Origin: an uncultured Dehalococcoidia bacterium
GTDB taxonomy: Bacteria > Chloroflexota > Dehalococcoidia > Lucifugimonadales > UBA3495
DNA length: 54,007 nucleotides
Direction: 5' to 3'
Assembly (NCBI GenBank): GCA_950072105.1
Contig: CATMOE010000021.1
Span: forward strand, 1 to 54,007
The position numbers were made by a program, and so were the translations under genes. Positions 1-54,007 of this stretch are shown piece by piece. Every line of letters begins with the position of its first letter. The stretch's first letter is position 1. A model generated the notes under the pieces. That model did not search any database and was not told where the DNA came from. It saw only the letters and a list, made by a program, of their open reading frames with translations.

Positions 1-261
1 GACGCCGATCCTGGAGAACTCCTCCTCGACGATGTACTGGTCGATACGGCTGCCGTCCTGGCCGCCGTATTCCTTGGGCCAACTGATGCCGACCCATCCC
101 TTGGCGGCAACTTTCTTGCGCAAGTCCCGCACCAGCGGACCCTGGCTCATCTCGTCGGTATTCTCGATCTCACTCCGGACGTCTTCGTTCACGTTCTCTT
201 GGATGAACCGCTGGACCTCGTCTCGAAGGGCTTGTTGTTCGGCTGTGTAAGCAAACTCCAT
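1..261 (-). CDS. Acyl-CoA dehydrogenase family protein, 5' part (runs off the window edge)
   Basis: Manual translation from ATG at 261: MEFAYTAEQQALRDEVQRFIQENV...KKVAAKGWVGISWPKEYGGQDGSRIDQYIVEEEFSRIGV, the typical ACAD N-terminus (W..P.EYGG). GGAGAG SD upstream. Not in the ORF track. Confidence 0.9.
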   Translation of the reverse strand, partial: MEFAYTAEQQALRDEVQRFIQENVNEDVRSEIENTDEMSQGPLVRDLRKKVAAKGWVGISWPKEYGGQDGSRIDQYIVEEEFSRIGV

Positions 262-421
262 GTCGTCTCTCCAGGGTGCCAGCTTTACTTCATTGCGATC
301 GTTTACGTAGTGGGCCGGAGTCCCCGGCGGTATGTGGAGAATAAGGGCTTCCGCACGAAGCCGAGGCTTCTGTCATTGTCGTGTGCCCGACTTATAGTGT
401 CAAGTGTCCACCCAAGCCTAC

Positions 422-2263
422 TCAGCCTAGCTCCGCTAATACGGGTTTCAAAGCTTCGATCAACGGCGGTAAGAACTCATTCCAGTCGCCCACGATACCA
501 AAGTCGGCTGATTTGAAGATGGCGTGGCGGCGGTTCTGGTTTATGGCCAGAATCACTCCGGCCTTCTGGATTCCCACCGTATGATTGAAGGCGCCCCGAA
601 TGCCAATGGCCAAGTACACTTTGGGGGTGATGCTGCGTCCGCTGATTCCAACTTGAATCTGGACCGGCAGCCAGCCTTCGTGGGTGACGTTGCGGGTGGT
701 GGCCAGGGAAGCGTTGATGGATTGGGCCAGCTTCTGGATCTGGGGGAGATTCTCAGGCCCGCCGATTCCCATGCCAACTCCCAGGACGACCTGCGCTTGG
801 GTCAGTTCCAGCGCGCCGATGTCCTCCTGCACGTGCTCTTCCAGCACCGTAACGTCCGGTCCATCGAAAGAGGCTGCGGCGATGGCTTCCACCGGGGCTT
901 GAGACGAAATATCTGGCGCGATAGGGGTCAGCAGCCCGGGCCGCAGAGTGACCATATTAGGCAAGGTCTTGGAAAGGATCGGCGCGACGACATTCCCGCC
1001 CAGGGCCGGCTTTAGCTGGACCAGCCGCCCTTCTTCGTCGATCTCCAAGTCTATGGCGTCACCGGTCAGCCCCAACGCCAACCGGGCCGCCACTCGGGAC
1101 GCCAGGTCGCGGCCATCGGGAGTTGAGGCGAAAAGGACGGCGTACGGTTGGGCTTGGTGCACCGCCGAGGCCAGGCTCTGGACGACCTGTCGGCCCCATA
1201 CCGGCCCCGTGCCGGTGTTATCCAACACTAACACCCGGTCAGCTCCGTAGGCCGCCAGTTGACCGGTCAGGTCCGGTTGATCCGGGCCGATCGATATCGC
1301 GGCAACTTCGCTCCGCGTGAAGCTGGTCAACTCCCTGGCCTTGCCCAACAATTCCAGCGTCACATGAGCCAGCCCGGCCAGCGACGACTCGGCTACGACC
1401 CAGATGCTTTTGTCTCGGCTGTCCGGATAACGGTCAGTAACCCCGGGAGCAAGGGAACTGCGGTCCTCCGAGTCTAACTCGGCCAGCCGCTCTTTCAACA
1501 GCGAGGCTGCCTGCTCCGCGGCGACTTGGGGATCTTCTTCTTCAATGATCACTCCCGACCGGTTGGGTTCCACCAACCGGATCTCTTCCACCCATGTGGG
1601 AGACCCCTCGGCGCCGAACTGGGAGCTGTCGGGTGAGAGCTGGGCGCAGGTCACTTCTTCCAGCGGTTTCGTTTCGGCCTCCGCCAACTGCTCTCGATTG
1701 GGGAAGGTTTCCTCGGCCACTCCTTCAGTGACGCAAACCAGGGCGGGAAGGGGGCACTCAATGACCTGGTAGCCTTCGTCGGTAAGGCGTTCGGTGACGA
1801 TGGTGTTAGAGACTGCGTTTAAGTCCAGCTTGCTTACTTGGCCGACGTGGGGAATATCCATCAGCTCGGCCGTCTCGGGACCGACCTGCCCGGTTTCCGA
1901 GTCGGCACTGTTGCGGCCGCAGATGATCAAGTCCGGGGCCTCGTTCTTCAACGCCAGGGATAATGCTCTAGCGGTGGCCAAAGTGTCGGACCCGGCCAGC
2001 GCCCGGTCGGTGAGCAGGATGGCCCGATCCGCGCCTAACGCAAGGCATTCGAGCAATCCCTCACGAGCCTGGGGCGGCCCCATGCACAGGGCCACAACCT
2101 GGTCGCCCGGTGCGCTTTTCAACTCCACTGCCCGCACCAGACCTAGCATGTCGAAGGGGTTGACCTCCGAGGGCACACCTTCTCTTATGATGGTCTTGTT
2201 CTCGTAGTCGAATTGGATACGAGCGACTACCGGGACATACTTGACGCAAACGACAATCTTCAT
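422..2263 (-). CDS. Electron transfer flavoprotein, fused beta (FixA-like) and alpha (FixB-like) subunits, 613 aa
   Basis: N-half MKIVVCVKYVP...NPFD...GSDTLATA...DSETGQVG (EtfB). C-half IWVVAE...GRDLASRVAARL..GLTGD...QVGISG...P.VYLAIGIRGAFNH.VG (EtfA FAD domain). Confidence 0.92.
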   Translation of the reverse strand: MKIVVCVKYVPVVARIQFDYENKTIIREGVPSEVNPFDMLGLVRAVELKSAPGDQVVALCMGPPQAREGLLECLALGADRAILLTDRALAGSDTLATARALSLALKNEAPDLIICGRNSADSETGQVGPETAELMDIPHVGQVSKLDLNAVSNTIVTERLTDEGYQVIECPLPALVCVTEGVAEETFPNREQLAEAETKPLEEVTCAQLSPDSSQFGAEGSPTWVEEIRLVEPNRSGVIIEEEDPQVAAEQAASLLKERLAELDSEDRSSLAPGVTDRYPDSRDKSIWVVAESSLAGLAHVTLELLGKARELTSFTRSEVAAISIGPDQPDLTGQLAAYGADRVLVLDNTGTGPVWGRQVVQSLASAVHQAQPYAVLFASTPDGRDLASRVAARLALGLTGDAIDLEIDEEGRLVQLKPALGGNVVAPILSKTLPNMVTLRPGLLTPIAPDISSQAPVEAIAAASFDGPDVTVLEEHVQEDIGALELTQAQVVLGVGMGIGGPENLPQIQKLAQSINASLATTRNVTHEGWLPVQIQVGISGRSITPKVYLAIGIRGAFNHTVGIQKAGVILAINQNRRHAIFKSADFGIVGDWNEFLPPLIEALKPVLAELG

Positions 2264-2389
2264 CCATTTACCTTGATAGGACTTGATTTGTTACATTAAC
2301 CGGAATAGTCCGGCCCGCTTCTATCCATCGATCCCATTTTATGCCAAGGCTGCCTGAGTGCCCGTTCCGAAACGTATCAATCAGGCCAT

Positions 2390-2468
2390 CGTCAATCCGG
2401 CGGAGGCAGGAATGACCAAACGTCAGCGCCAGAGTTGTGCCTGGACCCCGATTTGCATCGGGGTGACG
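2390..2468. repeat. CGTC-tagged REP-like palindrome pair (degenerate)
   Basis: cgtcaatccggcggaggcaggaatgac ... ctggaccccgatttgcatcggggtgacg; same architecture as the pair at 38777-38856. Confidence 0.6.
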
Positions 2469-2477
2469 AGCGATGAT

Positions 2478-3845
2478 CTATTCAGGTTCGGCAAGCTGTT
2501 CCTGAACCCGAGCGGTCAACCGCTGCAATTTGGGGCTGATCTGTACCGGGTACAAAGGCGGGCGGTGCAACGCTTTGAACCTGGGGTCCAGCCTTTGCAG
2601 ATCCGCCTCAAGACGCTCTCTGATCTCCGGCAGACTGGTTTTGGCGGCGGACAGTGTGCCACCAGCCATCACTTCCACCAGGATCTCCTCGGCTCCGGTT
2701 ACGGATTCGTCGCTCAAGCCCAGGACATCGCGGGACCACACTCCTTTGTCCTGGAACCGGAAAACCTGTTTGGCGCCGGGTGGGCTGACCTTGTCCGGAC
2801 TAAGCTTCATCACCGGCCGGCCGTCATAGCATACCAGCTTGTAGGCCATGTCAGACCAAGGCGCGTCGGCCGACACCCCGGCTTTGGTGCCCACTCCGAA
2901 GAGGTCGATGGGCGCATCGTCCCGGACCAAGCGGTCTACCTCGTACTCGTCCAGACCGCCCGACGCTAAGATCTTCACGTAATCCAGGTTGGCTTCGTCG
3001 AGGATGCGCCGGACCTGGCGGCTCAGCGAGTCGAAGTCTCCTGAGTCCAGGCGCACCGCCAGGAGCCGGTTTCCCGACTCCTCCAACTCCTTGGCAACCT
3101 GGACCGCGTTCCAAGCGCCTTGGATGGTGTCGTAGGTGTCCAGCAGTAGGATGGTTCGCTGGGGGAACGTATCGGCGTAAGCCCGGAATGCCGGGAGCTC
3201 GGTGGGGAAACTGGAAATGAAGGAGTGAGCCATGGTGCCGGCGGGCGGAATCCCGTAACGCTGGGCCGCAAGGACGTTGCTGGTGGATTGGAACCCGCCG
3301 ATGTAGCTGCACCGGGCCATCTTCAACGCGGCATCGATTCCCTGGGTCCGGCGAGCTGAGAAGTCGCTCATCCCCCGGCCTTGGGCAGCCCAAACACAGC
3401 GGGCGGCTTTGGTGGCCAGGAGCGTCTGGAGGTTTACTTGGTTGATGATGAAGGTCTCGACCATCTGGGCCTCGATTATCGGCCCGGTCACCTCCAGCAC
3501 CGGTTCGTTGGCGAAGTACAGGCGTCCTTCCGGGATGGCCCGGACGCTCCCGGTAAATCGCAGCCCTTCCAGATAATCCAGAAAATCCCCAGTGAAGATT
3601 TCGGTGGAGCGGAGGTAGGTTAGATCGGCCTGGCTGAATCGGAACCCGGCCAGATGATCTAGAACGTCCTCCAGGCCGGCGGAAACCAGGTAACCCCGGT
3701 TAGCCGGGTAATTACGGACGAAGAGACTGAACGTGGCGGGAGCGAACATCTTCTGACGGAAGAAGGCCTGGGCCATGGTCAGCTCGTACAGGTCGGTGAA
3801 GAGGCCGGTCTGTCCCGGTGGGAGGGGATCGTGGGAGTTGTCCAT
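2478..3845 (-). CDS. pncB: Nicotinate phosphoribosyltransferase
   Basis: LFTDLYELTM, DFSARR, GTMAHS, LLDTYD, VRLDSGD, ASGGLDE, FGVGT motifs. Start moved from 3926 to ATG 3845 because the upstream 27 codons overlap a predicted promoter. Confidence 0.93.
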   Translation of the reverse strand: MDNSHDPLPPGQTGLFTDLYELTMAQAFFRQKMFAPATFSLFVRNYPANRGYLVSAGLEDVLDHLAGFRFSQADLTYLRSTEIFTGDFLDYLEGLRFTGSVRAIPEGRLYFANEPVLEVTGPIIEAQMVETFIINQVNLQTLLATKAARCVWAAQGRGMSDFSARRTQGIDAALKMARCSYIGGFQSTSNVLAAQRYGIPPAGTMAHSFISSFPTELPAFRAYADTFPQRTILLLDTYDTIQGAWNAVQVAKELEESGNRLLAVRLDSGDFDSLSRQVRRILDEANLDYVKILASGGLDEYEVDRLVRDDAPIDLFGVGTKAGVSADAPWSDMAYKLVCYDGRPVMKLSPDKVSPPGAKQVFRFQDKGVWSRDVLGLSDESVTGAEEILVEVMAGGTLSAAKTSLPEIRERLEADLQRLDPRFKALHRPPLYPVQISPKLQRLTARVQEQLAEPE

Positions 3846-3924
3846 CAACCTGATCCCCCAGTCTGATTTTCCGCTCCTGAGGTATGGGCAAGGGGTGACA
3901 AAGGGCGCTCGGAAGCAGGGTCTC

Positions 3925-3954
3925 ATTATGTTTGCCCCTCTCGTGGCCTGTCAA
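3925..3954 (-). promoter_or_regulatory. Putative sigma70 promoter for pncB
   Basis: Minus strand TTGACA-18 nt-CATAAT. Confidence 0.6.
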
Positions 3955-4130
3955 CCGAGACCGGCGTGGTCCGCTTGCCCGGCGCCGGGCCGGATTGGAA
4001 GTTACACCTGAGGCCGATATGCGGGGCGAGAAGGGCATTAATTTACGTATAGCGTAATCTATGTGACGGCTTTACTCGATAATATATAGTAGATGCGTAT
4101 GAATGGTGTAACCAACGCCGGAAAGAATTC

Positions 4131-4159
4131 TTGACATGGCGACCCGTGGTGGGTAACAT
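4131..4159 (+). promoter_or_regulatory. Putative sigma70 promoter for the SAM riboswitch operon
   Basis: TTGACA(4131)-17 nt-TAACAT(4154). Confidence 0.65.
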
Positions 4160-4190
4160 AATGCACGTTAACAAACGAATACTTAACTCG

Positions 4191-4326
4191 AACCCTTTAT
4201 CCAGAACGGCAGAGGGCACGGCCCGATGAAGCCTAGCAACCGGTCCTAGCATTCTAGGGAAGCGGGATACGGTGCTAATTCCGGCGTCCTTCCCAGGTAC
4301 CTGGGAAGGACGAAAGATGAGGGGTT
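4191..4326 (+). ncRNA. SAM-I (S-box) riboswitch aptamer
   Basis: P1 aaccctttatc/gatgaggggtt; TTATCCAGA, GAGGGcacGGCCC, TGAAGCC..GCAACC, GGTGCTAATTCC, AGATGAG consensus elements; lies upstream of SAM-cycle genes. Confidence 0.95.
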
Positions 4327-4340
4327 TGGTGACTTATTAA

Positions 4341-4368
4341 GCTTCTCTATGTGAGAAGCATTTTTTTT
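4341..4368 (+). terminator. Intrinsic terminator, SAM-I expression platform
   Basis: gcttctc-tatgt-gagaagc followed by aTTTTTTTT, upstream of the mtnA start. Confidence 0.85.
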
Positions 4369-4414
4369 GCGTAAACATAGGTCTAGTTGAGTACGGTTCG
4401 GGAGTGAATCTTCG

Positions 4415-5467
4415 GTGAACGAGATCCGCCCAATACAGTGGTCCGATGGCAAGCTTTGGCTGCTGGATCAGACTCGTCTTCCTCTGGAGGAAATCACTCT
4501 GGAGTTGGACCGGTACCAGCAGGCGATCGACGCCATTCGCGATATGCAGGTCCGTGGCGCGCCGGCCATCGGCGTAACGGCGGCTTATGCCATGGCCATG
4601 GCCGCCCGGGAGATAAGCGCCACGTCACCTGACGAGTACATGTCTGAACTGGAAGACGCGGCCGCTCGCATCGCCGCCGCCCGGCCTACGGCAGTCAACC
4701 TTTTCTGGGCAGTGCAACGAATGGTGAGCCTGGCCAAGAGCGAGCCGGACCCCTTGGGCATGCCGGAACGTCTGTTGGCTGAAGCCCAACGCATGTACCA
4801 GGAAGACGAGGAGATCAACCGGAAGATGGGCGGCTTGGGAAAAGACCTTTTGCCCGACGGCGGCGCGGTGCTGACCCACTGCAACACCGGCGCTTTGGCC
4901 ACCACCGGCTTTGGCACGGCCCTGGGCGTCATCCGCGCCGGTTGGGAAGCGGGCAAGCGCTTCAAGGTTTTCAACACCGAAACCCGGCCCTTCTTGCAGG
5001 GAGCACGGCTTACTTCTTGGGAGTTTCAACAACTGGGAATCCCCGCCACTTTGATCGTGGACTCCGCGGCTGGGATGTTGATGAGAAGAGGCGAGATTGA
5101 TTGTGTCATCACCGGCGCGGACCGCATCGCGGCCAATGGGGATACCGCCAACAAAGTGGGGACCTATTCCCTGGCGGTTCTGGCCAAAGAGAACGGCATC
5201 CCATTCTACATCGCGGCCCCAACCAGCACGATTGATCTGAACCTAGCCACCGGCGACGACATCGATATCGAAGAAAGGCCGTCCCAGGAGGTGACCCACT
5301 TCCAGGGGACGCCCACCGCGCCGGAAGGAGTTCCGGCGGTCAATCCGGCTTTTGACGTAACTCCCCACCGTTACATCAGCGGCATCGTCTCGGAAGGTGG
5401 GGTTTCCCGTTCGCCTTACCTGGAAAGTTTGAAGTTGGCGGTCGGGTCAGGGGCCTCCGGCGCGTAG
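4415..5467 (+). CDS. mtnA: S-methyl-5-thioribose-1-phosphate isomerase
   Basis: LLDQTRLP, MQVRGAPAIG, RPTAVNLFWA, THCNTGALAT, ETRPFLQGARLT, GADRIAANGDTANKVGTY, NPAFDVTP. Confidence 0.96.
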   Translation: MNEIRPIQWSDGKLWLLDQTRLPLEEITLELDRYQQAIDAIRDMQVRGAPAIGVTAAYAMAMAAREISATSPDEYMSELEDAAARIAAARPTAVNLFWAVQRMVSLAKSEPDPLGMPERLLAEAQRMYQEDEEINRKMGGLGKDLLPDGGAVLTHCNTGALATTGFGTALGVIRAGWEAGKRFKVFNTETRPFLQGARLTSWEFQQLGIPATLIVDSAAGMLMRRGEIDCVITGADRIAANGDTANKVGTYSLAVLAKENGIPFYIAAPTSTIDLNLATGDDIDIEERPSQEVTHFQGTPTAPEGVPAVNPAFDVTPHRYISGIVSEGGVSRSPYLESLKLAVGSGASGA

Positions 5468-5470
5468 ACC

Positions 5471-6346
5471 ATGAATATGCAGCGCGACACGGCAACGATA
5501 GCGATAATCGGCGGTAGCGGCCTCTACGAGATGGAGGGGCTCTCCGATGTGGAATCCGTGGACATCGATACCCCATTCGGCCGGCCCAGCGACGCCATTA
5601 CCATGGGCACGCTGGAAGAGACGCGGGTGGCTTTCTTGCCCCGTCATGGCCAGGGGCATCGCATCAATCCAACCCACATCCCGGTTCAAGCCAACATATA
5701 CGCCCTGAAAACTCTGGGCGTGGAAAGAATCATCTCGGTTAGCGCCGTGGGAAGTTTGAAAGAGGAGTTCGAGCCGCTTCACCTGGTGGTTCCGAACCAA
5801 CTCATCGACCGCACCCGTCAGCGCGCCAACACCTTTTTCGACAAGGACATGGTGGTCCATGTTGCCTTTGCCGACCCGTTCTGCGCCCAAACCAGCGATA
5901 TGGTGATCCATGCCGCCCTGGAGTTGGGGGTAAATGTTCACTCAGGCGGCACCATGGTGGTCATGGAGGGTCCGGCCTTTTCATCCCGAGCGGAGTCGAT
6001 CATGTACCGCTCGTGGGGGGCCGACTTGATCGGTATGACCGCGCTGCCTGAGGCCAAGCTGGCCCGGGAAGCGGAGATGTGCTATGCGACCATGGCTTGG
6101 GTCACCGACTATGATTGCTGGCGCCAAGGCGGCGAAGCTGTAACTGTCGAGATGATAATCGGAAACCTTTTGCAGAACGTGGCCGCGTCCAAGGACCTGC
6201 TGCGTAATTTAATACCCAGATTGAACGGTACTCGGGATTGTCCCTGCGCCACGGCGTTGAAGGACGCGATAATCACCTCCCAGGACCGTGTGCCCGAGGA
6301 TCTGAAGCGGAAGCTGGCGCCCATCACGGGCCGGTATCTATCCTGA
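5471..6346 (+). CDS. mtnP: S-methyl-5'-thioadenosine phosphorylase
   Basis: IIGGSGLY, FLPRHG, ANIYALK, SAVGSL, MEGPAFS, GMTALPEAKLAREAE, VTDYDCW. Confidence 0.95.
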   Translation: MNMQRDTATIAIIGGSGLYEMEGLSDVESVDIDTPFGRPSDAITMGTLEETRVAFLPRHGQGHRINPTHIPVQANIYALKTLGVERIISVSAVGSLKEEFEPLHLVVPNQLIDRTRQRANTFFDKDMVVHVAFADPFCAQTSDMVIHAALELGVNVHSGGTMVVMEGPAFSSRAESIMYRSWGADLIGMTALPEAKLAREAEMCYATMAWVTDYDCWRQGGEAVTVEMIIGNLLQNVAASKDLLRNLIPRLNGTRDCPCATALKDAIITSQDRVPEDLKRKLAPITGRYLS

Positions 6347-6378
6347 GAATGCGATAAAAGGATCAAGGAGGCTCGACA

Positions 6379-6741
6379 ATGGCCAGGCAAGACCCTGGTG
6401 AACCATATTTCCGGGTAGACTCCCCGGAAGCCGCTGGCATGCTGGCGGCAGACTCTTCGGGGGACATCGTTGTGATAGACGTGCGGCGTGATGATGAGTG
6501 GGTGACCGGCCACGTTTCTGGGGCCGTCCACATAAATATCGATGATCTTCCAAGCAACATGGACCAATTGCCCCAGGACAAGAAGTTGCTTTTCATCTGC
6601 GCCGCGGGAGTGCGGAGTGGATTGGCTTGTGAGATTGCGGCGTCGATGGGGTACGACTCTGCGAATCTGTACAACATCGAAGACGGTACCCCGGCGTGGA
6701 TCGAAGGCGGCTTTCCGACTAACTATGGGGACGACCCGTAG
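6379..6741 (+). CDS. Single-domain rhodanese (sulfurtransferase)
   Basis: VIDVRRDDEW..GHVSGA.HI, active-site loop ICAAGVRS, NIEDGTPAW; AAGGAGG SD. Confidence 0.9.
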   Translation: MARQDPGEPYFRVDSPEAAGMLAADSSGDIVVIDVRRDDEWVTGHVSGAVHINIDDLPSNMDQLPQDKKLLFICAAGVRSGLACEIAASMGYDSANLYNIEDGTPAWIEGGFPTNYGDDP

Positions 6742-6801
6742 CGTTTCGGACCAGGTCGATAATGCCCCTGGCACCGTTGTTCAAGTAACGGCTATAACAT
6801 T

Positions 6802-6869
6802 CCGTTCGACCTGAGCTTGTCGAAGGGCCCCTTCGGAAAAGGATGGTTCGACAGGCTCACCACGAACGG
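6802..6869. repeat. REP-like palindromic element (CCGTTCG...CTGAGCTTGTCGAAG / TTCGACAGGCTCA...CGAACGG)
   Basis: Inverted arms ccgttcgacctgagcttgtcgaa and ttcgacaggctcaccacgaacgg between the rhodanese gene and ahcY. Confidence 0.75.
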
Positions 6870-6968
6870 CATTGGTAAAGCCGATTTTGGAAAGGTTCCC
6901 TGGATCTAATCAAGATTCTATAGCGAAGGCGGCCGGCGGATGACCGGCCAGGTCTTCCCAAGGAGTGA

Positions 6969-8237
<1,269 letters not shown>

Positions 8238-8285
8238 ACGTAGTCACCCTGTCCGATTAAATTAGATCTTTCAGGAGTAGATCAT

Positions 8286-9503
8286 ATGCCATTATTGTTT
8301 CAAGAGTCTCCCAAATATCTGCTGACTTCCGAGTCGGTAACCGAAGGGCACCCCGATAAGCTTTGCGACCAGATCTCCGACGCGGTTCTGGATGCGGTGC
8401 TCAAGGATGACCCCATGGGCCGGGTGGCCTGCGAGACCGCTACCACCAACGGCTTGGTGATGGTTATGGGGGAGATTACCACCACGGCCTACGTAGACGT
8501 TCCCGGAATCGTCCGGGAAACCTTGCGAAACGCCGGTTACACTAATGCCGACTATGGCATCGACGCCAAGAGCTGCGGCGTTAGCGTTTCCATCCAGGAG
8601 CAATCTCCGGACATCAGCGCCGGAGTCAGCACGGCATTGGAGGCTCGGGGTGGCCAAGGCGGCCTCAGTGAGGAAGAGTTGGACAAGATCGGCGCCGGGG
8701 ACCAGGGCATGATGGTGGGGTTCGCGTGCGACGAAACTCCGGAGTTGATGCCCCTGACGGTGAGTTTGTCCCAACGGTTGGTCCGCCAACTGGCCTTGGT
8801 ACGCAAAGAAGGCGTGTTGCCCTACCTGCGGCCTGATGGAAAGTCCCAGGTGACGGTCGAGTACCGCTACGGTAAACCCCACCGGGTAGACACGGTGGTA
8901 ATCAGCGCCCAGCATAGCCCGGATGTTTCCAACGAACAGATAACGAAAGACATCACCGAGCAGGTGATCAAGAAGATCGTGCCGGCTGACTTGCTGGACG
9001 AAAACACCAATATCTACGTTAATCCCAGCGGCCGGTTCGTCACCGGCGGCCCGGCGGGAGACTCTGGCTTGACCGGCCGGAAGATTCTGGTTGACACCTA
9101 CGGCGGGATCGCTCGTCACGGCGGTGGCGCTTTCTCAGGGAAGGACCCGACGAAGGTAGACCGGTCTGCTGCTTATGCTGCCCGGTACGTTGCCAAGAAC
9201 TTGGTAGCTTCCGGAATCGCCGACAGGGCGGAGGTCCTAGTGTCCTACGCCATCGGTATGTCCACGCCCATCTCAGTTTCGGTGGAAACCTTCGACACCA
9301 ACCGGATAGACAGCGATAAGATCCACGAGTTGGTAAATAAGCACTTTGACCTACGCCCGGCGGCAATCATCCAGGACCTGGACCTGCGCCGTCCCATATA
9401 CAAGCCTGTGGCCGCCTACGGTCACTTCGGCAGGGACGACCTGGACCTCACCTGGGAACGCACCGACAAAGCCGACGCTCTGCGTGCCGATGCCGGTCTG
9501 TAA
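8286..9503 (+). CDS. metK: S-adenosylmethionine synthetase
   Basis: [56 protein letters not shown]. Confidence 0.98.
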
Positions 9504-9583
9504 CGACGCCTAGACCTGAATCACATCCTCGTCGCGGGTTGTGAATCGGCTAAAAGCGGCATAAAATGTTCCCCAACTAACAG

Positions 9584-9610
9584 CAGGCCGGGACGATTAG
9601 TCCCGGCCTG
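9584..9610. other. Perfect 11-bp hairpin between metK and the selenoprotein gene
   Basis: caggccgggac-gatta-gtcccggcctg; no U-tract, so its role (pausing, stability, termination) is unclear. Confidence 0.6.
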
Positions 9611-9634
9611 AACTGCAAGGTAAGAGGAAGGGAA

Positions 9635-10378
9635 ATGCGGAAGCAACAGCGGGACAGGGTTTTCAGTAGCTTAACCGAAGAAGAAAACACCATTTATCGC
9701 AACCTCATCCGGGAGGTCCGCTCCGAGCGGAAATCGTCCTCATCCAGCCAATTCACCGCCAGAGAGGTGCTGGAGCCACGCAGAGGCGGCTTGTCCTCCG
9801 GAGTACAAGAGGCTTTGGACGCCGTGATCGCGCGGGACGAAATGGGCCCAATGGCTGGAGAACAGCCTCCCGACTTCGATCTTAAGCTCATGGGGACTGA
9901 AGAGCGGGTCCGTTTGTCCAGCTTTAAGGGAAACCGCGCGGTGGGGCTGATCTTCGGCAGCTACACTTGACCCCCTTTCCGCGCTCAGGTTGAGCGTATC
10001 GAAGAGATCAGCCACCGGTTCGCCGAGCAAGTCGAATTTTTCGTAGTGTACGTTCAGGAAGCTCATCCCACCGACGGCCGCCAGACCGATAGCAACGTTG
10101 CCGAAGGTATCCTGTTCCGGCAGCACCAGAGCTATGGCGAGCGGGAAGAAGTGGCTCAGACCTGCAGCCTGGATCTTCACATTACCTTGCCAGTCCTCGT
10201 CGAAGAGATGGATAACTTGATAGACGAGGCTTACGGCGCCGCGCCCGAGCGCCTGTATGTGATAGACGCCGACGGCCGTGTCGCCTATCACGGAGGCGCC
10301 GGGCCTCATTTCTTCGATATCGACGAGTGGGAGCAGGCCATAGAAGTTTGTGTCGGCAAGGCAAAGGTCACCGGCTGA
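9635..10378 (+). CDS. Iodothyronine deiodinase-like selenoprotein (thioredoxin fold), 247 aa, Sec (UGA 9968-9970) at residue 112
   Basis: ORFs 9635..9970 and 10046..10378 share a frame with only one TGA between them. Read-through gives LIFGSYT-U-PPFRAQV...YVQEAHPTDG...RQHQSYGER...VEEMDN...YGAAPERLYVI...YHGGAGP, matching deiodinase motifs (FGSxTUPxF, YIxEAHxxDGW, ERLY, GxxGP). Confidence 0.9.
9981..9997 (+). promoter_or_regulatory. Bacterial SECIS-like hairpin
   Basis: 10 nt after the UGA: GCGCUC-AGGUU-GAGCGU. The G-containing AGGU loop resembles the E. coli fdhF SECIS apical loop (GCAGGUCUGC). Confidence 0.8.
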
Positions 10379-10416
10379 ACTGACTTGGATCCTTAGGGAT
10401 GTAACCACGGCAACTC

Positions 10417-10482
10417 CGCTCCCATCTAACTGTTTCTCACCAAAAATATTGAGGGTTAGGATGGGAGCGATTATTTATTTTT
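10417..10482 (+). terminator. Long hairpin plus U-rich tail after the selenoprotein gene
   Basis: cgctcccatc(taac)...(gttag)gatgggagcg followed by attatttattttt. Confidence 0.55.
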
Positions 10483-10553
10483 CGGATTCGTGCCTGTTCA
10501 ACCTGTAAGCTAGCGTCAACGTACCGACGAGAATGTGAGGTACGGGAGGTTTG

Positions 10554-11978
10554 ATGGCGACTGAAATACGCTTTGGCACCGACGGTTGGCGTGCCCGGAT
10601 CGCCGAGGACTTTACGTTCGAAAACGTGGCGCGATGCTCCCAGGGTTTGGCAGATCGCCTTAAGGCAGAGGGAATCGCCGCTAAGGGTCTGGTGGTCGGC
10701 TATGACACCAGGTTCCTCTCCCGGGAGTTTGCCGAACGTGTGGCCATGGTTATGGCGGGAAACGGCATCAAGGCCTACCTCTCAGAGAAAGCAGCCCCAA
10801 CGCCCGTGGTTAGTTTCAACGTTCTGCATCATCAGGCCGCCGGGGCTGCAATCATCACCGCCTCGCACAATCCCGCGAATTGGAATGGTTTTAAGTTCAA
10901 GCCCGAGTATGCCGGTAGCGCCACACAGGAGGTTACCGACCAGCTCGAGTTGGCGATAGCTGAATCCGGCCCGGTTCAGCAGATCCCATTGACCCGAGCC
11001 AGTGACGAGGGTCTTATCGTTGAGTTTGATCCGGACCCGCCTTACATGGAACGGATGAGCAAACTCATCGACTTGCCGGCGATTCGGAGTGCCGGTCTCC
11101 GGGTAACCGTGGACTCCATGTTCGGGGCTGGGGCGGGTTACATCGCCAGGTTGATCGCCGGCGGCTCGACTACCGTGGAGGAGATCAACGGCTATCGGAA
11201 CCCAGCCTTCCCGGGCATGGAACAACCCGAGCCTATAGCCCACAACTTAACTACGCTGATCGAAAGGATCAAAGCGGGAGGCGCTTCGGTGGGGCTGGCC
11301 TTGGACGGCGACGCGGATCGGGTGGGAGTGGTCGACGAGCACGGCCGATTCGTAACCACCCTGGAGGTCTTCTCACTGCTGGCCCTCTATCTGCTGGAGA
11401 ATAAAGGGGAGAAGGGAGCCCTGGTCAAGGGAGTCACTTCTTCTAGCATGCTAAACAGACTGGGGGAGCGGTTCGGCGTGGATGTCCACGAGATGAAGGT
11501 GGGCTTCAAGTACATCGGGCCCCGAATGTCCGAAGTAGATGCCTTGATGGGAGGAGAGGAGAGCGGCGGTTTCGCTTTCCGGGGACACATACCGGAGCGG
11601 GACGGGGTGCTCAGCGGACTGTACATCCTGGAGTATATGGCCAAGACCGGATCGACCCCATCCCAACTGGTCCAACACCTTTTGGATCAAGTAGGGTCAC
11701 ATTACTACAAACGGCGGGACGTGTCCTTCGATCCTCAGGACCGGACGAGGATCGAGGAACTCCAGCGCGGCATTGGCGACGGTGGCCTGACCGAGGTGGC
11801 AGGGTTACATGTGCGGCAGACCGATGAGATAGATGGCCGCAGATTGGTATTCGATGATGCCTGGTTAATCATCCGGTTCTCCGGCACCGAACCTTTGTTG
11901 CGGCTATACGCCGAAGCCGGCAAACCGGAGTTGGTGGAGGCGCTGCTCGACGGCGCGGCGGAGTACCTGGGCATCTGA
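10554..11978 (+). CDS. Phosphoglucomutase/phosphomannomutase family protein
   Basis: FGTDGWR, GYDTR, TASHNP (phospho-Ser), DGDADR, VGFKYI, GGEESGG, RFSGTEP. ATG 10554 follows GGAGG (TTG 10551 is an alternative start). Confidence 0.95.
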   Translation: MATEIRFGTDGWRARIAEDFTFENVARCSQGLADRLKAEGIAAKGLVVGYDTRFLSREFAERVAMVMAGNGIKAYLSEKAAPTPVVSFNVLHHQAAGAAIITASHNPANWNGFKFKPEYAGSATQEVTDQLELAIAESGPVQQIPLTRASDEGLIVEFDPDPPYMERMSKLIDLPAIRSAGLRVTVDSMFGAGAGYIARLIAGGSTTVEEINGYRNPAFPGMEQPEPIAHNLTTLIERIKAGGASVGLALDGDADRVGVVDEHGRFVTTLEVFSLLALYLLENKGEKGALVKGVTSSSMLNRLGERFGVDVHEMKVGFKYIGPRMSEVDALMGGEESGGFAFRGHIPERDGVLSGLYILEYMAKTGSTPSQLVQHLLDQVGSHYYKRRDVSFDPQDRTRIEELQRGIGDGGLTEVAGLHVRQTDEIDGRRLVFDDAWLIIRFSGTEPLLRLYAEAGKPELVEALLDGAAEYLGI

Positions 11979-11997
11979 TCGGTCCGCGCTACAAAAC

Positions 11998-12037
11998 TGT
12001 CATGCCGAGTCCTTCGGGGGAAGGACGAGGCATTTAG
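11998..12037. repeat. REP-like palindrome (TGTCA-headed)
   Basis: tgtcatgccgagtccttcgggggaaggacgaggcat, similar in architecture to the 50562-50790 elements. Confidence 0.5.
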
Positions 12038-12083
12038 GGCGTGGTGAGTCCGCTGGTTGAAGGAGAGGTATTTTCAAAAGCCG

Positions 12084-12112
12084 TGACGCCCCGCGATACT
12101 TGCGGGGCGTCA
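12084..12112. terminator. Hairpin terminator between convergent pgm and rpsI
   Basis: tgacgccccgc-gatactt-gcggggcgtca. Confidence 0.75.
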
Positions 12113-12144
12113 ATGGTTTCGGGTTACTGTCCTCAGGGAAATAT

Positions 12145-12555
12145 CTACCGCTTGGTGTACTGAGGCGCGCGGCGGGCCCGCTTTAGTCCGTACTTCTTGC
12201 TTTCTTTGATGCGGGCGTCTCTCGTGATGAACCCGGCGCGGCGCAGGGCTGGCTTCATGTTTTCGTCGTAGACCACCAGTGCCCTAGCTATGCCATGGCG
12301 GATAGCCTCGGCCTGGGAATGGACTCCCCCGCCCAGGACTTTAACGACCACTCTAAACCGGTTGACGGTATCGCTGGTCCGAAACGGCTCGACGATGATA
12401 TCGCGCCAAGGTTTGTAGTCGAAATATTCTTCTATGGTCTTACCATTCACAATGAACGGGCCGTTATCGTCCAGGTATATCCTTACCTTGGCGATAGATG
12501 TCTTGCGTTTGCCGGTACCGTAGTAGTATTCCTGGCTGGTTGCTGCTTGAACCAA
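12145..12555 (-). CDS. rpsI: 30S ribosomal protein S9
   Basis: YYGTGKRK...GGG..SQAEAIRHGIARAL...KKYGLKRARRAPQYTKR. Confidence 0.97.
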   Translation of the reverse strand: MVQAATSQEYYYGTGKRKTSIAKVRIYLDDNGPFIVNGKTIEEYFDYKPWRDIIVEPFRTSDTVNRFRVVVKVLGGGVHSQAEAIRHGIARALVVYDENMKPALRRAGFITRDARIKESKKYGLKRARRAPQYTKR

Positions 12556-12563
12556 AACTAATC

Positions 12564-13010
12564 TTACTCCTCTGCCTCATTGGCGTTGGCCGCAACCTGG
12601 GCCTGGTGGGGATGGGTGTCGCCGGCGTACACTTTCAAGCGCCGCAGCATCTGGCGGCCGTTATGGTTTTTGGGCAGCATGCCTTTGACGGCAAGCTCAA
12701 TCACCCGTTCAGGACGTTTTTTCATGATGTCGGCCAGCTTGAATGTTTTCAAGTTCCCCACATAGCCGCTGTGCCGATAATACAGCTTTTGCTCCATTTT
12801 TTCGCCCGTCACTCTGATGTTGGAAGCGTTGAGAACGATGACGAAATCGCCGGTAAGAACGTGGGGAGTGTAGCTGGTCTTGTCCTTGCCTAGCAGAGCC
12901 ACGGATATATCTCGAGCCACCCTGCCCAGGGTTTGACCCGTGGCGTCGATCACTCGCCATTTACTGGTAACTTCTCCTGGTTTGGGGAAATATGTGCTAG
13001 TCCGTTTCAT
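12564..13010 (-). CDS. rplM: 50S ribosomal protein L13
   Basis: W.VIDATGQTLGR, YTPHV.TGDFVIV.NA, AVKGMLPK, HPHQAQ. Confidence 0.97.
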   Translation of the reverse strand: MKRTSTYFPKPGEVTSKWRVIDATGQTLGRVARDISVALLGKDKTSYTPHVLTGDFVIVLNASNIRVTGEKMEQKLYYRHSGYVGNLKTFKLADIMKKRPERVIELAVKGMLPKNHNGRQMLRRLKVYAGDTHPHQAQVAANANEAEE

Positions 13011-13815
13011 TTTCTGTACAAACCTGCGACCAAAAATTAGGGTACGATACTTTCATCAAGCACAGGCCACATGCCGGCGCCGAAGTCCATTCAATTTTCT
13101 CGCTACCTTGGTCCGTTAGAACCCGGCGAACCTGGTCCACCGGCCATTTGCCTTTCCCTATCTCGATCAAGAGGGCGTTTGCCCGTCTTATTAGGTGCCT
13201 CAGGAAGCCGCTGGCTTCGCACTCGATGACAACTTCGTCGTTTAGCCTCCGGACCTCCCACCTGTACACGGTTCGAACCGCGCTGCGGTCTGGGTCGAAC
13301 CCGGGCGCTAGGGCTCGGAAATCGTGCGTGCCCACCAATTGTTTCGCCGCCTCTGCCATCTTGTCCGAGTCCAGAGGAGCACGAACCCAATATCTTGAGT
13401 TCCGCCCCAAGGGCGAAGGCCACTGTCTATTCAGGATGTGGTATTCGTAGGTCCGGCTATGGGCTCCCTTCCGGGAATGGAACTCGGGAGTCATTCTGTA
13501 AGCGGCCTGGACCCGGATATCCTGCTGCAGGTAGAAGTTCAACCCTGGTGGATAGAGCTCCACCTTATTGGAGCTTAGGGTTAAGAAATCCACCACCTGA
13601 CCTTTGGCATGAGCCCCGGAGTCGGTGCGGCTGGCGCCCCGGATTCGTATATTTTCTCCTGTGAACTTGTTTAGACTCTTCTCTATCTCCCCCTGGATAG
13701 TCGGTTGATCCCTTTGGAGTTGGAAGCCCATATATCCGCTTCCATCGTATTCCACAATCAGCGCGATTCTTCGCGTTAGCGAATCTGGGCTCTCCGTCGT
13801 TTCTTCCGATGCCAG
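12997..13815 (-). CDS. truA: tRNA pseudouridine(38-40) synthase
   Basis: EYDGS.Y.GFQ.Q, GASRTDSGAHA.GQ, G.HDF, GFL.H.IR, APACGL.L. The conserved RRIALIV lies upstream of the GTG at 13755, so the start is proposed at CTG 13815 (GAGGA SD); start uncertain. Confidence 0.93.
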   Translation of the reverse strand: MASEETTESPDSLTRRIALIVEYDGSGYMGFQLQRDQPTIQGEIEKSLNKFTGENIRIRGASRTDSGAHAKGQVVDFLTLSSNKVELYPPGLNFYLQQDIRVQAAYRMTPEFHSRKGAHSRTYEYHILNRQWPSPLGRNSRYWVRAPLDSDKMAEAAKQLVGTHDFRALAPGFDPDRSAVRTVYRWEVRRLNDEVVIECEASGFLRHLIRRANALLIEIGKGKWPVDQVRRVLTDQGSEKIEWTSAPACGLCLMKVSYPNFWSQVCTENETD

Positions 13816-13860
13816 AATGAATTCCTCGGAACGGGCGCTGGGATTCGGCCAAGTAGGAAC

Positions 13861-14223
13861 TTAATCGTGTTCGACCAGCTCGATTACGGCCATTTCTGCG
13901 CCGTCACCCTGGCGCCGGCCTAGCTTGATGATCCGGGTATATCCACCGGGTCTATCGGCATACCAGCCGGCCACGTCATCAAACACCTTTCCCACCACTT
14001 TCTTGTCTGGGATCTGGGCCAAGGCCAAACGGCGGTGGTGCAATGTTCCCTTCTTGCCGTGGGTGATCAATTTCTCCGTAACCACCCTGGTCTCCTTGGC
14101 CTTGGCCAGTGTGGTAGTGATCCGCTCGTGGCGAATCAGTTCCGACGTCAAACCTCTTAGCAAGGCTTTACGTTGGTCTTTATACCGGCTGAGCTTTCTA
14201 CCGGCTACGCGGTGGGACGCCAT
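13861..14223 (-). CDS. rplQ: 50S ribosomal protein L17
   Basis: GRKLSR...[13 protein letters not shown]...[24 protein letters not shown]. Confidence 0.97.
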
Positions 14224-14228
14224 CGTTG

Positions 14229-15449
14229 TTAGTTGTCCTCCTCGTCGTCGTCAAGGTCGTCGCCGGCGTCGTCCGCATCCAAATCATCGTCTTCGCCGCC
14301 AACTAACTCACCTTCGGAGTCGTTATTCCCGTCGTCTTCGTCTGCCATGGGACTCGGGCCTTCGGTTGAGCCAATTAGTTCTCCCAAGTCTTCCGGGCTC
14401 AACGAGGATACCGCTCCGGCTACATCCATTCCATCTTCGTGTGCGCCCTCGGCCAAAGCCGCCACCGGGGAATTTCCTTCCGGAGGAGTGATGCCCCGTT
14501 CGATAAGTTTTTCCCGCAGTTCAGTCAGGGACTTTTCGCCGAAGTTCCTGATCTTTAGTAACTCTTCATCCGGCATTTCCAGGACTTCACCGACCTTGGT
14601 GATATGCGCCCGCTTTAGACAGTTAAGGGTTCTGGGAGATAACTCCAGGCGTTCGATGGGAGTTTGGTAAATCTCCGGCGACACTATCAACGGCGAGCGG
14701 TCCGCCCCAGTCTCCGCCGTTCTGTCCAGAGTACTGAACAAGAAGAAGTGGTTGACTAGAGTCTCGGCTGCGCGGCGCACGGCTTCCACCGGCGTGATAG
14801 TCCCGTCCGTCCACACTTCCAGGACCAACCGTTCGTAGTCGGTGACCTGACCGACCCGAGTACGCTCAACGTTGTAGTTGACCTTCCGAACTGGGCTGAA
14901 GATGGCATCCAGGGGCAGAACACCCACGGGCAGGCCATCGACTCCGTCACCCTGGACCGCCTGGACGTATCCGACACCCTGTTCCACGTTGAACTCGATG
15001 GAGAGATGAGCGCTGTCCGAGTCCAGGGTCGCTAGATGTAATTCAGGGTTTACTATCTCAAAATTGCTGGACGTAGCGATATCGCCGGCGCAAACAGGGC
15101 CGCCGCCCGACACATCGAGACGCATCTTTCCAGATCGCTCCGACTGCGCTCGAATGCGTATGCGTTTGATGTTCAACAGCAGTTCCATGACCTCTTCTTT
15201 AACCCCGGGGATCGCCGTGTACTCGTGTACAACGTCGTCGATCTTCACCCAGGTTATAGCGCTGCCATTGGTGGAACTGAGCAGAATCCGGCGCATGGGG
15301 TTGCCCAGAGTAAGGGCAAAACCCCGCTCCAAGGGCTCAACGGCCACTTTGCCGTACATATCGTCGGACTCGATCACGTGGACATCGGGTTTGACAGGTT
15401 CCGGTGCGCTCTCGGCAGGTCCGGGGGCGAGAACAAAAGTGTCTAACAT
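14229..15449 (-). CDS. rpoA: RNA polymerase alpha subunit, with long acidic C-terminal tail
   Basis: [65 protein letters not shown]. Confidence 0.97.
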
Positions 15450-15457
15450 CGAACGTT

Positions 15458-16084
15458 CTACCTCGAGTAAAACTCTACAATCAGCCGGGAATTGATGGAT
15501 TGCTGCAGGTCTTCATCGGCCGGCAGGTTCAAGATCTTGCCGGACATATCGGTCTGATCCAGCACTAACCATGGAGGTACCGGACGCTTGGGAATCCCGT
15601 CGGTACGTTCCTTGAAATAGTCGGATGTTTTGTCTGAATCTTTCCAAGTGATTTCTTGACCCACAACAACTAGGTACGAAGGGATGTCGGTCCTCCGGCC
15701 GTTTACTTTGAAGTGGCCGTGGAGAACCATTTGGCGGGCTTGCTTTCGAGAGTCGGCGAAGCCCAGTAGGAAAATCACGTTATCCAGGCGCCTCTCCAAG
15801 GTTCGCAGCAAGTTTGTCCCGGTAACGCCATCCTCTTCGAAGGCGTCGGCCATGTATTTCCGGAACTGGGATTCGAAAACACCGAATATATATTTGGCTT
15901 TCTGCTTTTCCAGCAGGTGAATGCCGTAGTCTGTGGGCCGCCGCCGCCGCCGTGAGGGGTCGCCGGGGGTGCTCCGCCGCTTTTCCACCGCGCAACGGGG
16001 CGTATAACACCGCTCTCCCTTTAGAAAGAGCTTTTCACCGGCTCGCCGGCACAGCCGGCAGTTTGGTCCTGTATACCTACCCAT
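15458..16084 (-). CDS. rpsD: 30S ribosomal protein S4
   Basis: MGRYTGP.CRLCRR.GEKLFLKG.RC, LERRLDNV, ARQMVLHGH, IVEFYSR. Confidence 0.97.
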   Translation of the reverse strand: MGRYTGPNCRLCRRAGEKLFLKGERCYTPRCAVEKRRSTPGDPSRRRRRPTDYGIHLLEKQKAKYIFGVFESQFRKYMADAFEEDGVTGTNLLRTLERRLDNVIFLLGFADSRKQARQMVLHGHFKVNGRRTDIPSYLVVVGQEITWKDSDKTSDYFKERTDGIPKRPVPPWLVLDQTDMSGKILNLPADEDLQQSINSRLIVEFYSR

Positions 16085-16094
16085 ATATTGTTAT

Positions 16095-16478
16095 TTACAC
16101 CCTTCTTCTTTTAGGAGGCCGGCACCCATTGTGGGGGATCGGCGTTACATCCCTGATACTGGTGACAACCAGGCCGGCTCCTTGCAGCGACCGAATGGCG
16201 GCTTCCCGGCCGGCCCCCGGTCCCTTGATCAGCACGTCTACCTGGCGCAATCCCTGGTCCATCCCGCGGCGGGCAGCTTGCTCGGCCGCGCGCTGGGCGG
16301 CAAAGGCCGTTCCCTTTCGGGACCCCTTGAAACCGACGGTTCCCGCGCTGGCTGAGGCGATCACGCTGCCCTGGGGGTCGGTGATACTAACCAGGGTGTT
16401 GTTGAACGTCGAATATATATAAGCCCGGCCTTGGACGACAATCCGGCGCTCTCTACGTCTTGTTCGTGGTCTAGGCAT
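16095..16478 (-). CDS. rpsK: 30S ribosomal protein S11
   Basis: [43 protein letters not shown]. Confidence 0.98.
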
Positions 16479-16491
16479 AAGTTTTCCTCAC

Positions 16492-16881
16492 CTACTTCTT
16501 ACCACCCGTCCGGCGGCCACGTCCTGCGACAGTGCGGCGGGGACCTTTCCGGGTTCGGGCATTTGTCCGGGTGCGCTGGCCGTGGGCCGGCAGGCCGCGC
16601 CGGTGACGCAGACCTCGATACGAACCAATTTCAATCAGACGGCGAATGTTTTGGTTAACTTCCCGCCGCAAATCACCTTCGGACGTATAATCTCCAAGTA
16701 TCTCCCGGATCCGGTCCACCTGAGCCTCAGACAACTCATTCATACGAGGCGGGGACTCCGGGTCAATGTCCGCTTTAAGCAGAATCTCCGAAGCGATGAC
16801 GGGACCGACACCGTATATGCTACGCAAGGCTACATGCGCCTTTTTTCGGTCAGGTACGTCAACACCGGCAATACGAACCAC
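16492..16881 (-). CDS. rpsM: 30S ribosomal protein S13
   Basis: RIAGVD, IYGVG, EGDLRR, YRGLRHRRGLP..GQRTRTNARTRKG. Confidence 0.98.
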   Translation of the reverse strand: MVRIAGVDVPDRKKAHVALRSIYGVGPVIASEILLKADIDPESPPRMNELSEAQVDRIREILGDYTSEGDLRREVNQNIRRLIEIGSYRGLRHRRGLPAHGQRTRTNARTRKGPRRTVAGRGRRTGGKK

Positions 16882-16906
16882 TTTGGTCCTCCTTAAGGCG
16901 TCCAGC

Positions 16907-17020
16907 CTATCCTTGACGTTGGGAATGCCGAGGATTGGTGCAGATTATCCGAACCACTCCCTTTCTCTTTATCACCCGGCATCGGTCGCATCTTTTTTTT
17001 ACCGAAGCAGATACTTTCAA
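16907..17020 (-). CDS. rpmJ: 50S ribosomal protein L36 (Zn-binding type), 37 aa
   Basis: Manual translation from TTG 17020: [37 protein letters not shown]. Below the ORF-track length cut-off; canonical position between infA and rpsM. Confidence 0.96.
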
Positions 17021-17081
17021 CGTGTTTCCCTCAAACTTATACCGGCCGGAATCTGGAGTACGGCCGCTAGTTTAATCTTTG

Positions 17082-17300
17082 TTACTTAAATCGGTAGGTG
17101 ATTCGGCCACGGGTGAGATCGTACGGAGATAGCTCCACCAAGACCCGGTCTCCCGGTAATACCCGGATGAAGTGCATCCGAATCTTGCCCGACACGTGGG
17201 CCAAAACCTGATGCTCGTTGGGCAAAGTTACACGAAACATGCCATTAGGCAATGCTTCGGTTACATTCGCCTCAACTTCAATCGCCTGCTTTTTCGCCAT
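17082..17300 (-). CDS. infA: Translation initiation factor IF-1
   Basis: [22 protein letters not shown]...[21 protein letters not shown]. Confidence 0.98.
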
Positions 17301-17353
17301 ACTTTCTCCCTAGATCGGTCTCTAAGTAAACACCGGAGCGAATAGCGCTCAAG

Positions 17354-18160
17354 TCAGCTTGGCACCGTCATGATCTCCGGACCGTTTTCCGTAATTGCTA
17401 TCGTGTGCTCGAAGTGGGACGAGATCTTTCCGTCCGCGGTCACCACCGTCCACTGATCGTCCAAGATGCGGGTGTGCCAATCTCCCAGGTTGAGCATTGG
17501 CTCGATGGCGATGCACATTCCTGGACGCAGCAATGGCCCAAGGCCGGGGCGGCCATAGTTGGGGACTTGGGGGTCTTCGTGAAGAAATCTCCCCACGCCA
17601 TGCCCGACAAATTCCCGGACCACACTATAACCCTTGGCCTCAGCATACGTTTGAACCGCTGCGCCGATGTCTCCTATACGGTTGCCCGGCACTGCGGCCT
17701 TGATTCCCTCCTCCAGGCTTAGCCTGGTGGCATCCATGAGTTCTATGGCTTCTTCAGCGACATTTCCCACCGCCACCGAGATGGCAGCGTCGCCGATGAA
17801 TCCATCAATGGTCGCGCCCACGTCCATCTTGATGATATCGCCCTCTTTCAAGACCCTCTTGCCCGGTATGCCGTGGACGATCTCTTCATTGACCGACGTG
17901 CAGATGCTTGCCGGAAAGCCGCGATAACCCTTGAACGTGGGTTTAGCGCCGTGCCGGACGATCTCTTTGTAAGCGATGGTGTCCAGGTCTTTGGTAGTAA
18001 GGCCCGGTTCCACCGACTTAAGCAGAATCGCCAGCGTAGCGCCCACAACTGAACCAGCCCGGCGCATCGCATCTAGCTCTTTAGGGGATTTGATTGTGAT
18101 TCCCCCAGTATAGGGCGACGCCGAGTTGGAGGCGGTCTCAGTTTTCCGATCTTGTTTCAA
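17354..18160 (-). CDS. map: Methionine aminopeptidase type I
   Basis: [20 protein letters not shown]...GFIGD, GHGVG..LHEDP, AIEPM, SSHFEHT. Confidence 0.96.
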
Positions 18161-18245
18161 CGTTACTATTCTACCTCGAATCGGGAATCTTGGGAACCCA
18201 CGCTCTCTACTGCGTTAGATCAGTGGACCGCCTATTTGGCTCCGA

Positions 18246-18914
18246 TTATAGCTCCAGCGCCTTCATTACCCGTTTGTTGATCTGCTCGACGGTGTCGACG
18301 CCGGGAACTTCCGCCAGAAGGGCGCGCTCCCGGTAATAATCCAGCACCGGCATTGTTTCCGACTTGTACACTTCGATCCGTGTCTGAACGGCTTCCGGGC
18401 GGTCGTCGGTTCGTTGGTAGAGCTCTCCGCCGCAACGCTCACAGATCAGTTCCCGGTCCGGCGATCCGTTAGTCCCACCGGGCGCCATGCTATGTGGTGC
18501 TTGGCACTGGCGGCAAACGAACCGGCCTGCCAGGCGCCGGAGCAATTCGTCCTCCGGCACATCTATATACACTACTTTGTCCAGACCCCGAGCCCGAGTC
18601 TGCAAGGCCTCTTCCAAGGCTTTTGCTTGGAACCGGTTACGGGGAAATCCATCTAGGATAAATCCCTCCTCGGCATTTAAGGACATCACTTTCTCCAAAG
18701 CGATGTCGATGGTCAGTTCGTCGGGAACCAGAACCCCCCGGTTCATATAATCGGCGGCCTTCAACCCCAAGGGCGTTTCGGCTTGAACGTGGTGGCGGAA
18801 CAGATCGCCCGAACTTATATGAGAGATTTTCAGCCGCTCGGTCAATAACTGAGCTTGGGTCCCTTTGCCCGCTCCCGGTGGACCGAAAAGGACCAATCGC
18901 AAACCTTGTGTCAA
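18246..18914 (-). CDS. adk: Adenylate kinase (Zn-binding LID)
   Basis: GPPGAGKGTQA, HISSGDLFR, LDGFPR, CRQC...CERC, QRTDD. Confidence 0.97.
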   Translation of the reverse strand: MTQGLRLVLFGPPGAGKGTQAQLLTERLKISHISSGDLFRHHVQAETPLGLKAADYMNRGVLVPDELTIDIALEKVMSLNAEEGFILDGFPRNRFQAKALEEALQTRARGLDKVVYIDVPEDELLRRLAGRFVCRQCQAPHSMAPGGTNGSPDRELICERCGGELYQRTDDRPEAVQTRIEVYKSETMPVLDYYRERALLAEVPGVDTVEQINKRVMKALEL

Positions 18915-18915
18915 A

Positions 18916-20271
18916 CTACCTCAAGAACCCTTCATAGTTTCGCATCATTAGCTGCGCCTCCAATTGGCGCATCGTATCCAAGCCTACACCCACCATGATT
19001 AGAAGGCTGGTGCTGCTAAGGGAAATCGCTTGAACATCGGTAATCAAAGACGCCAAGTAGGGAACGATGGCGATGAACCCTAGGAACAACGCGCCGCCCA
19101 TGGTGATGCGCACAATGACCCGGTTCAAATATTCCTGAGTCGGCCGGCCCGGTCTGATCCCCAAGACAAACCCACCGTTTCGTTGCAGATTTTCCGCCAA
19201 ATTTTGCTGGTTGAACACCACCAGGGTGTAGAAGAAGGTGAAGATCACCACCAAGATAAACACCATGATCCAATACGGAGGGGAAGTTGGGACCAGTAGG
19301 TCCGCGAAGAACCTGGCTACATCTCCGATCACCCCGGTGGTCGTGGCGAAGTAGGTGGCCATCGTGCCGGGCAATATCACTATGGAGAAAGCGAAGATCA
19401 ACGGAATCATTCCGGCGGAGTTGATGCGCAAAGGTAGGTAGGTCGCTCCACTCTGCCGATACATCCGTCCACCACGGAATATGCTCCGTCCGTATTGGAC
19501 CGGGATGCGCCGGTGGGCCTCATTGAACCAGACGATAAGGGCAATGATCCCCACGCCGATGATGGCGAAGAACCCGATACCCAAGACGTTGTCAGTATCC
19601 AGGAACCCCTGGCTGAGCAATCCGGGGAAACCGGCCACGATTCCGGCAAAGATTATCAGCGATATTCCATTGCCGATACCCCGCTCGGTGATCAACTCGC
19701 CCATCCAAACTAGGAACAAGGTTCCCGCCACGATGGACAAGAGGGCGGCAACAGTGGGTAAAAGGGAAGCCCCGAAAAATCCAACGACAAAAGTAGGGGC
19801 GCCAGTCACACTGTCTACGAACACACCCGACCCCTGCAGCAGGATCAATTGCCCATAACCCTGGGCCAAGGCGATGGGCACAGTCAACCAGTGGGTGATG
19901 CGGCTCATCTTGGCCCGCCCGGACTCTCCTTCCTTGGCCATTTCTTGGAGTTTGGGAAACACCGGGGTGATCAACTGCATCACGATCGAGGCCGTGATAT
20001 AGGGAAAGACCCCCAGGGCCACGATGCTCATTCGGCGAAGGGCTCCCCCACTGAACAAGTCAAGAAAACCCAGCAGGTCGTTGTTTTCAAAAAGGTTGGC
20101 AAGTGCCCCCTCATTGATGCCGGGCATGGGTATGTGGGCGGCAAACCGGTATATAGCCAACAAAGCCAACGTGAACAGGATCTTTGATCTCAGGTCAGGT
20201 AGGCTAAAGGCATCGATCGCCGCTTGTAGTAAACGGGGGAGGCGCCCCCCTTGTACTTCCGCCTCTAACAT
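18916..20271 (-). CDS. secY: Preprotein translocase SecY
   Basis: SIVALGVFPYITASI, WMGELITERGIGNGISLIIF, AGMIPLIFA, GIRPG, SLLIMVGV. Confidence 0.98.
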   Translation of the reverse strand: MLEAEVQGGRLPRLLQAAIDAFSLPDLRSKILFTLALLAIYRFAAHIPMPGINEGALANLFENNDLLGFLDLFSGGALRRMSIVALGVFPYITASIVMQLITPVFPKLQEMAKEGESGRAKMSRITHWLTVPIALAQGYGQLILLQGSGVFVDSVTGAPTFVVGFFGASLLPTVAALLSIVAGTLFLVWMGELITERGIGNGISLIIFAGIVAGFPGLLSQGFLDTDNVLGIGFFAIIGVGIIALIVWFNEAHRRIPVQYGRSIFRGGRMYRQSGATYLPLRINSAGMIPLIFAFSIVILPGTMATYFATTTGVIGDVARFFADLLVPTSPPYWIMVFILVVIFTFFYTLVVFNQQNLAENLQRNGGFVLGIRPGRPTQEYLNRVIVRITMGGALFLGFIAIVPYLASLITDVQAISLSSTSLLIMVGVGLDTMRQLEAQLMMRNYEGFLR

Positions 20272-20276
20272 CCGCC

Positions 20277-20720
20277 CTACAGCTCCTCTACTTTCCCTTT
20301 GGCCGCCTCAATCTTCTCTCGCGCCGACCCGGTAAACCGGTGCGCGGCCACCGTGACGGCTTTGGTTAATTGGCCGTCACCGACAATCTTGATGGGCTGT
20401 TTCAAGCTCTTGAGGAAACCGCGTTCCCGCAGTAATTCCGGAGTGATTCGCTCTCCGGCGTCGAAGGTTTCAAGAGTTTCCAGACTGATCAGAGAATAGT
20501 AGGTCTTGAAGATGTTGTTGAAGCCCCGCTTCATGGGAAGTCCCTTTATCAGCTGGTTCTGACCACCCTCGAATCCGGCCCGAATCGAGCTTCCGGAGCG
20601 GGATTTTTGGCCCTTCATACCCCTGCCGGCAGTGCTACCTTGGCCGGCGGAGTCGCCTCGACCCACCCGTTTCCTGCGTTTTCTGGCCCCAGGACTTGGG
20701 ACCACCTGATGTTCCATCAT
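20277..20720 (-). CDS. rplO: 50S ribosomal protein L15
   Basis: RVGRG....GSTAGRGMKGQKSRSG, FEGGQ, PMKRGF. Start moved to ATG 20720 (GGAGAGG SD). Confidence 0.96.
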   Translation of the reverse strand: MMEHQVVPSPGARKRRKRVGRGDSAGQGSTAGRGMKGQKSRSGSSIRAGFEGGQNQLIKGLPMKRGFNNIFKTYYSLISLETLETFDAGERITPELLRERGFLKSLKQPIKIVGDGQLTKAVTVAAHRFTGSAREKIEAAKGKVEEL

Positions 20721-20871
20721 TGGAAATACCTCTCCGTCGTTGACACTATAAAAACCAAAAGACGCCGATCGGCGCCGTTGGTTTGAATCTGGCCTCAAAT
20801 ATCGGTTTCTAAGATCCTCCCGAACCCTTTCGGGTTATACGGCCTAGGCGTTCCTATAGGGAAAGCCCGTT

Positions 20872-21060
20872 TTAGGTGGACTCCACGATTTCCACGGAAA
20901 CCAAGTGGCTTACTTTATTGACCATTCCGCGAATAGTCGGTGAATCAAAGTGCACCACGGAGTGGTGCAGGCGGTGCAAACCGAGGGACTGGATGATTTT
21001 CCGCTGGGATGCCGTCCGGCCGATCGTGCTTCGCTTCCATGTGATCCTTAGCTGGGTCAT
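20872..21060 (-). CDS. rpmD: 50S ribosomal protein L30
   Basis: LRITW.RS.IGR...LGL......V...DSP.IRGMVNKVSHLV. Confidence 0.95.
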   Translation of the reverse strand: MTQLRITWKRSTIGRTASQRKIIQSLGLHRLHHSVVHFDSPTIRGMVNKVSHLVSVEIVEST

Positions 21061-21648
21061 TTAGGCGCCCTCCGGTCTGGGGGGAGCAGGGGTTCCTGGA
21101 TTTCTGGTGGCTGCAGCATTACCGGTATTTCTTGCCACACCCGCGAGTCTGATCGCCCGTTCCTTTTCCGGGTCACGCAACGAACGCAAAGCCTCTAGAG
21201 TGGCATGGACGATGTTGATAGGATTTCTGGAGCCCAAGGATTTTCCAACAACGTCTTTGACGCCGCCCAGTTCCAGCATGGCCCGCATCGCACCGGCGGC
21301 GATGACGCCCGTCCCTTCCCGGGCGGGCTTGATTATCACAATTGTAGCCCCTTTCTTCAGGGTGACTGCTTGGGGGATCGTGCCGCCTTTCAGAGGAATC
21401 GTAACCATGTCGCGCCGGGCGATGGCGTTTCCCTTACGGACTGCATCGGGGATAACCAAGGCTTTCCCCAGCCCGACACCTACCTGGCCTTGGCCATCGC
21501 CAACCACCACCAAGGCGTTAAAGCGCAGACGTCTGCCCCCCTTCACCACCTTGGCGATGCGGCGGGTGAAAACAACACGCTCGGTCATACCGCCGGTGTC
21601 TTCCTGGCGGAACCGAGGTCCTCTGGGTCGATCTGGGGAAAATACCAT
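21061..21648 (-). CDS. rpsE: 30S ribosomal protein S5
   Basis: RIAKVVKGGRR.RFNALVVVGD..G.VG.GLGKA, GTGVIA, KSLGS.NPIN. Confidence 0.97.
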   Translation of the reverse strand: MVFSPDRPRGPRFRQEDTGGMTERVVFTRRIAKVVKGGRRLRFNALVVVGDGQGQVGVGLGKALVIPDAVRKGNAIARRDMVTIPLKGGTIPQAVTLKKGATIVIIKPAREGTGVIAAGAMRAMLELGGVKDVVGKSLGSRNPINIVHATLEALRSLRDPEKERAIRLAGVARNTGNAAATRNPGTPAPPRPEGA

Positions 21649-21722
21649 AGGCTGTCACTATCTCCTTACGTCAGCCTGGACATTAACGATTGGTTTTACC
21701 GGTTGTGTCTGGGAAGCCTTAC

Positions 21723-22091
21723 CTAAAACTTCAGGCCGCCTTCGCGGCTGGCTTCAGCTAGGGCTTTGACGCGGCCGTGATACTTGTATCCGCCGCGGTC
21801 GAAGACAACGCTGGTGATGCCCTTGGACTTGGCCCGTTCCGCCACCATCTTGCCCACGGCTACGGAAACATCGATCTTCGGCGCGGCGGCTCCGCCGTCC
21901 TGGGACATGGTTTCATGGCTGGAAGCGGAGACCAAGGTATGACCTTCGCTATCGTCGATGATCTGCGCGTAGATGTGGCGCAAGCTGCGAAACACACATA
22001 GCCTGGGCCGTTCTACGGTACCGGTCACCTTTTTCCGCACCCTTGCGTGCCGGACCAATCTCAATTTTCTAGCGTTTTTATCCTTGGCCAC
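21723..22091 (-). CDS. rplR: 50S ribosomal protein L18
   Basis: [36 protein letters not shown]...REGGL.F. Start moved to GTG 22091. Confidence 0.96.
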
Positions 22092-22232
22092 TAAGTTGTT
22101 CTCACTCCGGAAGGTCTCCGCTCCCACTACGGAGGCGCAGAATCCTCAAAATACCCTTAATACTGTTTTCCAGGACCGCTTCCGGGTCCGGGTTAAACCC
22201 TTTGATATAAACCAGCGTTGTTCTTGGCGGGA

Positions 22233-22823
22233 TCAAGCCTTGCGGGCCGCTGACTTGCCCGGCTTAAAGTGCAGGACCTCTCCCGCGTATTTGATCCCCT
22301 TTTCTTTATAGGCGTTGGGCGGCCGCGTCTGCCGAACTTTGGCGGCCAGGTTGCCCACCTGCTGTTTGTCGATGCCGCGCACGTGGATCCGGTTGTTGCC
22401 TTCCACCTCCATAGTCACGCCGTCGGGTGGATGCATCTCGATCGTATGGCTGTGGCCCACCGACAACACAATACCGTCGCCGGCTTGCTGCACGCGGTAG
22501 CCCACGCCCATCAACTCCAATGTCTTGGTGTAACCTTCTGAAACACCCTGAACCGCATTGGCAATGAGGCTGCGGGTTAGGCCGTGAAGGGCATGGTGAA
22601 ACTTACGTTCTGACAATCGTTCTACCAACACGTTGCCGTCTTCCACGGTAACTTTGACGTCGGGATGGTAGTTCTGTGTCAGCGTGCCGTTGGGACCTTT
22701 AACAACTACGCCGCCGTACTGGACTTCCACTTCCACTCCCTGGGGAATGGGGATGGGCTTGCGTCCGATGCGCGACAGTGTCCTTCCTTGCGTATTGCCG
22801 TTTGTTGTTGAACTACCAGACAT
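22233..22823 (-). CDS. rplF: 50S ribosomal protein L6
   Basis: [36 protein letters not shown]. Start is either ATG 22823 (overlapping rpsH) or CTG 22778. Confidence 0.96.
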
Positions 22824-23211
22824 AACAAAGAAGCTCCCCGCCGATCCCCGCGCGCCAAGCTTGGCGGCCGGCCATTACGCCTTGGGGCGTCGAAAGAATA
22901 GCGACGCCCATGCCTCCATAGACCCGGGGGATTTCACCCCGTCCCACGTAAACACGCAGTCCCGGCTTGCTGATTCGCTTCAGACCGGTGATGGCCGGTT
23001 CTCTCTTCTCCCGGTAAATCAGGTGGACCCGGAGTGTGGGATGGGCCTGCCCCCTAGGCAGGTCGAAGTCCCGGATGTACCCCTCTTCCTTAAGAATCTT
23101 GGCGATGGCCAATTTCATTTTTGAATGAGGCATCATAACAGACTCGTGACGCACCTGAATCGCGTTACGAATCCTGGTCAACATATCCGCTACTGGATCG
23201 GTTACTGGCAC
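22813..23211 (-). CDS. rpsH: 30S ribosomal protein S8
   Basis: [49 protein letters not shown]. Confidence 0.98.
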
Positions 23212-23232
23212 AGTTTTATCCCCCTTGGCTCC

Positions 23233-23418
23233 CTACCAACTTGCTTTGCGCACGCCGGGTAGTTCACCGGACAGCGCCAATTCCCGGAAACAGATCCGGC
23301 AGATGCCGAAGTAGCGTATGTAGGCCCTAGGCCGAGTGCAACGGTTGCACCGGCTGTGCCAACGTACTGGGTACTTGGGCTTCCTGAGCCACTTTTGAAC
23401 CTTTGATGACTTGGCCAT
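23233..23418 (-). CDS. rpsN: 30S ribosomal protein S14, Zn-binding type Z
   Basis: 61 aa, RCNRC...CRICFRE...[10 protein letters not shown]. Confidence 0.97.
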
Positions 23419-23427
23419 TGGCTTCTT

Positions 23428-24258
23428 CTAGACCTCTCGAACGAATGGCATACCGTATAATTCCAACATGCGCGTCGCCGTGGCGTCGTCGTGGGCTGTA
23501 GTAGTGATGGTTACCTGCAATCCACGGATCCGGTCGATCTGGTTATAGTCGATCTCCGGGAAAATTATCTGCTCGCGGATGCCTATGGAGAAGTTCCCCC
23601 TGCCGTCGAACCCCCGCCTGGGAATCCCCCGGAAGTCGCGGATACGCGGCAGCGACATGTTGATCAACCTATCCAGGAAGTGGTACATCTTGGTCCCACG
23701 CAGAGTTACGCAGGTACCGATGGGATTGCCCTCACGAATCTTGAATCCAGCGATGGATTTGCGGGCGTGGGTGATGATGGGCTTTTGGCCGGTTATGGTG
23801 GCCAAGTCGCCGGTGGCGCTTTCCATCGCCCGGCCATTGGTTAATGCCTCGCCCAATCCGATGTTGACCACGATCTTCTGGATGCGCGGCACCTGCATCG
23901 GGTTGGTGAATCCAAATTCCCGCATCATGGTGGGAACGATTTCAGTGCGGTAAAGGTCCCGCATCCTCGGTGGAGGGGGAGGATCATCCGCAGGATCGGC
24001 TGGAGGCTCTTCCACGGCGGTGGCGCCGCCCCGTTGCCGTCCGGTCGCTCTTGCTCCGGTTCGCGGCGTTCGGGGGGCCCGGCGGCGTGCCGGAGCTGCC
24101 TCCTCGGCGGGTGGCTCAGTCGCTTCTGCGGTTGGTTCGGAAACTTCTTCGGCAGCGGGCTCAACCGAGTCCGACGCCGGTTCCGAAGTTTCTTCGGCGG
24201 TAGGCTCCGCCGCTTGATCGGATTGTTCTAGTTCTTCTTCGTTATCTGGCATCGTCAA
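23428..24258 (-). CDS. rplE: 50S ribosomal protein L5 with ~95-aa acidic/Pro-rich N-terminal extension
   Basis: NPMQVPRIQKIVVNIG.GE, ITGQKP, LPRIRDFRG, FDGRGN.S.G..EQIIFPEI. Confidence 0.97.
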   Translation of the reverse strand: MTMPDNEEELEQSDQAAEPTAEETSEPASDSVEPAAEEVSEPTAEATEPPAEEAAPARRRAPRTPRTGARATGRQRGGATAVEEPPADPADDPPPPPRMRDLYRTEIVPTMMREFGFTNPMQVPRIQKIVVNIGLGEALTNGRAMESATGDLATITGQKPIITHARKSIAGFKIREGNPIGTCVTLRGTKMYHFLDRLINMSLPRIRDFRGIPRRGFDGRGNFSIGIREQIIFPEIDYNQIDRIRGLQVTITTTAHDDATATRMLELYGMPFVREV

Positions 24259-24562
24259 TCACTTCTTGGCACTTGGGACAACTTCTGACTCGGGCCCCAG
24301 TATCCAGAAACACAATCTTAGGCTTAGTGGGCTGGTTGCATTTATTGCAGATCAACACCACATTAGAGATATGGATGGGGGCCTCTTGTTGGATCCGGCC
24401 CGATTGCCGGACCCCGGGCCGAGGCTTGACGTGGCGGGTGATAAAGTTCACCCCTTCAATCACCACTCGATTTTCTTTAGTCAGTTGACGGTCGACCCGG
24501 CCGCTTTTACCTTTCTCTTTGCCCGCTATCACGAGCACGTTGTCCCCGCTTCGGATGCGCAT
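24242..24562 (-). CDS. rplX: 50S ribosomal protein L24
   Basis: KOW motif GD.V.VIAGKEKGK.G, EGVN, EAPIHISNV. Confidence 0.97.
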   Translation of the reverse strand: MRIRSGDNVLVIAGKEKGKSGRVDRQLTKENRVVIEGVNFITRHVKPRPGVRQSGRIQQEAPIHISNVVLICNKCNQPTKPKIVFLDTGARVRSCPKCQEVIDDAR

Positions 24563-24930
24563 TATACTACTTCCGAGGCTAGGGAGATGATTCGCATGAA
24601 CCCTTGGTCCCTAAGCTCACGCGCCACCGGGCCAAAGATCCGCGTGCCGCGGGGCAGCCTGTTTTCCAAGATCAGCACGGCGGCGTTGTCGTCGAATTTT
24701 ATGTATGTCCCATCGGGCCGGCGCCGGCCCTGGGCCTGACGGATTATCACCGCCCGGACCACTTCGCCCTTTCGGACGGGAGAGTTGGGCGCCGCTTCCC
24801 GAACGTTGCAAACTATCACGTCACCCACATGGGCGAATTTGCGTTTGCCGCTGCCGGGAATGTTGATCAGCCGGATAACTTTGGCGCCGCTGTTGTCCGC
24901 CACAGTTAGCCGGGTATAAGTCTGAATCAT
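24562..24930 (-). CDS. rplN: 50S ribosomal protein L14
   Basis: [34 protein letters not shown]. Confidence 0.98.
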
Positions 24931-25340
24931 TCTTCAGTATCCTGTTCATCAGAAGCCGAATCGTCTTCCGAGGCTATTTCTTCTGTTTGTTCTTCGTCCT
25001 CTTCCTCAGCCTGATTCACCGGCTGTTCGGAGGTTGTGTTTTCCATGATGGCATCGGATTCCAAGTCTATCGGACGGACATCGGCCACCTCGCGGCGCGA
25101 CAGAATCTCCAACAAGCGCCAATGCTTGGATTTGGAAATGGGCCGGGTCTCTTCGATCCGTACCGTGTCTCCCACTAAGCATAGGTTTTCAGGGTCATGG
25201 ACCATGAAACGGGCCAACCGGCGCACTTGCTTGCGATACAGCCGGTTTCGCTGCTTCCAGACCATTTCGACGACCGCCGTCCGGTCCATACTCACGCGGA
25301 CCACCGATCCAGTCCTGACCTTCCGCATAGACTTAACCAA
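24927..25340 (-). CDS. rpsQ: 30S ribosomal protein S17 with acidic C-terminal tail
   Basis: G.VV..SMD.T.VV, HD..N....GD.V.I.ETRPISK.K.WRL. Confidence 0.95.
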
Positions 25341-25342
25341 AC

Positions 25343-25540
25343 TTAACCCTCCACCAGTTGCCGTTCTCTGATCACGGTTCGCAGGCGGGCGATGGATTTT
25401 CGCACCGACCTGGGAAGGTTGGAGTCGGGTAGCTGGTTGGTGGCGGCCCGAAACCGCAGGTCCATCAACTCCCGGCTGGTCTTTTCCAACTCCTCACCGA
25501 GTTGTTCATCGGAGAGGGCCCGTATCTCGTTAATTAACAT
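25343..25540 (-). CDS. rpmC: 50S ribosomal protein L29
   Basis: EL..LRF..AT.QL......R.VRK.IARL.TV..ER. Confidence 0.95.
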   Translation of the reverse strand: MLINEIRALSDEQLGEELEKTSRELMDLRFRAATNQLPDSNLPRSVRKSIARLRTVIRERQLVEG

Positions 25541-25552
25541 GGAATCACGTCT

Positions 25553-25990
25553 TTAAACTGAATGACCTGACATGACCGCGATCCGGTCACGCTGGACGGT
25601 CTTAGTCGGGATCGGAAGTTTGTGGGCTGCCAATTTCAACGCCCTGACGGCGTCTGCCGCGGGAACTCCAGCCACCTCAAACAGAATCTTGCCCGGTCTG
25701 ACCACGGCTACCCAGTGGTCCACCGCAGCCTTGCCGCCTCCCATGCGGACTTCGGCAGGTTTCTTGCTGACTGATTTGTCCGGGAAAACCCTTACCCACA
25801 CCTGGCCGCCACGGCGTAGGTGGCGGGTGACGGCGATCCTGGCCGCTTCGATCTGCCGCGCGGTGATCCAGTTGGCCTCCATGGCTTTGAGCCCGAACTC
25901 ACCAAAGCTCACAGTGCTACCGGTAGTGGCGGCGCCTTTGCGCCGGCCCCGAAACACCTTGCGAAATTTGGACCGCTTCGGCTGCAACAT
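25553..25990 (-). CDS. rplP: 50S ribosomal protein L16
   Basis: MLQPKR.KFRK, QIEAAR, RVFPDK, RMG.GK, KLPI.T. Confidence 0.98.
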
Positions 25991-26117
25991 TGCTTACCCC
26001 TTATTATTGTTCGTCTATGGCCGTTCCAGCCTGAGTCCCTTCGGACGCCCCTAGGCGAACGGATTCAACGAATCTTCAATGGTGGTGACTTATTCCCACC
26101 ATGAATCATGCTAGTTT

Positions 26118-26858
26118 CTAGATCTGAAGGTCTTCGTCCAACACAATTTCCGGCTCGTCTGAGTCAGCCTGGACCGTAACCTCGATGGTTTCCAGTTCTT
26201 CCTCTTCTTCAGGTGGCGGCGGTAAGATGTCGCCGTGGTAGACCCAAACTTTGACGCCCACTTGGCCCATGACCGTGTGGGCCTCGGCCAAGGCGTAATC
26301 TATGTCCGCCCGCAAAGTGTGCAGCGGAACCCGGCCCATCATCAACTTTTCAACGCGAGCGATTTCCGAACCGGAGATGCGCCCTTTGACGATAATTTTG
26401 ATGCCTTGCGCGCCGCCCTGCATGGCCCTTTGGGCCGCCTGACGCATGGCCCGGCGATAGGCTACCCGGCGCTCCATCTGGTCGGCGATGTTTCGGCCAA
26501 CCAGATAGGCATTAATCTCAGGCTGCTCGATCTCTATGATATTTAGCTGCACCCGGCGCTGGGTGATGGATTCCAGTTTGGTTCGGAGATTCTTAACCCG
26601 CTCTCCGTCTCTGCCAATCAGGATCCCGGGGCGCGCGGAGTGGATGTTGATCACACTATCCTGTGCCCCGCGGTCAATCTCAACCTTTGCTATGCCGGCG
26701 TCGGAGAAGGACTTGTACTCATCTACGATGCTTTTCCGCAGCTTAATATCTTCTAGCACCAAGGCGCGATAGCTACTGGCGTTGGGTGCGAACCAGTGCG
26801 CCTTCCAATCCTTGATGATGCCCAACCGAAACCCGTAAGGGTGGGTTTTATGGCCCAT
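26118..26858 (-). CDS. rpsC: 30S ribosomal protein S3
   Basis: MGHKTHPYGFRLG, RPGILIG, GRVPLHTLRADIDY, GVKVWV. Confidence 0.98.
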   Translation of the reverse strand: MGHKTHPYGFRLGIIKDWKAHWFAPNASSYRALVLEDIKLRKSIVDEYKSFSDAGIAKVEIDRGAQDSVINIHSARPGILIGRDGERVKNLRTKLESITQRRVQLNIIEIEQPEINAYLVGRNIADQMERRVAYRRAMRQAAQRAMQGGAQGIKIIVKGRISGSEIARVEKLMMGRVPLHTLRADIDYALAEAHTVMGQVGVKVWVYHGDILPPPPEEEEELETIEVTVQADSDEPEIVLDEDLQI

Positions 26859-26861
26859 GTT

Positions 26862-27209
26862 TTAACGCTCCTGTCCCGGTTCGTCCACTACCACCGTGAT
26901 GTGGCTGGAACGCTTTATGATTCGGCCGATGCGGCCCCTGGCCCTGGGCCGAAATCTTTTCAATGGTGTGGCCTGGTCCGCGGAGATCGCGACTATCCGT
27001 AGAGAGTCCCGGTTCATCATCATATTGTTTTCAGCATTGGCCGCTGCCGATTGCACCACTTTGGCCACGGTTTTGGCCCAAGGCGATGTCAGCAGGCTCA
27101 ACGTATTCAGAGCGTCGTCCACCGGCCGGCCCCGGACCAAGTCCAGTATCGGCTTCAACCGTTTTTGAGACGCGCTAATTTTTTTGGCTACAGCTCGGAC
27201 TGGTGGCAA
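26862..27209 (-). CDS. rplV: 50S ribosomal protein L22
   Basis: SAAANAENN, LKRFRPRARGR...I.KR.SHITVVV. Confidence 0.96.
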   Translation of the reverse strand: MPPVRAVAKKISASQKRLKPILDLVRGRPVDDALNTLSLLTSPWAKTVAKVVQSAAANAENNMMMNRDSLRIVAISADQATPLKRFRPRARGRIGRIIKRSSHITVVVDEPGQER

Positions 27210-27213
27210 TTCA

Positions 27214-27501
27214 CTACCTCATTGGCCTACTGGAGCGTTCGGAGCGCGAGACGTGACCACGATAGGTTCGCGTCGGCGAGAACTCACCTAGCCGGTGGCC
27301 CACCATGTTTTCCGTTACGAACACCGGTATATGCCGGCGTCCGTCGTGTACGCCGAAGGTTAACCCGACAAATTCGGGCATTATCATCGACGCTCTGGAC
27401 CAAGTTATGATGACCGTTTTTGTGCCCGACCTTTGTACGGCCTCCACTTTCTTGGCCAACTTAGGATGGACGTAAGGGCCTTTCTTGATTGACCGGGACA
27501 T
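27214..27501 (-). CDS. rpsS: 30S ribosomal protein S19
   Basis: [29 protein letters not shown]. Confidence 0.98.
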
Positions 27502-27502
27502 T

Positions 27503-28336
27503 CTACCGTCTCCTGCCCCTTCGCATTATGAACTTGCTACTTGCTTTGTGCACCCGGCGAGTCTTGTGGCCCAAGGTGGGCTGACCGGTGGGTGACTTGG
27601 GTCCCGGCATGCCGATGGGTGAGCGCCCCTCACCACCTCCATGGGGGTGGTCCACTGGGTTCATGGCGACACCCCTAACTTGGGGGCGCCGTCCCAGATG
27701 GCGGCTGGCTCCGGCCTTGCCCAGGCTTTCGTTTTTATGGTCCGGGTTGGAAAGCTGGCCGATACTGGCCCGGCATTCCAACAAGACGCGGCGCATCTCT
27801 CCGGAGGGAAGCCTTATCAGCACATAGTTGCCTTCCCTAGACAGAACTTGGGCGCCCGACCCGGCGCTTCTTACCAACTGACCGCCCCGCTGGGGAGTCA
27901 ATTCCAAGTTATGAACCACCGTTCCAGTAGGTATGGACCGCAGGGGGAGGCAGTTGCCGGGATGAATCTCCGATTGCGATCCCGACTCAACCCAATCGCC
28001 TACCGACAATCCCACCGGGGCCAGGATGTAGCTCTTCTCTCCGTCGGCGTAGAAGATCAAGGCGATGCGGGTGGTGCGATTCGGGTCATACTCGATGGAT
28101 CTTACCCGGCCAGGCACCTGATCTTTGATCCGCTTAAAGTCGATCTTGCGGTACATCTGCTTGTGGCCGCCGCCCCGGTGCCGGGCGGTGACCTGTCCCG
28201 TGTTGTTGCGGCCGGCGTGGTTGGGCAGATGTTCGAGCAAGGACTTCTCGGGTTTCCTCGTCGTGATCTCTTCGAAAGAAGGCCGCACCGCATTGCGGGT
28301 GCCGGGCGTCATCGGTTTTAAGTTTTTTAGAGGCAT
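27503..28336 (-). CDS. rplB: 50S ribosomal protein L2
   Basis: [34 protein letters not shown]. Confidence 0.98.
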
Positions 28337-28365
28337 ACTCGATTTCCTTGCATATTAAAAACCCT

Positions 28366-28650
28366 TTACACACCCTCTATCAGGTTGATCCTATCCCCTG
28401 GCTTCAGGGTGACCACGGCCTTTTTAATATCGGGACGCTTTTTGGTACGGGGACCGTACCGCTTCAGTTTTCCGTGCAGCTTAGTGATATTTACGTCTAG
28501 CACCTTCACATCGAACCGGGTTTCAACGGCTTGCTTCACTTCCACTTTGTTTGCCTTGAGAGACACGTGGAACGTGTATTTCCCGGACTCCTGAAGCAGG
28601 GTGCTTTTCTCGGTGATCGCCGGTTTGATCAGGACATGATGGATATCCAT
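28366..28650 (-). CDS. rplW: 50S ribosomal protein L23
   Basis: P.ITEKS, ANK.EVK.AVE..F.VKV..VN, KKAVVTL. Confidence 0.97.
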   Translation of the reverse strand: MDIHHVLIKPAITEKSTLLQESGKYTFHVSLKANKVEVKQAVETRFDVKVLDVNITKLHGKLKRYGPRTKKRPDIKKAVVTLKPGDRINLIEGV

Positions 28651-29454
28651 CTACTCCTCTCCTCCAGCGTCTTCCGCTTCGTCTACGCTCTCCGCCGCAG
28701 CTTCTTCGGCCGGATCGGTTTCCGGCTCTTCATCAACGGTGGCCACTGCGCTCGAGACGGGGCTCGCCTCTTCCGGGGAATTCTCGCCCGCGCTATTTGG
28801 GCCGGCGATCCTGTCTTTCCAGCGAGGGGGGGGCACGGCTAGATCCTGCTCAGCCCAGCGAGCCGCTTCCAGAGTAATTACCAACTTGTCCCGGCTCAAG
28901 AGTTCTTGGGCATTGAGTTGGTTCACCGGAAGAGTCCAGATCTTCTCGATGTTGTGGGCCGCGCGTACAACCGCTTGCACTGTGTCTTTGGTCACCACCA
29001 AGGCTGATCCGGTGATTCCCAGATTCGACAATAGCTCCACCATCGACTTAGTCTTACCGTTGATCCCGTCCATGGCGTCGATGCAGATGAGTTGGTTCTG
29101 CCTGGCTTTTTCCGACAGGACGCATTTCAAGGCCAATCGGCGCATCCGGCGTGGCAGCGCTTTCCGGTAGTCCCGAGGGTGCGGTCCGAAGACCACCCCG
29201 CCGTGGCGCCATTGCGGGGAGCGTATGCTACCCTGGCGAGCCCGCCCGGTATGCTTTTGGATCCAGGGCTTGCGCCCGCCTCCTGACACCTGAGCCCTCG
29301 TCTTGGTGTCGGCGGTACCCTGGCGCTTGTTTCCCTGATAGATAACCAGCGCCTGATGGACCAGGGCATGGTTCATAGGCACGGCAAAAACGGCGTCGTC
29401 CAAATCTATGGTTTCGACCGTTTCTCCCTGGGAATTTATTACCGAAACTTCCAT
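28651..29454 (-). CDS. rplD: 50S ribosomal protein L4 with acidic C-terminal tail
   Basis: RQGT..TKTR..VSGGGRKPW.QK.TGRARQGSIRSPQW..GGVVFGP.PR. Confidence 0.98.
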   Translation of the reverse strand: MEVSVINSQGETVETIDLDDAVFAVPMNHALVHQALVIYQGNKRQGTADTKTRAQVSGGGRKPWIQKHTGRARQGSIRSPQWRHGGVVFGPHPRDYRKALPRRMRRLALKCVLSEKARQNQLICIDAMDGINGKTKSMVELLSNLGITGSALVVTKDTVQAVVRAAHNIEKIWTLPVNQLNAQELLSRDKLVITLEAARWAEQDLAVPPPRWKDRIAGPNSAGENSPEEASPVSSAVATVDEEPETDPAEEAAAESVDEAEDAGGEE

Positions 29455-29483
29455 TCGTATTCCAATCCGTTGCCGTCCAGCCC

Positions 29484-30119
29484 TTAGGCTGGCGGGTTCA
29501 CCGATTTGCCGGTCCGCCGGATCTGCACCACACCCATCTGCGAGCCGGGTATGCCGCCCTTGACCATTAACAGGTTCCGGTCGGTGTCGACCTTTATGAT
29601 CTCTAATCCCTTGGCCGTTATTCGCCGGTTACCCATGTGGCCGGCCATCTTCAGGCCCTTGTATACTTTGCCCGGTGTGGTGCCTCCACCGATGGAGCCG
29701 GGAGCTCGTGCCCGGTCCGATTGGCCGTGAGTGCGCGGTCCGCCGTCGAATCCGTGGCGCTTGATGACGCCGGCGAATCCTTTTCCTTTAGACCGGGCGA
29801 TGATGTCTACCTTCTCACCGGGGGTGAATATCTCAACCGAGACGCTGTCGCCCACCTGGTAATCGCCGATGTCGTCAACTTGGACTTCCCGGAGATAGCG
29901 GCAGACTTGGGTGTCCTTCATGTGGCCCCGCGTAGGTTTGTTGGCCCGTTTGTCCGCGCCAAATCCTATCTGGACCGCCTCATAACCTTCGGTTTCAACC
30001 GTCTTCACCTGGGTGACGAAGCACGGACCGGCTTGTATGACCGTGACCGGCACCACTCTGCCGTCTTCCAAGAAGACCTGGCTCATTCCAACTTTTTTAC
30101 CGAGAAAGCCTTGCAACAT
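29484..30119 (-). CDS. rplC: 50S ribosomal protein L3
   Basis: GKKVGMSQVF, SKGKGFAGVIKR, RAPGSIG, MAGHMG. Confidence 0.98.
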   Translation of the reverse strand: MLQGFLGKKVGMSQVFLEDGRVVPVTVIQAGPCFVTQVKTVETEGYEAVQIGFGADKRANKPTRGHMKDTQVCRYLREVQVDDIGDYQVGDSVSVEIFTPGEKVDIIARSKGKGFAGVIKRHGFDGGPRTHGQSDRARAPGSIGGGTTPGKVYKGLKMAGHMGNRRITAKGLEIIKVDTDRNLLMVKGGIPGSQMGVVQIRRTGKSVNPPA

Positions 30120-30135
30120 ATTTATAACCGTCTAG

Positions 30136-30447
30136 TTAAAGCTTGATAGAGATATCAACGCCGGCCGGCAGGTTCAGCCGCGTTAACGAGTCGATGGTCT
30201 TCGAGGTGGGCTCTAGGATGTCTATGAGCCGCTTGTGGGTGCGTATCTCAAAGTGTTCTCGCGAATCTTTGTCGACGTGGGGGCTTCGTATGACGCAGAA
30301 CCGGCGGATGTGAGTCGGCAGGGGTACTGGGCCGGCCACCCGTGCTCCGGTACGCTCCGCGGTTTCCACGATCTGGCCCGCCGAAAGGTCCAGCATTTTA
30401 TGATCGAAAGCCTTGAGGACAATCCTGACTTTTTGCCTGGTTACCAT
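30136..30447 (-). CDS. rpsJ: 30S ribosomal protein S10
   Basis: [40 protein letters not shown]. Confidence 0.98.
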
Positions 30448-30490
30448 ATGCCTCTATCTCGCCTAATTTTGCCGAACGGGTCTATATTTA

Positions 30491-32584
30491 TCACACTCGG
30501 ACCAGTGTTTTCAAGAGTTCCGCGTTAACTGGTTCGTAATGACGGAATTCCATCGTAAATGTGGCCCTGCCTCGGGTGATTGACCGAAGCGCCGTCGTAT
30601 AGGAGAAAGTCTCCCCCAAGGGCAGATAGGCCCGAACTACCTGAATCTCGTCTTGCCCCTCAATATTCCGGATCTGAGCGCGGCGGGTCCCAAGGTCTCC
30701 AATGACTTCACTGAGATGCTCGCCCGGCGTCGTTACTTCCAGATCTACGATAGGTTCCAATAGCACCGGCTTACCCTTGGGCACGCCTTCCCGGATGGCC
30801 AGCATTCCGGCGCTGCGGAAGGCCATCTCCGATGAGTCAACGTCGTGGTAACTGCCGTCCACCAGTTTGACCTGCATGTCCACCAGCGGGTAACCAGCCA
30901 TTGGTCCATTGTCTAATGCTTGGCGCACTCCCTTTTCCACTGCCGGGATGTACTCTCGAGGAATAGTGCCACCCTTGATGGCGTTCACGAATACGATTCC
31001 GGACCCCCGGTCCAAGGGCTCCAGTTCCAGCCAGATGTGGCCGAACTGGCCGTGACCGCCCGTTTGGCGAACGAACCGTCCTTCCACTTTGATCGCTTGG
31101 GTGATGGTCTCCCGGTAAGACACCCGGGGTGAGCCGACTTGGGCTTCCACGTCGAACTCCCGCCGCATGCGGTCGACCAACACCTCCAGGTGAAGCTCTC
31201 CCATGCCGGACATAACCGTCTGTCCGGTTTCATCGTTGAACTTGACTATGAAAGTGGGGTCTTCGTCGGACAGTTTTCTAAGGGCTTCACTCAATCGGTC
31301 TTGGTCGGCCCGGGTCGCCGGTTCAATGGCCACCGATACCACCGGTTGAGGGAATTGAGGCGGTTCCAAGATCACTTGATTGGACGCGATACAGATCGTG
31401 TCCCCGGTAAAGGTGTTTTTAAGCCCGATGGCCGCGCAGATATTTCCGGCGCCGATGACCTCCAGGTCCTCCCGGTGGTTGGCGTGCATCTGGAGCAGCC
31501 GCCCCATCCGCTCCCGGTTTCCTCTGGTGACGTTTTGTACCTGCTCTCCGGCTTTTACCTTGCCGGAATATATGCGGAGGTATACCAAGCGGCCCACGAA
31601 GGGATCTGTCGCCACTTTGAACGCTAAAGCGGACAGCGGTTCACTTTCATCTGGATACCGAAGCACTGTTTCTTCGGTCTGGGGTTGGATGCCCTCTACC
31701 GGAGGAACATCCGACGGGGAAGGCAGATAATCAATGATCGCGTCTAGTAACGGTTGTATCCCCTTATTGCCGACGGCGCTGCCGCATAAGACGGGCACCA
31801 GATTGCGCTCGATAGTCGCCTTGCGCAAAGCCGCCCTAAGGTCATCGTTTCCGATCTCTTCCCCTTCCAGGTAGCGAATGAGCAGGCTTTCGTCAGTCTC
31901 CACGATCTTTTCAATCATGGCTTGCCGAAATTTTTGGTAATTCTCCTCGCACTCGGAGGGCATGGGCCCTAGCTCGGCCTCGGACGCGCCGTTCGCGTGC
32001 CGGGCGCCGTTGACGTGGCTGTTGGGGTAGGTCCAAGTCTGTCCGCTGATCAGGTCTACCACACCATGGAAATCGGATTCTTCACCGATGGGCAGTTGGA
32101 CCGGCACAGTATTGGCCTTCAGGCGGCGGCGGACCGACTCGATCGTGCGCTCATAGCTAGCGCCAACCCGGTCCATCTTGTTGACAAAGCAGATACGGGG
32201 AACGTTGTAGGTGTCGGCCTGACGCCATACGGTTTCTGATTGAGATTGAACGCCAGCTACAGCGTCAAGAACGACGATTCCGCCGTCCAGAACACGGAGG
32301 CTGCGTTCCACCTCAGCCGTGAAATCGACATGGCCGGGCGTGTCGATGATGTTGATCTTGCAGTCCCGCCAATAGGCGGTGGTGGCGGCAGCGGTGATGG
32401 TGATGCCCCGTTCTCTTTCCTGGGGCATCCAGTCCATGGTGGTGGTCCCGTCGTCCACCTCTCCTAACCGATGGATCCTACCTGTGTTAAAAAGTACCCT
32501 TTCGGTTACCGTTGTCTTGCCCGCATCGATGTGGGCGATAAAGCCGATATTACGAATTTTCCCTATCGGAAAGTTGCTCTCCAT
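30491..32584 (-). CDS. fusA: Elongation factor G
   Basis: AHIDAGKTT, ERERGITI, DTPGHVDF, NKMDR, GMGELHLE, GSYHDVDSSEMAF. Confidence 0.97.
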   Translation of the reverse strand: MESNFPIGKIRNIGFIAHIDAGKTTVTERVLFNTGRIHRLGEVDDGTTTMDWMPQERERGITITAAATTAYWRDCKINIIDTPGHVDFTAEVERSLRVLDGGIVVLDAVAGVQSQSETVWRQADTYNVPRICFVNKMDRVGASYERTIESVRRRLKANTVPVQLPIGEESDFHGVVDLISGQTWTYPNSHVNGARHANGASEAELGPMPSECEENYQKFRQAMIEKIVETDESLLIRYLEGEEIGNDDLRAALRKATIERNLVPVLCGSAVGNKGIQPLLDAIIDYLPSPSDVPPVEGIQPQTEETVLRYPDESEPLSALAFKVATDPFVGRLVYLRIYSGKVKAGEQVQNVTRGNRERMGRLLQMHANHREDLEVIGAGNICAAIGLKNTFTGDTICIASNQVILEPPQFPQPVVSVAIEPATRADQDRLSEALRKLSDEDPTFIVKFNDETGQTVMSGMGELHLEVLVDRMRREFDVEAQVGSPRVSYRETITQAIKVEGRFVRQTGGHGQFGHIWLELEPLDRGSGIVFVNAIKGGTIPREYIPAVEKGVRQALDNGPMAGYPLVDMQVKLVDGSYHDVDSSEMAFRSAGMLAIREGVPKGKPVLLEPIVDLEVTTPGEHLSEVIGDLGTRRAQIRNIEGQDEIQVVRAYLPLGETFSYTTALRSITRGRATFTMEFRHYEPVNAELLKTLVRV

Positions 32585-32617
32585 AATTGATGTGGCACCG
32601 GGCGCCCCGTGAGACGT

Positions 32618-33088
32618 CTATCTTCGATAATGGACGAAAGCTCGATTGGCCTCCGCCATACGGTGTAGTTCCTCCTTACGGCGTACTGCCGTTCCTTCTC
32701 CTCGGGATGCTTCCATAAGTTCCTGAGCCAACCCTCGGCGCATGGGCATCCCTTTCCTTCCGCGGGCGCCGCGAATAAGCCACCGGATGGCCAAAGCCTC
32801 GCTACGGCTGGGACGGAGCTCCGTGGGTACTTGGTAAGTTGCCCCTCCCACTCGCTTGGGCTTAACTTCCACCATTGGGGTGGCATTCTTAAGAGCCATC
32901 TGAAATACCTCCAGCGGCTCTCTGTTGGATTGCTCTTTGATGATTTCGAACGCGCTGTAACAGATCCGCTGGGCGGTGCTCTTTTTACCCCGCTGCATCA
33001 CATTGTTGATGAACTTGGCCAATTCCACATTGTTGTACAAAGGATCCGGGGGAATCACCCGGATTACAGCACGTCTTCTTCTGGACAT
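32618..33088 (-). CDS. rpsG: 30S ribosomal protein S7
   Basis: GKKSTAQ.I, RVGGATYQVP, MAEANRAF.HYR. Confidence 0.98.
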   Translation of the reverse strand: MSRRRRAVIRVIPPDPLYNNVELAKFINNVMQRGKKSTAQRICYSAFEIIKEQSNREPLEVFQMALKNATPMVEVKPKRVGGATYQVPTELRPSRSEALAIRWLIRGARGRKGMPMRRGLAQELMEASRGEGTAVRRKEELHRMAEANRAFVHYRR

Positions 33089-33154
33089 AGATAGTCACAC
33101 CTTACGCTTAATACCGAAAAGGCTGATGGACGCCTTAAATTGCTAAATACCGGT

Positions 33155-33577
33155 CTAGCGGTCGGTACGAGGCTTGTCGGCTCCGTACTTGCTTCGGCCC
33201 CGCCTCCGGTCCGAGACACCTTCGCAATCCAAGGCGGCGCGGATGACGTGATAGCGGACACCCGGCAGGTCTTTAACACGGCCGCCCCGGACCAGAACCA
33301 CCGAGTGCTCCTGGAGGTTGTGCCCTTCGCCGCCGATGTAGGCGGTGATCTCAAATCCGTTAGTAAGTCGCACGCGGGCTATTTTCCGCAGCGCTGAGTT
33401 GGGTTTCTTGGGGTTCATCGTGCGTACCTGAATACACACCCCTCGGCGTTGCGGACACCCCTTGCCATACTTTACCCGGTTGCGCAATGAGTTCTGGACC
33501 CAGTGCAGCGCCGGGGCCTTGGTCTTCTTCCGAACCGGCTTACGGCCATGCCGGACCAATTGGTTTACTGTAGGCAT
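33155..33577 (-). CDS. rpsL: 30S ribosomal protein S12
   Basis: [42 protein letters not shown]. Confidence 0.98.
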
Positions 33578-33614
33578 AGATTATCCCCGCTTATCGACTT
33601 GACAGCGACTAAGT

Positions 33615-33643
33615 ACTTTACCAACCTTGACTGTAGATGTCAA
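33615..33643 (-). promoter_or_regulatory. Putative sigma70 promoter of the str/S10 superoperon
   Basis: Minus strand TTGACA-17 nt-TAAAGT, 37 nt upstream of the rpsL ATG. Confidence 0.7.
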
Positions 33644-33657
33644 CTAATTTCGGCCTG

Positions 33658-33686
33658 TTGACAACCCATCTGGAGCCACTTAAAGT
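33658..33686 (+). promoter_or_regulatory. Putative sigma70 promoter of the cbiE-cobN operon
   Basis: TTGACA(33658)-17 nt-TAAAGT(33681). Confidence 0.7.
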
Positions 33687-33761
33687 GTCTAATCATCCCT
33701 GTCTGCCACATGGGGCATCTTGAACCCGGTTCGGCAGGCCGCCCTTAACAACCGAATGTTC

Positions 33762-33928
33762 TACCCGAGGCGCTGCAAACGGCTTAAGGCTTAATAGGAA
33801 AGGCGGTGAAAGGCCGCCGCGGTTGCGCCACTGTATGCGGGTTTAGCTTGGGTCCTGTTTCTCGTATCTCACGATTTGAGACGGGAAACCCCAGGCGTAT
33901 CCCGCGAGTCAGGACACCTGCCCGGGTA
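33762..33928 (+). ncRNA. Cobalamin riboswitch (1)
   Basis: AATAGGAAAGGCGGTGAAAGGCCGCC-GCGGTTGCGCCACTGT ... GAGTCAGGACACCTGCC; P1 tacccgagg/cctgcccgggta; upstream of cbiE-cobN. Confidence 0.88.
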
Positions 33929-34017
33929 AGGGGAGCTCTCGTCTGCGCTAAACAGAAACATGCCCCCGTGGCGCTACCCTAATTTAGGATCGCGCCACGA
34001 CCACGCCAGCAAACTCT

Positions 34018-34048
34018 CCCCGGTCACGACACAGTCCGGGGTTTTTTT
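34018..34048 (+). terminator. Intrinsic terminator, expression platform of Cbl riboswitch 1
   Basis: ccccgg-tcacgacacagt-ccgggg followed by TTTTTTT. Confidence 0.75.
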
Positions 34049-34130
34049 ATGGTTCTCACCTTGTATATATATCGACCTGCAGGTAGTAACTCAAACTATA
34101 CTTAATTAAAAAGGTTAAACTGCGGTATTT

Positions 34131-34853
34131 ATGAGTCTAAATCATAGCGATACGTCCATCGCGATCGTGGCAGTCGGGCCGGGTGATCCCAGTCTGATGA
34201 CGCTGCAAGGGCGTGAGATTCTCGAGAACGCCGACGTGGTGGCGGGGTTCAAGACCGTGCTAGACGTGGTCCAGCCCTGGCTCACCAACGCTGAAGCCTG
34301 TCCCATGACCTACCGGGACCAAGAGGACGTGCTGGCGTACGTCGAGTCCCAGGCCTTGCTCGGTAAGAAGTGCGTTGTCTGCTGCTGGGGCGACTTGAAC
34401 GTGTCGGCCCGGGAGTTGTTGGCCAGGGTACGGCGCCGGGCCGGGAAGGTGGAGCTGACCCCCGGCATCAGCTCGATCCAGATGGCTTGTGCCAGGTCTG
34501 GAATCTCCCTGGAAGACGCGGTGTTCATCACCCTCCACCAGCGGCGCGGCGCTTCCGACGACTTCGCCTCGGACGTTGAAGAGGTTGTCCACTTTCTCAA
34601 AGATGGGCGCAGGCACGTGATCCTGCTGCCCCGTCCCTACGACCTCATGCCCCCCGGTATCGCCAAGGAATTAGTGTCTGCGGGCATTGCGGGAGACAGG
34701 CCGGTCACCGTGTTCCAGCGCCTTACCTTGGACGGCGAGAAACGGTGGGACGGCAACCTTGATGAGTGCGGCGAGATCACTGAGGAGTTCAGCGATCTTT
34801 CCATAATGGTGATCTTTACGGAAGCCGGCGAAGGGCCGGACTCCCATGAGTGA
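34131..34853 (+). CDS. cbiE: Cobalt-precorrin-7 / precorrin-6Y C5-methyltransferase (tetrapyrrole methylase, CbiE-like)
   Basis: IVAVGPGDPSLMT, ADVVAG, WGDL, PGISSIQMACAR, ITLH, QRLT...E; B12 riboswitch context. Confidence 0.8.
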   Translation: MSLNHSDTSIAIVAVGPGDPSLMTLQGREILENADVVAGFKTVLDVVQPWLTNAEACPMTYRDQEDVLAYVESQALLGKKCVVCCWGDLNVSARELLARVRRRAGKVELTPGISSIQMACARSGISLEDAVFITLHQRRGASDDFASDVEEVVHFLKDGRRHVILLPRPYDLMPPGIAKELVSAGIAGDRPVTVFQRLTLDGEKRWDGNLDECGEITEEFSDLSIMVIFTEAGEGPDSHE

Positions 34854-34859
34854 TGCTTA

Positions 34860-37800
34860 ATGACTGAGCGAACGGATACAACCACCCAACGGAAGACTGT
34901 CCTGTTCGTCACCACCGCCGATACGGACATCCTCACCGCCGAGCGGGCCTTAAGCGGGATGCCCGATGACTATCCTCACGTCAGGGCGTTCAACCCGGTA
35001 GCCCTGGAAACCCCCGAGGCCCAGGAAGAACTGATGACGGCCCTGGAAGACGCGGGAGTTGTGATCTTGCGTCTCCTGGGTGGGAAACAATCCATGCCCC
35101 AGTTGTTTGACCAACTGGTCCGCGATTGCCGTGTCCGAGGGATACCCCTGATAGCCTTGCCAGGTCATCAGGAGTGGGACGAGGACCTGGTTACCGCCTG
35201 CACCGTGCCGGTGGCGGAAGTGGAAACGGTCTTCGCCTACCTGATGCGCGGCGGCGTGCAGAACCTGGAAAACCTCTTCTTTTTCCTCAGCGATACCTAC
35301 TTGGGTACCGATTATGGACACGAAGCTCCCAGCCACATTCCTTGGGAGGGCCTGTATCACCCCGATGTGGCCCAAGGCACCGAGGTCGATGATTACATCC
35401 GGGACCGGTTCCAGGCTGGAAAGCCCCGCATCGCCCTTCTTTTTTACCGGGCCCACTGGATGAGCGGAAACCTGCTTACCATCGATAGTCTGATTCACCG
35501 GTTAGAAGCGATGGGCGCCAACGTCCTGCCGTTGTTCTCCTACAGTCTGAAGCACAATCCTGAAGAGGACGGCCAAGGCAACCGTACCTTTACCGAGTAC
35601 CTGGCCGATCCCGACGGTGTTCCCAAGGTCGATTGCATCATCACGACCATGGGGATGTCCATGAGCGAGTTGAGCACCGAGGGACCTACCATCGCCGCCG
35701 GATGGACGGTGGATTACCTTGACAAGTTGGACGTTCCAATCATCCAAGGAATCATCAGCACCGGCACTGAAGAGGATTGGCAGGAAAGCTCCCTGGGGTT
35801 AGGTCCCATCGACACTGCCATGAGCATAGCCCTGCCCGAGTTCGACGGCCGAATCATATCGGTACCCATATCCTTTAAGCAGGAAACCGGACATAGCGGC
35901 GCATCGTCTGGCGCTGCCAAACTGTCCGGACGTATGCAGCGTTACGTGCCCCGGGAAGACCGGGTGGACTATCTGGCCCGCCTATCCATCAAATGGGCCG
36001 ATCTACGGCTCAAGGAAAACTCGGAAAAGCGGATCGCTATCATCCTAAGCAACTATCCCACCAAGGACGCCCGTATCGGCAACGCGGTGGGTCTGGATAC
36101 ACCGGCATCGGTGATCCGCATTCTGAATGCCATGAAAGGCGCCGGTTATCACGTCACCGATATACCCGAATCCGGAGATGAGCTGGTCCACCGCATAATC
36201 GAACGGTGCAGCAACGACCGGGACTCGCTTACCGAAGAGCAACTTAAAATGGCGGTCGGTCACGTCACCAGCCGCCAATACGCCGAATGGTTTCAGGGAT
36301 TTCCAGCCAAGGTTGTCCAGGAGATGACCGAGGCTTGGGGTGAGCCGCCGGGACAGGTTTACCGCACCAACGGAAGCCTGGCCATAGCGGGCATCGACCT
36401 GGGTAACGTCTTTATCGGCCTGCAACCGCCCCGGGGATTCGGCGAACATCCCATCGCCATCTACCACAGCCCGGACTTGGCTCCGACCCATCATTACATC
36501 GCCTACTATCGCTGGATCCGGGATGTCTTCAAAGCCGACGCCATGATCCACGTTGGAAAACACGGCACCCTGGAGTGGCTACCCGGGAAGGGCATCGGCT
36601 TGTCCGAAGCTTGTTATCCGGAGTTGGCGTTGAGTGACGTTCCCCTCTTTTACCCCTTCATAATTAACAACCCCGGCGAGGGCGCCCAGGCCAAGCGCCG
36701 CACCCACGCCACCATCGTAGACCACTTGATTCCGGCGATGACCACCGCCGATAGCTACGGTGACATCGCCCGGGTTGAGCAATTGATGGACGAACATTAC
36801 CAGTGCCAGACGCTGGACCCGGCCAAGCTCCCCCTGCTGGAAGCCCAGATCTGGGAGTTGGTCAAAGCAGCCGAATTGAACCGTGACCTAGGCATCGACG
36901 ACCTCCCCGAGGATTTCGGCGAATTCATTCTGGAGATAGACGGTTATCTCTGCGAACTAAAAGACGCTCAGATAAAGGACGGGCTTCATATTCTGGGGGA
37001 GGCCCCCGAGGGCGAGCTACTTATCGGCCTGCTGTGCGCCCTGACACGTCTGGACATTAGCGGCATTCCAAGCCTACGCAAGGCATTCGCGGAAGCCCTG
37101 GGGCTGGATTACGGCTCGATCATCGACGAGCCGGCGCTCGCGGCTGATGGAAACGTTCATCCGGCATTAATATCGGCAGATCCGGACACCCCGGTGCGCA
37201 GTCAGGGAGATTTGCTGGAGCGCATAGAGTTGCTGTGCCGTGAAGCCTACCGCCTGCTGTTGGCTCAGGACTTCAATCCCGATTTCGTGGCCCCAGTGGT
37301 GTCCCAAATCTTGGGACAAGCTGACGCTCAAACCCAGCTCGTGCTGGGTTATGTGGCGGATACCATTTATCCAGCCTTGCAACGTACCCCTGATGAGATC
37401 GGCAACTTGCTTCGAGGGCTGGAAGGCCGGTTCGTGCCTCCGGGGCCCAGCGGAGCGCCCACCAGGGGAATGGCCAACATCCTGCCCACGGGGCGCAACT
37501 TTTACTCGGTGGACCCCAAGACCATCCCGTCGCCATCCGCTTGGGAAACCGGCAAGGCCCTGGCTGACGCTCTGCTGGAAAAGTACCTGACCGAGGAAGG
37601 CGCCTATCCCGAAATGGTGGGACTCGTGGTCTGGGGGACGTCGGCCATGCGCACCCACGGCGACGACGTGGCCCAGATCCTCCAGTTGTTGGGAATCAGG
37701 CCGGTCTGGCAGCCGGAAAGCCGTAGGGTCGAAGGGCTGGAGGTCATACCCGTCTCCGAATTGGGCCGCCCCCGCATCGACGTAACCATAAGGATCAGCG

Positions 37801-38747
37801 GCTTTTTCCGTGACGCCTTTCCAAACCTTATCAATCTTCTGGATCAGGCCGTGGAAATGGCGGCATCCCAGGACGAATCTCCCGAAGAAAACTTCATTCT
37901 CAAGCACCTCAGAGAAGACCTGGCCCGTGACCGATCTACCTCAGATAGCGAACACCCCTCTCCCTCAGAAAGAGGGGCCGGGGGTGAGGGCGACCGGGCC
38001 ACGTCTCTGTATCGGATATTCGGCAGCAAACCGGGCACCTACGGGGCCGGTATCCTGGCGGCGTTGGACGAGCGCAATTGGGAAACGGTGGAGGACTTGG
38101 CGGAGGTCTACACCGCTTGGGGCGGCTACGCTTACACCCAGCGAGACTTCGGAGTGAGTGCCAGGCCCCAGTTCCGGCAGCGGTTCAGCCAGATCGTCGT
38201 GGCCGCCAAGAACCAGGACACCCGGGAGCACGACATCTTCGACAGCGATGACTACATGCAGTATCACGGGGGCATGATCGCCACCGTGCGGGCCTTGACC
38301 GGCCGGAACCCGCGCCAATTTTTCGGCGATAGCTCCGACCCTTCCCGAGCTAGGGTCCGCGATCTGCAAGACGAAGCGCGCCGGGTGTTTCGGAGCAGGG
38401 TGGTCAACCCCAAGTGGATCGAGTCGATGAAGCGCCATGGCTACAAGGGTGCGTTCGAGCTGTCGGCCACCGTGGATTACATGTTCGGCTACGACGCCAC
38501 TGCCCAGGTGGTGGAAGACTGGATGTACGAAGACGTAACCGAGAGCTACGTCTTGGATCCGGAGACCCAGAAGTTCTTCCAGGAGAGCAATCCCTGGGCG
38601 CTGCGTAGCATCGTGGAACGGCTACTGGAAGCCATCGAACGGGGTCTTTGGGCGGAGCCTCCACCGGAGATGAGGGAGAAGTTGCAGGAGCTCTACCTGG
38701 ACCTGGAAACAGAATTGGAGGCTAGGCAAGAAGGGCAACAGCCATAA
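34860..38747 (+). CDS. cobN: Cobaltochelatase large subunit CobN, 1295 aa
   Basis: LPEFDGRII, NYPTKDARIGNAVGLDTP.S, QPPRG, HVGKHGTLEWLPGK, NNPGEGAQAKRR, GPSGAPTRG..NILPTGRNFYSVD, RISGFFRDAFP, RVVNPKWI..M.RHGYKGAFE. Confidence 0.96.
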   Translation: MTERTDTTTQRKTVLFVTTADTDILTAERALSGMPDDYPHVRAFNPVALETPEAQEELMTALEDAGVVILRLLGGKQSMPQLFDQLVRDCRVRGIPLIALPGHQEWDEDLVTACTVPVAEVETVFAYLMRGGVQNLENLFFFLSDTYLGTDYGHEAPSHIPWEGLYHPDVAQGTEVDDYIRDRFQAGKPRIALLFYRAHWMSGNLLTIDSLIHRLEAMGANVLPLFSYSLKHNPEEDGQGNRTFTEYLADPDGVPKVDCIITTMGMSMSELSTEGPTIAAGWTVDYLDKLDVPIIQGIISTGTEEDWQESSLGLGPIDTAMSIALPEFDGRIISVPISFKQETGHSGASSGAAKLSGRMQRYVPREDRVDYLARLSIKWADLRLKENSEKRIAIILSNYPTKDARIGNAVGLDTPASVIRILNAMKGAGYHVTDIPESGDELVHRIIERCSNDRDSLTEEQLKMAVGHVTSRQYAEWFQGFPAKVVQEMTEAWGEPPGQVYRTNGSLAIAGIDLGNVFIGLQPPRGFGEHPIAIYHSPDLAPTHHYIAYYRWIRDVFKADAMIHVGKHGTLEWLPGKGIGLSEACYPELALSDVPLFYPFIINNPGEGAQAKRRTHATIVDHLIPAMTTADSYGDIARVEQLMDEHYQCQTLDPAKLPLLEAQIWELVKAAELNRDLGIDDLPEDFGEFILEIDGYLCELKDAQIKDGLHILGEAPEGELLIGLLCALTRLDISGIPSLRKAFAEALGLDYGSIIDEPALAADGNVHPALISADPDTPVRSQGDLLERIELLCREAYRLLLAQDFNPDFVAPVVSQILGQADAQTQLVLGYVADTIYPALQRTPDEIGNLLRGLEGRFVPPGPSGAPTRGMANILPTGRNFYSVDPKTIPSPSAWETGKALADALLEKYLTEEGAYPEMVGLVVWGTSAMRTHGDDVAQILQLLGIRPVWQPESRRVEGLEVIPVSELGRPRIDVTIRISGFFRDAFPNLINLLDQAVEMAASQDESPEENFILKHLREDLARDRSTSDSEHPSPSERGAGGEGDRATSLYRIFGSKPGTYGAGILAALDERNWETVEDLAEVYTAWGGYAYTQRDFGVSARPQFRQRFSQIVVAAKNQDTREHDIFDSDDYMQYHGGMIATVRALTGRNPRQFFGDSSDPSRARVRDLQDEARRVFRSRVVNPKWIESMKRHGYKGAFELSATVDYMFGYDATAQVVEDWMYEDVTESYVLDPETQKFFQESNPWALRSIVERLLEAIERGLWAEPPPEMREKLQELYLDLETELEARQEGQQP
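37955..37990 (+). repeat. Palindromic CCCCTCT...AGAGGGG-CCGGGGGTGAGGG repeat embedded in frame in cobN
   Basis: cccctctccctcagaaagaggggccgggggtgaggg, translated as PSPSERGAGGEG; same hairpin-plus-G-rich-tail design as intergenic 52903 and 53841 elements. Confidence 0.7.
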
Positions 38748-38776
38748 ATAGGCCTTCAGGGATGGGACCGGGCTTG

Positions 38777-38856
38777 CGTCATTCCGGCGCAGGCCGGAAT
38801 CCACAGAACGTTCGCATCAACTGCGGGCCTGGACACAGGCCTTCGCCGGTGAGACG
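38777..38856. repeat. CGTC-tagged REP doublet after cobN
   Basis: cgtcattccggcgcaggccggaatcca and an inverted degenerate copy ctggacacaggccttcgccggtgagacg. Confidence 0.8.
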
Positions 38857-39020
38857 GTGTGGGCTCTTTATACTTCTAACGTAAAAACTGATAGGAGCAC
38901 TACTTTCAACGGGTAGAAGTGTTTGATAGAATTGGGACGCTCGTGAAACCGCTAGGATTATCAGGAGCGGGATCACGTACGCGGGAGACCATTTCTTAAA
39001 CAGCTCCCCGGAGGCAGACG

Positions 39021-39449
39021 GTGGATATAGCCCTCGACTTGATAAGGGACCTTACCAAAGACGACCGGGTGATGTGGGTTGTTGGCGGAGGCGAGGTGGT
39101 CAGCGAGAATAACTCCAAGGGGATCAAGGAACCGGAGTTAGACCGCGGCTACATCACCGTCGAAGCAGACAATTGGCACTTCCATATCGGCCTGGACAAT
39201 ATAACGGGGATCCAATTCGTGGAGGCGAAGAGCCACGGGGACATGCTCTCATATTATGTCCGATTCTCCGGCTCTAGCGAAGAAACCTTGCTGAGAGGGT
39301 ATTTCCCCAACCCGTACTTGGATGACGACAACCAGCGTACCGAGTTGCAGCCGGATAGGTTAAAGGCTTTCAACGATATGCGCGAGCAATACGAGGGAAA
39401 GGACGGAATCGTGTTCGCCCGTCCACCAGGGCAAACTAGCGGGACGTAG
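39021..39449 (+). CDS. Hypothetical protein resembling ChuX/HutX/HemS-type tetrapyrrole-binding fold
   Basis: GTG start with GGAGG SD. The segment HFHIGLDNITGIQFVE...MLSYYVRF....EETLLRGYF...LQPDRLKAFNDMREQY follows the ChuX/HutX pattern by eye. CDS is solid, family call tentative. Confidence 0.6.
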   Translation: MDIALDLIRDLTKDDRVMWVVGGGEVVSENNSKGIKEPELDRGYITVEADNWHFHIGLDNITGIQFVEAKSHGDMLSYYVRFSGSSEETLLRGYFPNPYLDDDNQRTELQPDRLKAFNDMREQYEGKDGIVFARPPGQTSGT

Positions 39450-39519
39450 AGGCCCATCGCCAACCTTGGACCGCTGGAGTCGGCTGGTTTTTAACGAGCA
39501 AACCTTAACAAATGAAGAC

Positions 39520-39704
39520 TGCCTGTTGGTGGCCCCGATAAATCGGGGCTGAAAAGGGAAGCCGGTGTAAGTCCGGCGCGGTCCCGCCACTGTAACTGGT
39601 GAACCAACCCAAGCCGCAAGGTGCGAAGTCACTGGCCCGATAACCCGGGCCGGGAAGGCTGGGAGAACGGTTGAAGCCAGAAGCCAGGAGACCTGCCACA
39701 GGCA
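39520..39704 (+). ncRNA. Cobalamin (AdoCbl-type) riboswitch (2)
   Basis: AAAAGGGAAGCCGGTGTAAGTCCGGCGCGGTCCCGCCACTGT ... CACTG...GGGAAG ... AGCCAGGAGACCTGCC; P1 tgcctgt/acaggca. Confidence 0.96.
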
Positions 39705-39751
39705 TGGATTGATACACTTCGAGGCAGAGGGTATGAATTGGACGGATTTTC

Positions 39752-39781
39752 GCCCGGTCACGAAGACCGGGCTATTTTTTT
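39752..39781 (+). terminator. Intrinsic terminator, expression platform of Cbl riboswitch 2
   Basis: gcccggtc-acgaa-gaccgggc followed by taTTTTTTT. Confidence 0.85.
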
Positions 39782-39882
39782 CTTAAGACGGCGCGTCTAG
39801 CTGTCCGAGAACATTCAGCGAGGACGGCCGGGATGAATGAAACCCACGCGAATTCCAGAGGTTGCCTATGGAAAGGAGTCGA

Positions 39883-40710
39883 ATGGATAGTAATCAAAAC
39901 CCTCTGTTCGACAGCATGCGCCGAGCCGGTGCGCTAAGCGAACTCTTTAACCTCCCAGTCCGGAAGCGGGATCAGGACGGCTGGCTCGAGGCTCGATCCC
40001 TGTTCCAGGACGATGATCAGCGCCTGCAGGACATGGTGATGGCCCTTGGGCGTGACCGGTGGGGCACCGGCAACCACCACGCCGCCTGTTCGGCCTTCGT
40101 TATTGCCTACCTAACCCGGGTCACCCGGCCGCTGATCTCCCAATACGTGTTGGAGCGCCGGGTGCCTGACGTGCGCTTGAGTAACCTGGAGTTCCACTGG
40201 GACGGCCAGCGTATAGATGGCACCGCACTCAAACGGCCGACCTTTGCCGCGCTTCCGGCTGATGTTGCGTCGAGTCACCAAGACGCCGTGGTTGTCGCTG
40301 ACGCGGCGGAACTCTACGCCCGGCTCAAGGGGTGGCTGTTCGACGCTAACCTACACATAGTGATTCCGTCACTTCGCCGGGCGGCGCGGGCCAGCATCAA
40401 AGTTTCCTGGAATACCGTTGCCGACTCGTGCGCCCAGGCGTTCAGCAGGCTATATGACATAGCGGAAGAACCCGAATCAGTGTTTAAGGATGCCGACGCC
40501 TTCTTCGGCGACCCATCGTCGCCGGTGTACCGGCAATTGGCCATGGAGGTGTTCGGCCACCGGGGTAAACTAGGCCTCTTTTCCAGGCGTTCCGGATGCT
40601 GCCTCTATTGGCGGACGGAGAAGTCCAGCGACTTCTGCTCCAACTGCATCTTGCTGACTCGCGAGCAACAGGACACGCGGTTCCGGGAGACCCTGGATGG
40701 CCGGAAGTGA
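39883..40710 (+). CDS. FhuF-like ferric-siderophore reductase family protein with C-terminal 2Fe-2S motif
   Basis: C-terminal RRSGCCLYW-x8-CSNC (CC-x11-CxxC, FhuF signature); ATG 39883 follows AAGGAG. Confidence 0.8.
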   Translation: MDSNQNPLFDSMRRAGALSELFNLPVRKRDQDGWLEARSLFQDDDQRLQDMVMALGRDRWGTGNHHAACSAFVIAYLTRVTRPLISQYVLERRVPDVRLSNLEFHWDGQRIDGTALKRPTFAALPADVASSHQDAVVVADAAELYARLKGWLFDANLHIVIPSLRRAARASIKVSWNTVADSCAQAFSRLYDIAEEPESVFKDADAFFGDPSSPVYRQLAMEVFGHRGKLGLFSRRSGCCLYWRTEKSSDFCSNCILLTREQQDTRFRETLDGRK

Positions 40711-40768
40711 GGGGTGGGCTGACCTGCCAACGACAACACGGATCCTAAAAAATAAATAGGGGTTCCAA

Positions 40769-42364
40769 ATGACATTTTTTTCTCGAACCATCCCAGTATT
40801 TCTGGCGGTGCTGGCATTAGCCGTCACCGCGTGTGGTGGAGCCGCCACCGCTGTTCCAGCGTCCACAACTGCTCCTCTAGCGGCGGCAACATTAATCCCA
40901 GCTGACAGTGGCAAAGACTCGTCTATGAATATCGCCGTGGTCTTTCTTGATCAGCCGCCTGACCCACTACAGGCAGGGTGGCTGGCCCTTCCGACAGGTC
41001 TGTCCGAGACCTTGTTCCGACTGGGTACGGACTTCAGTCCCGAACCATGGTTGGCCACAGGGGCCCAGCAGGTAGATGAAAAAACTTGGGAGATCACCAT
41101 TCGCCCGGGCGTGAAGTTTCACAACGGAGCGGGTATGGATGCCGCAGCGGTTAAAGCTTCCCTGGAACGGGCCATCACCCAGAACAAGGGCATGGAGACC
41201 TTGCTTGATATAGCTAGTATTGAGGTGATGGACCCCCTGAAGGTAAGAATTGTGACCAACGGCGCAAGCCCCGTCCTGCCTGGATTGCTTACCGCCAATA
41301 AAACCGCCATCGTAGATGCCGCAGCAGCCCAGGCCATGGGTGACGCCTTTCCCATCAAACCGGTATTGACCGGCCCTTACAAAGTGGAGACGTTCGAACT
41401 GGATAAGGAAATGGTGGTAACTCGCCACGATCAGTATTGGGGTTCTCTTCCCAAGCTGGGCCGGATAAAATACCTTGGCTTGGCCGACGCCAACAGCCGG
41501 TTGTTGGCGTTACAGAGCGGCGACGTGGACATCGCCGTTTACCTTTCGCCTGAGGGGACTTCTACGGTGCAAAACGACCCTAATCTAGCAGTGAAGTCCG
41601 CGGCGCCAAATGCTCTGACTTTTATGTTCGTCAACCACGAAAGAGGAGCAATGAATGACGAGCGGGTTCGCCAGGCAGTAGTCCTAGCTGTTGACCGTCA
41701 AGCCCTGGTCGGTGCGATAACGCAAGGCAAAGGCGCCGAGGCCATAGGACCATTCCCACCTGGATTCCTGACTTGTGATCAACTTCGTGCACACCGCTTC
41801 GAGCCGGAAAAAGCGAGGGCTCTTCTCAGCGAAGCGGGGTACCGGGATACCGATGGCGACGGAATCGTGGAAAAAGACGGCCAGCCCTTAGTCTTAGATC
41901 TACTCACCTATCGGCAGCGGCCCGAGTTGCCTCTCATCGCGGAGGCCGCTCAATCGATGCTGAAAGACATAGGAATCCGAGCCAAAGTTCAGTTGGTGGA
42001 ACAACCGGTTCCTGCCGCGAATCAAGGGAATTGGGATCTCTTTACGTGGTATAACGGCACAACTTCCACGGGTGATCCATTCTGGGCCCTTGACCGCATG
42101 TACACTACAGGTGGTTCGGGCAACCGTGGTCACTTCAGCAGTTCACGGGTAGACGATCTGGCCGCTCAGGTGGGGCATGCCATAGACCCAGCGGAAAGGG
42201 AACGGCTAGCTTGTAAAGCTACGCAGGCGATCATCGACGAAGTGGCGATAGTGCCAATACTGTTCCCGAATTTTAATTATGGTGTATCGAATGATGTAGT
42301 CGGGTTTGACGAGCCTCATCCGGTGCCGATGTATTTCATCGATAGCAACGTAGGGAAACGGTAG
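40769..42364 (+). CDS. ABC transporter substrate-binding lipoprotein, family 5 (NikA/Opp-like)
   Basis: Lipobox LAVTA-C; GLSETLFRL....PEPWLA, TWEITIRPGVKFHNG, GPYKV, ALQSGDVD, RVRQAV..AVDR, DTDGDGIVEKDG. Confidence 0.9.
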   Translation: MTFFSRTIPVFLAVLALAVTACGGAATAVPASTTAPLAAATLIPADSGKDSSMNIAVVFLDQPPDPLQAGWLALPTGLSETLFRLGTDFSPEPWLATGAQQVDEKTWEITIRPGVKFHNGAGMDAAAVKASLERAITQNKGMETLLDIASIEVMDPLKVRIVTNGASPVLPGLLTANKTAIVDAAAAQAMGDAFPIKPVLTGPYKVETFELDKEMVVTRHDQYWGSLPKLGRIKYLGLADANSRLLALQSGDVDIAVYLSPEGTSTVQNDPNLAVKSAAPNALTFMFVNHERGAMNDERVRQAVVLAVDRQALVGAITQGKGAEAIGPFPPGFLTCDQLRAHRFEPEKARALLSEAGYRDTDGDGIVEKDGQPLVLDLLTYRQRPELPLIAEAAQSMLKDIGIRAKVQLVEQPVPAANQGNWDLFTWYNGTTSTGDPFWALDRMYTTGGSGNRGHFSSSRVDDLAAQVGHAIDPAERERLACKATQAIIDEVAIVPILFPNFNYGVSNDVVGFDEPHPVPMYFIDSNVGKR

Positions 42365-42365
42365 C

Positions 42366-43313
42366 ATGCGGGCCTATGTAGCGCGCCGGCTGCTAATTCT
42401 GCCGGCGCTGCTATTTGGGATCTCCATTATCAGCTTCGCTCTATTAAATTTTGCTCCTGGAGACCCGGCGGAAATTATCCTCCGACGCCAGAATCCAGAA
42501 GAACCGCCATTGCCGGAAGCGGTTCGGGCGCTTCGACAGCAATTGGGTCTGGATGCTCCTTTGCCCCTTAGATATGGCCGGTGGCTGTTCGACGTGTTAA
42601 AGGGCGACCTAGGGGAGTCTTATCGCAGCGGCACTCCGATCATGAGCGAACTGGTGAAGCGATTTCCGGCCACGATGATGTTGGCAACGGCCGCTCTTGC
42701 TCTGTCGGTAGTGGTCAGCATCCCCCTGGGTATAATAGCGGCGCTCTGGCGTGGGTCGCTGTTAGACTCCCTGAGCCGGCTTCTAGCCCTCTTGGGCGCT
42801 GCGGTTCCCAGCTACGTGTTGGCTTTGCTTTTGATGCTGTTCGTCGCGGTGAAGCTAAACTGGCTGCCGGCGATTGGCTACGGGAGCCCCAAGAACCTGA
42901 TACTGCCGGCTATCGCGTTGGCGGCCGGGAGCAGCGCTCAAGTCATGCGGCTGACGCGGGCTAGCATGCTGGAGGTTTTGCAACAGGACTATATGCGCAC
43001 CGCCCGGTCCAAGGGCTTGAATGAACGCACGGTAATCATGGTGCACGGTTTAAAAAATGGATTACTGCCGGTGGTCACTATGCTGGGGATCAACCTGGGT
43101 CATCTCCTCGGCGGGACAGTCATCGTTGAGACGATCTTTGGCTGGCCCGGAGTCGGCAGGTACGCCGTCGAGTCCATCCTGCAAAGGGATTACCCGGTGG
43201 TGCAGGGTTTCGTCTTGTATATGGCGTTCATCTTCCTCCTAGCAAACCTGGCGGTGGATTTTGCCTACCGTTGGCTGGATCCTCGGCTCCACTTTGGCCG
43301 CCAGCCGGCATAA
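42366..43313 (+). CDS. ABC transporter permease (NikB/DppB-like)
   Basis: PGDPAE, LGLD.PL..RY.RW...GDLGESY, EAA loop DYMRTARSKGL, IVETIFGWPG.G, RDYPVVQG, LDPR. Confidence 0.93.
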   Translation: MRAYVARRLLILPALLFGISIISFALLNFAPGDPAEIILRRQNPEEPPLPEAVRALRQQLGLDAPLPLRYGRWLFDVLKGDLGESYRSGTPIMSELVKRFPATMMLATAALALSVVVSIPLGIIAALWRGSLLDSLSRLLALLGAAVPSYVLALLLMLFVAVKLNWLPAIGYGSPKNLILPAIALAAGSSAQVMRLTRASMLEVLQQDYMRTARSKGLNERTVIMVHGLKNGLLPVVTMLGINLGHLLGGTVIVETIFGWPGVGRYAVESILQRDYPVVQGFVLYMAFIFLLANLAVDFAYRWLDPRLHFGRQPA

Positions 43314-43335
43314 AGGGGTAGGCTTCGAGGTGCAA

Positions 43336-44208
43336 ATGGAGGGAACGCTACGGTTGAGGGCGCTGAGCCTCAGAATTCACCGCCGGCTGCGGCTTTTTTT
43401 AAGGGATCCGGCCAATGTACTAGGCTTGGTCATCGTTGTCTTGGCCGTTACCACCGCCATTGCGGCTCCCCTATTGGCTCCCCATGACCCCACGGACGTA
43501 AGTCTGCAGGACCGTCTGCTTCCCCCGGGCCGCGATTTCCCCCTGGGCACTGACCACTTGGGAAGGGACGAGCTTAGCCGCCTGCTCTACGGGGCGCGGA
43601 CGACCCTGCGAACAGCGGGAGTGGTATTGGCTGTAGTGTTTGCCATCGCGTTCATGGTGGGCACTCTTTCTGGATATTATGGCGGCTGGTTGGATACTCT
43701 TTTGATGGGCCTGGTAGACCTGCTTCTGGCTTTCCCCGGATTGATCCTGGCCGTCGCAATCGCGGGTACTTTGGGCCCAAGCCTGATGAATGTAATGATT
43801 GCGATGGCTGCGGTGTGGTGGGCCGGTTACGCCCGGCTGGTTCGCGGCATGGTACTTGCGATACGGAACCGGGAGTTTGTGGAAGCGGCGCGGGCGATAG
43901 GAGCCAGTGACGGACGGATTATGGTGTCTCATATCTGGAGGAATATTCTCGGCCCTGTGGTGGTGCTGGCTACCCTCGACATGGGTTGGATCATCCTCGG
44001 CATCTCCGGATTGAACTTTCTTGGTTTAGGAGCGCAGCCGCCCACACCGGAGTGGGGCGCGATGTTAAACGACGGGCGACCTTTTCTGCAGACGGAACCG
44101 CAAATGATGCTGTACCCGGGAGCGGCTATCTTTCTGGTGGTGTTGGGGTTCAACCTGCTGGGAGATGGACTGCGGGACCTGCTTGACCCCACTACCTATC
44201 CACGTTAG
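43336..44208 (+). CDS. ABC transporter permease (NikC/DppC-like)
   Basis: LGTDHLGRD.LSRLLYGAR, EFVEAARAIGA, LGLGAQPPTPEWG.ML, FNLLGDGLRD.LDP. Start moved to ATG 43336 (GAGG SD). Confidence 0.93.
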   Translation: MEGTLRLRALSLRIHRRLRLFLRDPANVLGLVIVVLAVTTAIAAPLLAPHDPTDVSLQDRLLPPGRDFPLGTDHLGRDELSRLLYGARTTLRTAGVVLAVVFAIAFMVGTLSGYYGGWLDTLLMGLVDLLLAFPGLILAVAIAGTLGPSLMNVMIAMAAVWWAGYARLVRGMVLAIRNREFVEAARAIGASDGRIMVSHIWRNILGPVVVLATLDMGWIILGISGLNFLGLGAQPPTPEWGAMLNDGRPFLQTEPQMMLYPGAAIFLVVLGFNLLGDGLRDLLDPTTYPR

Positions 44209-44317
44209 TCTGTATCCCGCGATTCGACTATTTCATCAAGGTAAAACATCGGGCGCCATGCCCGACAGGTAAGTCTCACCTGGAAATTCCCAAGTGCGGA
44301 CAATTGGAGATTAAGCC

Positions 44318-46435
44318 TTGGATCAACGGCCCGTACCCAGCTTCCCCTTTACCGGCATCGTAGGCCAGACCGCGATGAAGCGGGCTTTGCTGCTGAACGC
44401 CATCAACACCAAGATTGGCGGCGTTCTCATTCGGGGCAAGAAGGGAACCGCCAAGTCCACCGCCGTTCGCTCACTGGCCGCGCTTTTGCCCGAAGTTTCC
44501 GTTTTGCAAGGCTGCCCTTATAGTTGCTCCCCTGATGCTCTCCAGGGATTGTGTCACCTTTGCGACGATAGTGGCGGCGAGGGCTCGGCGGTAAGCCGCC
44601 AAGTGCGTATCGTCAACTTGCCAGTGGGCGCTACCGAGGACCGCTTGGTGGGGTCTCTAGACATCGAGCAGGCCATCAAAACGGGCAACCGCAGCTTCGA
44701 GCCGGGTCTCATAGCCACCACTCACCGGGGCATTCTCTACGTTGACGAAGTTAACCTCCTCAACGACCACTTGGTCGACGTTTTGCTGGATGCCGCCTCC
44801 ATGGGCCGCAACTACGTGGAGCGGGAAGGAATCTCCGTCAGCCACGCCGCCGATTTCATTCTGGTGGGCACCATGAACCCTGAAGAGGGCGACCTGCGGC
44901 CCCAATTGCTGGACCGGTTCGGTCTGGCGGTGGAAGTCGATGGCGTCTTCAGTGCCGAGGAGCGCCGGGAGGTCGTCCGGCGGCGTATCGCCTACGAAGC
45001 CGACCCCTTCGCGTTCATGGAGCAGTGGCGGGAGGCCGAAGAGGAAGAACGGGAACGCATCTCGGCCAGCCGGATGTTGCTGCCTCAAGTTCAGGTCGGC
45101 GAAGAAATACTGGAGCTGATCACCGATATATGCGCCGAATACCAAGTAGACGGTATGCGGGCCGATATCGTGATGTACAAGGCATCGAGCACCATCGCCG
45201 CCTACGAAGGGCGGACCCAAGTCTCGCCGGAAGACGTTCGGGAAGCGGCTCAGATGGCGTTGCTGCATCGTCAGCGGCGCCAACCCTTCCAGCAACCCCA
45301 CCTGGCGACCGAGCAGCTGGACACGATGGTAGATGACTTCCAGAACCAGCCCCGCCAACGCGAACCTTCGGATCAGGGGTCCAACTCTAACCAAGAGCAG
45401 GAAGACAGCGACCCAGACCCATCGAACCAAGACCAGCCTCCCGAGGACTCCGGTCCTCAGGACGAACTTTTCGAAGTTGGCACGCCCTTCAACATTCGCT
45501 CCCTGCAGGTACAACCTCCCGATCGCCGGGCCAGGACCAGCGCAGGACGCAGGGCCAACACCATTAGCGGCACTGCCACCGGACACTACACCGGGGCCAA
45601 GGTCCCTGAAGGAAAAGCCTCAGACCTGGCCTTGGACGCAACCCTCCGCGTCGCCGCCCCGCACCAACTGGAACGACGGGGCGAGCTGTCAGCAGTCAGC
45701 GATCAGCGGTCAGGAGAAGTTCCCGGATCTCCCGGCTTCCTGATCGAGCCGTGGGACATCCGCGAGAAGGTGCGGGAAACCAAGACTGGCAGCCTGATTC
45801 TGTTCGTGGTGGATGCCAGCGGCTCTATGGGGGCCCAGAGGCGTATGGTGGCGGTAAAGGGAGCCATCCTGTCCCTGCTGCTGGATGCCTATCAAAGACG
45901 GGACCGGGTGGGGCTGATCTCCTTTCGTGGGACCAGTGCCGAGGTTGTGTTGCCGCCCACCTCCAGCGTGGACCTGGCTGAGATGTGTCTGCAAGAGATG
46001 CCCACGGGAGGGCGCACGCCTTTGAGCCGGGGGATTTACTTGGCCCTGGATATCATAGAGACCGAGCGTATGAAAGACCGCAACGTGTTGCCGCTGATCG
46101 TTCTGCTATCCGACGGCCGGGCCAACGTCGCCATGGGCGGCGCCGGCGGGGACGGGAGGCCGGCAAGCAAACCCTTGGATGAGGCGAAAGCCGTCGCCGC
46201 TCTGGTTCAGCAGCAGCACATCCCCGCGGCGGTCGTAGACACCGAAGTAGACTTCATCCGGTTGGGCCTGGCAAAACCCATCGCCGAGGCCATGGGCGCC
46301 CATTACCTGATGTTGGAAGACCTGCAGGCCGGCAATCTGGCCGATGCGGTGCGCCTACAGCTACCCACTCCCGACGCTCCCCCTCTAACCCAAGATGAGA
46401 TCCAGGGACTTTTGGACAAGTTGGCTCTGTCATAA
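44318..46435 (+). CDS. ChlI/ChlD-type chelatase subunit (AAA+ ATPase, acidic linker, vWA); probable CobN partner
   Basis: FPFTGIVGQ, GKKGTAKST (Walker A), GATEDRLVG, LYVDEVNLL, GTMNPEEG.LRPQLLDRFGL; vWA MIDAS DASGSM, GGRTPL, LSDGRAN. Confidence 0.92.
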   Translation: MDQRPVPSFPFTGIVGQTAMKRALLLNAINTKIGGVLIRGKKGTAKSTAVRSLAALLPEVSVLQGCPYSCSPDALQGLCHLCDDSGGEGSAVSRQVRIVNLPVGATEDRLVGSLDIEQAIKTGNRSFEPGLIATTHRGILYVDEVNLLNDHLVDVLLDAASMGRNYVEREGISVSHAADFILVGTMNPEEGDLRPQLLDRFGLAVEVDGVFSAEERREVVRRRIAYEADPFAFMEQWREAEEEERERISASRMLLPQVQVGEEILELITDICAEYQVDGMRADIVMYKASSTIAAYEGRTQVSPEDVREAAQMALLHRQRRQPFQQPHLATEQLDTMVDDFQNQPRQREPSDQGSNSNQEQEDSDPDPSNQDQPPEDSGPQDELFEVGTPFNIRSLQVQPPDRRARTSAGRRANTISGTATGHYTGAKVPEGKASDLALDATLRVAAPHQLERRGELSAVSDQRSGEVPGSPGFLIEPWDIREKVRETKTGSLILFVVDASGSMGAQRRMVAVKGAILSLLLDAYQRRDRVGLISFRGTSAEVVLPPTSSVDLAEMCLQEMPTGGRTPLSRGIYLALDIIETERMKDRNVLPLIVLLSDGRANVAMGGAGGDGRPASKPLDEAKAVAALVQQQHIPAAVVDTEVDFIRLGLAKPIAEAMGAHYLMLEDLQAGNLADAVRLQLPTPDAPPLTQDEIQGLLDKLALS
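45684..45714 (+). repeat. Heptamer (TCAGCnn) tandem repeat inside the chelatase CDS
   Basis: agctgtcagcagtcagcgatcagcggtcagg; 29/31 identical to the reverse complement of 46508-46538. Confidence 0.75.
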
Positions 46436-46507
46436 CCCTGCACCCCTTCCTGTTTACATCCCTCAGGCGAATTGTTACGCTTTTATCCTATCTTTTAGAA
46501 AACAAAC

Positions 46508-46538
46508 CCTGACCGCTGACCGCTGAATGCTGACAGCT
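46508..46538 (-). repeat. Heptamer (GCTGAnn) tandem repeat upstream of glyQS
   Basis: cctgaccgctgaccgctgaatgctgacagct. Confidence 0.75.
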
Positions 46539-46556
46539 AACCGCTAGGAGGCTCGC

Positions 46557-47927
46557 GTGGCCCGAACTCTTCCTTACGCCGACATGGACAAGATCCTCTC
46601 TATATCCAAGCGTAGGGGGTTCGTCTTCCAGAGCAGCGAGATATATGGGGGCCTGGGATCCACTTGGGATTACGGTCCCTTGGGTGTGGAGCTGAAGCGC
46701 CACGTTAAAGAGGCTTGGTGGCGGTCGGTGGTGCTGGACCGGGACGATATGGTGGGTCTGGACGCCGCCATCTTGATGCATCCCCAGGTATGGGTCGCCA
46801 GCGGGCATGTGGAAAACTTCACCGACCCCCTGGTAGAGTGCCGTTCGTGCAACCGGCGTTTTCGCCTAGATCATCTCGCGGAAGCGGCGGGCATCGAAAT
46901 GGATCCGGCCAACCCCGCAAAGAGTTTGGAAGCTCTTGCCTGCCCTGATTGCGGCGGCGAGTTGGGCGACCCTCGCCAGTTCAACCTGATGTTCAAAACC
47001 TTCATGGGACCCGTGGAGGAAACTGCCAGCGAAGTGCACCTGCGCCCCGAAACCGCCCAGGGCATCTTCGTCAACTTTGCCAACGTAGTTAACTCGACCC
47101 GTAAAAAACTGCCCTTCGGCATCGCCCAGATCGGAAAAGCCTTCCGCAACGAGATTACCCCCGGCAACTTTACCTTCCGCACCCGGGAGTTCGAGCAGAT
47201 GGAGATCGAGTACTTCGTCAAGCCGGGCACCGACGAGGAATGGCTGCAAAAATGGGTGCAATCCCGGCTGGAATGGTACGTGGAATACGGCATTCGCCGG
47301 GAGAACCTGCGCCTGAGGCAACACGGGTCCGACGAACTGGCCCACTACGCTAAGGACTGCTACGACATCGAATACCGGTTTCCCTGGGGCTGGGCGGAGT
47401 TGGAAGGCATTGCCAGCCGGACCGACTATGACCTGCGCCAACACGCCGAGCACAGCGGCCAAGACCTGACCTATTTCGATGAAGAGACCAAGAGCCGCTA
47501 CTTCCCCTACGTTGTAGAACCTTCCGGGGGCCTGGACCGGGGAGTATTGGCTTTCTGGCTGGATTCCTACGACGAAGAGCCGGACGGTGAAGCGGTCCGG
47601 GTCGTCTGCCGGCTGCATCGCAAACTGGCCCCGGTCACCGTGGCTGTTCTGCCTTTAAGCCGCAACGACAAACTCGTTTCCACTGTCCAAGATGTCCATG
47701 CACGGCTGCGGCGTCACTTCACTACACAATTCGACGATGCTCAAAGCATCGGCCGCCGCTACCGCCGCCAGGACGAGATCGGCACACCCTACTGCGTCAC
47801 CGTGGATTTCGACTCCCTGGATGACCAGCAAGTAACCATCCGCGACCGGGACACCATGCACCAGAGCCGCGTTCCCATCGACGATCTCGTGTCCGTGCTC
47901 CAAGACAAACTCGAACACGGATGGTGA
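46557..47927 (+). CDS. glyQS: Glycine--tRNA ligase, alpha2 type
   Basis: KRRGFVF.SSEIYGG, DYGPLG, FNLMF, LRPETAQGIF, QIGKAFRNEITP, REFEQME, EPSGG.DR, IGRRYRRQDEIGTP. Confidence 0.96.
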   Translation: MARTLPYADMDKILSISKRRGFVFQSSEIYGGLGSTWDYGPLGVELKRHVKEAWWRSVVLDRDDMVGLDAAILMHPQVWVASGHVENFTDPLVECRSCNRRFRLDHLAEAAGIEMDPANPAKSLEALACPDCGGELGDPRQFNLMFKTFMGPVEETASEVHLRPETAQGIFVNFANVVNSTRKKLPFGIAQIGKAFRNEITPGNFTFRTREFEQMEIEYFVKPGTDEEWLQKWVQSRLEWYVEYGIRRENLRLRQHGSDELAHYAKDCYDIEYRFPWGWAELEGIASRTDYDLRQHAEHSGQDLTYFDEETKSRYFPYVVEPSGGLDRGVLAFWLDSYDEEPDGEAVRVVCRLHRKLAPVTVAVLPLSRNDKLVSTVQDVHARLRRHFTTQFDDAQSIGRRYRRQDEIGTPYCVTVDFDSLDDQQVTIRDRDTMHQSRVPIDDLVSVLQDKLEHGW

Positions 47928-47929
47928 CG

Positions 47930-47994
47930 AGCTTTCAGCTATCAGCAGTCAGATTTCAGCACACCTCACGGCTGACTGCTGGCCGCTGAAAGCT
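47930..47994. repeat. Inverted heptamer-repeat hairpin between convergent glyQS and the CapA-like gene
   Basis: agctttcagctatcagcagtcag ... ctgactgctggccgctgaaagct. Confidence 0.75.
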
Positions 47995-48006
47995 GTTCCG
48001 GCCTGG

Positions 48007-49062
48007 TCACAGAACCACGGTCACTTCTTCTTCCCCAATCTCGAAGCGGGTCCCGAAGGGCGACGACATTTCGGTGATGCGTTTTACGACTTCCGGCGCC
48101 TGCGCGGGCTTGGCAAAGTCGGGCGGGCCATGTCCGCGAACGACGCCCGGGACGTAGGAGAGCCGCTGGATCTTGCCGTCGGCTATTAGGCAGCGCACCA
48201 GCATGGTCATTAAGGTGCGTTCTCGGAATCCCCCCAAGTCATGGACGAAGTTGGCCAGGGAATAGAGGATGGGTTTGCCCTGGTACACTTCGATGGGCTG
48301 GGGTTGGTGTGAGTGATGGCCGATGACCATGTCGGCGCCGGAGTCGATGGCGAAGTGCCCCATCTCCTGCTGATACTCCATGACCGGTAACTCGCCGGCG
48401 CCGGCATTGGGCTGGATCTGATAAGGAGAGAGCCCCCAGTGCCAGGAAACGATAACCACGTCGGCCTGCTCTCTGGCCGCGCGAATATCCTTCTCCAAGG
48501 CCGCGCGATGCTCCCCACGGTCGGGTACGGTGTGGACTATGGGCGGCAAGCCTGGATTGGAGTGAACCCGAGCCGGGGGCTCGTATAGTGTTTGGACTGG
48601 GTAGAAAGCAACCCCCGGCGTATCCACGGTTGCTTCCATCCCCGGAGTGCCCACGGAGGTCCGGGACACGAAGGCTATCTTGGTGCCGTTTCGCTCAATT
48701 ACTGCGGGCCTGCTGGCTGCCGCCAGGTTCGGCCCGGCCCCAGAGTGGATTATCCCCGCCGCGTCCAGGACCTCGAAACTGCGCATGAGCGGTTCATGAC
48801 CATGGTAGGTATTCGGGTTGTTTGCCTGGTTCATGACGTCGAAGCCTGCCCGCACGTAAGACTCGAACATCCACTCTTCGGTGCGGGGCAGGTGGCTCCG
48901 GTCGTAGGGATGGAGGTACTGGGCGTCGGCTACGATGGTTTCCAGATTGCAGAATCGGATATCCGCGTCCTTAAGGAGATCCAAGGCTGGGGTGAACGCC
49001 GAGTCCGGGTCAGGCCTCGATACATTGGTATCGCCCAAAAGAATCATCTTGACGTCGCCCAT
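48007..49062 (-). CDS. CapA/PgsA-like metallophosphoesterase family protein
   Basis: LLGD, FCNLE, ANN, GAG.N...A..P, VSWHWG, GAD.VIGHHSH, YSLANF. Confidence 0.85.
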   Translation of the reverse strand: MGDVKMILLGDTNVSRPDPDSAFTPALDLLKDADIRFCNLETIVADAQYLHPYDRSHLPRTEEWMFESYVRAGFDVMNQANNPNTYHGHEPLMRSFEVLDAAGIIHSGAGPNLAAASRPAVIERNGTKIAFVSRTSVGTPGMEATVDTPGVAFYPVQTLYEPPARVHSNPGLPPIVHTVPDRGEHRAALEKDIRAAREQADVVIVSWHWGLSPYQIQPNAGAGELPVMEYQQEMGHFAIDSGADMVIGHHSHQPQPIEVYQGKPILYSLANFVHDLGGFRERTLMTMLVRCLIADGKIQRLSYVPGVVRGHGPPDFAKPAQAPEVVKRITEMSSPFGTRFEIGEEEVTVVL

Positions 49063-49235
49063 TGTAATCTCCTTCTATCCGGTAGTCCGGGATATTGTTC
49101 CGTGTGCCAAGCGGTGGAAATCGTCTGTCGTGGGATTCTAACGTTGCACTATTCTCCACGTCAATCGGAGTCGGCGTGAGAGTCCGCCTTGTCCTGGCTT
49201 GGCTTGTTGAGACAAGCTTCCGATGGCCCTGTTAC

Positions 49236-49391
49236 CTAGGAGTTCAAAGCCCTGACCATATCCCGGGCCGTGGCCACGGTATCCTGGTGGGGGAAGAGCT
49301 TCTCCATGAGCAGATCGTAGACCTGGGGATCTTGGCCGGCGCTACAGTCTTCCACCACTATTAACTCGTGATCGGCGTCGGCGGCGTAGCG
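49236..49391 (-). pseudogene. C-terminal remnant of an isochorismatase-like cysteine hydrolase
   Basis: Manual translation RYAADADHELIVVEDCSAGQDPQVYDLLMEKLFPHQDTVATARDMVRALNS*; the N-terminal catalytic region and a start codon are absent. Confidence 0.65.
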
Positions 49392-49495
49392 CCCCGCACC
49401 GTTTCCTATCCCCGATTGGGGGTTATCGGCGGGCGCCGGACGGCATATACTGGGTGTCGCTATAAAGGGCGGCAGAGTGATCTAGGAGTGGCGAG

Positions 49496-50509
49496 ATGGA
49501 AATTGCCTATCAGGTAGGCCAGGTAGTCATGCGGGGGACCCTGGATCTGCAACAGCAGTGGCAAGATCAACTGGAGCAGTTCCGGGCGGCCAGGGATGCC
49601 GGTTTCGACACCTATTGCTGGGCCCATCATTACCTGATCGACCCATTCCAGCATTTTCAGCCCTTTCCGGTGTTGGCCCGGTTGGCTGCCGAGCCGGGGA
49701 ACATGAAACTGGCCACGTCGGTGCTGCTGCTGCCCTTGCTCAATCCGGTAGACGTGGCGGAGCAAGTGGCGACTCTGGACCACATCTGCGAAGGCCGCCT
49801 CATTCTGGGCCTAGGACTGGGTTACCGGCCCGAGGAGTGCGAAGCCTTCGGTACCCGGATGTCCCAGCGGGGCGCCCGCCACTCTGAAGCCCTGGAGTTG
49901 ATGCAAAGGTTGTGGACCGAGGACGAGGTGACCCACCACGGCCGCTTCTACCACGTTACCGGCGCTCGCCCCACCGCCCGGCCCTACCAGAAGCCTTATC
50001 CAAAATTGTGGCTGGCGGCCATGAGCGACCCCGCCATCCGCCGGGTGGGACGGGAGGGTCATCCCCTGTTCATCGGCCCCGTCCAGCCTTACGACACCAT
50101 TCGGCGGCAGGTTGAGCAATACCATCAGACGCTCCAGGAATACGGCCACCCCATCCCCGAGGATATGGTCATTGTCCGGGAGTTCTTCTGCGCCGATAAC
50201 CGGGAAGACGCTCTGGACAAAGCCAGGCGGGGCTTTGAACGGAAATACGCCGAGTACTCCGCCCATGGGTTCCAAGGCAACGACGAGGAAATGACCAGCA
50301 AGATAACCGGAGACTTAGAAGCCCTGATGGACGACACCTTCATCGTCGGCAGTCCCGATGAGTGCGTGGAGCAGATCGGCCGGTACCGGGATCTGGGGTT
50401 CAGCCAGGTGTCTATACGCCTGTTCTACCCGGAAACTCCCCAGAAGGACGTCTTGGACCATATTGATCTGGTGGCTAAAAACGTGGTTCCCGGCGTGCAC
50501 AAACTGTAG
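49496..50509 (+). CDS. LLM-class flavin-dependent oxidoreductase
   Basis: GFD....HH, LLPL.NPV.VAEQVATLD....GRLILGLGLGYR..E...FG, P.PYQKP.P.LW, IVGSPDEC. Confidence 0.92.
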   Translation: MEIAYQVGQVVMRGTLDLQQQWQDQLEQFRAARDAGFDTYCWAHHYLIDPFQHFQPFPVLARLAAEPGNMKLATSVLLLPLLNPVDVAEQVATLDHICEGRLILGLGLGYRPEECEAFGTRMSQRGARHSEALELMQRLWTEDEVTHHGRFYHVTGARPTARPYQKPYPKLWLAAMSDPAIRRVGREGHPLFIGPVQPYDTIRRQVEQYHQTLQEYGHPIPEDMVIVREFFCADNREDALDKARRGFERKYAEYSAHGFQGNDEEMTSKITGDLEALMDDTFIVGSPDECVEQIGRYRDLGFSQVSIRLFYPETPQKDVLDHIDLVAKNVVPGVHKL

Positions 50510-50561
50510 GATTAGACAAAAACAGCCCGAGGTATCCAGCCCAACGCAATCACATCCAACT

Positions 50562-50790
50562 TGTCATTCTGAGGAGTGAAACGACGAAAGAATCTCCCGG
50601 TGGTGAGTAGATTCTTCGCTTCTCTCAATATCGTCCATGCTGGTTGGCGCCAGGACCACAGCCCACGAATATGGACGATTCGTGTCACTGCGATCCTTCG
50701 GCGGAAAGAGAGGAGTCTCATGCCTGGTTGTAGGGGTCATATGAGATTCCTCGCCGCCCTTCCGCCGAAGGGCTGGTGTCGGAATGACGA
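50562..50790. repeat. Cluster of (T/C)GTCA-headed REP-like inverted repeats
   Basis: tgtcattctgaggagtgaaacgacgaaagaatct / agattcttcgcttctctca, and tgtcactgcgatccttcggcggaa...agtctca / tgagattcctcg...ttccgccgaagg...ggaatgac. Confidence 0.65.
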
Positions 50791-50899
50791 AGTGTGCGGC
50801 CGAAGGTTCGCAAACCTATTTTTGGAGTAATGACGGCCCACCCAGTATTATTGCCCAAATACCAGTTCACAAACTAAGAAAATACAGTGAGGTTAAGAG

Positions 50900-51847
50900 A
50901 TGAGCCGTATCGGAGTCGCGGTTGGCGGAAACAAAGTTCAAGACATACAAGCAACGATTCAGCGAGCCGAAGAATTGGGCGTCGACGCCATTTGGATGAC
51001 CACCGGCGGCGCCCGTTTGGACAGCATTACAGTGTTTGCCGCTGCCGCTGCAAGCACCCAGCGGATAAAGTTCGGAACATCCATCGTTCCCACCTTCCCT
51101 CGCCACCCTCTGGTGGTGGCCCAGCAAGTGCAAGTGGTGGCCCAACTCGCCCCTGGCCGCTTCCGATTGGGCTTGGGGCCCAGCCATCGGCCAACCATGC
51201 GGGCCATGGGCATCCAGATGCCGAATCCCCTGGGCCATCTGCGGGAGTATCTGCGCATCGTTAAATCGCTGCTTCAGGAAGGCAAAGTGGATTTCGACGG
51301 CGAGTACTACCAGGCCCACGAGTCCATAGCCGAGCCGGTGGATGTGCCGGTGATGGCATCCGCTCTTCAGAGCGGCTCCTTCGAGCTTTGCGGAGCGGAG
51401 GCCGACGGGGCCATCAGTTGGGTCTGCCCCGGAGCCTATCTACGGGACACGGCCTTGCCCGCCATGAAGAAGGGAGCGGGCGAAGCCGGCCGTCCGGTGC
51501 CGCCCCTCATCGCCCACGCCCCGGTATGCGTCCACGACAACGCCGATGAGATGCGGGCTGCCTTCCGAGAGCAATTCGCCACGTACCCCAGGCTCCCTTT
51601 CTATAGGAGGATGCTTATCAGCGCCGGCTATCCCGAGGCTGCCGAAGCCACGTGGAGCGACGCTATGATCGACGGGCTGGTACTCCACGGTAACGAGGAG
51701 CAAACCGCCCAGCGTATCCAACAACTGCTGGACATCGGCGCTTCCGAGGTCTTGTTGTCGCCCGTATTGGTTGGCAGCGACCGCGGCGCTTCCCTTGACC
51801 GAACCCTCCGCTTACTGGGCCAGGTAGCCCAATCCGTGGCTGCATAG
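50900..51847 (+). CDS. LLM-class (possibly F420-dependent) oxidoreductase
   Basis: AEELGVDAIW, T.RI.FGTSIVP..PRHP, GRFRLGLGPSH, REYL, G.VDFDGEYY, ADG. Confidence 0.9.
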   Translation: MSRIGVAVGGNKVQDIQATIQRAEELGVDAIWMTTGGARLDSITVFAAAAASTQRIKFGTSIVPTFPRHPLVVAQQVQVVAQLAPGRFRLGLGPSHRPTMRAMGIQMPNPLGHLREYLRIVKSLLQEGKVDFDGEYYQAHESIAEPVDVPVMASALQSGSFELCGAEADGAISWVCPGAYLRDTALPAMKKGAGEAGRPVPPLIAHAPVCVHDNADEMRAAFREQFATYPRLPFYRRMLISAGYPEAAEATWSDAMIDGLVLHGNEEQTAQRIQQLLDIGASEVLLSPVLVGSDRGASLDRTLRLLGQVAQSVAA

Positions 51848-51857
51848 GAATGATGGG

Positions 51858-52877
51858 ATGAGCCTTCCGGAATCCAGCCGCTTCCAGTTTGCTGAAGATA
51901 TGGAGATCTGCCGCATCTTGAACGGTATGTGGCAGGTGTCCGGAGGCCACGGCCCGATCGACCCCGCCGCCGCCGTTAAAGACATGTTTCCCTACGTGGA
52001 CGAGGGGTTCACCACCTGGGACCTGGCGGACCATTACGGCCCTGCCGAGGACCTGATCGGGGAATTCCGGCGTCAGTTGACGGCCGCCAGGGGGCCGGAG
52101 GCATGGGAAAGTGTGCAAGCCTTCACCAAGTGGGTGACCCGGCCCGGACCGATGACCCGTGGGGTTGTGGAACAGGCCGTGGACGTATCCCTCCGGCGCA
52201 TGGACATCGATCGTTTGGACCTACTGCAGTTTCACTGGTGGGAATACCAGGACGAGTCCTATCTTGACGCCTTATCCCACTTGTCTGACCTCCGGGACGA
52301 AGGCAAGATCAGACACGTTGCCCTGACCAACTTCGACACCGAACGTCTAAAGCGGATCGCCGGTCATGGCATAAAGATCGTGTCCAACCAAGTGCAATTC
52401 TCCCTGATCGACCGCCGGCCGGAGGTTGAGATGGCCCAGTTCTGCCTGGACCAAGGCATCCATCTTCTAGCCTACGGCACTCTCTGCGGCGGCTTGTTGT
52501 CCGACAGGTACCTGGGAGCGCCCGAGCCCAGCCGGGCCGCCTTGAATACCGCCAGCCTGTCCAAATACAAGCAGATGGTGGACGGGTGGGGCGGTTGGGA
52601 GTTGTTTCAAGAATTACTCGGCGCACTAAGGTCCGTTGCCGACACGCATCAAGTCAACATCGCCAACGTGGCGGTGCGCTACGTGCTAGACCGCCCCGCC
52701 GTGGCCGGGGCCATCGTCGGTGTCAGGCTAGGCGTAAGCGAAAATCGGGCAGACAGCGCGAGAGTTTTCGAATTCAACCTAGACCAGTCCGACCTGGCCC
52801 AGATCGACGCCGTCCTAAACCGTTCCAGGGACCTCTACCAAATCATCGGCGACTGCGGCGACGAATACAGGCGATAA
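51858..52877 (+). CDS. Aldo/keto reductase
   Basis: GMWQ, D.ADHYG.AE, TKW, SL.RM..DRLDLLQFHW, GKIRHVALTNF, SNQVQFSLIDRR, AYGTL.GG.LS. Confidence 0.92.
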   Translation: MSLPESSRFQFAEDMEICRILNGMWQVSGGHGPIDPAAAVKDMFPYVDEGFTTWDLADHYGPAEDLIGEFRRQLTAARGPEAWESVQAFTKWVTRPGPMTRGVVEQAVDVSLRRMDIDRLDLLQFHWWEYQDESYLDALSHLSDLRDEGKIRHVALTNFDTERLKRIAGHGIKIVSNQVQFSLIDRRPEVEMAQFCLDQGIHLLAYGTLCGGLLSDRYLGAPEPSRAALNTASLSKYKQMVDGWGGWELFQELLGALRSVADTHQVNIANVAVRYVLDRPAVAGAIVGVRLGVSENRADSARVFEFNLDQSDLAQIDAVLNRSRDLYQIIGDCGDEYRR

Positions 52878-52902
52878 CACATCCAAAAACCCACTCCACA
52901 AG

Positions 52903-52936
52903 CCCCCCTTTCGTAAAGGGGGATTTAGGGGGATTT
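52903..52936 (+). repeat. CCCCCTTT..AAAGGGGG palindrome with G-rich tail
   Basis: cccccctttcgtaaagggggatttagggggattt; the tail supplies the apparent SD (AGGGGGA) of the next gene. Confidence 0.65.
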
Positions 52937-52938
52937 CC

Positions 52939-53829
52939 ATGGAAATAGGAGTCATCTTCCCGCAGACCGAGATCGGCGCGGATGTTGGGGCCATACGCGA
53001 TTACGCCCAGGCGACGGAGGACCTGGGGTTCGCTCATATCTTCATCGCGGACCACGTTTTGGGGGCCGACACCCAATTTCATACCCACCCATCCCTGGCT
53101 AATTACAGTCAGCACAGCGTGGTCCATGAGTCGTTGACATTGATGGGTTACCTTGCTGCCATCACCGAGAAAGTGGGTCTGGTGACCGGGATTCTTATCT
53201 TGCCCCAGAGACAGACCGTTCTAGTGGCCAAACAGGCGGCGGAGATAGACGTGCTAAGCGGCGGCAGGCTGCGCCTGGGCATCGGAGTCGGCTGGAACCA
53301 GGTGGAATTCGAGGCTTTGGGCCAAGACTTCCACGATCGGGGCCGCCGTAGCGCCGAGCAGATCGAGGTGCTGCGGGCGCTGTGGACGCAGGAAGTCGTG
53401 GACTTCCATGGCCGCTGGCACAACATCACCCACGCAGGTCTCAACCCATTGCCCGTCCAAAGGCCCATTCCCATATGGCTGGGCGGAGGCGGCGCCGGCG
53501 ATTCTCCTCTAAATGAAGTGGTGCTTCGCCGCATCGGGCGCCTGGCCGACGGCTGGTGCCCCAATTTCTCACCCGATGAGGCGGGCCGCGCCCTGATGGA
53601 CAAAGTCCGGGGATACGCCCAGCAAGCAGGCCGCGACCCGGCGGCTTTGGGATTGGATGGCCGCCTCAGGACTGCCGGCAAACAACCCGAAGAATGGATG
53701 GACGAAGTGAAGTCATGGGAGGAGATGGGAGCTAACTATCTGTCCGTGGAAACCAGAAAGGGCGGCCTCAGCGGGGCGGACCAGCACATCGACGCCATCC
53801 GCCGCTTCAAGGATGCTATAGGACGCTGA
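52939..53829 (+). CDS. LLM-class, probable F420-dependent oxidoreductase
   Basis: GVIFPQ.EIG.D, ADHVLG, GILILPQRQTVLVAKQAAE.DVLSGGRLRLGIGVGWN..EF, P.PVQRPIPIW.GG, ADGW. Confidence 0.92.
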   Translation: MEIGVIFPQTEIGADVGAIRDYAQATEDLGFAHIFIADHVLGADTQFHTHPSLANYSQHSVVHESLTLMGYLAAITEKVGLVTGILILPQRQTVLVAKQAAEIDVLSGGRLRLGIGVGWNQVEFEALGQDFHDRGRRSAEQIEVLRALWTQEVVDFHGRWHNITHAGLNPLPVQRPIPIWLGGGGAGDSPLNEVVLRRIGRLADGWCPNFSPDEAGRALMDKVRGYAQQAGRDPAALGLDGRLRTAGKQPEEWMDEVKSWEEMGANYLSVETRKGGLSGADQHIDAIRRFKDAIGR

Positions 53830-53840
53830 GGGCAAATAAT

Positions 53841-53875
53841 CCCTTCCCCATTTACGGGGGAAGGTTAGGATGGGG
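53841..53875 (+). repeat. CCTTCCCC..GGGGAAGG palindrome with GGTTAGGATGGGG tail
   Basis: cccttccccatttacgggggaaggttaggatgggg, between convergent genes. Confidence 0.65.
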
Positions 53876-53951
53876 CGAGTCTTCTCGGCTGGATCAGATC
53901 GGGATAGTAGGCTAAAACCGGCAACTACCAGCCAGAGCCGCGCTCCTACGG

Positions 53952-54007
53952 TTAGAAAGTAATAACGCTACGAGCCACGACGCCCGCGTTCATGTCGGAG
54001 ACGGCCT
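53952..54007 (-). CDS. 3' end of a probable Zn-dependent alcohol dehydrogenase (partial)
   Basis: Minus frame reads ...AVSDMNAGVVARSVITF*, like the C-terminus of class III/Zn-ADH; only 17 residues visible. Confidence 0.5.
   Translation of the reverse strand, partial: AVSDMNAGVVARSVITF

Follow-up and report, generated by a model that had tools for sequence, protein, structure and literature searches.

A predicted deiodinase-like selenoprotein of a probable SAR202 bacterium keeps the deiodinase proton-relay network and lacks the thyroxine-holding residues

Results

A single gene divided by an in-frame TGA

The window, that is, the whole stretch of 54,007 nucleotides analysed here, corresponds to contig C21 in an assembly of 4.08 Mb, estimated at 92% complete and 6% contaminated. 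On its forward strand, positions 9635..10378 hold a deiodinase-like selenoprotein gene of 247 codons and a terminal TGA, as delimited by the PF00837 match, the structural model and the start of the orthologues. The sole internal stop of this frame is the TGA at 9968..9970 (+), assigned to Sec112 and equivalent to Sec170 of mouse Dio3. Reading TGA as U yields 247 residues, and U112 and the terminal TGA are the only codons that differ from table 11; calling with table 11 gives two ORFs, 9635..9970 (111 aa) and 10046..10378 (110 aa). A preliminary description of this DNA had taken the two ORFs for one frame broken at FGSYT*PPF, and the translation agrees. The deiodinase motifs listed there are all located in the read-through protein, namely FGSYT-U-PPF at residues 107-115, YVQEAHPTDG at 139-148, RQHQS of the second-His motif at 162-166, YGAAPERLY at 200-208 and GGAGP at 220-224.

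The gene starts 131 bp beyond the metK stop, past an intergenic 11-bp hairpin (9584..9610). By sequence inspection, a purine-rich RBS-like stretch (9624..9632, +) lies 5' of the ATG at 9635; a weak sigma-70-like promoter match (9/12; 9539..9567, +) is not above chance, with one found and 0.5 expected. Orthologues have the same start Met, end near the same point and stop with TGA, TAA or TAG. On the opposite strand, an ORF of 222 aa (9740-10408, -) runs in register with the gene and may get called in place of the split gene. It was rejected as a real gene and is regarded as a shadow frame, because the sense frame contains just two TTA/CTA/TCA codons.

It had been anticipated that standard pipelines would split the gene, and this is indeed the case, since the public protein collection lists the two halves as distinct entries, on 105 and 111 contigs. 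A search for shorter homologues returned 775 proteins; among the 120 listed, 4 have SYT as their last residues, 112 are C-halves and another 4 are C-halves with an altered motif. One 125-aa C-half (P0292; 78% identity) bears the database name 'Thyroxine 5-deiodinase [Geodia barretti]' and is probably a bacterial symbiont gene inside a sponge assembly.

The TGA as a predicted selenocysteine codon

The metagenome scan confirmed 172 loci, of which the best 80 (57-97% identity) were kept; one of its search patterns demanded a Cys codon and the other left the TGA site uncovered. All 80 of these best loci carry TGA at the Sec112 site, as do 9 of 9 full-length copies in 8 related genomes (49-94% identity; 39 relatives examined). 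In addition, three RNA-library runs, each from a different study, have assembled contigs that extend across 9968-9970, with their listed differences elsewhere. Together, these observations speak against both chance and a sequencing error. The same contigs cover the gene and the entire 8 kb examined alike, and thus give neither a level nor a start of transcription. In five of five pairs, dN/dS is 0.08-0.25 before the TGA and 0.07-0.12 after it, which indicates from codon comparison that both gene halves are under purifying selection.

The pairing of Cys and UGA at residue 112, expected if the codon specifies selenocysteine, is also found: 143 of 154 database homologues have C at this position (some possibly U written as C), and TGC is seen at the site in the DNA of two loci (L159 and L037). 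Four of the 154 database forms have W; in two of these entries (P0023 and P0028) the Trp is probably a UGA translated by a gene caller under a TGA=Trp code.

The machinery for selenocysteine insertion is present in the host genome, with selA, selB and selD above cut-off together with tRNA-Sec, and selD has a TGA of its own. Presence of selA in 18 of 18 carrier genomes is not discriminating, because 7 of 8 non-carrier relatives also have it. The gene itself is patchy, being found in 9 of 23 genomes of the family and in 7 of 300 of the order at E<=1e-30; a search of genome contigs with the single protein gave one locus.

Downstream of the codon lies a bacterial SECIS-type hairpin (9981..9997, +), with a 6-bp stem (9981-9986/9992-9997) and a loop (9987-9991) containing a conserved G at 9988; counted from the T of TGA, the stem is at +14..19/+25..30 and the G at +21. 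In an ungapped alignment of 24 distinct sequences, distant paralogues included, 88% of 144 cells are paired and two-sided changes occur at 6 of 6 pairs, against 33-45% pairing in slid registers. The covariation score of 0.82 was reached by 0 of 500 shuffles, a test inflated by relatedness and by the derivation of the structure from the tested sequences themselves. Among the best 80 of the 172 metagenome loci, 47 form 6/6 pairs and 33 form 5/6, partly because the peptide is conserved, and the loop G is present in 77. All six pairs form in 12 of 20 TGA forms; in the tiny non-Sec control, the pairs formed (of 6) number 2 and 4 in two TGC-coded homologues, and 4, 3 and 3 in three homologues coding for Ser. 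The folding energy of the 61-nt region is unremarkable (z 0.31), and Rfam has no family at the gene. The fixed geometry fits 51 of 113,380 TGA triplets of the genome, and it is an incomplete detector, because it was drawn from this one element and misses the TGA of selD.

Reading through the codon is denied by a rival explanation in which the locus is a pseudogene, two genes, a sequencing error or a case of TGA=Trp. In a ninth genome, one relative (L047, on contig C1 of G004) is frameshifted within the SECIS region just after the TGA, from assembly error or decay, and this locus, like the four W forms, could be cited in its favour. However, the TGA conserved across the best metagenome loci, the selection on both halves, the covarying hairpin, the complete Sec machinery and a single continuous predicted fold across the codon all speak against it, and for TGA=Trp there is the further objection that TGA is also the terminal stop of the gene, exchanged with TAA or TAG in orthologues. 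We consider this rival hardly credible. By contrast, it is almost certain, judging from these sequence features, that a single gene would be translated through UGA112 as Sec by SelB and tRNA-Sec, with the hairpin 11 nt downstream guiding the insertion.

The host genome contains further UGA-interrupted, redox-looking frames. Probable UGA-Sec sites, each in a long open frame with a SECIS-like hairpin, are at C1:197308, C3:32526, C3:69061, C13:61227, C38:21125, C40:1982, C45:8510, C78:4382 and C95:2990.

A deiodinase fold with a soluble N-terminal domain

Membership of the deiodinase family, proposed from the motifs, is upheld by both profile and structure. The read-through protein matches PF00837 (T4_deiodinase) with 102.8 bits (cut-off 27) over residues 75-237, across the TGA, and a phmmer search of the PDB gave sequence matches to Dio3 and Dio2 only. 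NCBIfam NF038285 (deiodinase_rel; 347 positions) scores 194 bits, below its cut-off of 250, over model positions 114-342, so that the first 113 model positions have no counterpart in the protein; two relatives score 194.5 and 206.7 bits.

The AF2 model, built from an 88-sequence alignment, has a pLDDT of 95 and a pTM of 0.90, with four N-terminal helices followed by a thioredoxin-fold core. The catalytic core with its deiodinase loop insertion (residues 70-247; 9842..10375, +) is assigned from PF00837 and the structure matches. Foldseek places mouse Dio2 and Dio3 as the best matches to the model, and VIA-align gives Z 21.7 for 4tr3 (rmsd 2.4, 169 aligned) and Z 20.7 for 9h48 (rmsd 2.9, 170 aligned). 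ResA comes next (Z 18.0, rmsd 1.9, 137 aligned); ResA, AhpE and BCP range over Z 16-18. The four-helix N-terminal domain (residues 1-70; 9635..9844, +) is soluble and lacks a hydrophobic anchor and a clear structural match, the best hit among 48,161 chains having Z 5.7, which is uninformative for a small helical bundle. No transmembrane anchor was found, the maximum 19-residue Kyte-Doolittle value being 0.18 in the N-terminal part and 0.82 overall. The predicted product is a soluble, probably cytoplasmic thioredoxin-fold selenoenzyme.

A quick maximum-likelihood tree of 151 core fragments was built without animal rows and without rows missing the motif pattern (e.g. P0066); it carries SH-aLRT support only and long-branch warnings outside the subfamily. 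In it, the window protein falls in a 97-row clade (SH-aLRT 99), in which 96 rows have TGA and one, a database row, has Cys. Phmmer scores give no support to this subfamily being nearer to the animal enzymes than all other bacterial members: the protein scores 78.1 bits against mouse Dio3 and five other bacterial family members score 70.8-91.6.

A second deiodinase-like group in Chloroflexota has UxxC or UPPF, a C-terminal extension and in some members Ser for Sec (L018-L021, L030, L052-L060, L165-L167, L174-L181). Another family, f27 (L061-L071, L073, L075, L076), matches PF00837 weakly; the two genes read encode UxxC peroxiredoxin-like lipoproteins, and often two such genes lie close together in a genome.

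The active site compared with deiodinases and peroxidases

Residues were mapped through the phmmer alignment to 4TR3, with Dio3 numbering and roles taken from PMC7506546 and PMC11592359. The kept residues (Dio3/here) are Ser167/S109, Thr169/T111, Sec170/U112, Pro171-172, Tyr197/Y139, Glu200/E142, His202/H144, Gln218-His219/Q163-H164, Arg225/R170, Glu259-Arg260/E205-R206 and Gly276-Pro277. The Y139-x-x-E142-A-H144 element is encoded at 10049..10066 (+), its roles being those described for Dio3 (PMC7506546), and Q163-H164 at 10121..10126 (+). In the best 80 of the 172 metagenome loci, S109, Y139, E142, H144, H164, R170, E205 and R206 are present in all 80, R206 being fixed by the search pattern, and T111 in 79.

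The changed positions are Arg275/A222, Tyr257/A203, Phe258/P204, Arg176/Q118, Asp278/H225 and Cys168/Y110, and Cys239 is absent. Ala occupies position 222 in 77 of the same best 80 loci; Dio3 Trp207 is Arg149 here and Trp in 71 of them. In Dio3, the substitutions Tyr257Ala, Phe258Pro, Arg275Ala and Cys168Ala are reported to lower activity (PMC7506546). Comparison of the aligned residues therefore indicates that the proton-relay network of the deiodinases is kept, whereas the positions that would grip thyroxine at its amino-acid end (the equivalents of Arg275, Tyr257, Arg176 and Asp278) are changed. One rival is that the protein is a true deiodinase of iodothyronines or iodotyrosines, with substrates resembling thyroid hormones that come from algae, sponges or animals. 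In its favour, UPPF is shared with Dio2 and Dio3, and a close half-protein comes from the sponge assembly. The equivalents of His219 and Glu259, invariant in the best 80 loci yet found in 11 and 12 of 154 database forms (His164 and Glu205 here), point in the same direction. With the thyroxine cleft altered, we regard this reading as very unlikely.

Beyond these residues, the protein shares with animal Dio1-3 (PDB 4TR3, 9H48) the fold, S-x-T-U-P-P-F, YxxEAHPxDG, QH...R, ER and GxxGP, with about 30% identity across the core. It differs in having no transmembrane anchor, an extra Cys in helix alphaD, and Ala222 and Ala203 in place of Arg275 and Tyr257, which hold the substrate carboxylate in Dio3; its SECIS is of the in-frame bacterial type, whereas that of animal Dio is a 3' UTR element. 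The animal deiodinase homodimer is required for activity (PMC11592359).

The extra residue, Cys177 (10163..10165, +), lies in a helix (167-180) of the AF2 model and, from its conservation, is a candidate resolving cysteine: it is present in all of the best 80 of the 172 metagenome loci and in 117 of 154 database homologues. Because the resolving Cys of poplar GPX5 occupies the equivalent helix (PMC7506546), a Sec112-Cys177 redox cycle is plausible by analogy. This leads to a further rival, a general thiol/selenol oxidoreductase, which might be a peroxidase of the atypical 2-Cys type, reduce disulfides or sulfoxides, or scavenge reactive halogen oxidants, and which would run on such a cycle; deiodination would then have been acquired later by the animal enzymes. 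Its other supports are ResA, AhpE and BCP as the next structural neighbours, weak matches to AhpC-TSA (32.4 bits) and Redoxin (31.5 bits), the size of the PF00837 family (3293 clusters at E<=0.001), and more distant relatives with UxxC or with EF-hand fusions, as in the deiodinase-like protein of PMC9402790. A redox role was also put forward for the family by Zhang et al. in 2005 (PMC1088965). Still, the PF00837 score is three times that of AhpC-TSA, and the protein retains a deiodinase loop and network that a plain peroxidase would not need.

Peroxiredoxins have the active-site motif PxxxT/SxxC. Here the corresponding stretch is L105-IFG-S109-YT-U112, with Leu105 in the Pro place, and the subfamily has neither CxxC nor UxxC, which likewise speaks against the oxidoreductase. 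With the atypical 2-Cys peroxidases and TlpA/ResA proteins (GPX5, Tpx, BCP, AhpE, ResA), the protein shares the Prx-like thioredoxin fold (Z 16-18) and a candidate resolving Cys in the alphaD-equivalent helix, and it differs from them in having no PxxxT/SxxC or CxxC and in its deiodinase loop insertion. We rate the oxidoreductase as a serious if rather doubtful possibility.

Host genome and gene neighbourhood

A Dehalococcoidia-like host had been suggested. In agreement, members of the 90% clusters to which its ribosomal proteins S3 and L2 belong bear the names Dehalococcoidia or Chloroflexota. A MAG with the title Chloroflexota bacterium contains a gene of 94% identity, and half-proteins at 77-78% identity are named SAR202. 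The stretch is present in 19 runs, 18 labelled marine, seawater or vent and one merely metagenome. By ribosomal clusters, homologue names and marine run labels, the host is a marine Dehalococcoidia bacterium, probably of SAR202.

Upstream of the gene is an mtnA-mtnP-rhodanese-ahcY-metK run headed by a SAM-I riboswitch (4194-4323), and downstream is a gene of the phosphoglucomutase family. Among 10 genome loci (71 of 101 ORFs scanned), the metK/ahcY/mtnAP arrangement occurs only in two genomes of the same genus and in G010. A function derived from this operon was rejected, as the arrangement is rare and a 131-bp gap with a hairpin intervenes.

Elsewhere the neighbours vary. In metagenomes (61 of 74 neighbour representatives scanned, one per cluster), the upstream gene at 54 loci of at least 2.5 kb is a dienelactone hydrolase in 17, MetK in 6 and the DoxX of a bufferin-type cluster in 3. 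The 17 dienelactone-hydrolase loci form one clade; the genome G008 also has a dienelactone hydrolase directly upstream. A haloacid dehalogenase II gene lies 14 nt downstream in L111 and in L112 ends after 64 codons.

Both of these loci belong to a 25-row clade. In this clade, genes for a MerR-type regulator, a DF-family (seleno)protein and a Mer-type transporter lie upstream in L094, L132 and L102, while L111, L112 and L130 have a bufferin cluster on the upstream side. They raise the possibility of metal or organometal detoxification, in which the selenolate would bind Hg or Cu, or cleave carbon from metal by means of the same proton relay, much as an organomercurial lyase does. We find this improbable, as those 6 of 54 loci all belong to the one clade, such neighbours are absent from the 10 inspected genome loci and the window, and selenoprotein genes may merely cluster. 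The bufferin-type MNIO cluster and the nearby UGA proteins speak, in turn, for the oxidoreductase: AhpD-related and DUF3179 proteins in the 25-row clade, and PrdB-like and peroxiredoxin-like neighbours in L092, which lies outside it. At the non-SAR202-looking loci L092, L094, L100, L102, L111, L114 and L132, the gene stands amid UGA proteins, Mer-type clusters or bufferin clusters.

The host genome contains three TIGR02486 (reductive dehalogenase model) and two TIGR01428 (haloacid dehalogenase II) matches above cut-off, and 10 strong dienelactone hydrolase copies. In all, TIGR02486 has six matches, on contigs C25, C117 and C9 (L195, L196 and L197); these putative dehalogenases are 420-480 aa long and contain Fe-S motifs. 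Three are above cut-off and three, in tandem, below. Hydrolytic dehalogenases are reported to be common in hadal Chloroflexi (PMC9088039). Given such mixed neighbours across loci, the context suits both a halogen and a stress role; it is not conserved and does not decide the function.

Other features of the assembly include two cobalamin riboswitches in the window, one (33751-33939) heading a tetrapyrrole methylase/CobN pair and the other (39509-39714) an FhuF-like/ABC transporter cluster. A REP-like bipartite palindromic repeat at 6802-6869, with 70 short blastn matches genome-wide, causes loose ends in read mapping. On contig C23 (17631-22111), 29 tRNA genes lie on one strand, as in phages or integrative elements.

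Discussion

The window protein is a member of the bacterial deiodinase-like selenoprotein family PF00837, known since 2005, when four Sec and six Cys bacterial sequences with a bacterial SECIS were described (Zhang, Fomenko and Gladyshev, PMC1088965); the preliminary remark that such proteins had been noted in environmental bacteria was therefore correct. Subsequently, 22 deiodinase-like proteins were listed in the GOS survey (PMC2398784), and a Dictyostelium homologue was reported (PMC2375036). BSepDB took in SAR202 genomes and counts two Dehalococcoidia among the ten richest selenoproteomes (PMC13326102), and its entries may include the gene of the window. A selenoprotein alone is thus unsurprising here, as both the family and selenoprotein-rich Dehalococcoidia are in print. 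In the literature searched, with most subscription journals outside coverage, we found no biochemically tested bacterial deiodinase-like enzyme and no link of these proteins to SAR202.

Like other members of the prokaryotic family, the protein has UGA-Sec in its catalytic site and a SECIS of bacterial type whose loop contains the G, and it has Cys homologues. It differs from the family at large in that its subfamily has a helical N-domain of its own. A 2026 review, according to which such families are bioinformatics-derived, gives the family motif as UxxC (PMC13188914), in contrast to the UxxF (UPPF) seen here. As the table of the GOS survey gives this family no motif (PMC2398784), UPPF is a trait of the subfamily and not a criterion for the family. 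What the present comparison adds, as predicted from sequence and model, is a kept deiodinase proton relay combined with changed thyroxine-end residues, an anchor-free four-helix N-domain and a conserved Cys177.

We propose the following mechanism. After read-through, the Sec112 selenolate would abstract I or Br from the ring of an aromatic substrate. A network of Ser109, Thr111, Tyr139, Glu142, His144, His164 and Arg170 would meanwhile hold the substrate loop in place and protonate the carbon. Re-reduction of the oxidised selenium would most plausibly go through a selenenylsulfide with Cys177 and a thioredoxin or small thiol. Thyroxine is probably not what the enzyme acts on; more likely it is a halogenated aromatic without an amino-acid side chain, of the halophenol or halogenated diaryl-ether type, encountered during degradation of marine organic matter. 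Taken as a whole, i.e. Sec read-through together with a selenolate-based, B12-free reductive dehalogenase for non-thyronine iodo- and bromo-aromatics, this explanation falls just short of an even chance in our judgement.

Several findings favour dehalogenation: the deiodinase fold and network, the TIGR02486 and TIGR01428 genes in the host, and the dienelactone hydrolase and haloacid dehalogenase II neighbours. Others oppose it, including the changed Dio3 pocket, the variable context, a dienelactone hydrolase link confined to one clade, a second clade with stress, metal and other selenoprotein neighbours, and a phmmer score no closer to mouse Dio3 than those of five other bacterial members; moreover, the TIGR02486 matches are model matches. 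The cobalamin-dependent RdhA enzymes of that model have an unrelated fold and resemble the protein solely in the net reaction proposed for it, besides occurring in the same genome; corrinoid and Fe-S motifs are absent from the protein. A dehalogenase or a peroxiredoxin-like reductase had been suggested beforehand, and from the sequence we likewise infer that the protein may be either: the network is kept, the thyronine cleft is not, the peroxiredoxin motif is absent and the context is two-sided.

The gene call itself bears on annotation. As public collections hold two halves, one close half under a sponge name, surveys of dehalogenation genes in deep-ocean Chloroflexota overlook this protein. 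Among bacterial deiodinase-like proteins, the subfamily is a good first candidate for assay, because it is soluble, small, confidently modelled and has the full Dio proton network. Tentatively, and with some doubt, we suggest that this near-pure Sec subfamily may give SAR202-type marine bacteria and a second lineage a cobalamin-free, selenium-based reductive dehalogenase for natural iodo- and bromo-aromatics. If true, this would add a new route to marine halogen cycling and would provide a soluble, expressible model of the chemistry ancestral to the thyroid-hormone deiodinases.

Follow-up and report, generated by a model that had tools for sequence, protein, structure and literature searches.

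A cobalamin riboswitch heads a predicted operon for a FhuF-like protein, a Nik-type importer and a cobaltochelatase subunit with a likely role in cobalt supply

In Staphylococcus aureus, NikA(Opp5A)-NikBCDE(Opp2) and Cnt(Opp1) import metal-histidine or metal-staphylopine complexes, and their binding proteins take metal chelates rather than bare ions. B12 riboswitches commonly control corrinoid importers. They have also been linked to cobalt uptake: NikABCDE homologues preceded by a B12 riboswitch were predicted to be cobalt importers of Clostridium tetani and also of Desulfitobacterium hafniense (Zhang et al., 2009, PMC2667541, with reference to Rodionov et al., 2006), and that article names CbtA/CbtB among the predicted Co transporters. 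For CbtJKL of Sinorhizobium meliloti, a cobalt ABC importer controlled by an adenosylcobalamin riboswitch, there is genetic proof (PMC7689651, where class I chelatases are reviewed as well). In iron metabolism, the ferric-siderophore reductase (FSR) family has as its archetype Escherichia coli FhuF (PDB 7QP5), which acts on imported ferric hydroxamates, reducing them at about -420 mV (bioRxiv 10.1101/2023.07.04.547673).

The locus described here lies in a stretch of 54,007 nucleotides from an uncultured Dehalococcoidia bacterium (the window; Table 1). Positions 39509-46435 of the plus strand carry, all in one orientation, a cobalamin riboswitch with an intrinsic terminator followed by fhuF-like, SBP5 lipoprotein, nikB-like, nikC-like and chlID genes; cobN is located just 5' of this cluster and is preceded by a separate, first riboswitch. 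An earlier note on this DNA had read from the sequence one riboswitch ahead of these co-oriented genes, a family-5 lipoprotein with two permeases, a CC-x11-CxxC motif in the FhuF-like protein and a ChlI/ChlD-type ATPase as partner of the adjacent CobN, and the RF00174, Pfam and NCBIfam matches, together with the motifs given below, bear out each of these. Its statement that no B12 regulon of this composition had been described holds in part: riboswitch-preceded NikABCDE homologues have been published and the pairing of CobN with ChlID-type partners was already known, whereas our literature search turned up no paper that connects FhuF with B12. In common with those NikABCDE homologues (PMC2667541), the locus places a cobalamin riboswitch before an ABC importer of the peptide/nickel family in a B12 setting, an arrangement read there as cobalt uptake; unlike them, it is without NikD and NikE genes, begins with a FhuF-family gene, ends with chlID, and has its importer module between cobN and chlID.

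We consider it on balance probable that the riboswitch and its terminator head a single operon that would be shut off under ample B12 and, under B12 shortage, would let the Nik-type ABC importer bring in cobalt to be handed to the CobN chelatase. The locus likely supplies cobalt for B12 synthesis in this uncultured marine Dehalococcoidia bacterium.

Table 1. Features of the locus and its surroundings, with positions counted from the first letter of the window
Feature	Coordinates	Strand	Evidence and remarks
Cobalamin riboswitch 1	33751..33939	+	RF00174 64.3 bits vs gathering 31.5, model 1-189 of 189; precedes cbiE-like, cobN and ChuX-like genes
CbiE-type precorrin methyltransferase	34131..34853	+	PF00590 109.6 bits; TIGR02467 CbiE 119 bits vs cut-off 92.9
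CobN, large subunit of aerobic cobaltochelatase	34860..38747	+	PF02514 1398 bits; TIGR02257 1266.9 bits vs cut-off 822
ChuX/HutX/HemS-fold protein, 142 aa (DUF7676 / LFE_1968-like)	39021..39449	+	PF24724 43 bits; PF22684 28.3 bits
Cobalamin riboswitch 2 (aptamer)	39509..39714	+	RF00174 120.4 bits vs gathering 31.5, E 1e-29, model 1-189 of 189
Intrinsic terminator, riboswitch 2 expression platform	39752..39781	+	hairpin 39752-39772, then tract TATTTTTTTC
FhuF-family (ferric-siderophore-reductase-like) protein, predicted 2Fe-2S site	39862..40710	+	PF06276 32.7 bits vs cut-off 25.2
Family-5 solute-binding lipoprotein, NikA-like	40769..42364	+	PF00496 SBP_bac_5 279 bits
NikB-like permease	42366..43313	+	NF045470 Opp2B 'nickel ABC transporter permease' 379 bits vs cut-off 350
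NikC-like permease	43261..44208	+	NF045474 Opp2C 325 bits vs cut-off 300; TIGR02790 nikC 340.6 vs 358.45
Fused ChlI/ChlD-type AAA+/VWA subunit of CobN cobaltochelatase	44318..46435	+	TIGR02442 781.6 bits vs cut-off 779.45
Glycyl-tRNA synthetase	46557..47927	+	PF03129, PF00587; conserved 3' neighbour, not counted as working part

Riboswitch 2, a full-length aptamer that was recovered again in a whole-genome scan, is predicted to be an OFF switch. Between the aptamer and the start codon lies the terminator hairpin, whose 8-bp stem (7 G-C pairs) and 5-nt loop are present in the MFE and centroid folds alike (z -3.04). Two further riboswitches in the genome precede later steps of B12 synthesis (BluB; CobB, CobO, CobT, CobS, CbiB and CobD).

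CobN and its AAA+/VWA partner are encoded together and both exceed their curated cut-offs, which identifies a class I (CobN-type) cobaltochelatase; the chlID product carries AAA_lid_2, VWA_2 and Mg_chelatase domains. The two correspond to the known pairing of CobN with a ChlI/ChlD-type partner (TIGR02442, 'putative cobaltochelatase') and are conserved across the bacterial family: of 49 related loci, 41 have a cobN...chlID array with chlID as its last gene. The enzyme itself is ordinary, while the predicted co-operonic placement of chlID behind an importer and a FhuF-like gene is unusual. Located between CobN and riboswitch 2, the 142-aa protein adopts the ChuX/HutX/HemS fold in its AF2 model (pLDDT 89.6), with Foldseek matches to 3na2 (TM 0.76-0.81), 3fm2 (0.64/0.67), ChuX (6u9j/2ovi, 0.61-0.63) and HutX (5exv, 0.61), and also to PhuS, ChuS and HemS. 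Its PF06228 score is 18.5 bits against a cut-off of 25, and therefore the assignment applies to structure and not to sequence. Of 60 genomes of the family, 52 encode the protein, and in 27 of 30 loci its gene comes directly 3' of CobN in the same orientation. This near-constant companion of CobN is a candidate tetrapyrrole carrier.

A cobalt role for the importer is suggested by the interval that stretches from cobN and the ChuX-like gene to chlID, which we compared in 49 loci from the bacterial family of the studied genome. This slot contains CbtA and a CbtB-like gene in 31 loci, a riboswitch with a Nik-like ABC module in seven (including the studied one; the riboswitch is present in all seven), a riboswitch with a FecCD-type ABC module in four, and is empty in seven. 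CbtA was confirmed by PF09490 (133 and 125 bits) in the two slot loci checked, and CbtA/CbtB follow a riboswitch of their own in only 3 of the 31. The Nik-like module occupies the place of cobalt transporters and a role in cobalt supply is therefore supported. CbtA/CbtB themselves form a small membrane system that is not homologous to it and has no binding protein. The FecCD-type modules are related to CbtJKL (PMC7689651), which is likewise a riboswitch-controlled ABC importer, but of type II (BtuF/FecB-like) and with its own ATPase, whereas the system studied here belongs to the SBP5/Opp-Nik family. At least three unrelated modules for cobalt supply appear to replace one another in the cobN-chlID interval, which is therefore a useful guide to further cobalt transporters. 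In one genome (G018), the slot is taken by CbtA and a riboswitch-Nik-fhuF locus lies at another site; the Nik-fhuF module is therefore not simply a substitute. CbiM, CbtA and CobW were not found in the studied genome (92% complete), and NicO gave only a sub-threshold match of 21 bits. Together, the 49-locus comparison and these absences support the proposal of the earlier note that the genes lead from cobalt acquisition to insertion under B12 control.

The same comparison bears on the possibility that an ordinary nickel/peptide importer and an ordinary ferric-siderophore reductase are merely located in a B12 locus and have no part in cobalt metabolism, which we regard as very unlikely. The best family names are those of nickel transporter parts and FhuF, and the binding protein falls below every equivalog cut-off; yet a cobalamin riboswitch precedes every one of the seven Nik-slot modules, which are located between cobN and chlID in the very slot that CbtA takes in 31 sister loci.

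The importer itself resembles the S. aureus Nik/Cnt systems, whose models score best for the binding protein and for each of the two permeases. The binding protein has a leader that ends in VTAC, a lipobox as judged by sequence, and its closest solved relatives by sequence are the nickel-binding proteins 3t66 (200 bits) and SaNikA (4ofj, 144 bits); the haem-binding HbpA structures (3m8u, 3tpa) are also among its PDB relatives. Its best NCBIfam match, Opp5A_nikA, reaches 357 bits against a cut-off of 600 and TIGR02294 reaches 153.7 against 393, which leaves it short of NikA at the equivalog level. The permeases, in turn, are assigned to NikB and NikC at that level by the Opp2B and Opp2C models, while both E. 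coli-type models remain below their cut-offs (nikB 334.7 vs 447; nikC, Table 1). The NikC-like reading frame is given as listed, and an internal ATG near 43336 may be its true start. Further differences from the S. aureus systems are B12 control in place of a nickel/zinc regulator and the lack of ATPases: no ABC ATPase genes (NikD, NikE) were found between 39862 and 46435, and none beside the Nik-like set across 63 related loci. The genome contains 13 oligo_HPY-type ATPase matches, all on other contigs, and the importer may draw on one of the Opp/Dpp/Nik-type pairs that other parts of the genome encode. Genes for metallophore synthesis were not seen. Given that NikA-type proteins bind metal chelates, the transported species would be cobalt, probably as a small chelate, although cobalt, nickel and a corrinoid fragment are not separable by sequence as cargo.

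Import of a corrinoid fragment or another cobalt-tetrapyrrole for salvage, in place of a simple cobalt chelate and with the FhuF-like and ChuX-like proteins processing this cargo, seems improbable by comparison as the function of the ABC module. Such a function would agree with the kind of riboswitch control that is common among corrinoid importers, with the ChuX-fold genes in the locus and with the HbpA structures among the relatives of the binding protein, but the module takes the place of CbtA-type cobalt-ion transporters beside a chelatase that needs free Co(II), the permeases pass the cut-offs of nickel-type models, and the nearest solved binding proteins are nickel-binding. In addition, E. 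coli NikA is able to bind haem as well (PMC2667541), and the strong ligands of marine cobalt may derive from cobalamin, as its precursors or its breakdown products (PMC5993222), both in favour of salvage.

The FhuF-like protein carries C246, C247, C259 and C262 at its C-terminal end, and all four cysteines are invariant in an alignment of 36 sequences, with the x11 spacing replaced by x9 in one of them. Its AF2 model (pLDDT 87.3) has E. coli FhuF (7qp5) as top PDB match in Foldseek (TM 0.61/0.70), followed by palm domains of NIS synthetases, and its nearest Atlas clusters are FhuF-like (score 0.97). The PF06276 match and the two-domain fold, both shared with E. coli FhuF, place the protein in the FSR family; the two proteins also have in common a C-terminal loop of four cysteines, two of them adjacent. 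However, the two are only 13-14% identical, the family's 2Fe-2S motif is defined as C-C-x10-C-x2-C, the PF11575 FhuF_C and TIGR03951 (siderophore-iron reductase FhuF) scores of 12.5 and 28.2 bits are below the cut-offs of 20.5 and 63.85, the latter at the equivalog level, and the genomic context is that of B12 and cobalt, not iron. By analogy with FhuF, the protein may free cobalt from a tightly bound form by reduction, as the earlier note proposed; its predicted 2Fe-2S centre would convert a Co(III) complex to Co(II) for CobN-ChlID, the least certain step of the proposed route.

Co-occurrence of riboswitch, FhuF and SBP5, a check suggested in the earlier note, was examined across 63 fhuF-like loci. 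A same-strand cobalamin riboswitch precedes the fhuF-like gene in 28 loci, drawn from both halves of the family tree, and Nik-like genes adjoin it in eight on the same strand and in two divergently, with at least three gene orders and two SBP5 types that are mutually only 26-29% identical. On the other side, nhmmer found no riboswitch in 35 loci, and in 16 the riboswitch-fhuF unit has no same-strand transporter beside it. The 35 loci would suit genes with no cobalt role, whereas the recurrence of the riboswitch linkage across the tree argues against it, as does the finding that the annotated loci showed neither receptor nor synthesis genes for siderophores. The fhuF-like gene follows sat-aprBA in six loci. 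It is missing from four of the seven Nik-slot loci, and the protein is therefore best viewed as accessory; in three of these four genomes (85, 89 and 71% complete) no fhuF-like gene was found anywhere.

The loci without a transporter also raise the question of whether the FhuF-like protein acts on corrinoids, for example in reducing cob(II)yrinic acid a,c-diamide or cob(III) forms after CobN, assisted by ChuX/HemS-fold carriers and only loosely tied to an importer that still brings cobalt. We consider this a serious alternative, though rather unlikely. A DUF7676 (ChuX-like) gene abuts or overlaps the fhuF-like gene in 26 of the 63 loci, the ChuX-fold gene that follows CobN being a second one, and the low potential of FhuF would suit cobalt-corrin reduction; yet 20 of the DUF7676-paired rows form a single clade without riboswitches, and an Rfam scan of two such loci (L025, L029) found none. 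Likewise, the fhuF-like gene is located between cobN and chlID in the studied locus and three others (L036, L190, L191) and after CbtA, behind its own riboswitch, in another (L148), but it is present in only 15 of 35 genomes of the bacterial family, about half of which have CobN without it; the FhuF-like protein therefore cannot be an essential step of the pathway. In addition, the ligand domain of the family is the 'palm' domain of siderophore synthetases, known for hydroxamate and citrate chelates.

Returning to cobalt supply, a more specific version is tentative and in our view doubtful: in marine SAR202-type Dehalococcoidia, the B12-repressed SBP5 importer might take up an inert Co(III) complex, possibly a corrinoid breakdown product, from which the FhuF-family 2Fe-2S reductase and ChuX-fold carriers would release Co(II) straight to CobN-ChlID, a siderophore-like route in place of a CbtA-type transporter and the CobW chaperone. 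If true, this would be the first pathway in biology that handles ligand-bound cobalt. In seawater, very strong ligands bind most of the dissolved cobalt as Co(III), and in the upper ocean these ligands are thought to cut cobalt availability to some phytoplankton (PMC5993222). The locus offers a concrete, cloneable set of candidates from abundant uncultured B12 producers, in which a binding protein suited to ligand screens and a small predicted Fe-S protein, as putative Co(III) or corrinoid reductase, are linked through a B12-sensing switch to the enzyme that inserts cobalt. In most related loci, chlID is followed by the gene for glycyl-tRNA synthetase.

The genes behind riboswitch 2 (see the table) read as an operon, switched by B12, which would supply cobalt to the chelatase CobN and its ATPase partner ChlID. 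The composition of this cluster had been described in an earlier note from the sequence alone, and that description was right on every point, including the CC-x11-C-x2-C motif of the FhuF-like protein. Annotation of window genes and families showed that the cluster lacks an ABC ATPase gene; the 13 matches to Opp/Dpp/Nik-type ATPase domains in the genome all lie on other contigs.

Annotated features of the window
Feature	Position	Strand	Remark
SAM riboswitch	4194-4323		73.1 bits; ahead of ORFs 4415-5467 and 5471-6346
Cobalamin riboswitch 1	33751-33939	+	64.3 bits
CbiE-type methyltransferase	34131-34853	+	behind riboswitch 1
CobN	34860-38747	+	behind riboswitch 1
142-aa gene	39021-39449	+	third gene behind riboswitch 1
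Cobalamin riboswitch 2	39509-39714	+	120.4 bits, full model
Strong hairpin with U-tract	39752-39772 (hairpin)	+	intrinsic-terminator form; downstream of riboswitch 2
FhuF-domain protein	39862-40710	+	first of five co-oriented genes behind riboswitch 2
Family-5 binding lipoprotein	40769-42364	+	second gene behind riboswitch 2
NikB-like permease	42366-43313	+	third gene behind riboswitch 2
NikC-like permease	43261-44208	+	fourth gene behind riboswitch 2
Fused ChlI/ChlD (ChlID)	44318-46435	+	narrowly above the NCBIfam 'putative cobaltochelatase' cut-off
Glycyl-tRNA synthetase			after fused ChlI/ChlD

Relatives of the window's proteins come from uncultured Chloroflexota and Dehalococcoidia, some labelled as SAR202 cluster, and the stretch itself is present in marine metagenome runs. 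The genome to which it belongs (92% complete, 6% contamination) carries four cobalamin riboswitches, and of the two located outside the window, one lies ahead of BluB and the other ahead of an operon for CobB, CobO, CobT, CobS, CbiB, and CobD. From its riboswitch-headed B12 genes and CobN, the organism therefore appears to make B12, with CobN inserting cobalt at a late stage. CbiM, CbtA, and CobW were not found in this genome, which we do not equate with absence because the genome is incomplete; the sole match to NicO was below threshold.

The cobalt assignment is carried by the space between cobN plus the 142-aa gene on one side and chlID on the other (hereafter, the slot). We surveyed 10 kb downstream of the 142-aa gene in 48 genomes, giving 49 loci with the window. 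The slot holds a CbtB-like gene and CbtA in 31 of these loci (two were checked, with PF09490 scores of 133 and 125 bits), a riboswitch followed by SBP5-NikB-NikC (the Nik-like module) in seven, including the window, a riboswitch with a FecCD-type ABC importer behind it in four, and nothing in seven. The 68-aa gene preceding CbtA had no match to Pfam CbtB even at E 10, and is called CbtB-like from its position and its His-rich tail, which we take to correspond to the CbtB motif. In the FecCD-type slots (L158, 1419-5329; L156, 1512-5383; L155; L161), the riboswitch is followed by Peripla_BP_2, FecCD, and ABC_tran, and in two of the four a 287-aa protein precedes, with weak matches to CbiX and to thioredoxin-like 2Fe-2S proteins (about 22 bits each, below cut-off); judged by these matches, it would be another Fe-S protein that accompanies a B12-switched importer. 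That three unrelated transport modules alternate at one position beside a cobalt chelatase provides strong contextual evidence for cobalt as the substrate of the window's Nik-like module. This reading agrees with the earlier prediction of NikABCDE homologues preceded by B12 riboswitches as cobalt transporters (PMC2667541), and with CbtJKL, reported as a proven riboswitch-controlled cobalt ABC importer (PMC7689651). One Nik-like locus (L145, 4877-5787) has a PIN-domain gene and a small upstream ORF, resembling a toxin-antitoxin pair, inserted between the nikC-like gene and chlID.

The role of the FhuF-like protein is a separate question. The window protein scored above the cut-off of Pfam FhuF, and below those of the FhuF_C model and the NCBIfam FhuF equivalog. 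Its AlphaFold model, for which 36 homologues were used (pLDDT 87.3), is closest among solved folds to E. coli FhuF (7QP5; TM 0.61/0.70), followed by the palm domains of NIS siderophore synthetases, an architecture also reported for FhuF (bioRxiv 10.1101/2023.07.04.547673). The four Cys of the motif are invariant in an alignment of 36 sequences, and a protein language-model search likewise landed on FhuF-like clusters. Given the Pfam match, the fold, the invariant Cys, and these clusters, we file the protein as a divergent member of the FSR fold family with a predicted 2Fe-2S cluster.

A word-indexed protein search found 130 FhuF-like proteins; the organism names they carry are all Chloroflexota except for one sponge-labelled record (Geodia barretti). 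Of the sampled genomes, 15 of 35 in the same family have the gene, and none of 25 in the order's other families. A pattern scan, with one genome per species, yielded 63 loci, all but one (otherwise labelled) from Dehalococcoidia/Chloroflexota MAGs; their neighbours were assigned by tblastn and Pfam, and greedy longest-ORF calls, which sometimes took antisense ORFs in GC-rich DNA, were set aside. A same-strand cobalamin riboswitch lies upstream of fhuF-like in 28 of the 63 loci, counted, as in the 48 slot loci, with an nhmmer profile built from six riboswitches, which divergent aptamers may escape; Rfam itself was applied to 27 loci. The distance is within about 230 nt in at least 18 of the 28. 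In a maximum likelihood tree of 59 rows, riboswitch-linked rows occur in both halves, and B12 control of the family is therefore real and recurrent, though not universal; five rows had been dropped (L036, whose HSP contains an in-frame stop, and L090, L092, L093, and L095, with matches below 700 bases). Nik-like genes adjoin fhuF-like on the same strand in 8/63 loci and divergently in 2/63. These loci show at least three gene orders and two types of binding protein with a mutual identity of only 26-29%. In 16/63, riboswitch and fhuF-like stand without an adjoining same-strand transporter or a conserved downstream gene.

Other neighbourhoods were also observed. A DUF7676 gene abuts fhuF-like in 26/63 loci, 20 of which form one clade without riboswitches, while four show the order riboswitch-DUF7676-fhuF-MFS. 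In a clade of six rows (L054, L071, L073, L077, L078, L083; about 3900-8850), fhuF-like directly follows ATP sulfurylase and the APS reductase genes aprB and aprA, without a riboswitch. This adjacency could be inherited synteny or mark a redox partner of APS reductase. Synteny is the likelier reading, and we draw no functional clue from the adjacency, since in four related loci aprA and fhuF-like are separated by a riboswitch plus a DUF7676 gene. L067, L068, and L070 carry a riboswitch between nikC-like and fhuF-like, and L070 an additional one before the binding-protein gene, giving two switches in one array. The window's own genome has another fhuF-like tail (39 aa, 64% identical) at the edge of a different contig (L002; C120, 1-600), with an apparent remnant of a NikC-like permease C-terminus and then an amidohydrolase-like ORF behind it. 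Either a second module has decayed here, or the contig stems from another strain or a contaminant, the latter being considered because of the contamination estimated for the MAG.

Within the cobalt operon, the FhuF-like protein would release the imported metal by reduction. The known chemistry and low potential of the family, taken over by analogy, would favour this role, as would its repeated linkage to importers in shuffled gene orders, and we also count in its favour that marine cobalt is reported to be held mostly in very strong Co(III) complexes (PMC5993222). Tight coupling is, however, difficult to reconcile with the Nik-like slots, where fhuF-like is first in the window, last in two, and absent from four, although the modules of these four are orthologous to that of the window (48-49% identity for the binding protein, 67-68% for NikB); in three of the four genomes fhuF-like was not found. 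The 16 riboswitch-fhuF loci without a same-strand transporter, a fhuF-like gene behind CbtA (L148), and a genome (G018) whose slot contains CbtA and whose riboswitch-Nik-fhuF locus lies elsewhere argue in the same direction. Pairing of fhuF-like with ChuX-fold genes points instead to a tetrapyrrole-type partner or substrate, and hence to a candidate corrinoid reductase. Reductive cobalt release and corrinoid reduction would converge if the imported cobalt complex were itself derived from a corrinoid.

The 142-aa companion of CobN adopts the ChuX/HutX/HemS fold in its model (pLDDT 89.6). Its gene is present in 52/60 genomes of the family, and in 27 of 30 loci (L114-L143) it lies behind CobN in the same orientation. 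By analogy, the protein may be a tetrapyrrole carrier or an activator of the cobaltochelatase; GUN4 plays such a part for Mg-chelatase. No description of a ChuX-fold CobN partner was found in the literature searched. Cobalamin riboswitches, B12-controlled Nik-like importers, CbtA-type transporters, and CobN with a ChlID partner are already known in kind. New relative to the literature found are this companion, the cobN-chlID swap site, an FhuF-family protein with a predicted Fe-S centre as a seemingly frequent direct target of cobalamin riboswitches, and its apparent union with importer and chelatase ATPase in one operon; a search for cobalamin riboswitch and FhuF together found no link between the two. 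The locus makes microbial use of ligand-bound cobalt a testable question.

In six metatranscriptome runs, 69-80% of the window's sampled words were present. Contigs from four of these runs covered 29-30 of the 30 bins into which 38700-47100 was divided, with individual contigs bridging the riboswitch-fhuF, SBP-nikB, nikB-nikC, nikC-chlID, and chlID-glyS junctions. Because a control stretch (1-20000) was covered equally widely (27-30 of 30 bins), these contigs are no evidence for regulation or for one continuous transcript, and they may reflect carried-over DNA. Low contig cover near 44039-44319 in two runs carries no weight in our reading. At 6800-6880, where the Rfam gathering scan gave no match, many different RNA-library contigs end or join (6826-6869, between the ORFs 6109-6774 on the minus and 6972-8237 on the plus strand), which suggests a short element common to many other organisms.
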